Below are positions 1 through 64,000 of a stretch of 64,000 bases of DNA, piece after piece. The translations under genes and the position numbers were made by a program. The notes beneath the pieces were generated by a model, which ran no database searches, had not been told where the DNA came from, and saw nothing but the letters and a program-made list of their open reading frames with translations. Origin of the DNA: Phyllobates terribilis (Eukaryota); contig NW_027362876.1 in the NCBI RefSeq assembly GCF_046119375.1, positions 2,852,001-2,916,000 of the forward strand, in the 5' to 3' direction. Within the stretch, counting starts at the first letter, position 1. Each line of letters starts with the position of its first letter.

Positions 1-58
1 GAGAACCCAGATACTCGAGTGATATCCAGGTATAACCGAGCGCATTCGCTCATCCCTA
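1..58. mobile_element. Right end of a hAT-type MITE, cut by the window edge
   Basis: Ends ...TTCGCTCATCCCTA, the same terminal motif as the two 8-bp-TSD MITEs at 24024 and 25918. Confidence 0.5.
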
Positions 59-87
59 ATGCAGACATAAAACACTCTTTCAATTAT

Positions 88-735
88 TCAAAATCCCTCA
101 TAACATTCGTTGGCTAAACCTTGATATCCGCCCCGTACGTGTGAGGTCAGTAAGAGGTTTAGCAATCGGAAAAAACCCCTAAGAAATATCTTATAATAGT
201 TGGCGAATCCTAGAAAACGTTGCCACACTTTCAGGTCACTAGGTTGGACCCAATCTATTATGGCTTTCACCTTCCCAGGATCCATCGTAAACCCATCAGC
301 CGATAAAATGACCCCAAGAATGAAACTTCCTGAACAGAAAAAAATTCTCAATTTTAGCAAACTAAGAATTTTTTGAGCAGTGCAATTTTTTTTAAACATG
401 CAGCGTCAAACTCGCAGCAAATCCTGATCGTGAGCACATATCCTAATACTACACGGACATATTCCTGGTGAGAAATCCAAGTCAGGCAAAAAAATCATCA
501 CTGTAAATCACAACAAATCTCCCAATGTAATCAGAGAAATATCATTCAGAAAGTTGTGAAATCCTGTTGGTGCACTGGAGAATCTGAATGGGAGGACGAG
601 ATTATCGAATAAATCCTCAGACGATAAAGACGCCGTTTTCCACTCATCACCCTTCTTGCTGAGAATCAAATTGTAAGAACCATTAGGTTCAAGGTTAGGA
701 AAGCATTTAGCCCCCAAAAGCTGATTATAGTTACG
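88..735 (-). mobile_element. pol: Degenerate Ty3/gypsy pol fragment (RT)
   Basis: Minus frames give GDEWKTA..VLPFRFSSAPTGF, GRFVVIYSDD (YxDD) and MDPGKVKAIIDWVQPSDLK..QRFLGFANYY, with frameshifts. Confidence 0.8.
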
Positions 736-2082
736 GCTCTGCACGGCATACACCTCGTACACATACGGCTCCGCTCCGTACACCTCGTACACACATGGCT
801 CCGCTCCGTACACCTCATACGCGCGCGGCTCCGCACACCTCGTCGCGCGTGGCTCGGCTCTGTACACCTCGTACACACGCGGCTCCACTCCGTACACCTC
901 GTACATGCGCGGCTCCGCTCCATACACCTCGTACACACAAGGCTCCGCTCCGTACACCTCGTACGCGCGCGGCTGCGCTCCGTACACCTCGTACAAGCGC
1001 GGCTCCGCTCCGTACACTTCGTACACACGTGGCTCCACTCCGTACACCTCGTACACGCGCAGCTCCGCTCCGTACACCTTGTACACACACAGCTCCGCTC
1101 CGTACACCTCGTACGCACATCTCCGCTCCGTACACCTCGTACTCGCGTGGCTCCGCTCCTTACACTTCGTACACACACGCGGCTCCGCACACCTCGTACA
1201 CATGTGGCTCCGTTCCGTACACCTCGTACACACACACGGCTCCGCTCTGCACACCTCATACACATGCGGCACTGCTCCGTAAACCTCGTACACGTGCGGC
1301 TCTGCTCCATACAAACACGGCTCTGCTTCGTAAACCTCATACACTCACGGCTCCCCTCCTTATATGTCACAAATACACGGCTCCGCTCGGTACACCTCGT
1401 ACGCGCGCGGCTCCGCTCCGTACACCTCGTGCATGTGCGGCTCTGCTCCTTACACCTCGTACACCCGCGGCTCTGCTCCCTACACCTCGTACACCCGCGG
1501 CTCTGCTCCCTACACCTCCTACACACGCGGCTCTGCTCCCTACACCTCGTACACACGCGGCTCTGCTCCCTACACCTCGTACACGCGCGGCTTGGCTCCG
1601 TACACCTCGTACACGTGCAGCTCTGCTCCGTACACCTCATACACACACGGCTCCGCTCCGTACACCTCGTACACATGCGGCTCTGCTCTGTACACCTCGT
1701 ACACGCACGGCTCCGCTCTGTACACCTCGTACACGCACGGCTCCGCTCTGTACACCTCGTACACGCACGGCTCCGCTCTGTACACCTCGTACACGCACGG
1801 CTCCGTACACCTCGTACACACGCGGCTCCGCTCCGTACATCTCGTACACACGCGGCTCCGCTCCGTACACCTCGTACACACGCGGCTCTGCTCCGTACAC
1901 CTCGTACACACGCGGCTCAGCTCCATACACCTCGTACACACGCGGCTCTGCTCCGTACACCTCGTACACACGCGGCTCTGCTCCGTACACCTCGTACACA
2001 CGCGGCTCCGCTCCGTACTCCTCGTACACACGCGGCTCCGCTCCGTACACCTCGTACACACACGGCTCTGCTCCGTACACAC
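735..2082. repeat. CpG-rich 30-bp minisatellite, about 45 units
   Basis: Unit ACACCTCGTACACACGCGGCTCCGCTCCGT, which translates as the 10-aa repeat YTRGSAPYTS; some units are shortened. Confidence 0.95.
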
Positions 2083-3755
2083 TGTAAACCCCTCCTGACC
2101 CCACACATAAACTTCAGCTCATCCAGCACCATGACAACCAGCACAGCAGAGTCCTGCATCCACTGAGGCCCCTGATCATGTGACCCCTGACTCCTCCCCT
2201 CCTGTGACCTCATCACAGCTCCTGTGCGCACAGAGCAGCCATATATGTGGTGGCGGCTCTGCAGGTGGAGGTATGTGGAGACCCCCATTACTGGGCGCAG
2301 GGGGCATTAACCCCTTCAGCACGGAGACTCTTTTGGGGTCTCTGTGTGGTGTGAACAGTGAGGTAACAGCTGTGGACAGAATGCGGCTTAGCTGGTTCCC
2401 GTCCACATTAGATCCATTCAGACGACTGCAGGATGAAGGACAGAAGCCCAGAGAAGTCCTCACACAACGCCATTATTCCTCTCCTAGCTCCAGCACAGTA
2501 ATGTAGATACTAGTGATGACATTCGGGGGATTTGCAGGAATATGTGGCAGATATTTGCTGGATCTTCTGCTTTCTGGACCGCTTCCTCCTGTAAGTCCTA
2601 TGAAACAACCCAGACGATCCTGTCAGGTCTGTGACGTGAGATCCATCAGCTGTCGGCACAAGCAGCGTTTCATGGGGAGGGAGTTGTGGTGTGAACACGC
2701 TCCTGTTTACACCTTACGGGGCCAGACGCTTTCTATAAGCCGGCGTCATGTCCATTGGGTGTTCCTTATATAGTGATTGTCACATGACAACAAGATCACG
2801 AATGTCAGAACCAATACACACACGTTACATAAAGGTAAGAAATGACAAAAGAAACAACAAAAATGGGAAAGAAACAACAACCACCACACGCCCATATGAT
2901 ATGCTACCACCCAAAGCACTAAATAATATATCCTCACTTATCCCCATTCTTCATGCTGTGCGGTGGCCTTTTTTTGATTCCCGCACCACACTATGTTCCT
3001 GCCATACCTGCATCCCCAATTTTCTTTTGTAACATTTTAACACCTGGGTTGTTTTAGTGTTTTTTTATATACTATATGGAAGAATGGAAAAAATAAAATA
3101 TTTCCAGAGAAAAAAAATACATTGTACAGGGAGATATTGGCATCAAATAACTCCTGTCTTGGTGTTCTTATAAACAAGCTTTTATAAAAGCCTCAAACAT
3201 CTGTGTGTGAATCAGACCTGAGATCTAACGTGATAGATTACAGTCCGGTGAAGACAGGAAACATTCATATAGACAGACGGTGGAGATGTAGTCAGTGACG
3301 GACTCTGGCCAAATATGTTTCTAGAGCCGTAGTAGAAGATGAAGATGTCGTCCTCATCATAAAGTCGTTATTTCTCATGTCACGTGTAATGAATATCTCC
3401 TGCAGTATTGCTAATGACCAATTCCAGTGTACGTAAATGAGCCGAAAATTAGCAATAAGGAAGATGAGTCTATGAGAAATGTATGCAGCTGCAGACTCCG
3501 AGGAAGAAACTGCTTGTTGTCTGTGGCCTAAAATATATAGGTTTTATTACTAGATGTAAAGAAGAAAACTAAATACTGTAAAATAATAAATCTCCTCATA
3601 TGTTTCCCCTTATTATCTCCAGTAATTGTATTATTACACAGGATTTTTATGATGTTACATCGGCTCATCTTCTTCTCATTGAGGTCTCTACAATATCGGA
3701 TCCTCTCAGTGAAGATCGTCTATATAAGAGAATTTTCCTGATTTACCCATCAAAG

Positions 3756-6700
3756 ATGGATATGGACAGAGACAAGATGGCGGAGAGGATATTACACCTC
3801 ACCCTAGAGATCCTCTTCCGGCTTACTGGAGAGGTGAGAGATTCTGATGACGTCACATTACATCATTCTTATCTATGGGAATAACAGATGGACAGAACTG
3901 GAGAGGTGAGGACTCTGGAAATGTCTGGAGTGAGATTTATTAATGTGTCTCTCCATAACCAGGATTACTCAGTAGTGAAGAAGACCTCTAGTGAGCGCCG
4001 TCAGGACACTGTGTCTGAGGGATGGGAAAGAACCCAGAGCCCAATCACTGGGCCTCCACCTCTCCCCCTGATTCATGAGGACATCAATGACCATAAGATC
4101 CTAGAACTCACCTACAAGATGATTGAGCTGCTGACTGGAGAGGTGACACTGCTGGGAATACTGGGACATTATACAGTAACGCTATGAAGGGATCAGGGGG
4201 GATGACTGTATCATTGTATGTGTCAGGTTCCTATACGGTGTCAAGATGCCACTGTCTATTTCTCCATGGAGAAGTGGGAGTATTTAGAAGGACACAAAGA
4301 TCTGTACAAAGACGTCATGACAGAGGTTCCCCAGCCCCTCACATCACCAGGTAATAGACAGGACTAAATACACACGGCCTATATTTATCTGTATGTAAAG
4401 AATGAATTCAGCCCCTGTATGTGTTTCCTCCAGTTTTATCCAGTAAGAGGACAACACCAGGGAGATGTCCCTATCCTCTTCTTCTGCAGGACTGTAAACA
4501 AGAAGACCCCAATGTTCCTCAGGATCATCAGGTAGATGGAGAGAAGGTGTCATGAGATCTCCCCTATGATGTGTAGACGGCTGTGAAGGTCTTGTGCTCA
4601 GTCTTGTTTTATCCACCAGTATTATATGTTTTATACTTGTGTAATGAGAACGGTGGAGATGGCAGGATTAGAGCTGATCATAGATGTGATTTCTCCATCT
4701 GTCTGTGACTTTTACAATATTTTTTTCAGGGTGAAGATCTGACCCATATTATTACTACAGAGACATATGTGAGGGGTGATGAGCGGTGTAAAGAGGAGAT
4801 TCCTACATATGACTACCCAGGTGAGTAGTAACCACTAAATGCAGAGAAGTCACAGATTCTTCTCAGTCAGCGGCTGTGGCTGCTTTATTGGTGGTGTAGT
4901 CTGGCCGTATCACAATCGTGTGATCACCATTTTGCCGCTAGACCACAACATTCTCACCCACCAAAAATTGTTCAAATGACTTTAGGAATTGAAAGCCCTT
5001 TTCTATAGAGCTTACAACCTGGAGGATCCACCTACTCACTGGGATTAGAAGACGCTGACCCTTACCTGACCAGATCTGTAAACTACAAAGCCAAAATTAC
5101 AGCATACGTAGAATGTACTGACAAGTTAGAAAATCACTTGAAGAAAAATATTATGATGAATCTGTAAGAGAAAGCGGAGGGTAATGATGCTGTTGGCTTC
5201 CTAGATCCCTGATATCTTATTGGATGAATCTACCTTCTCTCCCTTCTGTGCTGCTGAATGTGCTCATATGGTTCCTACATGTTCCTACATGACCAGGTCC
5301 AGTCTTTCTGGCCAAACTTCACTTTTATGATCGACAGCATTAAATGTGCAGTGAGGGCCAAGAACGGATTTCTGTACAAAAACAGCAGAGTTTCCCTTTA
5401 TCCTGACTTTTCAATTTCTTTTTAACCCAACTAACTTCAAACAGGATCATGATAAACTATACAGAAAACATTACACCTGTGCCATGATATATCTCTAAGC
5501 TGTGCGTGGCTGATGGCTGTAATATACATTTATTCACACCTGCAGGAGATGTGTTGGCATGGCTCGAGCCCTGGTTTCATGGATTCGCTCCACGTCATAA
5601 ATTCCATTATGTTTTCAATCCTAAAGAATTCAGATTACTGCACAATCTCTCCTGAAATGGGGGCACTAATACTTTCTCTACTCTTCTGGTCAGGATTCAT
5701 AGTAGCTCCAATGGTCCACCATAAATGAGTGCAACTCCGGTTTAGTAATGGAGTTCTCCCCTCATACATACGTTGTTGTTGGGGATGTAACATATTTTTT
5801 TATGTCTTTTTTTTAACAGGTTCATTCTGTATGATAGTTTGATTGTGGTGGGATCGGCCGGCCTCACTTATGTGAGACTGTAACTCCCTAGTAGTCTTTA
5901 TAAAAAGATCTCCATTACTTCTTCCAAATGCCCGAGATCTAAATTTAAGACACCTCAGCTCTGCACTATTATAAAAAGTTCTCTTTAAATGTCTAATTTT
6001 TTTTCTTGAAACTCATCTGATAGAAAATATTGGCCCTTACGATAATTTAGATTCCCAAGAGCCTCCGAGCCCCATACTCTAATTACCCCAGAAAGGTTTC
6101 ACCACTAGTTACTCTTTATTTTTTTCTGAAGAATACAGTTCAGCTTCATCATTTCGGTAGTTGTGTTATTGGCTTTGGTCACAGTTTTGCCCATCACCCT
6201 TTAACTTTTTTAACCCCTCCATATGGATCTGGACTTACTTAGAGACCTCTAGGCTTGGGCCACGGTGTTACCTACTGGTCTGTGGAGTGAGATGGGAAGG
6301 AGAATAATCAAGTAGACGGATCGCTATCAGGAGGGCAGAGAAAATACAAAATCAATAGACACAAGAGTGGTCAGTAAACGGGCCGGGGTCACAACTGGAA
6401 ACAAATACACAAGCTGGGAGCTGAGCACAGAGGACTGAACCAGAGGAGAACAAGGCTGTATCTGGTAGCTTATAGCAATATGCTTTAAGATTTAGTAGGG
6501 TGCGGTGCTTTCCCATTGGCTGAAGTAGGGAGCAGATTACGTCAGCTGGACAGCACACACACCCATACTGCCAGACTGGATGGTAATACTGGTCCCAGGC
6601 ACCCTAATCTTAGGGGCTGGACAGAGCCAGAGCTTTTGATTCTGATATCTCCTCCATCACCAACGCCGCCTGCAAAATGAATAAGGCGGCTCCTGCTGCG

Positions 6701-8015
6701 AGAAGCAGACGTCGCAGGAGCTGATCCCAGAGAAAATGGGACACACCAATTGCAGAAGTTCTAATATGACAAAATGGTAGAAATCCCCATAGAGTAGTGA
6801 CGATTTTGACTTCACAGCCACTTTCCGGAAATTAGCACGCCGCGGATGTTGGAGAGTGAAAATAGCAAATCTGCCATTTTATTGCCCAACACATAGTGCC
6901 GAGATTGTGCTCCAGGAGACACACACACCGTAAATTAAGTCTATTAGACTGTGAACTGTCATTGTCTTGGTGAATAATACAATATTTTTACATAACTTGC
7001 CATTTCTACGGACAATTTAAGTAGAAATATTCAAAAATATAAAATTCAAGGATATTTTATTAAAAAATAACAATTTGTTTTATTCTTAGCAGATGACTGT
7101 ACCAAGAGATCAGAGGAACAGCTGACATCGTCTTCAATTTTTAAATGGTATGAGCTTGATATTACACAGGATACAACTGAAGTGAATGCCATTACTCCAG
7201 ATATACCATCATCCCTTCACAGCAAAGATCTGTCATCTGATCCTATGAAACAGGTTATATCTTCTGATTCATTACCGACTACTAAGGAAATTCAAAGTCA
7301 CAAAATAAGCATTAAAAAACGAACTGCTCCCAAAGCAAAGAAGCCATTTTCACATTCAGAATATGGAAATGGTTATCCCCTCTTTCCCCTTTATTTTCTT
7401 AAACATCAAAAAAATCACACAGTGAAGAATAGATTTTCTTGTTCCTGGTGTGGGAGATGTTTTAACCAGAAATCAGATCTTGTTAGGCACCAGAGAACTC
7501 ACTCAGGGGAGAAGCCATTTTCATGTTCAGAATGTGGGAAATATTTTATCCAGAAATTGAATCTTGTTATACACCAGAGAACTCACACAGGGGAGAAGCC
7601 TTTTTCATGTTCAGAATGTGGGAAATGTTTTAACCATAAATCAGTTTTGGTGAATCACCAGAGAACCCACACAGGGGAGAAGCCTTTTTACTGTTTAGAA
7701 TGTGGGAAATGTTTTAACCAAAAATCAGCTTTGGTTAAGCACAAGAGAACCCACACGGCGGAGAAGCCTTTTTCCTGTTCAGAATGTGGGAACTGTTTTA
7801 ACCAGAAATCAGATTTGGTTAGTCACCAGAGAACCCACACAGGGGAGAAGCCTTTTTCATGTTCAGAATGTGGGAAATGTTTTGTATTCAAATTTTACCT
7901 TGTTAGTCACCAGAGAACTCACACAGGAGAGAAGCCTTTTTCATGTTCGGAATGTGGGAAATGTTTTGTATGCAAATCCCACCTTGCTAGTCACCAGAGA
8001 ACTCACACAGGGTAG
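3756..8015 (+). CDS. FAX/KRAB-like C2H2 zinc-finger gene 1 (XlCOF/XlCGF-type), 498 aa, 7 fingers, ending at a premature TAG
   Basis: Exons 3756-3833, 3963-4142, 4227-4350, 4434-4531, 4730-4820, 7090-8015. All introns are GT-AG, phases are consistent, total 1497 nt. Motifs: [15 protein letters not shown] and [15 protein letters not shown] boxes, KRAB-A-like [18 protein letters not shown], and [15 protein letters not shown] fingers. Confidence 0.88.
4227..4350 (+). CDS. ZNF gene 1 exon 3 (KRAB-A-like box)
   Basis: tgtcag|GTTCCT...CACCAG|gtaata; [31 protein letters not shown]. Confidence 0.88.
6200..6750 (-). mobile_element. LTR-like fragment in intron 5 of ZNF gene 1, also present in gene 2 at about 49135-49740
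   Basis: Homologous inverted copy (ORFs 6352..6558 and 49339..49545 are similar); the LTR origin is judged from sequence character only. Confidence 0.4.
7090..8015 (+). CDS. ZNF gene 1 last exon (7 C2H2 fingers)
   Basis: Acceptor ttcttag|CAGATGAC; open to HTG-TAG at 8013-8015. Confidence 0.9.
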
Positions 8016-8537
8016 AAGCCATTTTCATGTTCAGAGTGTGGGAAAAGTTGTAACCAGAAGTCAGATTTCATTAAGCACCAGAGAACCCACACAGGGGAAA
8101 AGCCTTTTTCTTGCTCAGAATGTGGAAAATGTTTTGTATGCAATTCACACCTTGTTAGTCACCAGAGAACTCACACAGGGGAGAAGCATTTTTCATGTTC
8201 AGAGTGTGGGAAACGTTTTAACCACAAGTCAGATTTCATTAAGCACCAGAGAACCCACACAGGGGAAAAGCCTTTTTCTTGCTCAGAATGTGGAAAATGT
8301 TTTAACCAGAAGGTGCATCTTGATAGCCACCAGAGAACTCACACAGGGAAGAAGTATTTTCCATGTTCAGAATGTGGGAAATGTTTTATCCAGAAATGGA
8401 ATCTTGTTATATACCAGAGAATCCACACAGGAGAGAAGCCTTTTTCATGTTTAGAATGTGGAAAATGTTTTAACCAGAAATCGCATTTTGTTAGACACCA
8501 GAGGACCCACACAGGGAAAAAGCCTTTTTCCTGTTCA
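8016..8537 (+). pseudogene. Six further in-frame C2H2 fingers stranded behind the premature stop of ZNF gene 1
   Basis: Same frame as 7182..8015, no stops until the CR1 junction; one finger has His replaced by Tyr. Confidence 0.9.
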
Positions 8538-10109
8538 TAGAATCATAGAATGTTAGAGTTGGAAGGGACGTCCAGAGTCATCGTGTCCAGCCTCCTGCTC
8601 TTTGCAGGATTTACCAAACCAGCTCAGACAGATGCCTGTCCAGACTCTGTTTGAAGACTTCCATTGAAGGAGAGCTCACCACCTTTTGTGGCAGCCTGTT
8701 CCACTCATTGAACACCCTCACTGTCAAAATGTTTTTTCTAATATCTAGTCTGTATCCTCTCCCTTTCAGTTTCATTCCATTGCTTCTCGTGTTTCCATGT
8801 GCAAATGAGTGTAACTACACTGTGACATCCCTTCAGATATTTGTAGACCGCTTTTAAGACTCGTCTCAGCCTTCATTTTTGCTAGCTTAACATTCCCAAA
8901 TCCTTTAACCTTTCCTCATAGGCCATAGTTTGCAGTCCTTTCGCCATTTTGGTCGCTCTTCTTTGAACTTGCTCCAGTTTTTCAATGTCCTTTTTAAAAT
9001 GTGGTTCCCAGAACTAGACACTATTCCAGATGAGGCCTGACCAAGGAGGAGTACACAGTGATAACTACTTCACGTGATCTAGACTATGCTTCTCTTAATA
9101 CATCCCAGAACTGTATTTGCCTTTTTTGCTGCTGCAGCACACTGTTGACTCAAGTGTTAAAAAGGGCTGTTGCTTAGTTCTATTCCTCCCATTCTGTAAC
9201 TGTAATTTTCCTTTTCCTTGCACAGATGTAGAATCTTGCATTTCTCCCTGTTAATTACCATTTTATTAGTCGCTGCCCATTGTTCAAACTTATCTAGATC
9301 CTTCAGAATCCTTACTCTGTCTTCTCTAGTGTTCGCTATCCCTCCTAGTTTTGCATCATCTGCAAATTTGATTACTTTACCTTCAGTTCCCTTATCTAGA
9401 TCATCTATAAAAATGTTGAACAACATTGGGGCCAGGACAGAGGCTTGTGGTACCCCACTTGAAACACTCTTCCAATTGGATGACCAATCATTTTTACCAC
9501 TCTTTGCGTACGATCACTGAGCCAGTTATGAATCCACCTAACCGTAGCCTTGTCAATCTCATACTTGGTCATTTTTTCAATAAGGATAGTATGGATAGTA
9601 TGAGATACTTTATCAAATGGTTTGCTGCCGTTGAGATTTATTATATCTACCGCATTTCCCTGATCCAGCCTCACAGTGATTTCATCATAGTAGGGAATTA
9701 GATTAGTCTGATATAACTTGTTTGCTACAAATCCATGCTGGCTCTGGTTCATTACTGTATTTTTTATCCAAGTACTTGCATACATGCTGTTTAATTATTT
9801 GTTCAAAGATCTTTCCTGGTATAGAAGTAAGGCTCACTGGCCTGTAATTTCTAGGCTCCATCTTCTTTCCTTTTTTGAAGATAGGAACAACATTTGCCCT
9901 TCTCCAATCTTCTGGGATGTCTCCTACAGGATTTTTCAAAGATTCTGGCTAGTGGTTCTGCAATTTACTATGCTAACTCTTTAATACCCTAGGATGTAAT
10001 TTATCTGGACCACAGCTTCTAATCTTAATCAGCCAGACGTTTAGATTTGTTAAGCCAGGAGAAATACACTATTATCTTTGTTGACTTTTGAATGTGTGTG
10101 TTTCTTTGG

Positions 10110-10868
10110 CTAATAATAATAATTTTTATTTATATAGCGCCAACATATTCCGCAGCACTTTATAATTAAGTAGGGACATGTACAGACAATAAAAACAATA
10201 CAATGTATGACATTTCAACAGTCATATGAGGAATGAGGGCCCTGCTCGCAAGCTTACAATCTATATGGAAATAGGGGGACACAATAGGTAGAACATGGTC
10301 ATCAGCCAGTATCAGTATCTAAGTGCAGTTACTGTGTGCCATTGGTTGCATGGAGGATGCGGAGACAGATGAATAGGCAGGAGCAGATTAAGATGAACAT
10401 TTAGAAGGGAACGGGAGAGTTAGGTTAGTGAGTTGAGGTGATAGGTTTGTCCAAACAGATGTGTTTTTAAAGCACGTTTGAAAACATGGGGGCTAGATAT
10501 TAGTTGAATCGTTTGAGGTAGTGCATTCCAGGAAACTGGCGCAGCATGAGAGAAGTCTTGGAGACGGATTAAGTGAAGTTCGGATTAAGGAGGATGTTAG
10601 TCTTAGATCAGTTGCAGAATGGAGGGCACGGGAAGGGTGATAGACAGAAATGAGGGAAGAGATATAGGGCGGTGCAGAACTGTGGAGAGCTTTGTGGGTG
10701 AGAAAGATGAGTTTTTATTGTATTCTGTAGTAAATGGGTAACCAGTGTAATGACTGGCACAGGGTAGAGGCGTCAGTGAAGCGGACTGATAGAAATGCTA
10801 CCCTGGCTGCTGCATTAAGAATGGACTGGAGAGGAGTTTGTTTAGAGGGAGGGCTGGTCAAGAAGGAC
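10110..10868 (-). mobile_element. L2 LINE 3' fragment
   Basis: Minus frame LQSILNAAARVAF..LCQSLHWLP and the remaining L2 C-terminus; (AAT)n tail with ATTTATATAGCGCCAACATATTCCGCAGC. Confidence 0.8.
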
Positions 10869-11732
10869 AGTGACTCAGTGTTTGGGAACAATGATGTTTG
10901 TTGCTATGCTAATTGCATATTGTACTAACCCAGCTGGTTTATTTACAAGAGCAGAGGGATAAGCTCAAACAGTGAGACCTGAGTGAGCCCTGCACCTTCC
11001 CCTCAACTTGTGACTAATAACCCTAGCCACATATGTAAATATAAAAAGGGTTTTCTATGCTGCTGCAAAGAGAATCAAGGAGAATCAGAGAGACATTCCT
11101 CAGGACAGAAGATGGATAGCATGGCTCCATCCAGAGAGACATAGATTTGGATTCTACAGGTTTGCAGCCTAAAAGTATATAGTACTGACTGGAAGGATGC
11201 AGATCTGCTCCATTGACCATCAGAGAATTCATGGATACTTTTGGGGATCAGGGTAGGGATAATGAGGTCACCTGGCCCCATGGATATATTGTTTGGGCTT
11301 GCCAGGTGGGACCCTACATCGCCTGTAACCCATGGAGACATTCGGAGAAGCCAGATTGGGACCAGCCGTTCATCTGGCCCAATGGAAACTCGGAGAGGTC
11401 AGGGTGGGACCCTCGGGTCTCCTGGCCTTGTACCTCGATGGACTGTCAGCTTTCTAAGCTTGCCGCTACCTCCTCTCTGTGGGGACCCGCCAAAAGTGAG
11501 GGGCCACTAGTTGAGGTAGTTGGCCCTGGAAATCCCAAAGTCGCAGCTGCTCTATTCTCGACAGGCCAGTGGAAGGGTGAGACAGTAATTTTGCAACATC
11601 TCGGATATTTTCTCGGACTGTTCTATATGTTTGTCTGTTTAGTGGTTCAATAAAATATTGCCACACTGTTTTACCCTCACCCTGTCTTGTCTGAGTAGTA
11701 TTATGCCCATGGAAGACCCTCGGATCTTCACA
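10869..11732 (+). mobile_element. Probable solo LTR interrupting the CR1 (may begin near 10013 and be split by the L2)
   Basis: TATAAAA at about 11040, AATAAA at about 11649, ends ...TCTTCACA exactly where CR1 coding resumes; 5' end and TSD not resolved. Confidence 0.45.
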
Positions 11733-12536
11733 CTCACCATCTCTCTGTTTATAGATAATGTGGATTCTTGTATTCCTTCAATAGCACCATGAAGATCAGT
11801 TGATGTTACAATTTCTTTCTTAAAGAAGACGTATACAAAATAGGAATTTAAAAGTTCAGCCTTCTCAACATAATTTTTGACCAATTCACCCTGTTCATCC
11901 TGTAAAAATTCTATAGCATCTGACTTTTCTTTTGTTTTGACATACCCCCAAAATCCATTTTTATTGCTTTTGGTCTCCCTTGCAAGCCTCACTTCATTAC
12001 TGGCTTTAACTCTTCTAATGCTTGCCCTGCATTACCTGCAAACAGCATTACATTCTTTAGATATGCCCCCCTCTTTCCATTCAATATACACTTCTTTTTT
12101 CCTTTTTAACAAGTGTTTCAGTTCTGTGTATATCCATCCTGGTCTCTTTAAATGCTTCCAATTCTTTCTTCTTTTCAGGATTGTTACTGTGCAGTGAGAA
12201 TTTCATTTAGCAAAATCTCCCCTCATTGGACATTTCTGTCTTTTAGAACATCCAGTCATTGAACCTTTCTGAGTCCATTAAAATCTGCCTTTCTGAAGTC
12301 CAACCTTAAAGTCTGAGTCCTCGCTGTATTCCATTCATGTGTATCATCCCACCAACTTTCAGTGATGTCTATGACATCATATCTCTCTTCCTTTGTTAGC
12401 AGCTCCAATTCTCCTTGTTTGTTTCTCATGCTCTGTGTATTTGTATAGGCACATTTTAGTTTGTAGTCGGTTTCTCTTGCTCTTCTATTTTCAATCAGAA
12501 TTTGTTGTTTTTGTTCTTTATTTCCATTTCTAATAG

Positions 12537-12719
<183 letters not shown>

Positions 12720-13521
12720 AAATTGTATCTTCTTAAATGAATTGTCCACTTTTAGAACAACCCTCATGTTTGTCATTGTTAAAAGTGACGCCAGCAATGA
12801 TTGGGCGCAGGGCTCACATAACACAAGTACTGATACAGCTGGAACGGCACCAGCATGCGAGGATTGTAATAATAATCATTATTTTTATATAGCGGCCTCA
12901 TATTCCGCAGCACTTTACATACATATCATTTATCCATTATGTATATATTCAATGTGTTCATTAATAGAGATTTAAAACCTTAGTTATATATAGGTTTATC
13001 AAAAGATCATAGCATGACTGAAAAGTAGACAGATGTTATCTTTGCAGTTAGAAACAACTGACGTTCTGAGATATGTGTAGACAGTAACCGTATCTTTTGA
13101 AACACAGTATGCTTAGAATATTATCTATAGTCGGCAGCGAGTATTAGTGTTAACTGCCTGTCATATCTGATTGTGTATATTTTGCATTGCCTGTATAAGC
13201 TTGATCGGAATGAATTGGCGTCAGACGGCCTGCTGAGTATCTCACTTGTCTCTTTGTTAACAAACAAAATAAACAGATTTTTACTCCAGAATTCAGATTA
13301 TCTTTTTTTGGAAAATAGAACATGTCACTTCTTTCAGTGTTTTTACAGCAGAAAACACACCTGCGTTTTTGCATTGTTTTTTCACCCATAGGAAGTAATG
13401 GGTGGTCAAAAAAACACAGCAAAAAAACCTGTGTTTTTTTAAACAGCTGTTTTCCTACCAGAGAAAAGATAGCAGCAGATTTGCATCAGAAAAAAACACA
13501 ACGTGTGTGAACATAGCCTAA

Positions 13522-13970
13522 GGGTTTACATTTCAGCAATACAATGATTCCAAACACACAGCCAAGGAAACTCTCAATTGGTTTCAGATAAAAAATAAAG
13601 CTGCTAGAATGACCCAGCCAATCAGTTGACCTTAATCCAATAGAAAATTTATGGAAGTAACTGAAACGCAGAGTTCATAGAAATAGCCCACGGGACCTTC
13701 AGGATTTGAATAGTGCTTGTGTGGAAGAATGGGCCAAAATCACACCTGAGCAATGCATGCGACTAGTTTCTCCATACAGAAGGCGTATTGAAGCTGTCAT
13801 CACCAACAAAGGCTTTTGTATGTAGTATTAAAATAATTGCAGACGGCAACTTCAATACTCTTTTCCTGTGTCATTTCTCATAACTTAATTTACGGACATC
13901 TATGGTTTGATTTCTTTGCCTGTTTGGATTACATTGGTTGTTACCGTCATCTGCTGAGAATTTCATCAAA
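13522..13970 (+). mobile_element. Tc1-family transposase 3' fragment
   Basis: [53 protein letters not shown], with stops. Confidence 0.85.
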
Positions 13971-14437
13971 AAACAAAAACATACAACGAAAGAGGGACTA
14001 CCATAAAGGTTTTCTTTAGAAAAATGTATAAAGTTTATTATTTAGAAAAGCTTGTAATATAAAAGGCACAAAAAATGGGGGAGAAGTGAACCAGAGAAAA
14101 GTGGTAATTAAAACAGCCTCTCACCAAAGCGATGTCCCCACCCCAGGGGACCCCGTTAATTTAATGTAATCGTATTCCTCAAGCAAAGACACTGCATAAA
14201 TCTACTATAGTCATAATAACAATAAATGGCAGTCAAGGTCAATAAATACTCATATTACACAATTAGTATACCTATATGAACCATCTGGAGTAGTGAAGGG
14301 GGTAGTAAATCTAGAGCCCCCTTCAATATCCTATTCCCATACTAATTATCGATACATACCAGGGACACAGACGTGGTTCTATTCAGGAAGCCTGAGACCG
14401 GGGGACCCGTGAGGGGGGGCACACAGGTAAGGTGAAG

Positions 14438-14477
14438 TGCCCCGACGCGCGTTTCGAACTCCCTTCTTCAGGGGGCA
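14438..14477 (-). ncRNA. Minimal type I hammerhead ribozyme motif
   Basis: TGCCCC-CTGAAGA-AGGGAGTTC-GAAA-CGCGCG-TC-GGGGCA: 6-bp stem I, intact core, palindromic stem III ACGCGCGT. Confidence 0.85.
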
Positions 14478-15393
14478 TGAAGATGAGGAGAAGTAATAGG
14501 TTTATATAGGCGCCATCCGGCGCTCGATTCCGGAAATGGCGCTACTGTCGCCATAGCGACCAGACAACGCCATCCCGCACCTTCCCGGAGCCGGAAGTGA
14601 CGCATGCATCACCACGGAGACCAAGACGCCGGCCCGCCTCCGCGTCACATGACCCCCGGCAAGAAAGTGCCGGACGTCATTGAAGATACAGAAAGCCGGC
14701 GGGCGTCCAGGGCACCGTGACGCGCATGCGTACATGGCTCCGACAAGTCCCAAAAAGATATATACATAGACATTCTCAAGACAGAGTAGAAAATAGATGT
14801 GGAACACCAATAAGAAAAGAAAGAGAATGGGAAAGAGAAAAGATTCTTTTAGAAGATAAGACAGATAATGGGCGGACATCTGGAACCATGTCACTAGGGG
14901 GAAGAGACATCTCAAATATCCTGGCATGAAATCCCCGATAATACTATAGAAGTGATCAAAGGTTAGTATCTAAAAGAGAGCTCCCTAGATAATTAGCAGA
15001 AAGCTAAGCAGCCGTTTATCGAGTATCCTAATGCTCCCAAAGTGACATATCAACAACATAATGACAGATATAACAATGAATGACGCTGATGTCCAAATCC
15101 AATTCTTCCTTTCCACAGTTCATTCTGATAGGTGATCTTTAATCATTTCAGGAGATGTCAACATATATTCTGAAACAGGTGTCCACAATAGCAATAAAGC
15201 GTAAGCTCACGGAGATGACACAAAAAATCTATAAGAATAAAAATCAGAATAAGTGCCATCGTAAAAACATATATAAAGGATATTTAAAACTCAAAGTGAA
15301 TCCACTAAATCCCATGTAAGCGCGCCCGGGCATCCCTGGGCGAATGCGTAAAAAGCGCACTCGCGCAAAGGTATCCAGGCGCGTCATGGGCGG

Positions 15394-16680
15394 TCAGAGA
15401 AAGGGGGAATAGCTGATGCCTTCATTGAGCCCATTTGGGTGTAGAGTATTCAGAGTCCAGATCCATCTGGACTCCATCTGGGCCAATCTACGACCCAATT
15501 TGCCACCTCGTATACCTGGTACTATGCAGTCAATACCTCTTACCTTAAATAATGAGGCATCACCATTATGGTAGGCCTTAAAATGGCGTGGAATGGTTTT
15601 CAGAGAGGACGTGTCCGTGTGGTCGACCGCGGCCAATATGCCCAACACGTGTTCCCGGACCCGTACCTTCAATTGGCGAGTGGTCATGCCCACATAAATC
15701 AAGTTGCACGGGCAAGTCGCAAAATAGATTACATATTTAGTGGTGCATGTTATGGATTTATTAATCTTATAACTCTTTGATCCGTCTGCTTTGAAGAACG
15801 AATCACTACGTTCTACGTTCGGGCATGCCACACATCGGCCACACGGTACACATCCACTCCTCCTAGGATGTCCATCCAAAAAAGTAGTACTTGTCACATC
15901 CTCATAGTGTGAATGCACCAAGTAGTCCCGAATATTCCTAGACCGTCTAATGGAAATAGACGGTCTATCCGAAACAAAATGTGATAATATTGAGTCAGCT
16001 TTGAGGATATGCCAGGAGCGGGCCAAAATACTCCTCAAGCGGGTAAACTGGCAGTTAAAATTGGTGACAAATCGTACTTTTACCCCGTTATCTCTATTAG
16101 TTTGGCTCCCATAGATTAAGTCATGTCTTGAAGAGAATTTAGCCCTTCTATATGCCCTCTTGATCATCCGCCGGCTATACCCTCTAGCATAAAATCTCCC
16201 CTTAAGTTCCGCAGCCTGCCTCTCAAATTCCGCATCCGTGGAGCAGATCCTCCGAATGCGGAGGAACTGCCCCACAGGTACGGCCCGAATCATGTGTCGG
16301 GGATGGGAAGAATGGGCATGCAAAAGCATGTTTGTAGACGTAGGCTTGCGGAACAGGGAGGTCTGTAAACAATTGGATGTATCCCTCCTCAAGGAGACAT
16401 CCAAAAATTCCACTTGATGTGGATCAAATTGATACGTAAGATGGATGTTATAGTCATTGGAGTTTAGTCTCTTAACAAAGTTTTTGAGGGATATAGATGA
16501 ACCCTGCCAGATCATGAGGACGTCATCGATGTAACGAGTCCAAAAGAGGACTCGGCACATCTCGTCCTCACGATCTGACAGGTAGAGGTCCCTTTCCCAC
16601 AGCCCCAGGAACAGATTAGCATAGGCCGGCGCAAAGGCCGCGCCCATGGCTGTCCCTTGGAGCTGCAGAAAGAAGGACCC
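15394..16680 (-). CDS. Penelope-like RT C-terminal half plus GIY-YIG endonuclease, open but 5'-truncated
   Basis: FLQLQGTAMGAAFAPAYANLF, RYIDD, CxxCxxC, VIYFATCPCNLIYVG..R..EH, ESRWIWTLNTLHPNGLN. Confidence 0.92.
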   Translation of the reverse strand, partial: GSFFLQLQGTAMGAAFAPAYANLFLGLWERDLYLSDREDEMCRVLFWTRYIDDVLMIWQGSSISLKNFVKRLNSNDYNIHLTYQFDPHQVEFLDVSLRRDTSNCLQTSLFRKPTSTNMLLHAHSSHPRHMIRAVPVGQFLRIRRICSTDAEFERQAAELKGRFYARGYSRRMIKRAYRRAKFSSRHDLIYGSQTNRDNGVKVRFVTNFNCQFTRLRSILARSWHILKADSILSHFVSDRPSISIRRSRNIRDYLVHSHYEDVTSTTFLDGHPRRSGCVPCGRCVACPNVERSDSFFKADGSKSYKINKSITCTTKYVIYFATCPCNLIYVGMTTRQLKVRVREHVLGILAAVDHTDTSSLKTIPRHFKAYHNGDASLFKVRGIDCIVPGIRGGKLGRRLAQMESRWIWTLNTLHPNGLNEGISYSPFL

Positions 16681-17149
16681 CTTAATTTCATGTCAATAGC
16701 ACCTTTAGTTGGGTCCGCTAAATATTTGGACAGTGACACAAGTTTTGGCATTTTATCTGTTTACCAAAACATATTGAAGATACATATGTACAAGAGAGGA
16801 GGAATCCAGCAGTGACACATCATTCCAGGTAAGCATATAAAGCTTTACTTGTATTTCACCATTAAAAACATCCAGAAGCAGTACCTGGCTGGTCAGCAAG
16901 ATAAAATAGGTATCGGGACGGACCTTCGCGTTTCAGCAATAAGCCTTATTCATGGTCTGAACATGATACTTCTAGCTCCCTATATATATGATATATCTAT
17001 GCACTCTTTGAATATGACCCATGTCAGGGGCTAATTGGAGATTAATTGTCAGCTGGTACCTAAAATTAAAAACACAAAAAATATATACCCAAAAATAGAA
17101 TATATAGATGACTGGGGTGACAATGATCCCAGTCATCTATTCATGAACA

Positions 17150-17510
17150 TTAGGGATTTTTTACAGAGACAAGCAGTTGGCATCGGAGACTTATTTTCAC
17201 CTTCCCTGGCTAATATAGTCATGTCCAAATGGGATGAACAATTTTTATATGGAGACTGTAATTTTCAATCAAGTATCATATGGTACGTCTGTTTTATTGA
17301 CGACATTTTGATATTCTGGTAGGGTACACGAGAGGAAATAGAGAACTTTGGTCACTACATTAATAATCCTTTCAATTGAAGGTTCACTAATTTTTCTCAT
17401 TAAAAAAAAAATAATAATTTTCTTGATATTAATCTTACTGTTAAACAAGGTAGTAGTAGAATATATTTCGCACCATACAGAAAACTTGTGAATATTCACA
17501 TAAATCTAAA
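17150..17510 (+). mobile_element. Second Penelope-like RT fragment (degenerate)
   Basis: FLQRQAVGIGDLFSPSLANIVMSKWDEQF..WYVCFIDDILIFW. Confidence 0.6.
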
Positions 17511-17518
17511 AACATTTA

Positions 17519-20475
17519 TCCCCTTAGTGACAGAGCCCATTTTCACCTTCCTAACCAGGTGAAATTTTTGAAATCTGACCAGTGTCACTTTATGTGATAA
17601 CTCTGGAACGCTTCAACGGATCCCAGTGATTCTGAGACTGTTTTCCATGACACATTTTACTTTATGTTAATGGTAAATTTGGGTCCATATATTTTTGCGC
17701 TTATTTGTGAAAATATTGGAAGTTTGGGGAAAATTTCCAAACTTTCAATTTTTATATCCTTAAACCAGTTAGTTCTGCTGTACAAAATAATTAATAAATA
17801 ACATTTCCCACATGTCTACTTTACATCTACATCATTTTTCAAATGTCACTTTATTTTGGTAGAATGTTAGAAAGGTTAAAACTTTAGCAGCAATTTCTCA
17901 TTTTTGCAAGAAATTTTCAAAACCTTTTTTTTTAAGGACCTATTCAGATTTCAAAGAACTTTAAGGGGCCTATATACCGTAAACTCCCCAAAAGTGATGC
18001 CATTTTAAGAACCACATCCCTCAATTATTTCAAAATCGCTGTCAAGAAATTTTTTAACCCTTCAGGTGCTACACAGGAATTAATGCAAAGTGGAATTAAA
18101 AAAATATTAATTTAAATCTTGCCTCTGAAATGTTACTTTAGCCCCAATTTTTTACTTTACAAGGGATAGCACGACAAAATGGACACCAAAATTTGATTTG
18201 TTACACAGTTTATGTGGGCAAAAACCTCTGTTTGGACAAATGGCCGGGTTCGGAAGGGAAGGAGCACTATTTGAATTTTGGAACACAAATTTGGGTAAAA
18301 TAAATTGTGGGCACTGTGTCGCATTTGCAGGGACCCTGAGGTGCCCAAACAGCAGAAACCCCCCACAAGTGACCCCATTTTGGAAACTACACACCTCACA
18401 GATTTTTTTACAGGGGTATAGTGAGCATTTTGAACCCACAGGTACCACACAGATAACATTAGGTTGACATATTGAAAATTTTCATTTTAATTTTTTCAAT
18501 GTTGTTTTAGTTCCAAATTTGTAATTTTCACAATGGATAACAGGAGAAAACGGACCCCATAATTTGTAATGCAATTTCTACTGAACTCGATGATACCCCA
18601 TATGTGGTCAAAAACTACTGTTTGGGTATATGGCAGGGCTAGGAAAGGAAAGAGAGCTATTTGTCTGGAATAGATGAATGCCATGTCGCATTTGGAGAGC
18701 CCCTGGCATAGAAAAACAGAAGAAACCTCCCAATGAATTCATCTAGGGGTGTACTGAGCATTTCTAACCTACAAGTGATTCACAAAACTTCATAACATTT
18801 AGGTGTGAGAACAAAAAATATATTTTTTCCACTAAAATACTGTTTTAGCACCAAATTTATAATTTACACAAGGGATAATGGGAGAAACTGGACCCCACAA
18901 TTTGTTAAGCAATTTCTCCCAAATGTGGCAGTACCCCATATGTGGTTGCACACTAGTGTTTGAGCACACAGCAGGGATCGGATGGGACGGAGCGCTACTT
19001 GGCTTTTAAAACAACAAAAACAAAAAAACGGAGCAAATAATATGTATCAAACCAAAGGAAAGTATCTACGTATCAGACAATTGTCTAGTACCAATAGGAT
19101 GGTGATATATCCATGCTAGGATATGAATGGCAGAACATTTGGGAATAATCAGAAACCCAAAGCAGAAACACCAATCATGAGGTCAGTCAAAAACCTTTAT
19201 TTCACAAGCAATTGGTTACATGGTGGCACTGCAGAAGCGGGTGCCCACACTATATATATATTTACACACACAAGTATCCTGAACCACAAAGGAGCAAGTA
19301 TGTACAAGTAGAATGAGGCCAAGCGTATAAAGCAATAGACCTAGTGCAGCATGTCAATGATCCTGGGGTAGCCTAAAAATAATAACATATAGATGAGCTT
19401 AATTGTATATCATAAGATGATTGTAGATATAAAGTGGCCTCACACAGGCGGCGAGTCAACTGGTGGGACCAGGGAATGAATCCCTCTTGTAAAAATTTAA
19501 ATAGAGTCAATGACTAATGAAGGAAGTGTAATGTAAGGTACGGAGTATTCCAAAGAGAGGGAAGGGGGATGGGAAACAATGGACACAACACCAGATCAAT
19601 GGCAGACAGCGTTATATATAAGAAAGAGGCTTAATGACCGGCTGTGGAGTGAAGTGCCCAGAAGATGCTGGTTAGATGTTAGAGGAAGTGTTCAACATGA
19701 GGGCCAGGTCAAAACTTGTAGACAAGCAGACAAGATAGGTAATATGCCTTATACTTCTGCTCTAAGTGGTCCAGGGTACCGAGTGTGGCGCAAAAGCCAA
19801 AACCTAAAAGCCAAAACCAAGATAACGCCTTCCATGACGTCATGTTCAGTGTTTCTGCTTTGGGTTTTGGCTTTTAGAATGCAGATTTCTAAAAGCCACC
19901 CTGAGGTGGCAGAACCGTTCCCCCTCCCCATGTTACACCATTTTGGAAACTTCACTGCCTATGAAATCCATCTAGGGGTGTAGTGAGTATTTTTAACCCA
20001 TAGGTGCCTTACAGAATTTTATAACATTGAGTTGTGGAAATATGACATTTTAGTGGTAAAAATGCAATTTTTGTATTTGCTGCAAATTTGTCAGGTACAC
20101 AAGGGTTAATAGGTGAAACTGAACCCCATAACATATTGCACAATTTCTCCTGAAAGCGGTGATGTCCCATATGTCATCAGGAATTAGTTACCTCAGGAGC
20201 CGATCATTGCCATGGTGACTCGATGTCGTCATGATGACATCCGGGTGACCAGAGCTAACAAGTTATTTAGGTCGTGCATAGTGCACGATCTACCTAACTG
20301 GTGTCAGTGCAGCACCGACTGTTATAAAGCATAGCAAAGCTCTTACATTGCTGCTATGCTTTACAACTGACTGCGATCAGAGCTGTGAAAGTGAAAGTCC
20401 CAGAGTGGAACTAAGTAAAAAAAAAGTACAATAGAAAATAGTAAAAACTTTTTTAAAAAAATGACAAAATAATAG

Positions 20476-20545
<70 letters not shown>

Positions 20546-20712
20546 TGTACATATAAATATATTGTACCGATAAATATTTTTTATGGAAAAAAAAATATAA
20601 AAAAGTACACACATTTGGTATCGTCGCATCCAGAATGACCCGACCTATAAAACGGTCCTACTAGTTAACCCCTTCAGTGAACACCGTAAAAAATAATTAA
20701 AAAACAAGGCAA
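17519..20712. mobile_element. Non-coding DNA-transposon-like repeat with roughly 340-bp internal subrepeats and an insert at about 19010-19790
   Basis: Recurrent motifs GGAGAAA..GGACCCCA.AATTTGT (18543, 18882, 20111) and CCATTTTGGAAACT..TAGGGGTGTAGTGAG; family not determinable. Confidence 0.4.
20478..20536. repeat. (TA)n microsatellite
   Basis: Direct reading. Confidence 0.95.
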
Positions 20713-23700
20713 GGGGCGTGGCCTGAGGCTTGATGTGAGCAGACACACGGACTGAGAGCTCCTGCTCATAATCTTGTAATCCCAGCCTGCACCGACAGAA
20801 AACAGATTTATACCGCTGATCCTACCTCCTAACACACTCCAGGACCTGTAAGGAGTTGATTTCGGGGGCCCCCGAGGAGAATGACCCATCAAAAGAGCCG
20901 CACTGGCAAGGAGGACAGCCAGCCCAACATGGCGCCAGCCGAAGAAGCACAACAGGGAAATAAGATGTTGGAGGCTGCATCTCGTCTGAGACGCTTTGCC
21001 CGGGTGGCAGAGGCGACTGTAGAGGATTCTCCTAAAGGTCAGCGTGGGGAGGAACAGGAGGAGCAGGGAGAAGCGTGTGCTCCTGATAAAGAGCAGCTGA
21101 CGCAGCAAAAAAATCAGCAGCAACTTTCCTGGGTATCAAGTGAAGGAATTTATTTGGCTCTGGCAGTAAACATAGAGCATACCACAGATCAGGAACCCAC
21201 CATGAGGGATGTGCTATCTGAGGTCAATATGTCCAACAAGTCCCTGACCAGCATTACCACCCATACGGGATTTATGAAGGAAGATATGTCATCTATAAGG
21301 AGAGACATTCAAAGGGCGTTTGAAAGAATTAAAGAAACAGAGGGCAGAATTAGTAATATTGAGGATGAATTGTCTCCTATACAGGATATTGAAACATACA
21401 AGCAAAATCTGATTAATAAAACAGATGACTTGGAAAAGAAACCCTGTAGAAACAATCTACTCCTCATAGAAGTCTCAGAAAGATCTGAAGGCAAAAACCC
21501 GGTTGAATTTATGGAGACCTGGTTCAGGGATGTGTTTGGAAGAGAGGTTCTGTCTCCTATGTTGGCAATAGAACATGCTCATAGGGTGGCTTTCAGACCC
21601 CCTCCACCAGGAGCTCCGCCACCACCCTTTGTATTGAAGTTACTGCATTATAGAGATACTATCACGTGACTATCCTAACTTATCCAAGACCAAAGGTGGT
21701 CATCTTTCCTGACTTCTCTGCTGAAGTGCAGAAACGCAGAGCACCATTTACATCTGTAAAGAAAAGGCTGCGAGACTTACTACTCCCATATTCTGTGATG
21801 TGTCCAGCACACCTGAGGATTGTAGTCTCAGGAAAGGTGCTTATCCATGAACCTCCCCGGGAAACTACACAATGGTTGGACATCAGCGAAGGTAAATTGA
21901 AAGCGGATAAATCCGGACCTCCATAAAAATCAAAACACTTTTGCTTTGGTGGTTTTTGAATCTTGATGCCATTTGATATGGACAGCGGGAATCTCTGAAA
22001 AGGTTTTGAAGGAGAGCTTTTCTTTTTAAGTCAGGCTTTGGACTTATAAAGGCTCCCAATCTCCCCTCCGGGAAGAAATGTCTGTAATGTTTGATTGGTT
22101 GTATTGCAATGTTAGAAGTTATTTATGTTATGTGTTAAAAAGGGGTACATGCAAAAAAGAAGGGAGGGTGGAGGAACAGCTCAAAACGGTCTACTGGTTA
22201 TTCTGTTTCCCTGCGCACATATGGCTAAGCATGTAAATACTATAGCGTGAAATGTGCGGGACATGGGAGAACCAACTAAGAGGTGGCTGTATATACTTGG
22301 TTATATCAATACCAGCCAGCTATTGTCTGCTTGTTAGAAACACATTTGACCCATGAAACAAAACAAATTCATAGGTCGTGGATAGGCCATGTTTTTCATT
22401 CAGTATTTTCTTTTAATGCCAGAGGGGTATCTGTTTTGATTTATAAATCAATCCCATTTAAATGCCTTAAAACTGTCATGGATACTGAAGGGCGGTATAT
22501 TGGTATATTAGGCTATATATACGGAATTCAAATAATTTTGGTAGCTTTATATAAACCCCCTGCATATAAGGATACAATTATTAAAAAAAATATTATACTT
22601 TACATTGGAATTTCCTACGACTCCAGTTTTGTTGGTGGGAGATTTCAATAATTATTTCCACCCACATTGGGATAGACTACATATGGGTAACATCCCTGAC
22701 CCGGCCTCCTCTACGGGGATGGCTAGATTATTTTCAGAAATTGGGTATGTGGATATTGGGAGACAGAGAAATCCTTCAATTAGACAATATTCATGCCACT
22801 CAATGTCACACCATTCCTTGTCAAGGACTGACTTGGCAATTGGACCAGAATCTCCGAATCCGTTAATGCACAAAGTAAAATATTTACACAGGGGAATCTT
22901 AGACCATTCTCCGATATGTGCGCAATTGAGAACAGGGGGAATAGAGGGGGCAATGAAATACCCGTGACGATTGAATCCATATTGGCTAATGTTGGTGGGT
23001 AATTCTTTAAAATAGGATCTGATAGAACTTTTTTAAATAAACGAGGGATCAACATCAAAAATCAAGATGATGAGTTGATTGAGAAATTTCCTCTAAGCCC
23101 TAATCAGACATTACAATTGTAACAAATTAGACACTATATAATGAGTCACCTGAAAGACACCTCCCTAGAAATTACTACTAATGACTTTGATTGCTTAGTG
23201 AGGGCCACGAGGACGTCATCATCTATCTTTCTGCAATGAGGGATGTGATGTTGGGAGTAAATACTGAATTTTTTTTTCAAACACTGGGAGAAACAATTTA
23301 ATGATCAAGACATTGGAGTTAAGATAAGAGAAGGTTGGGGAAAAACAGTAAAGCAATAACTAATGAGATGTGGAGGGAAACCCAATTTAAGATCATTCAT
23401 AAAGCAAGATACGCCTTTGATCTCCCCAAAATGCCCCTTAAACCTGATAGAATTAGTTATTGTCCTAAATGTAAAACCCCTTCTACGGATTTGTTACATG
23501 GACTTTTGGCTGTGTCCAAAACTACGCATCTTCTGGGGGCTATTCTAGATTGCATTAAAGAAATGTGGAACTTTAAAACACAACTCCCTCTTACGATGAT
23601 ATTGTTTCACTACTGGCCTAGAGATAAAACGAAAGAAGGAAGGTCTCCATTTAAGATCCCTCCATTATTCTATGTTTTGGTTCTATTGGCAAAGCGTATG

Positions 23701-24605
23701 TTACTAGGCTGCTGGTTGGAACCTTCAATCCCGACTTTACAGGATTTCACCTTACAATTAAAAAATCTATTATATCTAGAAAGAATAGAAGCAGAAAAAA
23801 ATAAACTCATGAGCAAATACTTTGTTAAATGGAAAACTTTTATTGGAAAACACTGTACTCAAGGAGAAATCACATATTGTAACGTCGTGTGTTAACTCTG
23901 TTTGGTGTCATGCTGAGAGATTGAGAGGGTCCCTAAGAAAACTCCTACAAGACCCAACAGATGATTCTGCAAATATTGTTTGATACATAAGAATCTATTG
24001 GGAAAAGTAATAGATATTAGAACTAGTGTTGAGTGAGTATGTTCTATTAACCCTTTCGCCGAGTACGCTCGGGCCGAGCTCCGAGTATTTATAGCTGCTT
24101 GGTGATATGGTTGAATCGCTCCCGTGTGTATGATTTGTGACTGTTTGACAGTTTTATTACATGTGAGGAATGTCTATTTCTTACACATTCCTCACATGTA
24201 ATAAAACTGTCAAACAGTTGCAAATCATGCACACGGGAGCGATTCAACCATATCACCGAGCAGCTATAAATACTCGGAGCTCGGCCCGAGCATACTCGGA
24301 ACAGAACATACTCGCTCAACCCTAATTAGAACACATAATGAGAAACCAACATGCATAAAGGTGTGAAATGGTTAGACAAAGATTAATAATCAATAGCATG
24401 TAGATCAGGGAAAGGAAGGAGGAGGAGAATAAGAACAAATTAGAAAGGAAGGATTGGTCTATGTCACAAGGTATGGCTGAAAGCTCAAGAATCAACAGCA
24501 AGACCCATTTGGATTGATTATTTCTTGTGTTTATGTTTGGATGTGTTTTGTATTATCTTTACAATAAAACCAATAAAACGTTAACAAAAAAAAAAAAATA
24601 AATAA
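20713..24605 (+). mobile_element. L1-clade LINE no.1 (ORF1, EN, RT deleted, C-terminus, polyA)
   Basis: ORF1 20881-21926, frameshifted (RNNLLLIEVSERSEG, IFPDFSAEVQKRR); EN about 22221-23060 (CLLETHL, VGDFNN, LSRTD..LDHSP); C-terminal CPKC..H; AATAAA plus A-tail near 24570-24605. Confidence 0.85.
24024..24324. mobile_element. hAT-type palindromic MITE (301 bp)
   Basis: 8-bp TSD ATTAGAAC (24016-24023 and 24325-24332); termini TAGTGTTGAG / CTCAACCCTA; almost the whole element is an inverted repeat. Confidence 0.9.
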
Positions 24606-25917
24606 AACTATGGGAGGCCATGAAGGCCGATGTTAGAGGAACACTTATAAGAGATATTATTAGATACAAAGATAAAACTAAAGAATTCACACAAGATCTC
24701 CAAAATGGGGTGCAACAGGCTGAGGTGCAATACATCCTAAACCCGTCAGCTGGTAATGGCCGGGAGTTAGAGACCGCTCAGAGATTATTTCATGATCATC
24801 TTATCTCTAAGGCGGAAAACAAGCAGTTCTTTACAAAGCAAAAATATTTTGAACAGGGGGAAATGTGGGGCATCTTCTTTCTACCGTAGATAAATCACAA
24901 GAAATAAATAATAAATAAAAATAAATAAAAGAGGGTCCATCTGATGTCACTCAGTTGATTATGGAAAATGGAGACACCATAACGGAAAACAATAATGTGC
25001 TAAATGCCTTTCATACTTACTATTCTAATATTTATGAATTAAGATTTAGAGGTAATGAGGACGAACTTGGATTGTTTCTTGATGATATAAAATTACCTAA
25101 AGTTTAAAGAGGAAAGTAGCTCCTAGGAAATCCACTGACAATGTCTGAACTTGAGGATGAATTACAGTCCACTACTAATGAAAAGGCACCGGCTCTGATC
25201 GACTGCTATGTGAAGTTTTTTAAAAATATAAGGATCTCCTAATCCCTAAACTATTAGATACTTTTAATGAAGCATTGGAATCAGGTCACACACCAAAATC
25301 TATGCTGTCATATCGTCCCATTTTTCTTCTATCGGTAGACACTAAAATTATTGCAAAGGCCCTGGCAAATAGATTATTTTACATTATTACAGAGATTATT
25401 CATCAGGATCAATCAGGCTTTATTCCAAACTTGTCCACAGCAATGAATTTATTATAAGACTTTTTTTGAATATTCAGAAATCAGGTGTAATAATAGGACA
25501 TAAAGCTATTCTTTCTTTCTCTCTCTATGCGGCTAAAGCATTCGATGGCGTAGAATGGAAATACCTGTGGGAGGTTCTTACAAGGTTTGGGGTGGGTCCC
25601 AAATTCCTATTATACATACAGGTTTTGTACTCGGGACCTCAGGCTAAAATAAGAACAGTCTCTTATCTGCTTCAATCACGTTGGGGAGAGGCACACGGCA
25701 GGGATGCCCCGTCTCCCCTCCTTTCCGCGATAGCCATTGAACCTTTGGCCTGTATGTTGAGTGCTAGCCCGGATATTGTAGGCTTTAAATATGGTATCTT
25801 AGATGAACGAGTTTCACTCTATGCTGACGATTTACTGATATATATACAGTTAAAAAAAGAAGTTTACATACACTATATAAAAAGACACATATGCATGTTT
25901 TTCTCAATATCTGACAT

Positions 25918-26092
25918 TAATGATGAGCGAGGGGGCTCGTTTAACCCTTTAAATGAGCACGCTTGGGTACTTGCTGAGTAGTTTTGGCGTGCTCGGCGTT
26001 TCCGTTGCAGCCACCACGGCTGCATGTGTCGTGGCTGTTACACAGCTGTGACACATGCAGGGATTGCCTGTTTGTTAGCTCGCTCATCAGTA
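25918..26092. mobile_element. hAT-type MITE (175 bp) inside the left Tc1 IR
   Basis: 8-bp TSD TCTGACAT (25910-25917 and 26093-26100); TIR TAATGATGAGCGAG / CTCGCTCATCAGTA. Confidence 0.9.
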
Positions 26093-26885
26093 TCTGACAT
26101 GAAATCAAAATAAACTTTTCCCGCTTTAAGTCAATTAGGATTATCATAATTTTTAATATGTACCAAATGCCAGAATAATGAGAGATAGAGAATGTTTTAA
26201 GGCATTTTTATTACTTACTGCAAAGTCAAAAGTTTACATACACTACGATTACTATGCCTTTAAACAATTCTGGACTGCCCATATGATGTCATGTGTTTGG
26301 AAGTTTCTGATTGTCTGACAACATTTCAGTTAATTAGAGACACACCTATAAATGTATTTTCATGTACACCTGAAACACACTGATTCTTTGTGTAGCATCA
26401 TGGGAAAGTCTAAAGAAATCAGCCAAGATATCAGGAAGACAATTGTGGACTTGCACAAGTGTGGCTTATCCTTGGGTACAATTACAAGATACCTGAAGGT
26501 ACCTCGTTCATCTGTACAAACACTTATACACAAGTACAAACAAGATGGGAATGTCCAGCGGTATCTCAGGAAGGAGACGGGTTCTGTGTCCTAGAGATGA
26601 ACGTGCTTTGGTACAACATGTGCATATCAACCCAAGGACAAACGCAAAAGACCTTGTGAAGATGATGGCGGAAGCTGGTAAGATTGTGTCAATATCCACA
26701 GTGAAACGAGTACTGTATCAACATGGGCTGAAAGGCCACTCTGCCAGGAAGAAGCTATTACTCCAAAAGAAACATAAAAAGTAAGATTAATGTTTGCAAA
26801 TGCACACAGGAACAAAGACCTTTATTTTTGGAGACATGTCCTGTAGTCTGATAAAACTAAAATTTAACTTTTGGGTCATAATGAC

Positions 26886-28146
26886 TGTCATAAAAATATT
26901 AAGAAAATATTAATAATTTCGCACTCCCAGACCCCTCTTCATCCTCCCCTCCCCTATAGTATTTGTCAAAGGAGAAGAGATGACACTTTGGCCAGTAGCT
27001 TCTATGCAAATTAGCACACACATGAGAAGTGGCTAAGAGGCAGATGACAGTAAAAAGAGAGGTGGCAAACCCAATTAACATGAGAGTGTGTTTTCCAGTG
27101 ATACAGACCTGAGATAAATTCACACCTGGAAGAGGAAGACACAGCTTGTTAAGTTCAAACACTACTCACAATAACCAGGACAATTCCCAGCTGCAATCTC
27201 CAGGATTTTCAGCACCGACATGAAATATGGAATATCTGCAGTTCCATATGTCCGATAATAATGGGGCCCATAGTTTTAGTGGCAGGGTCGGCCAAGGACC
27301 AATACACATCTTTTCCATAGCTGTATGCCCCTCCGGGGAGCTGTAGTGCAAAAGTACCAGAATAAAGGACTGCAGCTACACCATGTGTGGTCTCTACAGA
27401 AAAGTAAATTCATAATGGAAAATATGGCGTCGCTTACAAGCTTCTGTGATCAACCAACGATAAGCTAGCCCAGAAGATAGAGATGATAATAAAAAAAATG
27501 AAGGCTGGAGCCCAGCCCACGTGAGGTCATCACAGGGGGTGAGTGGGCATGACTCCCCCTTCCGCATAAAATACGCAGCCGAAGGGGGGGTCAGTGTTCA
27601 TTGCCAGGGGTATAGATTCTATAACGGTCACATCAAGTGGAGCATCCCCCCTCCAGCTATACTGAATCGTCTCTGTGATCTGTCTAGTACGCAAGTCTTC
27701 TTTAATCCTGTTTATTCATTGTAACTGTATATTCTGTACTGTAAATGTCCATTTGTAAAATCTTTGTATAGTTTTCATAAACACTGCCTCCCTTTTGGAT
27801 TAAAAATATAAAATTTAATAGTTCCGTTTCTTTTGCCCTGTAATCAATCGTTCCCTCCCCCGAAGCCATGCGCTACCAGAATGCAGGCGCCCGACCCGGC
27901 CTGTATTATATTTCAAATTGGGTCGGCGTGGCAGCGAATAATAATAATTGGGCTATCGTGAAGCTGTCAGTAACCGTACGGGGGTGTATACACATATTCC
28001 ATGCGTTGGAATCCAGAGGTGTGTACGCCATACGCTTTCTGCTCGATTGCCGATAGCTACATAGTGAGTAATCGGGATCGTGTGTGAGCGAATCTCTGCT
28101 CAATCCTGACAAAGTGACAGTGATCTCCCTGGTGTCGTCACTGACA
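26886..28146. mobile_element. Solo LTR (1261 bp) inside the Tc1 transposase
   Basis: TGTCA...TGACA termini, 5-bp TSD ATGAC; removing it restores GGT CAT AAT GAC CAT CAT TAT (GHNDHHY). Confidence 0.88.
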
Positions 28147-28541
28147 ATGACCATCATTATGCTTGGAAGAAAAAGGAAGAAGCTTGAAAGCCTAAGAACA
28201 CCATCCCAACTGTGAAACACGGGGTGGGAGCATCATGTTGTGGTGTTGTTTTGCTGCAGGAGGGACTGGTGCACTTCACAAAATAGATGGCATCATGAGA
28301 AAATAGGAATTATTCCTACCGTTAATTACGTTTCCAGGAGTCCATCATAACGGCACGACAGGAGTTAAGTCCTCTGTTCCTCTAGGGACAGGAAACACAT
28401 GAGAGGTTAAAAGCCCCACTCCCCATCACACCCTCAGTGTTAGTACTAATCACCAAACCAGGATGGATGCAACTCTATTTTATTATATACATATACCAAT
28501 GTTACATTCACATTAGTGTCAAGAGCGGGGCGGGAAATATG

Positions 28542-28631
28542 GTGCCGTTATGATGGACTCCTGGAAACGTAATTAACGGTAGGAATAATTCCTATTTTAC
28601 CAGTACGTCCATCATAACGGCACGACAGGAG
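28542..28631 (-). repeat. DIRS internal complementary region (ICR)
   Basis: Reverse complement of the left end (...GGAATAATTCCTA) joined at 28594/28595 to the reverse complement of the right end (TTTTACCAGTACG...). Confidence 0.92.
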
Positions 28632-28656
28632 ACATACCAAATCAAAGAAATGGAAC

Positions 28657-29182
28657 TGTCAGGGTAAAAAAGAATATATATTTCTCTACTTTTATACGCT
28701 TTGCTTATGTACTAACCACCATTTTGTGTCTTATAACAATAAGCTTTCCTTGCTACGTGTTACATAGATTGAAATTTATGCTAAGATGGTGCCAGTATCA
28801 GCCAAGCACCTGTTTCAGAGAAACGAAACCAAAACATCAACTGACTGTTGTCTGCCCAGAGACTGAGTTAAGGAGACGTGGACCAATCAGGAGTGGCCGG
28901 ATACTAGACATTTATGGCTTACCCCGCCCCGAACAATCCATTTATGGCTTACCCCGCCCCGAACAACCCCTTTCCCCTCCCCATTATGTAGTGTATTTAA
29001 GTTTGTGCATGCGGAAATAAAGAGGAACATTGCTGAGATCGTGGCTTGCCAGTAGCCTTCTGAGCATGCTCTGAGTTTGAACCAGCTTGTTGTCTGACTC
29101 ATTCTTTGAATGGTTGACCCATGCTCATAGCCTTAATTTGGAGTGACTGGAGGACGAGTGGAATGTCGCTACGACCCCGAAA
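28657..29182 (+). repeat. ERV 5' LTR
   Basis: Starts TGTCAGGG; CCAAT box, duplicated 30-bp GC-box repeat (CATTTATGGCTTACCCCGCCCCGAACAA), TATTTAA, AATAAA; 3 differences from the 3' LTR. Confidence 0.97.
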
Positions 29183-29184
29183 AA

Positions 29185-29202
29185 TGGCGCCCAACGTGGG
29201 GC
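29185..29202 (+). promoter_or_regulatory. Primer-binding site, tRNA-Lys(1,2)
   Basis: TGGCGCCCAACGTGGGGC, 2 nt after the LTR. Confidence 0.92.
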
Positions 29203-30334
29203 GTGGCTAGCGGTACGCCGCCCTCTCGGACCCATATTGCTGACTTCCCTGGTGGTGACTGCGGCGGCTGAATTTGAGGCCTGATCAACCTCCATCGAAC
29301 ACGGTAAGTCGAGATGTATTTTATATGTCTCACTTGCCTGTGTGTCAGCCGCAGCGGTTCCTGTGGGATTGTCAGTTTGGATCTGGGTGGGTGACCGGTC
29401 GAGTGGTGAGACCTCAGGCGTCCCGCGCCACGTCCCGTACCAGCAACTGTGAGACCGAGTGACGTCGCATGCCTGCGCGTGCTCGTGTGAACACCACCTC
29501 CTCCTCCCCCGGTCACTGTACTTTTCTTAGATAGCTGCCTCCCGTGACTGATAGTCGATTCCAAGCCATCCCTAGATTGTAGTGTAAGGAAGAAAGAATC
29601 TGTGACGAATTGAGGAGTGCTCTTCGTCTACCACAGAGACTGCTGTAAAGTCAAGGTTAGGAAAGGAGATAGATTGAGGTGTCTCTCTATTTCACCAGTG
29701 TATTGAGGAGTGCTCTACACTGACGGGTGGTGACCTGTAATCAGGGTGCCGTGGTGAGTCGCACTGTAAAGTCGCCATTCAAGGTTAGGGAAGGGGATAG
29801 ATTGAGGTGTCTCTCTATCTCACCAGTGTATTGAGGAGTGCTCTACACTGACCGGTGGCGACCTGTGGACTGCATCAGTGATCTGAGTCGCGACAGATCA
29901 TTGCATTCTATAAGAAAATGTTGCGTATGTTCAAATCTGAAAGACCTGGCAAGTTGCCGGATGGTGCTGTGGGAGTTATCCAGCTACTAGAGTCACGGGA
30001 AAGCAAGGAGGCTGTTAAGAATGTTAGGAATCTGTATTAAATGATAAGACTACCCAGTACGGGCAGACTTCAGCCTTCAGTGTAGAAGGAATGCGTTATA
30101 CAAAATAAGGGAAGTTGAGTGATGAAGGACACCTGCACCAGGCTCAGACACATCTTAGAGTAGATGGTGCAGGGGGGAACAGAGAATGCCGAGCCTTTGT
30201 TCGGATACATGAAAGCTGCAGAATGTGATTTGTTATGTGACCCTAAATTGGCCGTAACCCCGTTGATGCCTGTCACTACACCGAGCCCTCAGCCACCACC
30301 CTATAATGGCGCCGACGCTAAATCATCGGAAGGA

Positions 30335-30394
30335 TGGACGTGTCGTATGTGCGAAGAGCAGAACCCGCCCTGGGCGAAGTTCTGCTGTGTCTGT
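30335..30394 (+). other. RanBP2-type (NZF) zinc finger within Gag
   Basis: WTCRMCEEQNPPWAKFCCVC matches W-x-C-x2-C-x3-N-x6-C-x2-C exactly. Confidence 0.85.
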
Positions 30395-30980
30395 CGGGCG
30401 GGCCGCCCATGGCACGATGCCCAGCCTGCCTCCAAGAACAATCCCACTCCCACTCCTACTCCTCCCTCCAACGGCCATCTTACTACACCTTTTACTTGTT
30501 GTGGGAGGCCCGGAAAGCCCCAATCCGGCCTATATCCACTATTAGATCCGTCCGGTGCTTATTACCAGCCGCCAGCACGGGTGGAAAAGCCCGCAGTCCC
30601 AGAGCACCCATCTGAAACTAATGTGATACCCTCTGCTCCAGTCCACGATGCTGAGGCGCTCCCTCTGTTCCCCATGGGGGTCGCCCATAACCCTGGGGAT
30701 ATCCTCCTCAACTCCCCAGAATTTCAGGCCAGACTGCTCTCCCTCCGCCAACATACTGTTACTCAAGACGATACGGAGCCAGATGAGGGATGGGCTCAAG
30801 ATACTCCAGCGCCCCCCCCCTTTACCCCATACGTCTCCTATGGCATCTTCCACCCCACATCCATTACCCATACTCCGGCTCTTGCTCCAAGCAACTGCTG
30901 AAAGAGCACCACCCCCCAGCCCCTCAGAAGTCTGGGACCCCTGCCGCTCCCGGAACCTAGTAGACCCATCAGGACGCCCT

Positions 30981-31164
30981 GTCACTCTGTCAATAGGCTA
31001 TGGTGACATCCTTACACATCGGGTGGGGGCCATAGTCAACCCTGCAAACACCCGTATGAGCCATGCTGGAGGATTGGCTCGTAAAATTGCCCTTGCTGCT
31101 GGTTCCACTCTGGCTGCAGAATGCCAGGCTCACTTAGCCGAAAACGGAGAGCTTTCAAAAGGCC
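30981..31164 (+). other. N-terminal half of a macrodomain (ADP-ribose-binding fold) within Gag
   Basis: VTLSIGYGDILTHRVGAIVNPANTRMSHAGGLARKIALAAGSTLAAECQAHLAENGELSKG fits the GDI..AIVNxAN..GGxA..I..AAG..L..EC....G.L..G pattern. Confidence 0.88.
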
Positions 31165-31875
31165 ATGGATTCCACAAAAGCAGGATTCCTTAGTACGTAT
31201 AAATCCGGCCTAGAATACATGAAACAGTTAAAAGCCTGGGCTCAGAATCGCTTGTCAGATCAAGCTGGGTCTGTACAAGATGTTCAACAAGACCCTGATG
31301 AATCTGTGGAAAGATATGCTGCAAGACTCAGCATGCATTTTGAGGATCTCGGATACAGTCCTCACGTCAAGACGCAGGCCGCCCTGTTGGTTCAGGCCCT
31401 AGTAGATGGCCTACAAGACGCTCTCAGAGATGACGTTCTGAGGGTACTCCCCGAGATTCGTTCTTCTTCTTTTAACGACGCGGTGGACATTGTCAAAGCT
31501 TTCCAAAAAGCCATGCTAAAAATGGAAAAGGATACTAAGCCAAAGAAGAAAGCCGCTCCTGCCATGGTATATCAAGCTCAAGAAAGCTACCCACCCCCCG
31601 GCAACCAACATGGAATCAAGTGGGTAATGGTTAAAGGCACAGGTGATGATACTCCTCCCACATATAGAAAACAAGACAGAAGAAATGACAAGGGGCCACC
31701 TAGAGACAAGAGACAATCTCGTGATTCTGAAGGACGCATACTGTGTTGGGAATGTGGTAGCCCTAATCACCTTCTCAGAGACTGTCCAACCCTGCCACTT
31801 TCCTTCCACCTTCTAGGGGGGAAGACGAACAGGGTGAAGGTCCATTGGTGGAACCTCATGATTGTATAAAAATTT

Positions 31876-32360
31876 TTGCAGGAAGAGACTTCTGCTCCAG
31901 AGAATATGGTGGCACATCCGCTCGCACACCCTGCCTTTCACCTATGGACTGATAGATCCCGTTTCGCAGACCCTCAAGGGAAGTTCCACACGGGATATGC
32001 TGTCACAACAGACCTAACAGTCCTCAAGGCTGAAGCTCTACCACCATACATGTCTGCACAAGAAGCTGAACTTGTAGCTCTCACAGAAGCCTGCCACCTG
32101 GAACAACGGCAAACATATATACCGATTCTAGGTATGGACATGGAATTTGCAATGATTTTGGACTCTTGTGGAAGTCTAGAGGATTCATCACAGCTGCAGG
32201 TACACCAGTGAAACATGCCTCATGGATTAAGGCCCTAATGTAGGCCCTGGAACTACCCATTCAGGTTGCTGTTATCAAGGTCAAGGCTCATGGAAGACTA
32301 GATTCCAGGGAAGCCAGGGGCAACCACCTAGCTGACCAAGCAGCCAAGACTGCAGCAGTG
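31876..32360 (+). pseudogene. pol: ERV RNase H remnant (PR and RT deleted)
   Basis: LWTDRS..GYAV..SAQEAELVALTEA; VAVIKVKAH..GNHLADQAAK, frameshifted. Confidence 0.85.
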
Positions 32361-32656
32361 GAGAATGTGTCATCAAAGTGGCAGGAAAAGTAAGAAGAGA
32401 TGGGGGAGACCCTCCAAACCGTAGCTGTGGCGCTCACTAGAGCAAGGGCCAAAGAACAGCCGGCGGAAGACCATACAAGTCCAGCGGAGACACGAGTGGA
32501 ATCCAGGGGGGTCAGGATGCCTGAAGAAAAATTGTGTGAAGAGCAAAGGAAGACCCCCACTGAAGAAGTCAAGCAATGGAAAGCGGCGGGAGCCGTGCTG
32601 GCAGGTCGTAAAGATTTAAAGGTCGACTCAGCTCTTTACCAAGTGGACGGAAAACC

Positions 32657-33349
32657 TTGCTCGCCTACCCGCTTGTCAACATGACTGCTAAAGTCACAGC
32701 CAAGAAACTGATCGCTGAAGTTGCCTGCAGATTTGGAGTTCCCCAAGTCATAGAATCGGATCAAGGACCAGCTTTCACAGCAAATATCTACAAAGAACTT
32801 TGGAACATGTTGGGAACAGATTTGAGCCTCCACACTCCATACCATCCTGCCAGTTCAGGCAAAGTGGAAAGGATGAATTCCACACTCAAGACCCAGCTCT
32901 TGAAAATGACCCAAGATCATCCCCTCCCCTGGCCCGACCTACTCCCTATAGTATTGTATCATATCAGACACACCCCACAAGCTAAACATGGGCTAACTCC
33001 CTATGAAATTTTATTCGGGACCCCACCTAAAATAGGAAAAATTAGGCCCCAAGAGTTGTCTGAAACACATGATAGAGTAGTAAAATTTGTGATTGCTCTG
33101 TCTAAAGAATTGACTAACACCCGCTCTACAGTATCTGCTTCTCTCCCAGAATCCACAGGTGATGCGGTACATGATTTCACCCCAGGCGACCTGGTGTACG
33201 TAAAGAAGTTTGTCCAGAAAGACTGTCTCCAACCCAGATTTGAGGGCCCCTACACTGTGATCCTGACTACTCCTACAGCTCTGAAGCTTGAGGGCAAGAG
33301 CACCTGGATTCACGCCTCCCACTGCAAGACAGACAAAACGAGCCTATAA
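32657..33349 (+). pseudogene. pol: ERV integrase, N-terminally deleted
   Basis: RFGVPQVIESDQGPAF, HTPYHPASSGKVERMN, PRFEGPY, WIHASHCK. Confidence 0.92.
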
Positions 33350-33352
33350 AAG

Positions 33353-33750
33353 ATGACTACCTTCTTCTATATCCTTTCCATATGCTTACTGTCTGTCCCA
33401 GGGTGGACAGCTACCACATTTTGGGTAGATACGCAAAAATCCAGACGTATCGATTTGATTACTGTGACATAGGGAATTGCGCAGGAATGACATGGTATGC
33501 TGCATAGTCCCCTTATACAGGAAAGCTATAAACAATGCTGTTCCAACCCCCCATGACAGAGTCCAATTGAGAGATCTAGTTTAGGGTCAGTTGGGAGAAC
33601 TCCATGTGTCACTTAGGGTAGGGCTCAATTGTTTGGGGGCGTCCCATAAGGGGGCAGCTTCTAAGATAATTGGGTGAAGAAATCCACCTCCCCTCTCCCC
33701 ACACATGGACAGTCTCAAAGGCCCCGAAGCAAGGGAAAGCTTAGTGTTTA
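33353..33750 (+). pseudogene. env: env remnant (signal peptide and start of SU)
   Basis: MTTFFYILSICLLSVPGWTATTFW directly after IN; Cys-containing YRFDYCDIGNC after a frameshift. Confidence 0.55.
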
Positions 33751-33758
33751 GGGGGGAA

Positions 33759-34284
33759 TGTCAGGGTAAAAAAGAATATATATTTCTCTACTTTTATACG
33801 CTTTGCTTATGTACTAACCACCATTTTGTGTCTTATAACAATAAGCTTTCCTTGCTACGTGTTACTTAGATTGAAATTTATGCTAAGATGGTGCCAGTAT
33901 CAGCCAAGCACCTGTTTCAGAGAAACGAAACCAAAACATCAACTGACTGTTGTCTGCCCAGAGACTGAGTTAAGGAGACGTGGACCAATCAGGAGTGGCC
34001 GGATACTAGACATTTATGGCTTACCCCGCCCCGAACAATCCATTTATGGCTTACCCCGCCCCGAACAACCCCTTTCCCCTCCCCATTATGTAGTGTATTT
34101 AAGTTTGTGCATGCGGAAATAAAGAGGAACATTGCTGAGATCGTGGCTTGCTAGTAGCCTTCTGAGCATGCTCTGAGTTTGAACCAGCTTGTTGTCTGAC
34201 TCATTCTTTGAATGGTTGACCCATGCTCATAGCCTTAATTTGGAGTGACTGGAGGACGAGTGGAATGTCGCTACGACCCCGACA
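33759..34284 (+). repeat. ERV 3' LTR, preceded by the PPT (AGGGGGGAA, 33750-33758)
   Basis: TG...CCCCGACA followed by TSD GAAC. Confidence 0.97.
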
Positions 34285-34290
34285 GAACAT

Positions 34291-37284
34291 TTAGGGCGGG
34301 ACCACTGCCTGAAGGACTTTAAGGCCATAGGCTAAATGTTGACCGGACAACACATCCAATTTATAATGTTTACTAAATGTGGATATATTGGCCCAGGTTG
34401 CTGCCTGGCAAATTTGGCCCACTGACGCTCCAGCTCTCTCTGCCCAAGAAGCGGAGATTGCCCGAGTAGAATGAGCTTTAAGCGAAATTGGTGGATCCTT
34501 CCCCTCAGATTCATATGTGAGGGCGATAGTCTTTGTCAACCACCTTGCTAGAGTCGGCTTAGAAGCTTTCTTGCCCTTATTCACACCCGAAAATTGCAAA
34601 AAAAGGTTTGAGTCTCTCCTCCAGGGGGCTGTGACTTCTATATAACGAACAATTGCCCTCCTGACGTCCAAGGTATGGAAGGATTTTTCCTTTTCATTTT
34701 TGGGGGACTGGCAGAAAGACGGCAGTATTATCTCCTGATTCAGGTTTGAGCTGGACACCACCTTAGGGAGAAAGGAGGGGTCCAGTTTAAGAACCAATCT
34801 GTCTTCCAGAATCTTAAGGTATGGGTCCAGAACTGAGAGAGCCTGGATCTTGCCTACCCATTTCACTGTAGTAACTGCAACAAGAAAGGCTGATTTCATA
34901 AAAAGCAGGTCTATTGATGTTTCTTCTAGTGGTTCAAAGGGAGACTTACATAAAGCCCTCAACACAAGGTTCAGATCCCACGGCGGTACTAGACTCCTTA
35001 TCGTGGGTTTTAAACGAGCGGTTGCTTTTATGAACCTTGATATCCATGGGTGGTCTATTAAGGAGTAGTCCAAAAAAGCACTCAGGGCCGAGATATGAAC
35101 TTTTAACGTATTTGGCCTCAGACCCTTATCAAATCCCTCTTGGTGGAAATCCAATATCGCTGGGATATTCGGGTGAGTCGAATTTCCCACAGACTGACCT
35201 GCAAAGTTACAGAACTATTTCCAAATCCTAGCATAGATGGCTGACGTTACTGGTTTCCTACAGGCCTGTAGAGTCGTAATTACCCGATGGGAAAGGCCCT
35301 TAGAGGCTAGGATCCGCCTCTCAGGTTCCATGCTGTCAATTGGAGGAATTGGATGTTCGGATGTAACAAGGGACCCTGCTATAGAAGATCTCTCCTGGCT
35401 GGGAGTCTGAATGGGAGATCCACCGCCATCCGGTATAGCAGAGGGAACCAGCTCTTTTTGGGCCAGTAGGGCGCTATCAGAATAAGAGCTCCCCTCTCCT
35501 GTTGGATTTTCCTTAGTACTCTTGAGATGAGAGGGACTGGAGGAAAGGCGTACACCAGTTTTGTCCCCCACGACTGAGAAAGGGCATCTATTCCTTCTGG
35601 ACTGTCGGCTGGGTCCAAGGAAAAAAAGCGCTGCAGCTTTCTGTTTTTCCTTGTTGCGAACAGGTCTATAAACGGGGTGCCCCATCGTTGAATGATTTGA
35701 TGAAACACCTCCGGATTCAGCTCCCAATCTGAGGGACCAACTCTTGCCCTGCTGAGAAAGTCTGCTACCACATTTTCGGACCCCCTTAGATGAATAGCCG
35801 ATATTGAAAGGACATTTCTCTCCGCCCAGTAGAAAATTCTTGCCGCCAAGGATTGTAACCATTTTCCTTTTGGACCTCCTTGTCGACGAAGAAAAGCGAT
35901 GGTGGTGCTGTTGTCTGAGAAAATTCTTAGATGATTTCCTCTGAGCAAATGCTGACATCTTTGAAGAGTCTCCCAGACCGCCTTTAGCTCTCTGAAATTT
36001 GACGACCTGTGTTGCATCTCTTTGGGCCACGTCCCTTGTAGATATCTGTTTCCTATGCTTGCTCCCCAGCCACTTTGGCTGGCATCCATATGGATCTGGA
36101 TTGAAGGAAGAAGGATCCAGTCTACCGCGTTTTCCAAGTTTGAAAGGTCTGTCCACCAGGAAAGGGAGTTTTTTAGCTCTCTTGACAGCCTCATTTTCTT
36201 GTCTAACCCCGATGGTCGTCTGTTCCAAACTGACAGGATCGACTTCTGTAATGGCCTTGAACGGGCCTGTGCCCATTTCACGCTTGGAATGCATGAGGTC
36301 ATCAGTTCTCAGACCCGCATGGCGTATCTGATTGAGGTGGTCTTCCGTTTCTTGAAGCTGTAAATTTCCAGTTTTATTTTTTGTCTTTTCTCCTGGTGCA
36401 AGGAGGACTTCTGAAGACTGGAGTCTAAGAGTACCCCTAGAAATACTTTTGTAGTACTTGGATGGAGGTTTGATTTTTCCCAATTGATTTTCCATCCCAA
36501 GTATTCCAGGGTTTCGATCGTATGCTCTTGTTGAATAAGAAGAGGAGACTCTGACTCTGCCACCAACAATATATCGTCCAGGTAAGGGATGATTATAATC
36601 CCCTGTGTTCTTAAGAAGGCCGCTACTTCTATCATAACCTTTGTGAATATTCGAGGGGCCGAGGATAGACCGAAGGGTAGGCAAGTGAATTGAAAGTGGT
36701 GTACTGTGCCCTCCTGTTCTAGAGCGAACCTTAGGTATTGCTGGTGACTTGGGTGAATTGGAACATGGTAATATGCATCCTTGAGGTCTAGGGTGCACAT
36801 TACCGATCCCTTCTCTATCAATGGAATGCTGGTTTTTATAGTTTCCATTTTGAATCTTTTGTATTCCACCCACTGGTTTAAGGGCTTGAGGTTTATAACC
36901 GTACGGCGTTTGCACGAGGGTTTTAACACCGAGAAGAGGGAGGAGTAATGGCCTAAACCTTGCTCTGAAGGGGGAACCTGTCTCACCACGTGTAGGGATT
37001 GAAGGACTAATATATCCTGCCATAGACTCTTGAGATCTACGGGGGAGCGAGGACGAGTGATTTGGAAACGACGAGGGGGAGTATGGGAGAAGTCTATTTT
37101 GAAACCTTCCCCTAAGGAATGTAGGATCCATTGATTTTTTGTAACGGATGCCCACTTGTCCTGAAAGAAAAGAAGCCTGCCCCCTACTCCTGATCTGCTC
37201 TGTCCTTTCCTCCTTTCCTGTAAGACCATCTCCCCATCTTACCCTTACCCTTGTAATCACGTTTAGGGGATCGACGGGGTCCAC
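34291..37284 (-). pseudogene. DIRS tyrosine recombinase ORF with long N-terminal part overlapping pol; one in-frame stop at 35215-35217
   Basis: ORFs 35215..37284 and 34291..35190 are in the same frame; KAHSTRA, ATW..TFSKHY catalytic motifs. Confidence 0.9.
35307..37229 (-). pseudogene. pol: DIRS pol (RT, RNase H, methyltransferase-like) with two in-frame stops
   Basis: LDLKDAYYH, LPFGLSSAPRIF, YLDD, DASQSGWG, NFRELKA, SDN, HLRGSENVVADFLSR, DLFAT, YAFPP. Confidence 0.92.
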
Positions 37285-38611
37285 GAAAGGGCCGGTATCT
37301 TTTAACCCTATCTTCGGGAAATCCTTTTTTCTTGTCGGATGCTCTTTCTAGGATCTCGTCCAACGCTGGACCAAAGACCCGAGCACCCGAAAAGGGAATT
37401 GAGCACAATTTATTCTTTGAGTGGCTATCCCCCGACCACGTCTTTAGCCATCATGCCCGTCTAGCTGTATTAGATAATACGCTACATCTAGCTGCGAATC
37501 TGACCGATTCGGCCGAGGCATCAGCCATGAATTGCGTTGCCAGCTTTAACATGGGAAGAGAGTCTGATGGCATCTCTACAGGGGAGTCTGACCTAATTTG
37601 ATCTGACAGCTCGTCCAACCAAAGGCACATGGATCTTGCTACTGAAGTGGCTGCGATATTTGATTTAATTATGGCTGCTGAAGCTTCCCAGCTCCTCTTG
37701 AGCATACTCTCAGCCTTCCTATCCATTGAGTCCTTGAGGCAAGACGAGTCTTCAAAGGGGATGGATGTTTTTTTAGCCACTTTCGCTATTGGAACATCTA
37801 CTTTAGGGATCTCCTCCCAGAGTTTGATATCCTCCGGATTGAAAGGAAGACGGGATTTAAAGTCTCTTGGCACAATGAGTCTTTTCTCCACTTCTTCCCA
37901 TTCCTCCATAATCATTGATTTTAAATGCTCATTTACAGGGAACACTCTATTTCTCCGAGTTCTCAGACCTGCGAACATTTCATCTTGTCTGGAATGGGAG
38001 ACCCGAGTGTCCTCCAAGTTCATAGTATGCCTGACGGACTTTAACAGTTCGTCCGTATGTTCTGTAGAGAAGATATATTTCTTTCTCTCTTGTGAGGGTA
38101 ACTGAGAGAAGCGATCCTCATCCTCTTCTAAACTGTGCTCTGATGCTGAGTCTGAATATTCTCCTTCTTCAGACACCTCTTCCATCTCCCACCTAGGTCT
38201 TTTCTGATGAGGAGAAGGCTGTACTATCTGGGGTGACGGTTGTGTATGGGAAGACATGAGGGTCGAGACTGTACTCTGGACCTCCTCACGTATCATAGAT
38301 TTTATATCCGTCAAAAAAGAAGTTTTTTCTTCCTTTAGGACCTCGGCTATACATTATTTACACAGCCGCTTTTTATACGAGTCCTGAAGCTTTGTGTTGC
38401 AGTCTACACATCGTCTTGACTTTTTGGAAGAAGATCCAGACCTCTGGGTTCCCCTCTCCTAATCCATAAAAACATATAAAAGGACACCGGAGATTTACTA
38501 TAAAACCCTGTCCTAGAATACTCTGATCTATCCAGAGAAGGGTTTTAAGCCTGTACTCACACTGCCCAGGGACTCTGAGGGGGCTTCTGACCGTGAAGGA
38601 TTAGCTTCCAT
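37184..38611 (-). pseudogene. gag: DIRS gag-like ORF1 with a predicted 102-nt intron (38459-38560) and two in-frame stops
   Basis: Exon 1 MEANPSRSEAPSESLGS|GTGAGT; polypyrimidine tract then TTAG|GAG; CVDC..LCK*C; RRALW-type motif; phase 0 on both sides. Confidence 0.7.
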
Positions 38612-40874
38612 GGTGTCAGTGTGTGTGTGGCAGAGGTGCACCCTTTAATAGGGTCTTACCTGATCCAGGTGATGGCTTATCGCTGGGGCGTGGCTTTCTC
38701 AATGCCCTGGAGGTTCATCACTGCCTCCGGGCACCTGCGTTGAAGCCCCTCTCATATAGGAGAAGAAGCGGCGTGCGTTCCACCCTGGAACGCAAGAAGG
38801 CCAAAGCGGACGTCCGCTCTTCTGACTCCGCCCACCGGAAGTCTCGCACAGCGTGCGGCGTGCGTTCCACCCTGGAGCGCACGCCGGCCCCAAAGCGGAT
38901 GTTCCTGGATGACTCCACCTCCCGCCGGAAGCCATACACCGCGCTCCTCTGTGGAGCGCACGCCGGCACAGCGCAACGCTCAGAGCCCCCGGGGGATACA
39001 GCGGTAAGTGGCGGTCTTCTGGCTGAGGGACCCCGCAAAGGGGCATCAGCATGGAGCCTCTGGACTGAAGGAAGGGGAGAGTTCTGAGACCCCCCAATCC
39101 CCCTAGCTCTCAGGTAACGCTTTATCTTCGGAAACCTCCCATATCGTCCTGTCCTGCTAGGGACAAGAAAAACACTGAGGGTGTGATGGGGGGGTGGGGC
39201 TTTTAACCTCTCATGTGTTTCCTGTCCCTAGAGGAACAGAGGACTTAACTCCTGTCGTGCAATTATGATGGACGTACTGGTAAAAGAAGATCATGTGGCA
39301 ATACTAAAGCAACATCTCAAGACATCAGCCAGGAAGTTAAAGCTTGGGCGGAAATGGGTCTTCCAAATGGACAATGACATGAAGTATACTGCCAAAATGG
39401 TAACAAAGTGGCTTAAGGATAACAAAGTCAATGTTTTAGAGTGACCATCATAAAGCCCTGATCTCAATCTTATTGAAAATTTATGGGCAAAGCTGAAAAG
39501 GCAGAGACGAGCAAGGTGACCTACAAACCTGGATCAGTCACACCAGTTTTGTCAGGAGGAATGGGCCCAAATTCCGACCAACTATTGTGAGAAGCTTGTG
39601 GAAGGATATCCCAAACGTTTGATCCAAGTCTTTCAGTTTAAGGGCAATGGTACCAAATGCTATTGAAATGTATGTAAACTTTTGACTTTGCAGTAAGTTA
39701 TAAAAATTCCTTAAAATATTCTCTCTCTCATTATTCTGGCATTTGGCAAATATTATAAATGATGGTAATCCTAATTGACCTAAAACAGGAAAGGTTTATT
39801 CTGATTTCATGTCAGATATTGAAAAAAACATGCAGATGTGTCTTTTTATGTATTGTATGTAAAGTTCTGGTTTCTACTGTAGGTGATATCCAGAAGTCTA
39901 TTGATCCTATTCTGAACATTATTGGAGAGTTTGGTGAATGGTCAGGACTGTCCATTAATCGGGATAAGTCGGTTATTCTACCATTTGATGATATCCCTGA
40001 TTCGAGCATATTAGAACATACACGAATACAAACGGTTGAGAAATTCTAATACCGAGTATAAGTATAACGATAAGATCTCCGGATTACATTGTACTGAATC
40101 TATATCTTCTTCTGGAAAAGTATTAAAAGAAAATCGATGCGTGGTGGAAATTACCATTATCAGCTGTAGGAAGAGGGAACTTATTACAAATGACATTGAT
40201 GCCCCAACTCTTATACATTCTGCATAATGCCCCTATTTGGATCCATAATTCCCATTTTCAGAAAATTCATAGCAAGTTTCATTCTCTTATATGGAAAAAG
40301 AAATCGGCTAGGATAAAATGTGAATATCTACAAAGTGACAAGGAATCTGGTGGATTGGCGATTCCTAATGCACTAATATATTATATTGCAACATTTGGGT
40401 GGGAAGCATAGCGCTGCAAACCCAAATAGTATTAAGGGGTTAATTACCTCAAGAACACGGTGGAATATTCCTATTCATATAGTGGAGGAAGTGGGAGGAG
40501 GCCTGACAGGAAGTGGTGGATGCGGAGCCTGCCGTGTGCTGCAAGAGTTGTGCTGTGTGTGGAGAGAGCTCCTGGGAAGGGAGGAGAGCCAGGCGGAGGT
40601 GACCGAGCGGACCGGGAGGACCAGTAGGAGGCGACCGGAGGGACGAGCGCAAGAGAGCGCTGTGGCAGCGTGCAGTGCCGGCCAGCGGAGGGTGCCAGGT
40701 GGTGGTGACCAGGAGGTGATCAGGAGGACCGGTAAGAGGCGACCGGAGGGACAAGCGCGCTGTGATAGCGTGCAGCGTCCCTAGAGGAGGTGAGTGAGGG
40801 GCAGGAGGCCGCGATAAGCGGCCCTACTGAACCCAAGTGTGTACTGTACTGTATTGTATTTGTATTGTATTCCC

Positions 40875-41560
40875 TAGTCCATATTTAATTGATCACCCCC
40901 GTCCATATTTAAATTGATTCCCCTGAACACCCCCGTCCATATTTAACTGATCCCTCTGACCACATTAAATTGACCCCCCGTCCTCATTTAATTGATCCCC
41001 GACCACCCCCCATCCATATTAAAGTGATCCCCCTGACCACATTTAAATGATTGATCCCCCTTGTCCTATTTAATAGATTCCCCTTGTCCACTTTTACTCA
41101 TCCCCAGTCCCTATCTATTTGCCTTATCCCCCACCATATTTTATTAACCCCTGTCCATAATTAATTGATTGATTCCCCAGACCACAATTATTTCCCCAGT
41201 CCATATTTATTGATATTATTGATACTTATTGATCCCCAGTCCTTAGTTAATTGACCCACCGTCCATACCTATTTATTTGCTTTACCCCCCATCTTATTTA
41301 ATTAAACCCCCTGTCCATAATTAATTGATTGATTCCCTAGTCCACAATTAATTATTTCCCCAGTTCATACTTATTGATCCCAGTCCATAGTTAATTGACA
41401 CACCGTCCATACTTAATTAATCCACCTGACCCACTCAGCTGATCCCCCGTCCATACTTAATTGATACTTAATTGATCCCCCGTCCATACTTAACTGATCC
41501 CGCGCCGATATCTAATCGATACACTTGCACATCCCTAATTGATCCCCGTCCATACACCTA
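40875..41560 (+). repeat. Degenerate tandem array in the CR1 5' UTR
   Basis: Roughly 20 or more copies of GTCCATA(T/C)TTAATTGATCCCC-like units. Confidence 0.75.
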
Positions 41561-41620
41561 TATATAAATAATTGTGTTTTGTACTTGTACATATATACTG
41601 ACTGTATCCCCATATTTAAA

Positions 41621-42547
41621 ATGACGTCCATGTTGGCCGGAGCCGTGCAGTGTACATCTTGCGCAATGTATGCATTCCCTGAGCTACCGCTCAGGGATCC
41701 ATACTGCTGCGAGAGATGTGAGCATATCGTGCACTTGGAAGCCCAAATCCTGGATCTAAGTGCTCAGATAGCGGTACTGAGGAGCATCGACAACATGGAA
41801 CGGAGTTTGCTGCTCACCGAGCAGACACTCAATGGGTCAACACTGGGGGTGGAGCTTAGTGGGGAAGCGCAGGCTGAACAGGCAGGGAGCTGGGTAACAG
41901 TTAGAAGGGATAGAGGGAAGAAATATAGGAAGGCTGGTTCAGAACCGGCATTATTGGAGCACGACAGATCCTCTGACCGCCGGGGGAGTGTATGCTCCAG
42001 TAATGAGGGGGAGGGGGGAAGTGTAGGGCAGGCTAGACAGGTCCTGGTAGTGGGTGACTCTATTATTAGGGGGACAGACAAGGCAATCTGTCACAAAGAC
42101 CGGGATCGCCGAACGGTGTGCTGCCTCCCTGGCGCTCGAGTCCGGCACATCGTGGATCGGGTTGACAGGTTACTGGGTGGGGCTGGCGAAGACCCAGCGG
42201 TCATGGTCCACATTGGCACCAATGACAAAGTGAGTGGTAGATGGAGGGTCCTTAAAAATGATTTCAGGGATCTAGGTAGGAAGCTTAGGGCAAGGACCTC
42301 CAAGGTAGTTTTCTCAGAAATACTACCAATCCCGCGAGCCACACAGGAGCGCCAACGGGAGGTTAGGGAGGTGAATAAGTGGCTAAAGAGTTGGTGCAAG
42401 GCAGAAGGGTTTGGGTTCATGGAGAACTGGGCCGACTTCGCTGTCGGCTACAGGCTCTACCGTAGGGACGGGCTGCACCTCAATGGGGAGGGTGCAGCGG
42501 TGCTGGGGAAGAAGATGGCTAATAGGTTGGAGGAGTTTTTAAACTAG
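41621..42547 (+). CDS. CR1 ORF1, intact, 308 aa (zinc finger/leucine zipper plus SGNH esterase)
   Basis: CTSC..CERC, LEAQILDL; VLVVGDSII, PGARV, VHIGTND, DGLHLN. Confidence 0.9.
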   Translation: MTSMLAGAVQCTSCAMYAFPELPLRDPYCCERCEHIVHLEAQILDLSAQIAVLRSIDNMERSLLLTEQTLNGSTLGVELSGEAQAEQAGSWVTVRRDRGKKYRKAGSEPALLEHDRSSDRRGSVCSSNEGEGGSVGQARQVLVVGDSIIRGTDKAICHKDRDRRTVCCLPGARVRHIVDRVDRLLGGAGEDPAVMVHIGTNDKVSGRWRVLKNDFRDLGRKLRARTSKVVFSEILPIPRATQERQREVREVNKWLKSWCKAEGFGFMENWADFAVGYRLYRRDGLHLNGEGAAVLGKKMANRLEEFLN

Positions 42548-42666
42548 AGACGGGGGGGGAAACCAAGGAAATAGGTGGGATGTGAGGCAAGCAAGGGGGA
42601 AGGGGAGAAGTGACTATAATGAGGGTGGAGAGGGGGGTGGGGATAGTACAGTTAGAGAAGAATAGG

Positions 42667-45473
42667 ATGCTAAATAACCCCAAAGTTTTATCTTGCATGC
42701 TGACCAACGCAAGAAGCCTGACCAATAAGGCGGATGAGCTGCGGGCGCTTATATCGGAAGAGAGGTATGACATCGTAGGTGTAACAGAGACTTGGCTAGA
42801 CGATAGCTACGACTGGGCGGTAAATTTAACAGATTATAGTTTATTTAGAAGGGACCGGAAACAGGGGAAGGGCGGAGGAGTCTGCTTATATGTAAAGTCA
42901 CGTCTAAAGCCCAGACTAAGGGAAGATATAGGAGAGGGAGAAGAGGGGGTCGAGTCCATGTGGGTAGAGATAGAGGGGGCAAAAAATAATAATAAAATAT
43001 TACTGGGGGTCTGCTATAAGCCACCCAATATAACAGAGGAGAATGAGAAACTGCTATTAGGACAAATAGACAAAGTAGCAAAACATAATGAGGTGATTGT
43101 AATGGGGGACTTCAACTACCCAGATATTGACTGGGAAACAGAAACCTGTAGATCTCAGAAAGGAAAAAGGTTCTTGACAAATATCAAGGATAATTATCTC
43201 TCCCAACTAGTGCAGGAACCAACGAGAGGGAAGGCCGTGTTGGACTTAATATTGACTAATAGGCCTGATAGAATAACTGAGGTACAGATGGGGGGCACCT
43301 AGGTAATAGCGATCATAATATTATCAATTTCAAAATGCCCTTCAGTAGGGTTATCAATAAGGGAACAACTAAAACATTAAACTTTAGGAGGGCGAAGTTT
43401 GATCAGCTGAAAGAAAACCTTCAACTTATAGACTGGGACAAAGTTCTTAATCAAGGAAATACGAATAGTAAATGGGAAACCTTCAAAAGAATTCTGAATA
43501 CTCAGTGCGAGAGGTATATACCGTATGGGAATAAAAGGGCCAGAAATAAGAGGAAACCAATATGGTTGAATAAGAACGTAAAAGGGGCGTTAAATAGCAA
43601 AAAAGAGGCATTCAAGAGATTAAAACAGGAAAATAGTAAGGAGGCACTAATGTGTTACAAGGAAAAAACGAGAACCTGCAAAAAACAAATAAAAATAGCA
43701 AAGGAGGAAACAGAGAGACGTATTGCTAGGGAAAGTAGATCAAATCCCAAACTGTTCTTTACGTATATAAATAGTAAAAGGATTAAATCGAATAATATTG
43801 GACCGATAAAAAGTGATGAAGGCAAAATCATAGAGAAAGATGAGGATAAAGCTAATCTATTAAATAAATTTTTTTCGTCAACTTTCACAAAGGAAAAAGA
43901 ACTAACAGGCGAAATGAGAAGTGACAAGCTTAATCCTCCACTAAGTATGACAAATCTAACCCAAGCTGGGGTACAGAAACGCCTCAGTAACATTAAAATA
44001 AACAAATCACCAGGACCTGATGGCATACACCCACGGGTACTAAGGGAACTAAGTAATGTGATAGACAGACCGTTATATCTTATATTTAAGGACTCTGTTG
44101 AGACTGGGTCTGTACCACTTGATTGGCGACAGGCGAATGTAGTGCCAATATTCAAAAAGGGAGCAAAAAGTAACACCGGAAACTATCGGCCGGTGAGTCT
44201 GACGTCCGTTGTGGGCAAAATTTTTGAAGGCTTTATTAATGAGGCAATCATGGAGCATCTTGATGCTAATAATCTATTAACCCCGAACCAACATGGATTC
44301 ATGAGGAATCGTTCCTGCCAAACAAACCTGATTGACTTCTACGAGGAGGTTAGCTCTCGAGTAGATCAGGGGGAACCAGTGGATGTCGTGTATCTCGACT
44401 TCTCAAAAGCGTTCGATAGCGTGCCACATAATAGGTTGGTATACAAAATGAGAATGATGGGGCTGGGGGAAAATGTCTGCAAGTGGGTAGCTAACTGGCT
44501 AAAGGATAGAAGGCAGAGGGTGGTTATAAATGGAATATACTCAGATTGGGTAAGCGTCACTAGTGGGGTACCACAGGGGTCTGTACTAGGCCCAATGTTA
44601 TTTAATATCTTTATTAACGACATAGTCAACGGGATAAATAGTAAAATATCAATATTTGCAGATGACACAAAGTTATGTAAAACAATTAATACAAAAGAGG
44701 ATAGTGAAGACCTACAGAGGGATTTGGATAAGCTGGGTAGGTGGAGCATTAAATGGCAAATGAGGTTTAACGAGGAGAAATGTAAGGTCATACATATGGG
44801 AAGGAAAAATGGAAGTCACCAGTACTCACTGAATGGGAAATCATTGGGGAATTCAGAGATGGAGAAGGACTTGGGCATCTTGATTGATAGCAAACTAAAT
44901 TGGAGTGCCCAAAGTCAGGCCGCTGCTGTAAGGGCAAACAGGGTAATGGGATGTATCAGAAGAGGTATAGCTGCAAAGGATGAGAACATTGTTCTTCCAC
45001 TGTACAAAGCACTGGTCAGACCACACTTGGATACTGTGCTCAGTTATGGGCCCCAATATATAGAAAGGATATAAATGAGCTTGAAAAGGTACAAAGGAGG
45101 GCAACAAAATTAATAAGGGGAATGGAGGGACTGCAATACCCAGAGAGGTTGGCAAAACTAGGACTATTCAGCCTGGAAAAGAGAAAGGTTGAGGGGGGAC
45201 ATAATAAATGTGAACAAATATGTTAGGGGACAGTATAGAGACCTTGCCTGGGATTTGTTCAAAAGGAGGGATATTACGGTAACAAGAGGGCATTCACTAA
45301 GACTGGAAGAGAAAAGGTTTCAGCACCAGCATAGGAAGGGGTTCTTTACGGTAAGAGCAGTGAGAATATGGAATTCACTGAGTGAGGAGACGGTAATGTC
45401 GGATTCACTAAACCAGTTCAAGCGGGGACTGGATGCTTTTCTAGATACCAGGCAGATTTCTGCATATACTTAA
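42667..45473 (+). pseudogene. CR1 ORF2 (APE endonuclease plus RT) with two single-base frameshifts near 43295 and 45030
   Basis: NARSL, VTETW, GDFN, LGNSDH, SPGPDGIHP, NYRPVSL, QHGF, YLDFSKAFD, GVPQGS, FADD. Confidence 0.92.
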
Positions 45474-47103
45474 AAATAGAATAAAATAGTAGGTTGATAC
45501 AGGGATTTATTCTGACTGCTGGTTTCAGAGTCGGGAGGGAATTTTTCCTCAGGTGAAGATTGGCTAAATCATTTGGGGTTTTTGCCCTCCTCTGGATCAA
45601 CTTTAGCAATTACAGAACTAACAGGTCGAACTTGATGGACGCAAGTCTTTATTCGGCTTTACTAACTATGTAACTGAATGACCTCGCACACAAGAAATCA
45701 ATATACCCTACACTTGCTCTACTCTACAAGGTCCGGGATAGGGGTAAAGATATAATGGAAATAGGAGACTGCAATGAATATACACCTATATGGTTTAATA
45801 ATGAATATGCAGAGGTCTATAAATTAGAGGGATTCCGGAGTTGGGTGGATAAAGGAATATATACGATATAAAACATATATACGATATAAAACATATTGTC
45901 TGAAGGGATACTTAAGTCCTTTAATGAATTAATGGGGGGATTTGGGTTGACAAATAAACAATTCTAGAAATATCTACAGTTTCGGCATTCATTTAATGCA
46001 CAATCAAGATGGACGCCCTTTTGGGTAGAAAATAATACTTTTGTTAAGTTGGTATTAGAGAAGGGAAATACTAAGGGTCGTATTTCTGATATTTACTGAG
46101 TCCTTCTTGATAATTATTTAAAAATATTTCCTTCTCCAGCTAGACAAAAATGGATGGAGATATAGGTCCAATTTCTGAGGATCAATGGAGAGCGGTATTA
46201 GAACTGGTACCCCAATTATCTGTAAATGAGGCTGAGATTTTCCCAGATCATATTAATACATAGGAAATATAAGACGCCTAGATTCCTATGTAACATAGGA
46301 TACCGGACTGCCGCTGAATGTCCAAGATGTAACATGGATGCTGCGGGCCTATTACATACGCTATGGGAATGCCGGGAGTTAGGTAAATACTGGAAAGGAG
46401 TTCTGTCTATTATAAAGAGGGTATATAAAATAGATATTCAACCAGACCCCAAAAAATGCCTATTAGGTATATTAGAGGATGATATGGAATTTGACCCAAT
46501 TTCAATAGGGATTTCACATATTTTATTTCAAGCTAGGAAACATATTGCATCCAAATGGATTAACCCCTCACCTCCAGAAATGAGTGAACTCAAAAATAGG
46601 ATAAATAATATTATCAGATTAGAAAAAGGGGTATGTAAAAAACAAAACTCAATGAATAAATTAGAGAAAATATAGGGCTTATGGTTGGATACACCAGGAA
46701 TGCCATCAAGGGGGTTATTGCTGGAGAGACAATTTAACTGATGGGATGGGGGGGGGGGGGACTGGCGAGGTCTAATGTTTCATTGTAATGTGTATTGGAA
46801 TTCCCTAACATGTGGTATGGGTAATATAGCACACCTATATGTGTATAGGATTATAATGTTTATTACAATATTATAGTTATATAAGAGATTTCAAGAATGT
46901 GGAATGTTAATTGTAAGATATAGTAACTGCAAGTTATCAGACAGTAATGGGCAAGCTGAAAGGATATATAGGAGAGATGCATGTATGTCATCCCTATGAT
47001 ATGTTATTTTATTTCACTATTGTATGTACTGATTTCTTGTTTTATCCAAAAAAAAAAATAGTGAAAAAAATCTCAAAAGTGTATTGGATTAAAAAAAAAA
47101 AGA

Positions 47104-48107
47104 TCACGAAAAAAGGTTCTCCACTGTGTGGGTTCTCTTGTGACTATCAAGAATCATTTTACGATTAAAACATTTCCCACATTCTGAACATGAAAAAGGC
47201 TTCTCCCCTGTGTGAGTTCTCTGGTGTTTAACCAAAGCTGATTTAAGGTTAAAACATTTCCCACATTCTGGACATGAAAAAGGCTTCTCCCCTGTGTGGG
47301 TTCTCTGGTGCCTAATCAAAACTGATTTTTGGTTAAAACATTTCCCACATTCTGAACAAGAAAAAGGCTTCTCCCCTGTGTGGGTTCTCTTGTGGCAATC
47401 AAGAACCATTTTACGATTAAAACATTTCCCACATTCTGAACATGAAAAAGGCTTCTCTCCTGTGTGAGTTCTTTGGTGAGTAACAAGATCTGATTTCTGG
47501 TTAAAACATTTCCCACATTCTGAACAGGAAAAGGGCTTCTCTCCTGTGTGAGTTATCTGGTGTCTATCAAGATGCACTTTCTGGTTAAAACATTTCCCAC
47601 ATTCTGAACATGAAAAAGGCTTCTCCCCTGTGTGAGTTCTCTGGTGACGAACAAGAGCTGATTTCTGGTTACAACATTTCCCACATTCTGAACATGAAAA
47701 TGAATTCTCCACTGCGTAGATTCTCTGGTGATTAACAAAAACTGATTTCTGGTTAAAACATTTTCCACATTTGGAATAAAAAAATCTATTCTCCATTGTG
47801 TGTATTTTTTGATGTTTAAGAATATGCTTTTTGAGGGTAAAACTGTTTCCATTTTCTGAATGTGAAAATGATTTCTTTGCATTAGGAGCAGTTTGTATTG
47901 TAATGCTTATTTTATTTTGATTTTCCTTAGTAGTCGGTAATGAATCAGCAGACAGGACATGTTTCATAGAATTAGATGATAGATCTTTGCTGTGAAGGGA
48001 TGATGGTATATCTGGAGTAATGGCATTCACTTCAATTGTATCCTGTGGGATCTCAACATCATCCAATTTAAAAATCTCCTGTCCCTCTGATCTTCTGGTA
48101 CAGTCAT
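47104..48107 (-). CDS. ZNF gene 2 last exon (finger array)
   Basis: ORF 47104..48114 with [15 protein letters not shown] repeats. Confidence 0.9.
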
Positions 48108-51100
48108 CTGCCAAGAAAAAAAAAAATTATTAATTTTTAATAAAATATCCTTGAAATTTATATTTTTTAACATTTCTACTTAAAATGTCTAAACAAACAG
48201 ATCCCTGGGCTACATGCTAGTCCAGGAAAATGAAAAAATATATGCTCAAGCTTAAAAATCTATTTTATTAGACACAAATCTAAAAAATAGAGGATTTTAA
48301 ATATTCCTCTATTTTTTAGATTTGTGTCTAATAAAATTGATTTTTAAACTTGAGCATATATCCCTTCATTTCCCTGGATTAGCATTTAGCCCAAGGATGT
48401 GTTTGTTTAGATTGATTTAGAAGTGGTATGCAATCTTTATTTATTTTTCAGTGGGATTCTTGTGTTAATTGTACTTAAAATGTCTGTAGAAATGGCAAGT
48501 TATTGACCGAATGACAGTTCACAGTCTAATAGAAAACCTCATAGGATGAACCAGTGGATCGTGGTGTCCAACTGTTTGTTCATTCTACCTTCTAAATATG
48601 GAATAAGAAGCCACCAAACAATGTTATGTAGGCAAAAATAATATCAATAAAAACTTCTACTCATCTCACAAAAAACAAGTCCCCACTCAAGTCAAACAGA
48701 GGATTCCACATTATTAGATTCTCAAAGGCTCTTTAGAATCAACATGGCTTCCATAAACCAATCCAGCAAAATCCACTCTTTCTAAGTCAAATCCCCCCTC
48801 GCTTCTGAGCCTTGCAGTGTGCCCAAACAACATTTAGCATCCATGTATTTGGCATTACTATAGTGAGAATAACTCACTTAATTTACGGTGTGTGTGTCCT
48901 GGAGCTCAATCTGGGCACTATGTGCTTGGTAAAAAAAAATGGCCAATGTGCAATTATTACTCTCCAACATCCACTGCGTGCTAATTTTCAGAAAGTGCCT
49001 ATGTAGTCAAAATAATCAAAACTTTTATAGATTAATTCACTGAGGGTTATAATTTCCAAAATGAATTCACTTTATGGGGATTTTTACTTTCCGGGTTTTC
49101 TGACATTTTGTCATATTAGGGCTTCTGCAAATGGTGGGTCCCATCTCCTCTGGGATCTGCTCCTGCGACGTCTGCTTCTGTCACCAGTAGAGAAATTTTT
49201 ACCGCACACTCATTCTGCAGACGGCGCTGGTGATGGAGGAGACGTCAGAACCAGAAGCTCTGGGCGGCGCAGACTCTGTCCAGCCACTAAGATTAGGGTT
49301 GCTGGGACCTGTAGTACTATCCAGTCTGGCAGTATGGTGTGTGCTGTCCAGCTGGAGTAATCTGCTCCCTGCTTCAGCCATTTGGAAAGCACCGCACCCT
49401 ACTAAAGCTGGAAGCATATTGCCGGAAGCTGCCAGATACAGCCTTGTCCTCCTCTGGTTCAGTCCTCTGTGCTCCGCTCCCGGCTTGTGTATTTGTTTCC
49501 TGTTGTGACCTCGGCCCGTTTACTGACTACTCTTGTGTCTTCTGATTTTGTATTTTCTCTGCCCTCCTGGTTCTGACCCAACTACCTGAATATTCTTCTT
49601 CCCACCTCACTCCACAGAACAGCAGGTAACACCGTGGCCCAAGCCTAAGGATTTCTGTGTAAGAACAGATCCATGTAGAGGGGTTAAATAAGTGATGAGC
49701 AAGACGATCCCTGGGATCTAGAAAATGAAGTAGATAGCGCCAAGCCTGTTTGTGGTAGTCATCTTTTGAGCTGCCATGTGACCATGAACAGTGCCCCCAA
49801 TACATTGTGTCTGCAAACTATTCCAGCAAAATCTGCATTCAAATAGCTAAATGGCGCTTCTTCTCTTCTTAACCTGCCATGTGCCCAGACAGTAGTGTAC
49901 AACCATATATAGGGGATTGTCAGATTCAAGAGAAGTTAGAAAATAATTTGTAAGGTCCATTTGTTTCCTATTATCCTTTGTGAAGAATCTCAAAGTTATC
50001 ACCACATAAAGTGACACGTTAGATTAGAAAAATGGGACCTGATTAAAACGCAAAACTGGCTGCGGGAAGGGGTTAAATCAGAGTATTTTGGGCACCAACT
50101 ACTATAGTCAAAAACTGTAAGTATAGACAATAACATCTACTGAAATTATCAAACTCAACAGTCTCCATTAGTAAATAGTGAGTAACTAGTGGTGAAACCT
50201 CTCTGGGGTAATTAGAGTCTGGGGCTCGGTGGCTCTTGGGAATCTAAACTATCGTAAGGGACAATATTTTCTATCAGATGAGTTTCAAGAAGAAATATTA
50301 GACGTTCAAAGAGAACTTTTTATAATAGTGCAGAGATGAGGTGTCTAAAATTTAGATCTCGGACATTTGGAAAAAGCTATGGAGATCTTTTTTCAAAGAC
50401 TAGCAGGGTGTAATGAGTCTCACATAAGTGAGGCCGGCCGATCCCACCACAACCTGTAAAAAAAAAGAATTTTTTTTATTCTATGTTAGATCCCCAACAA
50501 CAATGTATATTTGGGGAGAGACCTCCAACAATAAACTGGAGTTTAGAGAAAGTATTAGTGCCCCCATTTCAGGAGAGATTGTGCAGTAATCTGAATTCCT
50601 TAGGATTGAAAACATAATGGAATTTATGACGTGGAGTGAATCCAACATACCAGGGCTCGAGCCATGCCAACACATCTCCTGCAGACGTGAATAAATGTAT
50701 ATTACAGCCATCAGCCACGCACAGCTTAGAGATATATCATGGCACAGGTGTAATGTTTTCTGTATAGTTTATCACAATCCTGTTTGAAGTTAGATTTAAA
50801 ATAAATTTTAAAGTTTAGATAAAAGGAAACTCTGTTGTTATTGCATCATTACCCTTCGCTTTCTCTTACAGGCCCATCATAATATTTTTCTTTAAGTGAT
50901 TTTCTCACTAGTCAGCACATTCTACGTACGCTGCCATTTGGCTTTGTGGTTTACAGATCTGGGCAGGTAAAGGTCAGCGTCTTCTAATCCCAGGGGGCAG
51001 GTGGATCCTCCAGGTTGTAAGTTCTACAGAAAAGGGCTTTCACAATTCACAAAGTCATTTGAACATTTTCAGATGGAGGAGAATGTTATGCTCTAGCAGC

Positions 51101-52275
51101 AAAATGCTGATCACACGATTGTGATACGGCCGGACTACACTACCAATAAAGCAGCCACAGCCGGTGACTGAGAAGACTATATGACCTCTCTGCATTTAGT
51201 GTTTACTACTCACCTGGGTAGTCATATGTAGGAATCTCCTCTTTACACCGCTCATCACCCCTCACATATGTCTCTGTAGTATTAATATGGGTCAGATCTT
51301 CACCCTGAAACAAATATTATAAAAGTCACAGACAGATGGAGAAGTCACATCTATGATCAGCTCTAATCCTGCCATCTCCACCGTTCTCATTACACAAGTA
51401 GAAAACATATAAAACTGGTGGATAAAACAAGACTGAACACAAGACCTTCACAGTCGTCTACACACCATAGGGGAGATCTCATGACACCTTCTCTCCATCT
51501 ACCTGATGATCCTGAGGAACATTGGGATCTTCTTGTTTACAGTCCTGTGGAAGAAGAGGACGGGGACATCTCTCTGGTGTTGTCCTCTTACTGGATAGAT
51601 CTGGAAGAAACACATACAGGGTCTGAATTCATTCTTTACATACAGATAATTTTAGGCCGTGTGTATTCAGTCCTGTCTATTACCTGGTGATGTGAGGGGC
51701 TGGGGAACCTCTGTCATGACGTCCTTGTACAGATCTTTGTGTCCTTTTAAATACTCCCACTCCTCCATGGAGAAATAGACAGCGACATCCTGACACCTTA
51801 TAGGAACCTGACACATACAATGATATCATCATTCCCCAATCCCTTAATAGCGTACTGTATAATGTCCAAGCATTCCCAGCAGTGTCACCTCTCCAGTCAG
51901 CAGCTCAATCATCTTGTAGGTGAGTTCTAGGATCTTCTGGTCATTGATGTCCTCATGTATGAAGGGATGAGGTGGAGGCCCCGTGATTGGGCTCAGGGGT
52001 CTTCTCCATTCCTCAGACATAGGGTCCTGACAGCGCTCACTAGAGGTCTTCTTCACTACTGTGTAATCCTGATAATGGAGAAACGCCTTAATAAATCTCA
52101 GTACAGACATTTCCAGAGTCCTCACCTCTCCAGTTCTGCCCATCTGTTATTCCCATAGATAAGAATGATGTAATGTGATGTCATCAGAATCTCTCACCTC
52201 TCCAGTAAGCCGGAAGAGGATCTCTAGGGTGAGGTGTAATATCCTCTCCGCCATCTTGTGTCTGTCCATATCCAT
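47104..52275 (-). CDS. FAX/KRAB-like C2H2 zinc-finger gene 2, predicted 524 aa, 7 intact fingers plus 1 degenerate finger
   Basis: Exons 52275-52198, 52068-51889, 51807-51684, 51600-51503, 51304-51214, 48107-47104. Exons 1-5 have the same lengths as in gene 1; total 1575 nt, no internal stop if the CAG at 48110-48108 is the acceptor. Confidence 0.85.
51684..51807 (-). CDS. ZNF gene 2 exon 3 (KRAB-A-like box)
   Basis: [31 protein letters not shown] with GT-AG flanks. Confidence 0.88.
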
Positions 52276-53689
52276 CCTTGATGGGTAAAATCAGGAAAAT
52301 GCTCTTCTATAAAAGAACTGAGAGGATCCAAAATTGTAGAGACCTGAATGAGAAGATGATGAGCCGATGTAACATCATAAATATTCTGTGTAATAATACA
52401 ATTACTGGAGACAATAAGGGAAATATATGAGGAGATTTTTTATTTTACAGTATCTAGTTTTCTTCTTTACATCTAGTAATAAAACCTATATATTTTAGGC
52501 CACAGACAACAAGCAGTTTCTTCCTTGGAGTCTGTAGCTGAACACGTTTCTCAAAGACTCATCTTCCTTATTGCTAATTCTCATCTCATTTACCGACACT
52601 AGAATCGGCATTAGCAATACTGCAGGAGATATTCATTACACGTGACATGAGAAATAAATACTTCATGATGAAGACGACATCTTCATCTGCTACTACGGCT
52701 CTGTAAATATATTTGGCCAGAGTCCATCACTGACTACATCTCCACCGGCCGTCTATATGAATGTTTCCCGTCTTTCCTGGTCTGTAATCTTCTATCTCGT
52801 TAGATCTTATGTCTCATTCACACATAGAAGTTTGAGGCATTTAGAAAACCTTTTTTATTTTCACAAACACCTCGGACAGAAATTATTTGATACCAAAGTC
52901 TCCATGTACAGTGTTTTATGGAGTTTATTTCTGGCCTTAGACTTTCCTATATTACAAGAAAAACACCAGAAAAAAAACAGATATTAAAATGTTTCAAAAG
53001 AAAATTGGTACCAACAATTCTTGTAAAAAGAAAAAAACATGCAAAAATAAATTTTCTTATTTTTTAATACGTTAAACATTTAAGAAAAACAAAAAACCTC
53101 TTTTGGGCACCAGAACATAGATGTTCACCGCAGGGATGGCACAAGTGCGGCGGAAACACAAACCCTGGCAGTTTAACCACTTGCTGCTGACAAAAACAAA
53201 CATGGCATCTAAGAAGGTTTGGTAGAGTTTTGCTGAAAGCCCCTTCTCCCCCAAGGTCTTGATAATATGGGGCAGTCTAGTTACAACGATACCATGGTAG
53301 TTTAACCACTTGCTACTGTCAAAAGCAAACATGGCATCTAATAAGGTTTGACAGAGTTGGGCTAAATGCCCCTCCTTCCCCAAGTACTCGATTGTTTGGG
53401 GCTACTTAGTTACTATAATACTTAAATGCCTAATAATGGTGTCTGGGCCTGCAATGTACAAAAGTCTATTAGGTCGGGCCTTTTACAAGGTCAAACCTGG
53501 CCTAAACAAGTTAGATAACAGAGTGTCTGACAAAATGTTCTCTTGAGAAAAAGTTAGTGTGAGATACATTCTTTCTTTCTCTTCCCATAGAACTTATGTT
53601 ATGCAAGGAGTGATAATAACATGATTTTAAAGCAAGCCGACAAAATGGAGTTGCTCTAGCATGAGTATCAATATGTCCTTTACACTTTT

Positions 53690-54000
53690 AACGCCCCCAT
53701 ACACATTAGACAAAAGTTGCATGAAAGCACTGATTTCGGGGGTTTGGTCGACTATATAATGTATTTGGGGGCCTCCCGACAGATGATGTCAGGGCAGAGA
53801 AGGATCTGGCATCCTGAATTTCAGAGGCTAATCCGTTTGTTTTTCCTGTAGATAATCCTCCGCTAGAGGAGTCTGGAGGTGACTCTCTCATACAGACCAC
53901 AGGAAAGCTGGAATATTTGTGTGTATGGGGGAGTCAGGAGAGATAGCCGTCTGCCAAATGACCGTTCAGCCAACACTTATCTCATGTGTATGAGGCCGTT
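53690..54000. mobile_element. MITE
   Basis: Imperfect terminal inverted repeats AACGCCCCCATACACAT / ATGTGTATGAGGCCGTT. Confidence 0.5.
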
Positions 54001-54586
54001 AGTATTACACTGACAGGCAGTGATAATACACGGCACTACAGTAGTACAGTGCATTATCTGAGCAATCAGAGGCTTGTATGTTGTATGATCGCACTAATGA
54101 GAGTTGTTTAAAAAAAGTTTTAAAAAAAAGTTTAACATGAAAAAAAAATAGATCAGTTTTAGCAACAAGAAAAATCGGTCACTATACAGACTCACTGCAC
54201 AATATTGGTTGAGTCACGTCCATAACAACTTTACTATATTCTATTATCCTATAGACATCCTATACACAGTGGAGTAGACTGAAATCACAGATCCCAATAT
54301 AAAACATAAATATAACCATATATATATATATAACCCGGACCAGATGGTATGGAGATGAATGAGGGAGACCAAAGTACAAAAATAAGCTTTACTGTACAAG
54401 AACTTGATATACATCAGATAGCAGGCACAACACTTCATGGATGCTTCTTTTGTATTATGCAGAGTCAAGAACCGGTTACACGTGTCGGTACTTAACTTTT
54501 GTTACAAGCTACAACAGTCCAGCAAATCATTATAAGTAGGTCCATCATCCCCTGTGGTAACCACAGCTCCCAGCTGATTTGTGAGT

Positions 54587-54723
54587 NNNNNNNNNNNNNN
54601 NNNNNNNNNNNNNNNNNNNNNNNNNNNNNNNNNNNNNNNNNNNNNNNNNNNNNNNNNNNNNNNNNNNNNNNNNNNNNNNNNNNNNNNNNNNNNNNNNNNN
54701 NNNNNNNNNNNNNNNNNNNNNNN
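54587..54723. other. Assembly gap (137 N)
   Basis: Run of N. Confidence 1.
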
Positions 54724-54970
54724 NCACACCTTCTCATTTAAAGATTTTTCTGTATTTTCTTGACTATGAACATTGTACATTCACACTGAAGGCATCAAAA
54801 CTATGAATTAACACATGTGGAATTATATACTTAACAAAAAAGTGTGAAACAACTGAAAATATGTCTTATATTCTAGGTTCTTCAAAGTAGCCACCTTTTG
54901 CTTTGATGACTGCTTTGCACACTCTTGGCATTCTCTTGATGGTGTGTCCAAACTTTTGGTCTGTACTGCA
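54724..54970. mobile_element. Short Tc1-type element end(s)
   Basis: GGTGTGTCCAAACTTTTGGTCTGTACTG terminal motif; a second copy lies near 55086-55104. Confidence 0.6.
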
Positions 54971-55122
54971 TATACAACACGGCTGCAAGGACAGTGCACG
55001 CACACTCAGCTCTGCTACATATGCACATTTATATGTTATATAATAATAATAATTTTTATTTATATAGCGCCAACATATTCCGCAGCAAACTTTTGGTCTG
55101 TACTGTATGTATGTATGTATAT

Positions 55123-55169
<47 letters not shown>

Positions 55170-55539
55170 TGTGGCTGGTGGGGGAGCGGCAGCGTAGCGG
55201 GGCACAGGAGGCAGGAGCCACCTACTGTAGACTACACTGTGCTCGCTGCTAAAGAAAATGAATATTCGCTGCTTCCCACGCCCATGGATGTGGGGAGCAG
55301 TGAATATTCATTCTCCTTAATAGCTCTCACAATGTTGCCGCAGCACGGCTACTGCTGCGGCTCGGCGGTCACGTGTGCTCACTATTAAAGAGAATGAATA
55401 TTGCTGTGGCATTTCATCTTCAGTTCTTCGTAGGAGAACTCATGTCCCAGTTTGGCGACACTGTAGTTTCCTCTCCAGACAATTGTTTGCTTAAATTCTG
55501 TTAGTCTAAGATAAGGAATCGTCCATATCATTTCCCTTC

Positions 55540-56900
55540 CGCTGACATCCCCACTATCATCATGGGTCACTTCAACATCCCCATTGACACTTCCCTCTCA
55601 TCTGCCTCTAAGCTTCTATCTCTCACTTCCTCTTTCGGCCTCGCTCAATGGTCCTCCACAGACACACTCAAAGATGTCCACACTCTGGACCTCATCTTCA
55701 CCCGCCTCTGTTCCCTATCTAACCTCTCTAACTCACCTCTCCTTCTTTCTGACCACAACCTACTTATATTCTCTTCCCTCTCCTCTCGAGGTGCTCAATC
55801 CCCACTCCACAAACCTGCACACCCTCGCAGAAATCTTAAACACCTTGATCTACATTCACTTTCAGAGTCTCTTCTCCCTCTTGCAAACATAAGCTCCTTA
55901 CACAATGCAGATGCTGCCGCTTTATATAACACCACTATATCTGCATCTCCCAAATCGGCTTCCCCTCTCAGACATACCAAAGCTCACAAAGCACAGCAGC
56001 CTGACTAAAGAACTGAGGCGGGCTTCCAGAGTTGCTGAGCAGAGATGGAAAAGATCCCACTCCAAAGAGCACTTCATTGCACTACTTTCAAGTCCACACT
56101 CACTGCAGCAAAGCAAACATACTGCTCATCTCTCATAGCTTCCCTGTCTCACAACCCTAAAAAGCTATTCACCACTTTCAATTCTCTCCTCCATCCCCCA
56201 GCACATCCTTCCTCTCCAATCATCTCAGCTGAAGACTTTGCCTCATTCTTCAAGCAGAAGATTGATAACATCAGAGAAAGCTTTGGCCGACAACCCCCAC
56301 AGCCCCTGCTCATATCTACTCAGTCCTCCTCCTCCAAAACCAGCTTTTCCGCCATCACGGAAGATCAACTTTCCGCTCTACTCTCAAGATCACATCTCAC
56401 CACAATGACTGCTCATTCTCCCTAGTCCCGCAAGCTTGCTGCCCCGGGGTAACCTTGGACTCTGATCTCTCCTTCAAACCACATATCCAAACCCTTTACA
56501 CTTCCTGCCGACTCCAACTCAAAAATATTTTCCGGATCAGTACATTCCTTACTTAATAATCTGCAAAAACCATAGTCCATGCCCTCATCATCTCCCGCCT
56601 CGACTACTGCAACCTCCTGCTCTGTGTGGCCTCTGTTCTAACACTCTCGCACCTCTCCAATTTATACTAAACTCTGCTGCCTGACTAATCCACCTGTTAC
56701 CTCGCTATTCGCTAGCCTCTCCCCTCTGTCAATCCCTTCACTGGTTCCCCATTACCCAGAGACTCCAGTACAAAGCCCTACCCATGACATACAAAGCCAT
56801 CCACAACCTGTCTCCTCCATACATCTGTGACCTAGTCTCCCGGTACTTACCTACACACAACCTTCAATCCTCACAAGATCTCCTTCTCTACTCCACTCTA
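55540..56900 (+). mobile_element. Decayed, internally deleted L2 LINE
   Basis: GHFNIP..HTLDLIF (EN), LGVTLDSDLSF, HALIISRLDYCN, LHWFPI, YKAIHNLSPPYI. Confidence 0.85.
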
Positions 56901-56992
56901 TGCTCTTTGTCTCTGTTTTGCTCTCGCCTTGGAATCCAGATTCCCACTGCTATTATATCTTTGTTTTCCTTCAGAACGTACCATCTGATGTC

Positions 56993-58134
56993 GTTGACGC
57001 GCCCCCTGGGCCATGTTGTTAGGGATACCCGGAGCCGGATCAGATGGGGGTTGTAGTCTCCGAGTGGCTGTGACCCGGTCCGTGCCCAGGGTGTCAAACT
57101 CAGTGTGCGGCAGTCCTTGCAGATGTTCTTAGTGTCGACTACGCCACCCGTTGATTTGCGGTCAAAAGGCCGCCGCTGCAGGATGGTCCGCTGAGGCTGG
57201 TGGTGTGTGTGCAGCTGTGGTAGTATAACCCCCAACGGGAGGGGTATAGCCTCAGGGGGTCAGACGTGGAGGATGGTGGTTGTGAAGGTGCAGCAAGGAG
57301 ACTCAGAGGCATGAAATGCAGTTTCAGGGTTTTTACTCACTGGTGTTGCTCGGGTCACTCTGTACAGCAGTGACCACCCAAGCCGTGCTGCGTCCACCAG
57401 GTGCGGGACTCGGTCAACTCCCGGGCAATTCCTGAGTATGGTCCGGAGCTCCCTTCTTCTCTCTCTCTGGCCGTTCCCACCAGGGATCCACCTGTGTCCG
57501 GCTCCCTCGGGTCTCTTGTTGGTTGAACCTTCCCTGGCTTCCCTGACCCTATGCTCGGTGTGCCATTCTGGTGGATTTGGTGAGGGTCGTGGCAGATCCT
57601 GCCCACGACCTCCGGTTCCTGGCTAAGGTTTGCTTTGGCCTCCGCCAGCTTGGGATCCGGTACCCTTTTGCCGACCCTTCACCCTTTTGTCCTTATTCTG
57701 GGATCTTGGGGTCCCCTCTCGTCCTGCTCCTCTGGGTCCCTCTTCCTTCTCCTCTCCTGGAGTTACTGCTGACTCTCTGACTGACTGACTGACCCTGTCC
57801 TAAGATGGTGCCCACCTTATATACTCCCTCTATGTGTGAGCTCAGGTGACCAGCACCCAATGAGCTCCTACATTTACCCAGACTACTCCCCCTATCTGCC
57901 CCTACACTACTGGGATGTTCCACCCCCCTCCCACTCCAGCCAGGGACAGACGCTGTCGTACCTGCACATAAACTGGTGGGAGTACCGTTGATCTGTCCCC
58001 CGGAAATGGGATGTATGTAGTGCATGCAGCCTTCTAGCTCAGTTCCATACTCCATCCTTACCCGGGAGTGGAATACCACACCTCTGGCTTGAGGTGTAAT
58101 ACCCCTGTAGCAGCCGAGTCCTCAGGGTGCTACA
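56993..58134 (-). repeat. 3' LTR of the CSD element (1142 bp)
   Basis: Starts TGTAGCACC after the PPT; TATATAA on the minus strand near 57820. Confidence 0.92.
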
Positions 58135-58631
58135 TTCCCCCCTGGTAAATCACAGCACGTCCTCGGGCTGTAAAAGAATACAAACTTCCAAAAACATACA
58201 ATTTTTTTTCAAAACATCATAAACATATAAAACACTATATATATCATAAAACTTTTCATATTAAACTTTTCATATTAAACATTCTTGTTCCTCCAGCCAC
58301 GGTGCAACTTGTGACCGGGTATAGTGCAACAGTCTCCTGTAGAAAAAACACAGTTTCCTATAAAACCGGTAGGGGGCGCCTTAGAAAGCGCAACTATATA
58401 CAAGGGAAGGTATGGCCGCTCTCAGTCCTCGACCAGTGGGGAAAAGGGAAGGAATGACCGCTCTCAGTCCTCGGTCAGTGGGAAAAAGGAATGGCTGTTC
58501 ACAGTCCTCAGCCTGTTAAGGGATAGGGACACACGGGTATTCACTTGCTGGTCCCGACGGGGACTACACTTTGGTAGCAACAGTTTTTGTACCCACACGG
58601 GTAACTATTTACATATTCTATTTACAGTTCA

Positions 58632-60578
58632 TCAGTGGCGGTGTGCTCTTGGCTGAGGGTAATCTTTAGACCCGTCCGGGTCCTCTTGATCCTCCTCACC
58701 CCGTAGCTCCTTCTCAGTAAGTCTATGCACGTGCACGGCATACGGGCCCTTGGCGCACTGATGCCGGGTGAAGGTGACCTCATCACCCAGGTATAGGTCA
58801 CGACCTCTGTGTCCCTCCGGCAGATGACTTTCAACGTCTCTGCGGGTGACAAAGACGTCGCCGGGGGTCTTGTGGTCCCGGATGAAACCCCACCCGTGCT
58901 CCAACTGGAATTTTATTACAGTCCCGCTGGCACGGGGACCGTGGGCAGCACGGGGGTTTCTGCGGGCTCGGCTCTTCTGCTCGGCGCTCTTCACTTGGAG
59001 CCGCTCCTCGCGGACCCGCCTCTCTCGTCGCTCTCTAGCAAAAACCTCCAATTGTTGCTGGCAGCACTCCGCACGCTGGGCTGCGGCTGCCCGGGTCTCC
59101 TCGGTGAACCCGATGAGGTCTTCTCCGGTGGGGTCCCACGCAAACTGCGCTTCCTCCAACGAGAGTGGGGTGATCTTGGCGGGCGCCGGAGCCGGGATCA
59201 GGGGCTCATCCAGGGGTCTTTCTTTCCGGAGTCGGGGATGGTGGAACTCCGGTGGCCACACAAAGGGCTGCCCATCCGGGCATGTGTGCTGGGCTAATAG
59301 GTCTTCACCCAGGTGTGGCGCTGTGGACGTTGAGGGCGCTGTTGTGGTGGCGGCGCCCGGGTTCACCAGGCCTTGCGACCAGGCCTGGGGCACCCTGAAT
59401 GTAAAGGGCACCGTGAAGACGGCGGCACCCGGGGTTACCTGGCCCAGTGACCAGGCCGGTGGCTCAGTGGAGGTAGAGGGCGCTGTTGGCACTGCGGCGC
59501 CCGGGGGCACTCGGCCTTGCGACCAGGCCGGTGGCGTCTCCTGCTTGGCCGCGCTCTGGATCGAGGCGTGTGACGTCACAGGGGGCGTGGCCGCGGCTCC
59601 GGCCGCTTGAGGCCTAGCTTGGAGCGATGACGCAGCGGCTACGGGAACGGTAAGTGGGGCTTCGGGCTCTGCGACGGGGAGCTGGGGCAGGTTTACGGCT
59701 TCTGGGCACGGGATATTGTCGTCCCCATTACCTGCCTTCATTTCTTCGGCTCCCTCCGCGGCGTCGTCTCCGGCCGTCGTCCCTCCTTCGCCGTCCTCAG
59801 AGGTGGACTTGCTCCTCGCTGCGGGTGGCATGCTTCGCTGGCAGGCTCCAGCCTGCAGGGCCATCTCTCGGGTCCATGCGGCCAGTACGTCCCGCTGCAC
59901 TCGGGCCATCCTCTGAGCCAAGCCCTCCAGTGCGGTCTGTGCACGCTCCCGGTCTCGGGGGAGCTGTGCCAGGATCTCCACCAGGCCTTCTGGGGTTGTC
60001 GCTTGCAACAGGCTCCTGACCACTGGGTCGGTGCTGCCTGCCTCTCCCTCCATCTCCGGGTACGGCTCCTCCAGACTCCTCCAGGCTGCTCCCATCTTCT
60101 TCCTTTTGTTCTGTATCCGCCCACATTGGGGGTCGTCCTGGGGCAACTTTGTGATTGCCAGTTCCAGGGGCAGTTCCCTCACGCTGATGGACATATCAAT
60201 CATCACAGTCTCTGCTGGTGGGGGCGGTTTCCACTTTTGGCGCCATTTCCGATCCTGGCCCACGATGGGAGGTGGCCTCTTGCCATCCTCTGGCACGCCC
60301 ATAATGGCATCCGCTCTGCCAAGGCGGGAAATCTTCTCAGATGGCGGGAACCGCTTCCCAGTGGCGGGAAACACTGCAGATGGCGGGAAAAGACTGCAGA
60401 TGACGGGCAAATGGCGGGAACTGATCCGAGATGGCGTCCGATGGCGGGGACCCTCTGGAATTGGCGGGAGACTTCGTTTTGAGGTAAATGCGAATTTTTC
60501 TTCAGGCACGCAGTACCCGGTTGTTGCGGGCACGTGATCCTGCCGACTACGCCAAAGTTGACGCGCCCCCTGGGCCAT
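58632..60578 (-). CDS. Pro/Ala-rich protein (up to 648 aa) with a C-terminal cold-shock domain at 58718-58925
   Basis: GTVIKFQLEHGWGFIRDHKTPGDVFVTRRDV..RDLYLGDEVTF..KGPYAVHV: RNP1-like GWGFI and RNP2-like VFV. The true start may be an internal ATG (about 60303 or 60202). Confidence 0.75.
   Translation of the reverse strand: MAQGARQLWRSRQDHVPATTGYCVPEEKFAFTSKRSLPPIPEGPRHRTPSRISSRHLPVICSLFPPSAVFPATGKRFPPSEKISRLGRADAIMGVPEDGKRPPPIVGQDRKWRQKWKPPPPAETVMIDMSISVRELPLELAITKLPQDDPQCGRIQNKRKKMGAAWRSLEEPYPEMEGEAGSTDPVVRSLLQATTPEGLVEILAQLPRDRERAQTALEGLAQRMARVQRDVLAAWTREMALQAGACQRSMPPAARSKSTSEDGEGGTTAGDDAAEGAEEMKAGNGDDNIPCPEAVNLPQLPVAEPEAPLTVPVAAASSLQARPQAAGAAATPPVTSHASIQSAAKQETPPAWSQGRVPPGAAVPTAPSTSTEPPAWSLGQVTPGAAVFTVPFTFRVPQAWSQGLVNPGAATTTAPSTSTAPHLGEDLLAQHTCPDGQPFVWPPEFHHPRLRKERPLDEPLIPAPAPAKITPLSLEEAQFAWDPTGEDLIGFTEETRAAAAQRAECCQQQLEVFARERRERRVREERLQVKSAEQKSRARRNPRAAHGPRASGTVIKFQLEHGWGFIRDHKTPGDVFVTRRDVESHLPEGHRGRDLYLGDEVTFTRHQCAKGPYAVHVHRLTEKELRGEEDQEDPDGSKDYPQPRAHRH
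60537..60554 (-). promoter_or_regulatory. Primer-binding site, tRNA-Ser
   Basis: TGGCGTAGTCGGCAGGAT, complementary to the vertebrate tRNA-Ser 3' end ATCCTGCCGACTACGCCA. Confidence 0.88.
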
Positions 60579-61702
60579 GTTGTTAGGGATACCCGGAGCC
60601 GGATCAGATGGGGGTTGTAGTCTCCGAGTGGCTGTGACCCGGTCCGTGCCCAGGGTGTCAAACTCAGTGTGCGGCAGTCCTTGCAGATGTTCTTAGTGTC
60701 GACTACGCCACCCGTTGATTTGCGGTCAAAAGGCCGCCGCTGCAGGATGGTCCGCTGAGGCTGGTGGTGTGTGTGCAGCTGTGGTAGTATAACCCCCAAC
60801 GGGAGGGGTATAGCCTCAGGGGGTCAGACGTGGAGGATGGTGGTTGTGAAGGTGCAGCAAGGAGACTCAGAGGCATGAAATGCAGTTTCAGGGTTTTTAC
60901 TCACTGGTGTTGCTCGGGTCACTCTGTACAGCAGTGACCACCCAAGCCGTGCTGCGTCCACCAGGTGCGGGACTCGGTCAACTCCCGGGCAATTCCTGAG
61001 TATGGTCCTGAGCTCCCTTCTTCTCTCTCTCTCTCTGGCCGTTCCCACCAGGGATCCACCTGTGTCCGGCTCCCTCGGGTCTCTTGTTGGTTGAACCTTT
61101 CCTGACTTCCCTGACCCTATGCTCGGTGTGCCATTCTGGTGGATTTGGTGAGGGTCGTGGCAGATCCTGCCCACGACCTCCGGTTCCTGGCTAAGGTTTG
61201 CTTTGGCCTCCGCCAGCTTGGGATCCGGTACCCTTTTGCCGACCCTTCACCCTTTTGTCCTTATTCTGGGATCTTGGGGTCCCCTCTCGTCCTGCTCCTC
61301 TGGGTCCCTCTTCCTTCTCCTCTCCTGGAGTTACTGCTGACTCTCTGACTGACTGACTGACCCTGTCCTAAGATGGTGCCCACCTTATATACTCCCTCTA
61401 TGTGTGAGCTCAGGTGACCAGCACCCAATGAGCTCCTACATTTACCCAGACTACTCCCCCTATCTGCCCCTACACTACTGGGATGTTCCACCCCCCTCCC
61501 ACTCCAGCCAGGGACAGACGCTGTCGTACCTGCACATAAACTGGTGGGAGTACCGTTGATCTGTCCCCCGGAAATGGGATGTATGTAGTGCATGCAGCCT
61601 TCTAGCTCAGTTCCATACTCCATCCTTACCCGGGAGTGGAATACCACACCTCTGGCTTGAGGTGTAATACCCCTGTAGCAGCCGAGTCCTCAGGGTGCTA
61701 CA
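60557..61702 (-). repeat. 5' LTR of the CSD element (1146 bp)
   Basis: Differs from the 3' LTR by about 3 substitutions and a 4-bp (CT)n indel. Confidence 0.92.
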
Positions 61703-62074
61703 TCTACCTTTGGGCACACAACACCATATCAATTCAAGTCACCAGGTAGACCAAAAATTGGTATTTCTCACTTAATTTTCCCTATCTGACTCATCACCAG
61801 GAAATTGTTCTCCTGTATGCCCATGTAGCTCAGAATGAGGCTCCTACAAAGTATAATGGCCCCCACACAGTATGATGGCCCCCACAGCCCCTCATAGAGT
61901 ATTATGGCCACAATAGCCTGCTAAACAAAATGAGGACACGCACTCAATATGGAGGCCATTAAAGTCCATCAAAGCACCCAACACAGTTTAACGGCCCCCA
62001 GCAGCCACCCACTCTCTATGAGAGCCCCAACAGCCCTTCACTTAATATGATGCCACCATAATTACTTAAGAAAA

Positions 62075-62078
<4 letters not shown>

Positions 62079-62115
<37 letters not shown>
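62079..62115. repeat. (CA)n microsatellite
   Basis: Direct reading. Confidence 0.95.
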
Positions 62116-62117
<2 letters not shown>

Positions 62118-62599
62118 CAACCAACCCCGTTCCTGGGTGCACTGCTCCGGTCTGTGCAGTGTGAGTACTGAGGCTCCATACTACAGGTGTAATGTAGTGA
62201 CATCATTCTGCCTGCAGTGCACAGAGACTCAGATTCACAGGCGAAGGCTGAATGATGGATAAGTGAGCTTTCGACTTCCTGATTCATTATCGTATTCAAT
62301 GGTATTACCGTCACAGGAATGTGGATGTAGCTGAAATTTTGATGATTGGGAAGGAGAGGGTGCCCATTGCTGACCCGCACCGAGCACTCTCAATTCACAG
62401 GCATTATAGTGGCCACATGGGCTGCCACTATGGATGATATGCCCCTGCCTATCCAACTATTGTGTGGTAAATATCTTATAGGTTCTGGGTTCATTAGTAT
62501 CTGCACCAAGAATGGTGCTGAGTTTTTATTAATTGCCATGGGGTAGTCGGTGAGATGGGTGGTACAAAATTGTGTGTCTAATGGGTAGTACTGTGGGAA

Positions 62600-64000
62600 A
62601 CCCTCCGCCCCCCAAATTAAAATATATGCACTAAAAACTGGACTAACATATATATACTTAAAACTACAAGCTGAATGGCTTACCCTATCCTGTACCTAAA
62701 CAAAGCTGTTACAGCCTAAGTGTGGAGTTTGGCACCCCTAAGAGACGACAATGGCATCCCCACTCACCGGTGGCTGTCCCTCAGAAGCCCTAGATAACCC
62801 TGATACATATACATACATACATATATCTCTCAAACAATACACTGATACATTAAATAGGACCACGTATGTCTCAAGGTATATGTAAAGGAAAGGGTATGGT
62901 ACTCATCTGAGAATGTTTCAATAATCCGCCTCAACGTGTTTCCCCAACAGCTTCATCAGGAGGCTTGATACAAGGATGTTAATTCATGATGTTCAGCATA
63001 GTGTGCCTAACAGCCAGGTGTCCATGTTTAAATATCCCAAAACCCCTCCCCAGACTAGGAGAACCATTCCCTTTCCTAAAAGTGAATTGTCATAGGATAT
63101 ACAGAATGGAGTCTGTCTACAATAATGTACTGCGCTTGAGCTTCTTCTCATGCGCGAGAGGTCCGATAATGTCCATCTCCTAGTGTGCATGTCCGGAAGT
63201 GACTAGCTATAAAGTTTAACGGCAGATAAACTGATTGCTGCCACGCTACTCGTATCCTTCACTGCGCATGACCGTAGTTATGCATTCCACGCCGGAGAGC
63301 ATCTAGGGTAATTTTTGGCGATTGTGCATGTCCGGACGTGCCGGAGTGCATATTGAATCTGGATTGCATTCCTCCCATATAGAAAAGTCCTGTCTCTGAG
63401 ATCAGCGTCATGGGAGACTAAAAACAAGTATTGCACACCCTCCCATCATGAAATAGGCATGTAGATCTACTTTATCACTACATAAAATATGGGATGAGAG
63501 CCCACAGTATATTCCTAAATGGCCAAATTTGACCCCCATTACATAATTGGAGATATACAATGATCACCACACTTGTTAATTACTAAATAGTATATGTGTG
63601 ATATAACTGATAAGAAATAATTCTGATATAGAAGCTCAGATCTCTTGATGAAGTAAAACAGTATGTGACCCTCATTCACTGGGAACTGAGTAGAAATGGG
63701 TAGAGCATAAAACCCAAAAATGTAATTCAGAATATGGATGTATTCACACAAACAGGCATAGGAAATTTGCTCATCGAGTCCCTTAGGGGCTCGTGAATCC
63801 AGTCTGGAAATCCACTCTCTTTCCTTTTTGATACATCTATTGTGATCACCTCCTCTGACACTGGGTTTAACCACCACAATGATACAAAAGGAGATGTTTC
63901 CCTCGATGTGCACTGTTCATGTGTCTCACTAATTGGGGTGTCCTGACCATGGCATAAATTACCCAAAAGCCCCTTCCCCCACCCTCCTCCTAGACTGCCT
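62600..64000 (-). mobile_element. 3' part of a third Penelope-like element, continuing past the window edge
   Basis: VKPSVRGGDHNRCIKKEREWISRLDSRAPKGLDEQISY resembles the GIY-YIG C-terminus; a hammerhead-like motif lies downstream. Confidence 0.7.
62928..62964 (-). ncRNA. Minimal hammerhead ribozyme motif (stem III imperfect)
   Basis: GCCTC-CTGATGA-AGCTGTTGGG-GAAA-CACG-TT-GAGGC. Confidence 0.7.

Follow-up and report, generated by a model that had tools for sequence, protein, structure and literature searches.

The provirus in the window and its truncated Gag

The window, a 64-kb stretch of Phyllobates terribilis DNA, contains at 28657-34284 a deleted and defective 5.6-kb endogenous retrovirus (ERV) that is related to the Rhinella marina ERV (RMERV), and the open reading frame at 30164-30901 (plus strand, 245 aa) belongs to this provirus (Table 1). 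The frame encodes a part of Gag only, with the MA region broken upstream. Relative to a longer natural copy of the same family, Gag residues ~428-655 are deleted, and a full Gag is probably not made by the window copy. No protease (PR) or reverse transcriptase (RT) is seen in the ORFs between the LTRs. The RMERV-clade features, namely the LTR pair, the primer-binding site, the target-site duplication and Gag homology to RMERV, are all present, and RMERV and the window family are grouped at 100/99 in a tree of the capsid (CA). On these features we assign the element, itself defective, to an anuran ERV family of the epsilon-like RMERV clade; this copy has lost the RT, and the epsilon-like class of RMERV is taken from PMC12690878.

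Table 1. Features of the provirus, in window positions.
Feature	Position	Strand	Remark
Target-site duplication, 4 bp	28653-28656 and 34285-34288		flanks both LTRs
5' LTR, 526 nt	28657-29182	+	differs from the 3' LTR in 3 of 526 columns
Primer-binding site	29185-29202	+	presumably of the tRNA-Lys type
MA coding region	29918-30163	+	broken by stop codons and a change of frame in the window copy
PPPY late domain	30293-30304	+	PPPY in 5/5 aligned long Gags
RanBP2-type C4 zinc finger	30335-30412	+	signature at 30335-30394; lacks the ubiquitin, Ran and GGU-RNA signatures
LYPLL, probable aromatic/Pro protease site at the end of the p12-like peptide	30530-30544	+	an ALIX motif also fits
PSAP, possible lineage-specific TSG101 motif	30629-30640	+	position not conserved
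Macro domain, N-terminal remnant inside Gag	about 31035-31163 (30990 at widest)	+	PF01661 E 7e-6; truncated by the internal deletion
Capsid, C-terminal part	31157-31530	+	end approximate
CCHC nucleocapsid knuckle, single	31741-31788	+	Pfam 21.2 bits; later frame than the finger ORF
pol remnants: RNase H piece, integrase core, C-terminal piece	31870-33349	+	
3' LTR	33759-34284	+	pairs with the 5' LTR

The preliminary description of this DNA had placed PPPY, a finger of the pattern W-x-C-x2-C-x3-N-x6-C-x2-C, LYPLL and PSAP in one frame and a CCHC knuckle apart from them. All four motifs are confirmed in ORF 30164-30901, and the knuckle is found downstream. Shuffling the residues of the ORF 20,000 times never produced the finger signature, and the window contains it once in all six frames. 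Individual late motifs turn up often in the shuffles because the stretch is so proline-rich (PPxY in 3908, P[ST]AP in 1699 and LYPx(1-3)L in 312, each of 20,000), and all three occur together in 8 of the 20,000.

The window family is large, with 1,110 and 4,543 first-look candidates, of which 40 and 150 were scored. The nearest matches within the genome are segmental duplicates, the window's flanks being carried by 4 of the 4 checked, and nine near-identical copies are therefore not counted as independent. The duplicated segment comprises the provirus and its flanks (window 27100-35800, ~99.5%) and is found on several unplaced contigs; the duplicates L088-L091 hold ~310 nt more near window position 32665. 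Among 47 family loci, which were picked by similarity and are 97-100% alike, every signature residue is retained by 45 or more. For these reasons, and with a stop shared by 17 of the 47, the within-genome copies were rejected as evidence of selection. The shared stop lies in frame inside the finger, which suggests that the loci bearing it form a subfamily that does not code for the protein and continued to spread, either in trans or through duplication. Among 1,895 candidates, no homologue of the 245-aa ORF was recovered from longer proteins, and a longer natural copy was needed as the query.

Additional observations concern the surrounding sequence. The leader of the ERV contains a 128-nt tandem duplication at 29651-29866 (94% alike over 88 nt), also found in another copy (L055). 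Directly after the 3' LTR begins an RT-encoding element on the minus strand (34291-38353; RVT_1 E 8e-21), also with RNase H-like and tyrosine-recombinase-like frames, which we take to be DIRS-like. A large inverted repeat pair, ~40 kb apart at 3742-8537 and 47102-52289, consists of arrays with an 84-nt period like that of zinc-finger genes.

Class, fold and position of the finger

PF00641 is the only Pfam family matched by ORF 30164-30901, but the score of 13.8 bits (E 0.036) lies under the gathering cut-off of 27 bits. Other copies of the family score 15.3-16.9 bits, and 5 of 11 frog ERV lineages with the same finger exceed the cut-off at 28.0-34.9 bits. The signature of RanBP2-type fingers as quoted in PMC12383448, W-x-C-x(2,4)-C-x3-N-x6-C-x2-C, is matched exactly in the window and in 11/11 lineages. 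A comparison of the window finger with the PDB returns Nup153, RanBP2, TRABID, MDM2/4 or RNF31 fingers in 20 of 22 rows, with TRABID, Nup153 and MDM2 in the lead (best row, TRABID NZF, E 0.011). In the ESM Atlas, the best match, to PF00641 clusters, is 0.84, below the lead level of 0.9.

The AlphaFold2 model of the first 184 residues of the family reveals two confident parts, residues 10-122 and residues 143-177, the second of which matches RanBP2-type fingers, with a pLDDT of about 83 over the finger. In Foldseek, the finger model superimposes with an rmsd of 0.4 Å on 3gj3_B and 0.5 Å on 5af6_I over 26 residues (probability 0.99); the E-values are weak (0.25-1, with no row reaching 0.001), as is expected at 30 residues. 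In the model, the finger is composed of two orthogonal hairpins that form a C4 site. The exact signature and the overlay of the predicted fold on the Nup153 and TRABID fingers uphold the RanBP2-type identity first proposed. The accompanying idea of a captured module is plausible, but its host donor is not traceable by profile scoring: host fingers scored with a profile of the viral fingers give flat values of 8-23 bits that single out no donor, and a claim of one was dropped. The PDB points to no donor either: two lineages match RBM10 best (E 1e-5 and 2e-4), whereas TRABID leads for the window finger.

The order of domains in these Gags is MA, PPxY, finger, a hydrophobic/Pro site, CA and one CCHC, and the long Gags add a linker, a macro domain and a further linker between the hydrophobic/Pro site and CA. 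In three longer natural copies, Pfam places the finger, the macro domain and the CCHC within a single frame, with the protease next in the copy tested. For the MA part (residues 10-122 of the model, from another natural copy), the MoMLV and RSV matrix proteins are the top two of 48,161 chains, at a modest Z of 5.0 each. On the opposite side, in a model of the finger and CA of a compact relative, strands begin directly after the proline of LF/P. MLV CA (6hwx) is aligned to this model with a Z of 12.1 and an rmsd of 4.6 Å over 204 residues, such that residue 1 of mature MLV CA corresponds to model residue 31, the F of LF/P, and the CAs of HIV-1, RSV, BLV and CAEV likewise start at model residue 31-32. 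This alignment of the CA start is made on the compact relative; in the window family, CA helix 1 lies ~380 aa beyond the slot. A single-sequence PDB search with the compact CA piece returned only noise. In light of the MA fold before it and the CA start after it, the finger occupies the p12-equivalent position, which bears out the placement given in the preliminary description. The spacer is p12-like in that it combines this location between MA and CA with a late domain.

PPPY is a ligand of Nedd4-family E3 enzymes. PPxY is located 9-16 aa upstream of the finger in 8/11 lineages and is not found within 25 aa of it in the other 3/11. Relative to the finger, P[ST]AP stands at +98 in the window, at +48 in one Ascaphus Gag, at +55 in another and at -12 in one family, and the motif is absent nearby in the remaining lineages. 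In another ERV family of this genome (L102, L103, L104 and L119; about 1465-1500), PTAP overlaps PPxY directly before the finger. There is precedent for all three late motifs in one Gag in MLV (PMC4848597) and for late-motif turnover in p12 in ERV-Fc (PMC4798954).

The slot occupied by LYPLL reads LFP, LCP, VCP, IYP or LAP in relatives and continues as PLVT, PVLT, PVVT, PLVS and similar in all 11 lineages. It is homologous across lineages, since PLVT follows Y, C or F in long and compact Gags alike. Its P1 residue is Y in 3/11, F in 4/11, C in 3/11 and A in 1/11 (non-aromatic in 4/11). A complete LYPx(1-3)L is present only in the window lineage, with YPxL in one more. In compact Gags, the slot aligns to capsid residue 1, the N-terminal proline, and PMC3114732 describes CA as always opened by a type 1 aromatic/Pro site. 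Given the varied P1 residue and the aromatic/Pro sites that open CA, the conserved property of the slot is best read as a protease site, and LYPLL probably serves cleavage in the first place; from its motif, ALIX binding may be a second use in the window lineage. Of the three late domains originally listed, PPxY is thus retained, whereas PSAP holds no conserved position and LYPLL probably belongs first to a cleavage slot. From the slot to CA helix 1 there are 307-385 aa in long Gags (macro domain included) versus 22-36 aa in compact Gags, which suggests that the macro domain was inserted right behind the ancestral capsid start.

Conservation among frog lineages and the ligand face

The same finger is found in 11 frog ERV Gag lineages, in all of which W, the four C, Q15, N16 and P17 are invariant; the Cys/Trp/Asn pattern is therefore kept among related ERVs, as the preliminary description requires, and G13 is present in 9/11. 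The closest named protein to the family is the RMERV Gag, followed by a Ranitomeya protein. A search of 1.84 billion representatives yields further Gags from Ascaphus, Rhinoderma and Ranitomeya, and a profile search yields one from Phyllobates. The finger is present in 5 of the 24 matches inspected as possible Gags; the other 19 are macro-domain proteins, fragments or fusions in which the region is mostly absent. One apparent MA-to-CA protein (P0011) lacks the finger, either through a genuine loss or because its gene model is faulty. In the predicted proteins P0155, an Eleutherodactylus record, and P0055, a RING N-terminus is fused to the capsid-like region and CCHC of the clade, with a weak B-box or TRIM coiled-coil match; these could be co-opted TRIM-Gag fusions or gene-model artefacts.

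In a PF00641 search of the P. terribilis genome, 15 of the 30 top loci prove to be viral and fall into three further ERV families; for 12 of them tBLASTn to Gag confirms the assignment, and the other 3 were placed by likeness of finger and flank. At least five ERV families with the finger exist in this genome. A second family (L063-L087) is 97% identical to the Gag P0177, an "uncharacterized protein" in a Phyllobates record. At locus L121 (contig C4463), a Gly-rich frame that we assume to be plant-like encodes a RanBP2 finger of the RNA-binding type, possibly on a contaminant contig. A tblastn search of a phage collection gave no match, and no finger-bearing Gag from fish, salamander or amniote was retrieved by searches that were word-limited or in which macro domains took up much of the output.

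In a comparison of five long Gags, conservation of the finger equals that of MA, macro domain and CA, with 48-68% identity and 10 of 25 positions invariant. Identity is 20-40% over the 10 aa before the finger and 10-28% over the 174-aa linker after it, in which 5/174 positions are invariant. In the CA tree of 14 rows, the deepest split, at 98/97, parts long macro-bearing from compact Gags, and the finger occurs on both sides. The in-frame macro domain is restricted to one sub-clade comprising the window family, RMERV, Ranitomeya, two Ascaphus Gags and L112; as the tree is rooted at the midpoint only, it does not distinguish gain of the macro domain from loss.

The preliminary description had linked the finger to ESCRT or ubiquitin recruitment, RNA binding or nuclear-pore passage, and the residues that serve these functions in known fingers are not found. 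A T-[FY] pair at positions 13/14 is critical for ubiquitin binding by NZF fingers (PMC12383448, PMC12805371), and the NZF motif adds a hydrophobic residue at position 25 (PMC12805371). The pair occurs in 0/11 viral lineages, and position 25 is a hydrophobic V in 2/11 only. A late-phase co-adaptor, in which PPxY recruits a Nedd4-family ligase and the adjoining finger binds ubiquitin or an ESCRT factor, would suit the short distance between PPxY and finger, the overlap of PTAP with PPxY in one lineage and the top PDB row of the window finger, the TRABID NZF. However, the missing pair argues against it, and the linkage of PPxY to the finger is partly forced by the shortness of the peptide; this explanation seems unlikely.

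Fingers that bind RNA are marked by an Asp ahead of the Trp, an aromatic residue at 17, R20 and either R or W at 19 (PMC6384913, PMC5499739), and the Asp and N24 are named among the RNA contacts in PMC6384913, where W19 with R20 is the EWS/FUS pattern. The base-stacking aromatic residue is present in 0/11 viral lineages (P17 in 11/11), N24 is absent from 11/11, and the Asp before the first Trp is absent from the lineages inspected. W19 occurs in 5/11, R20 in 4/11 and both in 3/11, which resembles the FUS/EWS contacts. Together with the RBM10 matches of two lineages, which share C-G-x-Q-N and C-G-x-P, and with the single CCHC of these Gags, this pattern leaves room for a non-canonical, RBM10/FUS-like RNA binder that would help the CCHC to select or chaperone viral RNA. 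The proline at the stacking position and the missing N24 and Asp speak against such a binder, as does the window family, which has neither R19 nor R20 and whose finger has TRABID, Nup153 and MDM2 as its best rows. It is regarded as possible but doubtful.

In Ran-binding fingers, an L-[VIL] pair at 13/14, with a small residue at 25, is presumably the Ran contact. The pair is present in 7/7 Nup153/RanBP2-like host fingers, named in part by likeness to PDB matches, and in 0/11 viral lineages; A25 is found in 4/11. A mimic of Ran-binding or nuclear-pore fingers that takes the pre-integration complex through the pore would agree with A25 and with the top Foldseek rows, which are Nup153 and RanBP2 fingers in Ran-GDP complexes. 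These rows do not discriminate, however, because the fold is common to all RanBP2 subfamilies, and without the L-[VIL] pair such mimicry is very improbable. T-[FYL] or L-[VIL] is kept at 13/14 in 11 of 13 host fingers of the same genome. As judged from sequence, the residues for ubiquitin, Ran or RNA binding in known fingers are absent from the viral finger.

The core of the viral finger is invariant, and the ligand-face positions 14, 18-22, 24 and 25 vary across lineages. A variable surface of this kind fits the lack of any ligand equally well. The finger would then serve structure alone, by ordering or stabilising the linker between MA and CA or by holding the cleavage site in place for the protease, which accords with invariant residues that nearly all belong to the fold or are shared with host fingers (W, the four C, N, G after C2 and C4, R/K-P). 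Against a pure spacer, the distances vary from about 10 to >400 aa between finger and CA and from 27 to 121 aa between finger and slot; moreover, a metal-binding domain kept in 11/11 lineages as a mere spacer would be unusual given that MLV p12 is unstructured (PMC2277328). We consider a ligand-free spacer improbable.

Proposed role and comparison with known systems

In the reading that we prefer, with a probability of roughly 40%, PPxY and finger make up a p12-equivalent peptide, and the finger, its folded core, binds a lineage-specific and probably viral partner, of which the last step is our inference. One cut by the viral protease would fall just ahead of a conserved proline where MA ends, and another at the LY/P (LF/P) slot; the MA-side cut is predicted from one nearly invariant proline, P127. 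These cuts would release a peptide of ~55-90 aa that is the positional equivalent of MLV p12. PPxY would serve budding via Nedd4-family ligases, and the finger, packaged with every Gag, would remain with the core or the viral nucleoprotein early in infection. There it may act through a non-canonical surface on a partner that changes between virus lineages, with capsid as the first guess. The partner would not be a host protein that stays constant, such as ubiquitin or Ran, since binding to it would be expected to hold the ligand face constant too, as happens in host fingers. MLV p12, which carries PPPY, binds CA and chromatin or nucleosomes (PMC6021111), and by this analogy we tentatively favour a role at the core early in infection.

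A broader evolutionary scenario is possible, although somewhat unlikely. A whole clade of amphibian retroviruses would have swapped a disordered p12 spacer for a RanBP2-type finger that was domesticated, perhaps from an RBM10-like source, and now makes up a fourth functional class; for early tethering, it would bind capsid or chromatin, or else viral RNA in a new mode. The macro domain would have been inserted later in one sub-clade, directly after the ancestral capsid start.

The spacers between MA and CA in Gag are mostly disordered and hard to study, and that of MLV controls budding, core stability and chromatin access. A conserved, folded finger of 30 residues offers a compact, expressible handle on these steps in epsilon-like retroviruses, and may add a new ligand class to a family known for ubiquitin, Ran and GGU RNA. 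Its partner is a testable question, since the ubiquitin, Ran and RNA residues are absent. LYPxL motifs in such Gags call for caution, as they can be protease sites. A Gag with a built-in macro domain would likely be a counter to ADP-ribose-based defence.

A RanBP2-type finger in a frog ERV Gag is already noted once, for AnERV9 of Gastrophryne, in which Gag has two such fingers (1 of 10 families; bioRxiv 10.1101/2024.07.05.601823). AnERV9 resembles the window family in having a Pol of the epsilon class, a single CCHC and fingers of the RanBP2 type in Gag; it differs in having two fingers rather than one, and the text of that report offers no analysis of position, function or ligand. No further report of such a finger in Gag was found in the literature searched, which mostly left aside subscription papers, the RMERV description included, and "RanBP" does not occur in the text of PMC12690878 or bioRxiv 2021.11.23.469661. 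The clade-wide conservation, the p12-equivalent placement, the protease-site reading of LYPLL and the missing ligand signatures appear to be undescribed in print.

The RMERV Gag (AWS20966.1 / A0A2U9K508) is 46% identical to a longer natural copy of the window family, over 98% of that copy, and shares the order MA, PPPY, finger, LYPL, macro domain, CA and CCHC, but its linker lacks the PSAP of the window copy. Macro domains are also known from epsilon-like fish ERVs (Basta et al. 2009, as cited in PMC4977317), where they are additional ORFs, whereas here the domain lies in frame inside Gag. Host fingers (Nup153, RanBP2, TRABID NZF, MDM2, RBM10/RBM5 and FUS) are alike in signature and predicted fold; the viral fingers differ in their invariant Q-N-P and frequent G13, and have none of the three ligand signatures. 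The likeness to MLV p12 is one of position: both lie between MA and CA with PPPY, MLV Gag also has PSAP and LYPAL (PMC4848597), and MLV CA is the closest fold to the CA of the compact relative. In place of an unstructured p12, however, the frog spacer contains a folded C4 finger, which is followed in the long Gags by a macro domain.

Follow-up and report, generated by a model that had tools for sequence, protein, structure and literature searches.

A probable helper-dependent Gypsy satellite carrying a single cold-shock-domain gene in the poison frog Phyllobates terribilis

We analyzed a 64,000-nucleotide stretch of Phyllobates terribilis DNA (the window, in whose numbering all positions are given) that contains, on its minus strand, an LTR retrotransposon with only one gene. 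Our preferred reading, to which we assign a probability of about 0.55, is that this element is a helper-dependent Gypsy satellite whose gene encodes a host-derived nucleic-acid-binding protein that likely favors the satellite's own RNA. The gene ends in a cold-shock domain (CSD) that is under purifying selection, and a gag-pol Gypsy family sharing the element's cis-acting ends is its likely helper.

Structure of the element

On the minus strand, the element runs from a 5′ LTR through a tRNA-Ser primer-binding site (PBS), a single 648-codon open reading frame (ORF) and a polypurine tract (PPT) to a 3′ LTR. LTR alignment delimits the 5′ LTR (60559–61702, 1144 nt), which is bounded by TG and CA and has identical ends in other copies, and the 3′ LTR (56995–58134, 1140 nt). 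The initial annotation had placed the element at 56993–61702; the end is right, but the start takes in 2 nt beyond the LTR. Aligned over 1146 columns, the two LTRs are set apart by three substitutions and a single 4-nt indel, in line with the near-identity (about 99.6%) originally reported.

Within the LTR, a motif scan located a TATA-box-like TATATAA in U3 (61385–61391), a putative promoter element, and an AGTAAA in the 3′ LTR (57332–57337) may act as a poly(A) signal. The last ~280 nt of the LTR, its R/U5 end (60559–60840), are about 78% identical to the autonomous Gypsy. A second, 10-nt PBS-like motif (60701–60710) is shared with old copies and with the LTR of the helper. The in-frame ATG in U5 (60576–60578) is present in most young CSD copies and in none of the 12 helpers sampled.

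The PBS (60537–60554) follows the LTR after a 4-nt spacer (60555–60558) and its complement matches the 3′ end of tRNA-Ser(AGA/TGA) genes from the same genome, as the proposed tRNA-Ser assignment predicts. ARAGORN and Rfam detected no intact tRNA-Ser at the first loci examined; among 20 further loci in this genome, ARAGORN called tRNA-Ser in seven. Read-through copies of tRNA ending in CCA adjoin LTR ends and appear to be traces of tRNA-Ser priming. Downstream lies a leader with CCCGCCA repeats (60323–60470; two to seven per copy), common to the current helper and mostly missing in old copies, which may serve as a packaging signal. The PPT (58135–58143) is the same in the helper. The target-site duplication is imperfect at this copy, pairing TAGA upstream (61703–61706, minus strand) with ACGA downstream (56991–56994), where the first two bases differ and two of four positions match; 11 of 13 other family insertions read have a perfect 4-bp duplication. 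Paired TG...CA LTRs, a PBS, a PPT and, across the family, a short target-site duplication of the kind left by an integrase are features expected of a non-autonomous LTR retrotransposon.

A single gene with a divergent cold-shock domain

The ORF (58632–60578) begins at the U5 ATG and is open throughout its 648 codons, as first described. The conserved start, however, is Met93 (60302; 556 aa), which is kept in old lineages, while the U5 ATG is confined to young ones. Only the CSD was matched in Pfam up to E 1, in agreement with the earlier failure to see gag, PR, RT or IN motifs, and three overlapping opposite-strand ORFs match no Pfam family. With gag and PR-RT-RH-IN missing, the element falls outside the autonomous Ty3/Gypsy class.

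The helical segment, three repeats and charged coiled-coil-like stretch of the initial annotation could each be placed. They correspond to a predicted N-terminal amphipathic helix (59835–59951, residues about 210–248, core pLDDT 87–93), three 72-nt repeats (59315–59535) that encode PPAWS units and lie where the protein is rich in Pro and Ala and predicted to be disordered, and a long Glu/Arg-rich helix predicted immediately before the CSD (58959–59102). A single-sequence structure model of residues 157–648 has low confidence (mean pLDDT 47.5), and the empty Foldseek result for it at E ≤ 0.001 carries no information. A second model of the N-terminus, built on a shallow alignment (mean pLDDT 59.6), contains one long and two short helices. 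An ESM Atlas search (query P0002) returned only CSD look-alikes under 0.9. A complex predicted between the N-terminal helix of the satellite protein and helper Gag scored 0.02, a value that lacks folded controls for comparison.

The CSD (58725–58928) matches the Pfam model at E 9e-8 and 32.3 bits, above the cut-off of 27, which bears out its original identification. Against the PDB, the family profile scores best with YBX1/YBX2 (51 bits), followed by CspA (42), Lin28 (25) and CARHSP1 (17.5), and the comparison reveals the YBX-type long loop after RNP2. With RNP1 and RNP2 defined as in PMC7825780, RNP1 is retained as W-G-F-I; all 21 aligned sequences lack the RNP2 His, and 20 of the 21 also lack the Trp that precedes the first Phe. 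The element CSDs thus lack the YBX combination of intact RNP1, intact RNP2 and conserved Trp, and the loss of two YBX stacking residues suggests that nucleic-acid binding may differ from that of YBX. From these comparisons, the domain appears closest to YBX, with an altered RNA-binding face.

The CSD gene was likely taken from the host. A CSD tree, which contained no intact YBX, did not separate the possible donor placements, and a search for host YBX copies matched only the decayed query itself. Proteins related to the satellite ORF occur in other frogs, among them Ranitomeya, Anomaloglossus and Bufo, and one related protein is annotated as "Y-box-binding protein 2-A-like". Dinoflagellate multi-CSD proteins were set aside as relatives, their similarity being confined to the CSD. 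Searches for shorter forms and for fusions of 962–2745 aa found none, a result of little weight.

Family size, age and the Gypsy helper

A genome-wide count of the exact junction between LTR end and PBS gives 31,549 occurrences, and that of the reversed control 0. Among the first 40 junctions on one contig (C1), 26 belong to the CSD family, 12 to a gag-pol Gypsy and two to neither. By extrapolation, the satellite would number about 20,000 copies (~100 Mb). The frame is open from Met93 through the CSD in 17 of the 26 sampled CSD-family copies. "Young", the term used at first, fits the window copy and many others, but not the family as a whole, which also includes older copies with LTR pairs 79–98% identical and has relatives in other frogs. 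The CSD is also the portion best preserved when old lineages and other frogs are compared, and satellites with a CSD are found alongside at least two lineages of helper that differ in their PBS.

Twelve complete Gypsy elements with a PNMA-like gag and PR-RT-RH-IN have U5, PBS, leader and PPT in common with the satellite; in the sequence comparison, the DNA they share is confined to the PBS, the leader and the 3′ part of the LTR. In one such partner (L050), RT, RNase H and integrase score above the Pfam cut-offs and PNMA, Retrotrans_gag and zf-CCHC below them. The helper Gag carries a single zinc knuckle. The autonomous partner whose search the initial annotation had proposed therefore exists, and the CSD is absent from all 12 sampled helpers. 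LTR pairs show a median mismatch of 2.8/kb among 24 satellites and of 6.1/kb among 12 helpers; satellite and gag-pol Gypsy are co-active.

Recombinants join the two families. One (L035) combines a helper-type R/U5 (95%), LTRs that are 99.6% identical, a helper leader and the tail of the CSD gene, while three others (L026, L033 and L046) have helper-type U5 ends. Their existence makes the gag-pol Gypsy the likely helper, and the window element is non-autonomous and, judging from these sequences, likely mobilized in trans by it, consistent with the original description of a non-autonomous element that kept its cis signals. Another locus (L121) was considered as an element with both CSD and pol, but the pol fragment downstream of its CSD, at 37% to the helper, comes from another type of Gypsy and may belong to a separate element.

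Selection on the gene and CSD-deleted lineages

In 16 intact copies, dN/dS is 0.08 (0.04–0.14) for the CSD, 0.10 for the adjacent helix, 0.20 for the N-terminal helix (residues 182–241), 0.57 for the linker and 0.72 for the leader, values that are pairwise averages over related, recombining copies picked for an intact frame. The same method gives 0.20 for helper gag and 0.04 for RT-RH. The satellite ORF is under purifying selection, strongest in the CSD and the two helices; the conservation across copies on which the first reading depended is thus present, and the frame is not decaying neutrally. Because this constraint is found among many dispersed, recently inserted subfamilies, it suggests that selection acts while the elements transpose and not on a single fixed locus.

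The CSD has nevertheless been lost in some lineages. One deletion is present in 100 copies, against 1,220 undeleted copies that have the matching motif; a second deletion is carried by 62. Nine of 18 sampled CSD-deleted copies cluster together on both sides of the junction, and 15 of 17 such copies keep a frame of at least 480 codons. Since a CSD-deleted sublineage has multiplied, an element can evidently spread without a CSD of its own in cis.

Proposed function and alternative explanations

In the proposed cycle, helper particles would package satellite RNA and reverse-transcribe it from a tRNA-Ser primer, and the RNA would also be translated into a protein made up of a helix, a disordered Pro/Ala linker, a second helix and the CSD. 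The protein may oligomerize through its N-terminal helix and coat the element's single-stranded RNA in the manner of germ-cell Y-box proteins, so that more of the satellite RNA would survive and reach particles. Coating, masking, chaperoning and competition for particles, the roles first put forward, are all candidates. The benefit would fall partly in cis, keeping the gene under selection, and would be leaky enough for CSD-deleted copies to spread in trans. Several known activities are compatible with such a role: FRGY2 masks oocyte mRNA (PMC7825780), YB-1 supports HIV RNA metabolism (PMC6040738), and poison-frog ova express Gypsy elements (PMC6278860).

An unlikely but credible alternative is that the protein acts in trans on satellite and helper RNA alike, as a family-wide anti-silencing or RNA-stabilizing factor, for example against piRNA-guided decay, which would make the two families partners more than parasite and host. 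The continued spread of CSD-deleted copies, the youth and abundance of both families and the association with at least two helper lineages all accord with it, yet under purely trans action deleted copies should take over, and they number 100 against 1,220. We regard as improbable a nucleocapsid-like chaperone working inside the particle on RNA or single-stranded DNA (primer annealing, strand transfer) instead of in RNA storage or packaging. CSDs do bind both nucleic acids (PMC7825780), and the helper Gag's lone zinc knuckle and the second PBS-like motif would suit such an activity; the helper, however, replicates with its own nucleocapsid, and its sampled copies are free of the CSD. Selection at the level of the host, with the protein restraining the helper or serving the frog through copy-number control or domestication, could maintain a gene that is dispensable in cis, but it sits poorly with constraint between dispersed, recent subfamilies and with a helper that is highly active alongside the satellite, and seems quite improbable.

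The ORF occupies a Gag-like position after the PBS and ends in an RNA-binding domain, and Gag-like single-ORF LTR elements occur in Xenopus (PMC4585706), so that a highly diverged Gag building its own particle, with the CSD in place of nucleocapsid, deserves mention. Very remote homology may escape such searches, but a profile–profile comparison with helper Gag gave a probability of 0.3%, no Gag family emerged among 23 N-terminal sequences or in the PDB, and the predicted N-terminus, with its one long and two short helices, appears too little for a capsid fold. This makes a Gag origin very improbable and speaks against the ordinary diverged Gag that the initial annotation had named as its refutation. 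Least probable of all is that only an open translated frame matters, for instance in avoiding nonsense-mediated decay, with the CSD as a passenger. The long frames of most CSD-deleted copies would fit; the domain-specific amino-acid constraint (dN/dS 0.08 for the CSD, 0.57 for the linker) largely refutes it, and the preferential preservation of the CSD in old lineages and other frogs argues the same way.

Under the preferred reading of a satellite whose protein favors its own RNA, a sole RNA-binding gene of host origin, selected as strongly as helper gag, implies a bottleneck somewhere in the retrotransposon cycle that is severe enough to make a dedicated gene worth its cost; RNA survival, masking and germ-line particle entry are candidates. 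More tentatively, and with less than even confidence, we suggest a class of protein-coding satellites among vertebrate retrotransposons, represented by an old frog lineage that has shed gag and pol, follows one Gypsy helper after another by exchanging cis signals, uses a remodeled host Y-box domain to win packaging or escape germline silencing, outnumbers its helper about 2:1 and makes up roughly 1% of a giant genome. Because intact copies occur naturally together with lineages lacking the CSD, recombinants with the helper and old subfamilies, population genomics could test cis against trans action as well as satellite–helper conflict. The extrapolated copy number bears on the large size of poison-frog genomes, and satellite copies can be mis-annotated as host genes, as the Y-box label of the relative above illustrates.

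Comparison with known systems

Non-autonomous LTR elements are normally non-coding or encode only Gag. Satellite viruses and the acutely transforming retroviruses that depend on a helper have a gene of their own, or a captured one, in place of the replication genes, and a helper spreads them through shared cis signals. The frog satellite differs in being a germline Gypsy family that persists across frog lineages, and in carrying a remodeled RNA-binding domain, not an oncogene. LARDs are likewise non-autonomous LTR retrotransposons with LTRs, PBS, PPT and dependence on an autonomous element, and the internal regions of TRIMs and LARDs are non-coding. The satellite retains a gene of 556–648 codons, and the purifying selection on it places the element outside both classes. 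TRIMs in animals share LTRs, PBS, PPT, a 4-bp target-site duplication and dependence on an autonomous element, as far as described (PMC10886601). The element 1a11 is also a frog LTR element without pol that encodes one protein, of ~71 kDa; compared by description only, that protein is called Gag-like, has tens of ORF copies and comes with no mention of a CSD in the available account. The satellite's single ORF shows no similarity to Gag, which separates it from this gag-only class.

A literature search found no description of a Gypsy satellite with a CSD gene. CSD capture by retroelements as such is already known from birds, in which the available account lists 46 endogenous retroviruses with a captured CSD (PF00313), from several independent captures (PMC12287698). 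The likeness lies in a CSD within an LTR retroelement. The bird elements are retroviruses identified by RT, whereas the frog satellite depends on a Gypsy and has the CSD gene as its sole cargo. In the two bird entries available, the CSD is little diverged (E 1e-24 to 1e-26 versus 9e-8 in the satellite), and the account, so far as available, gives no selection or function, in contrast to the purifying selection across many thousands of frog copies. With the Y-box proteins YBX1/YBX2 (FRGY1/2), its best PDB profile match, the satellite protein shares the long post-RNP2 loop and Pro/Ala-rich sequence upstream of the CSD; unlike them, it has the RNP2 His and the m5C-reading Trp replaced, adds two long predicted helices and carries only a ~30-residue tail after the CSD.

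A recent, abundant Gypsy satellite

The window element is real and belongs to a very abundant Gypsy satellite that probably depends on a helper; its single gene is under selection and contains a cold-shock domain (CSD). It lies on the minus strand, with LTRs ending in TG...CA at 60559-61702 (5') and 56995-58134 (3') that differ by three substitutions and one 4-nt indel over the 1146 columns of their alignment. On the same strand, a 4-nt spacer separates the 5' LTR from an 18-nt PBS (60537-60554), a single ORF of 648 codons runs from an ATG in U5 (60578) to 58632, and the PPT occupies 58135-58143. The PBS is complementary to the 3' ends of tRNA-Ser(AGA/TGA) genes in the genome. These features bear out the LTR, tRNA-Ser PBS, single ORF, PPT, LTR plan of the initial annotation. 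Pfam reports the CSD alone (E 9e-8, above cut-off), in agreement with the proposed C-terminal CSD and the proposed lack of gag, protease, RT and integrase.

ARAGORN identified tRNA-Ser in 7 of 20 loci bearing a PBS-matching 3' end. The rest are mostly longer tRNA copies with a terminal CCA; some adjoin an LTR end or leader of the satellite family, a trace of priming. The PBS is extended by 10-40 additional nt of tRNA-Ser plus CCA in L111-L114, L134 and L139-L155, i.e. by read-through of reverse transcriptase into the primer.

The 10.6 Gb genome contains 31,549 exact matches to the 33-nt LTR-end/PBS junction (reversed control, 0). Among the first 40 junctions listed, all within the first 13 Mb of contig C1 and thus a sample unbiased in content, not random in place, tblastn found CSD and helix in 21, helix alone in 4, CSD alone in 1, gag and pol in 12, and neither in 2. 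By extrapolation, some 20,000 CSD-family copies, totaling perhaps 100 Mb, and some 9,500 gag-pol copies would carry this junction.

The likely helper, L050, is a Gypsy element by its domains: RT, RNase H and integrase in Pol, where protease is weakly matched, and, in Gag, PNMA, Retrotrans_gag and zf-CCHC, all three weak and under their cut-offs. It matches the window element only along a stretch of 78% identity, made up of the final ~280 nt of the LTR, the PBS and ~60 nt of leader, and in short leader repeats and the PPT. Between their LTRs, full satellite copies measure ~2.4-2.6 kb and full helper copies 5.9 kb. Both groups are recent: mismatch between paired LTRs has a median of 2.8/kb among 24 satellites and 6.1/kb among 12 helpers. 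L035 combines near-identical LTRs of helper-type R/U5 with a helper leader and the tail of the CSD gene, and in L026, L033 and L046 the U5 end is of helper type. For all four, template switching in co-packaged RNA offers the best explanation. L023, a satellite body with a 98% helper 5' LTR, could have arisen by recombination after insertion.

Insertion sites and surroundings

The target-site duplication (TSD) of the window copy is imperfect, and 11 of 13 other insertions read have a perfect 4-bp duplication. In three independent insertions (window, L013 and L169), the downstream copy starts with AC where other bases would be expected: the pairs are TAGA/ACGA (window 61703-61706 / 56991-56994), TCTT/ACTT and TATT/ACTT. 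AC is the dinucleotide following the LTR-terminal CA inside the element, which suggests that an unprocessed cDNA end may occasionally be kept at integration. Contigs from three of four runs join 56990 to 61703, which corresponds to a site without the insertion (a single contig per run, at 85% likeness), with the caveat that the window flanks also recur in L001 and L019. By these recurring flanks, the assembly contains the window insertion three times, one of them in tandem form. Tandem LTR-internal-LTR-internal-LTR arrays are present at L001 (contig C489), L016 (contig C2), L101 and L118.

The insertion adjoins a decayed LINE fragment (55505-56900, ORF pieces), which we take to be CR1/L2-like. 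In a second LTR element of retroviral type (~28652-34282; 529-nt LTRs, 99.4% identical), broken frames encode a macro domain, a zinc knuckle and the C-terminus of an MLV-type integrase. C2H2 zinc-finger-type repeats of 84 nt form two oppositely oriented arrays (7320-8627 and 47018-47905), which sit inside a large inverted duplication (arms 3742-8537 and 47102-52289).

Selection on the ORF and loss of the CSD

The ORF, whose conservation the initial annotation had left as a check, is conserved, with 17 of 26 sampled CSD-family members open through the CSD, 15 from the U5 codon and 2 from the conserved start Met93 (60302; 556 aa). The other nine have stops, frameshifts or deletions, or are chimeric. 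Nei-Gojobori dN/dS among 16 intact copies (65-98% protein identity) was 0.31 for the whole ORF, 0.72 (0.45-1.22) for the leader, 0.20 for the N-terminal helix, 0.57 for the linker, 0.43 for the repeats, 0.10 for the pre-CSD helix and 0.08 (0.04-0.14) for the CSD. The values are approximate, since pairs are non-independent and copies recombine, yet the contrast among domains is large. Helper values were 0.20 for gag and 0.04 for RT-RH (10 copies each).

The CSD is dispensable in cis. The three CSD deletions sampled differ in their breakpoints. One deletion junction was counted 100 times, compared with 1,220 counts of the undeleted motif, and another 62 times. From each of the first two sets (100 deleted, 1,220 undeleted) we retrieved 20 copies, of which 3 and 1, respectively, lacked a PBS match and were dropped. 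Trees built from 18 deleted and 21 intact copies require at least four origins of the deletion. Nine deleted copies form one group (100/100), eight of them with distinct perfect TSDs, indicating that this lineage multiplied. With extra outgroups, the nine stay together left of the junction, with one long-branch intact row inside, and split into two adjacent groups right of it. A frame of at least 480 codons is kept in 15 of 17 fetched deleted copies. The N-terminal helix has a dN/dS of 0.05 in eight copies of the deleted lineage, a low value that could stem from recombination with intact lineages.

Protein features and relatives

AlphaFold predicts a single confident helix of 39 residues towards the N-terminus and a 48-residue helix upstream of the CSD, the remaining chain being low-confidence. 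A profile of 21 CSD regions ranked YBX1/YBX2 (51 bits) above CspA (42), Lin28 (25) and CARHSP1 (17.5), and a tree without intact YBX singled out no donor gene. RNP1 is kept and the Arg after RNP2 is nearly invariant, while the RNP2 His has been replaced in all 21 sequences and the Trp that precedes the first Phe in 20 of them. A review links this Trp to m5C recognition (PMC7825780); its loss indicates a changed binding face.

Twenty divergent CSD loci chosen from a genome PF00313 search mostly have the same plan (LTR pairs 79-98% identical), with gag or pol within the element in none of the 20. With the pattern used, 37 instances of a second PBS variant were counted. Among 19 such loci fetched, a CSD lies near the PBS in 12, and gag of other Gypsy lineages is present in 2 (clear pol in one), so CSD satellites go with more than one helper lineage. 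In L083, L085 and L099, old CSD elements with this variant, the remaining frame opens with a Met right at the CSD and resembles the short Bufo protein P0016. Met93 is kept in old lineages, where shifts or stops usually interrupt the frame upstream of it; young lineages are marked by the U5 ATG and the CCCGCCA leader repeats.

phmmer returned 34 matches. Among the 20 looked up, the named frog relatives are from Phyllobates, two Ranitomeya, Anomaloglossus and Bufo (annotated YBX2-like), and the remaining named ones are dinoflagellate multi-CSD proteins. The protein P0002 is encoded in genome G000 at 100%. L061-L066 (C1 ~734.44 Mb) form an intronless retrocopy, partly duplicated and split by a LINE, and L067-L068 are separate exon-like pieces of the same gene, presumably CSDE1/UNR-like.

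Proposed mechanism and alternatives

Cis signals, a candidate helper that shares them, selection and dispensability in cis are established for the satellite. We assign a probability of about 0.55 to a model in which the helper packages and copies satellite RNA, while the satellite protein would oligomerize via its helix and its CSD would coat element RNA. Coating would raise RNA survival or particle entry, giving a leaky cis advantage.

Family-wide anti-silencing by the protein, acting in trans, is a possible but distinctly less probable explanation, and a chaperone function within the particle is improbable. A host-level role seems more doubtful still. The initial annotation would have given way to an ordinary diverged Gag at the N-terminus, and that reading gained no support: hhalign gave a probability of 0.3% against helper Gag, 23 N-terminal sequences matched no consistent Pfam family, and the region had no convincing PDB match. 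We consider a diverged Gag very unlikely, and a passenger role for the CSD slightly more so.

Comparison with known systems

A full-text literature search turned up no account of a non-autonomous Gypsy element that codes for a CSD; an entry may exist in sources outside its scope, namely Repbase, Dfam, preprint supplements and most subscription journals. Term look-up in parts of two poison-frog repeat surveys gave no cold-shock mention (PMC11152451, PMC6278860). Precedents are bird ERVs with captured CSDs (PMC12287698), Xenopus LTR elements without pol (PMC4585706), TRIMs (PMC10886601) and YB-1, described as an HIV cofactor (PMC6040738).
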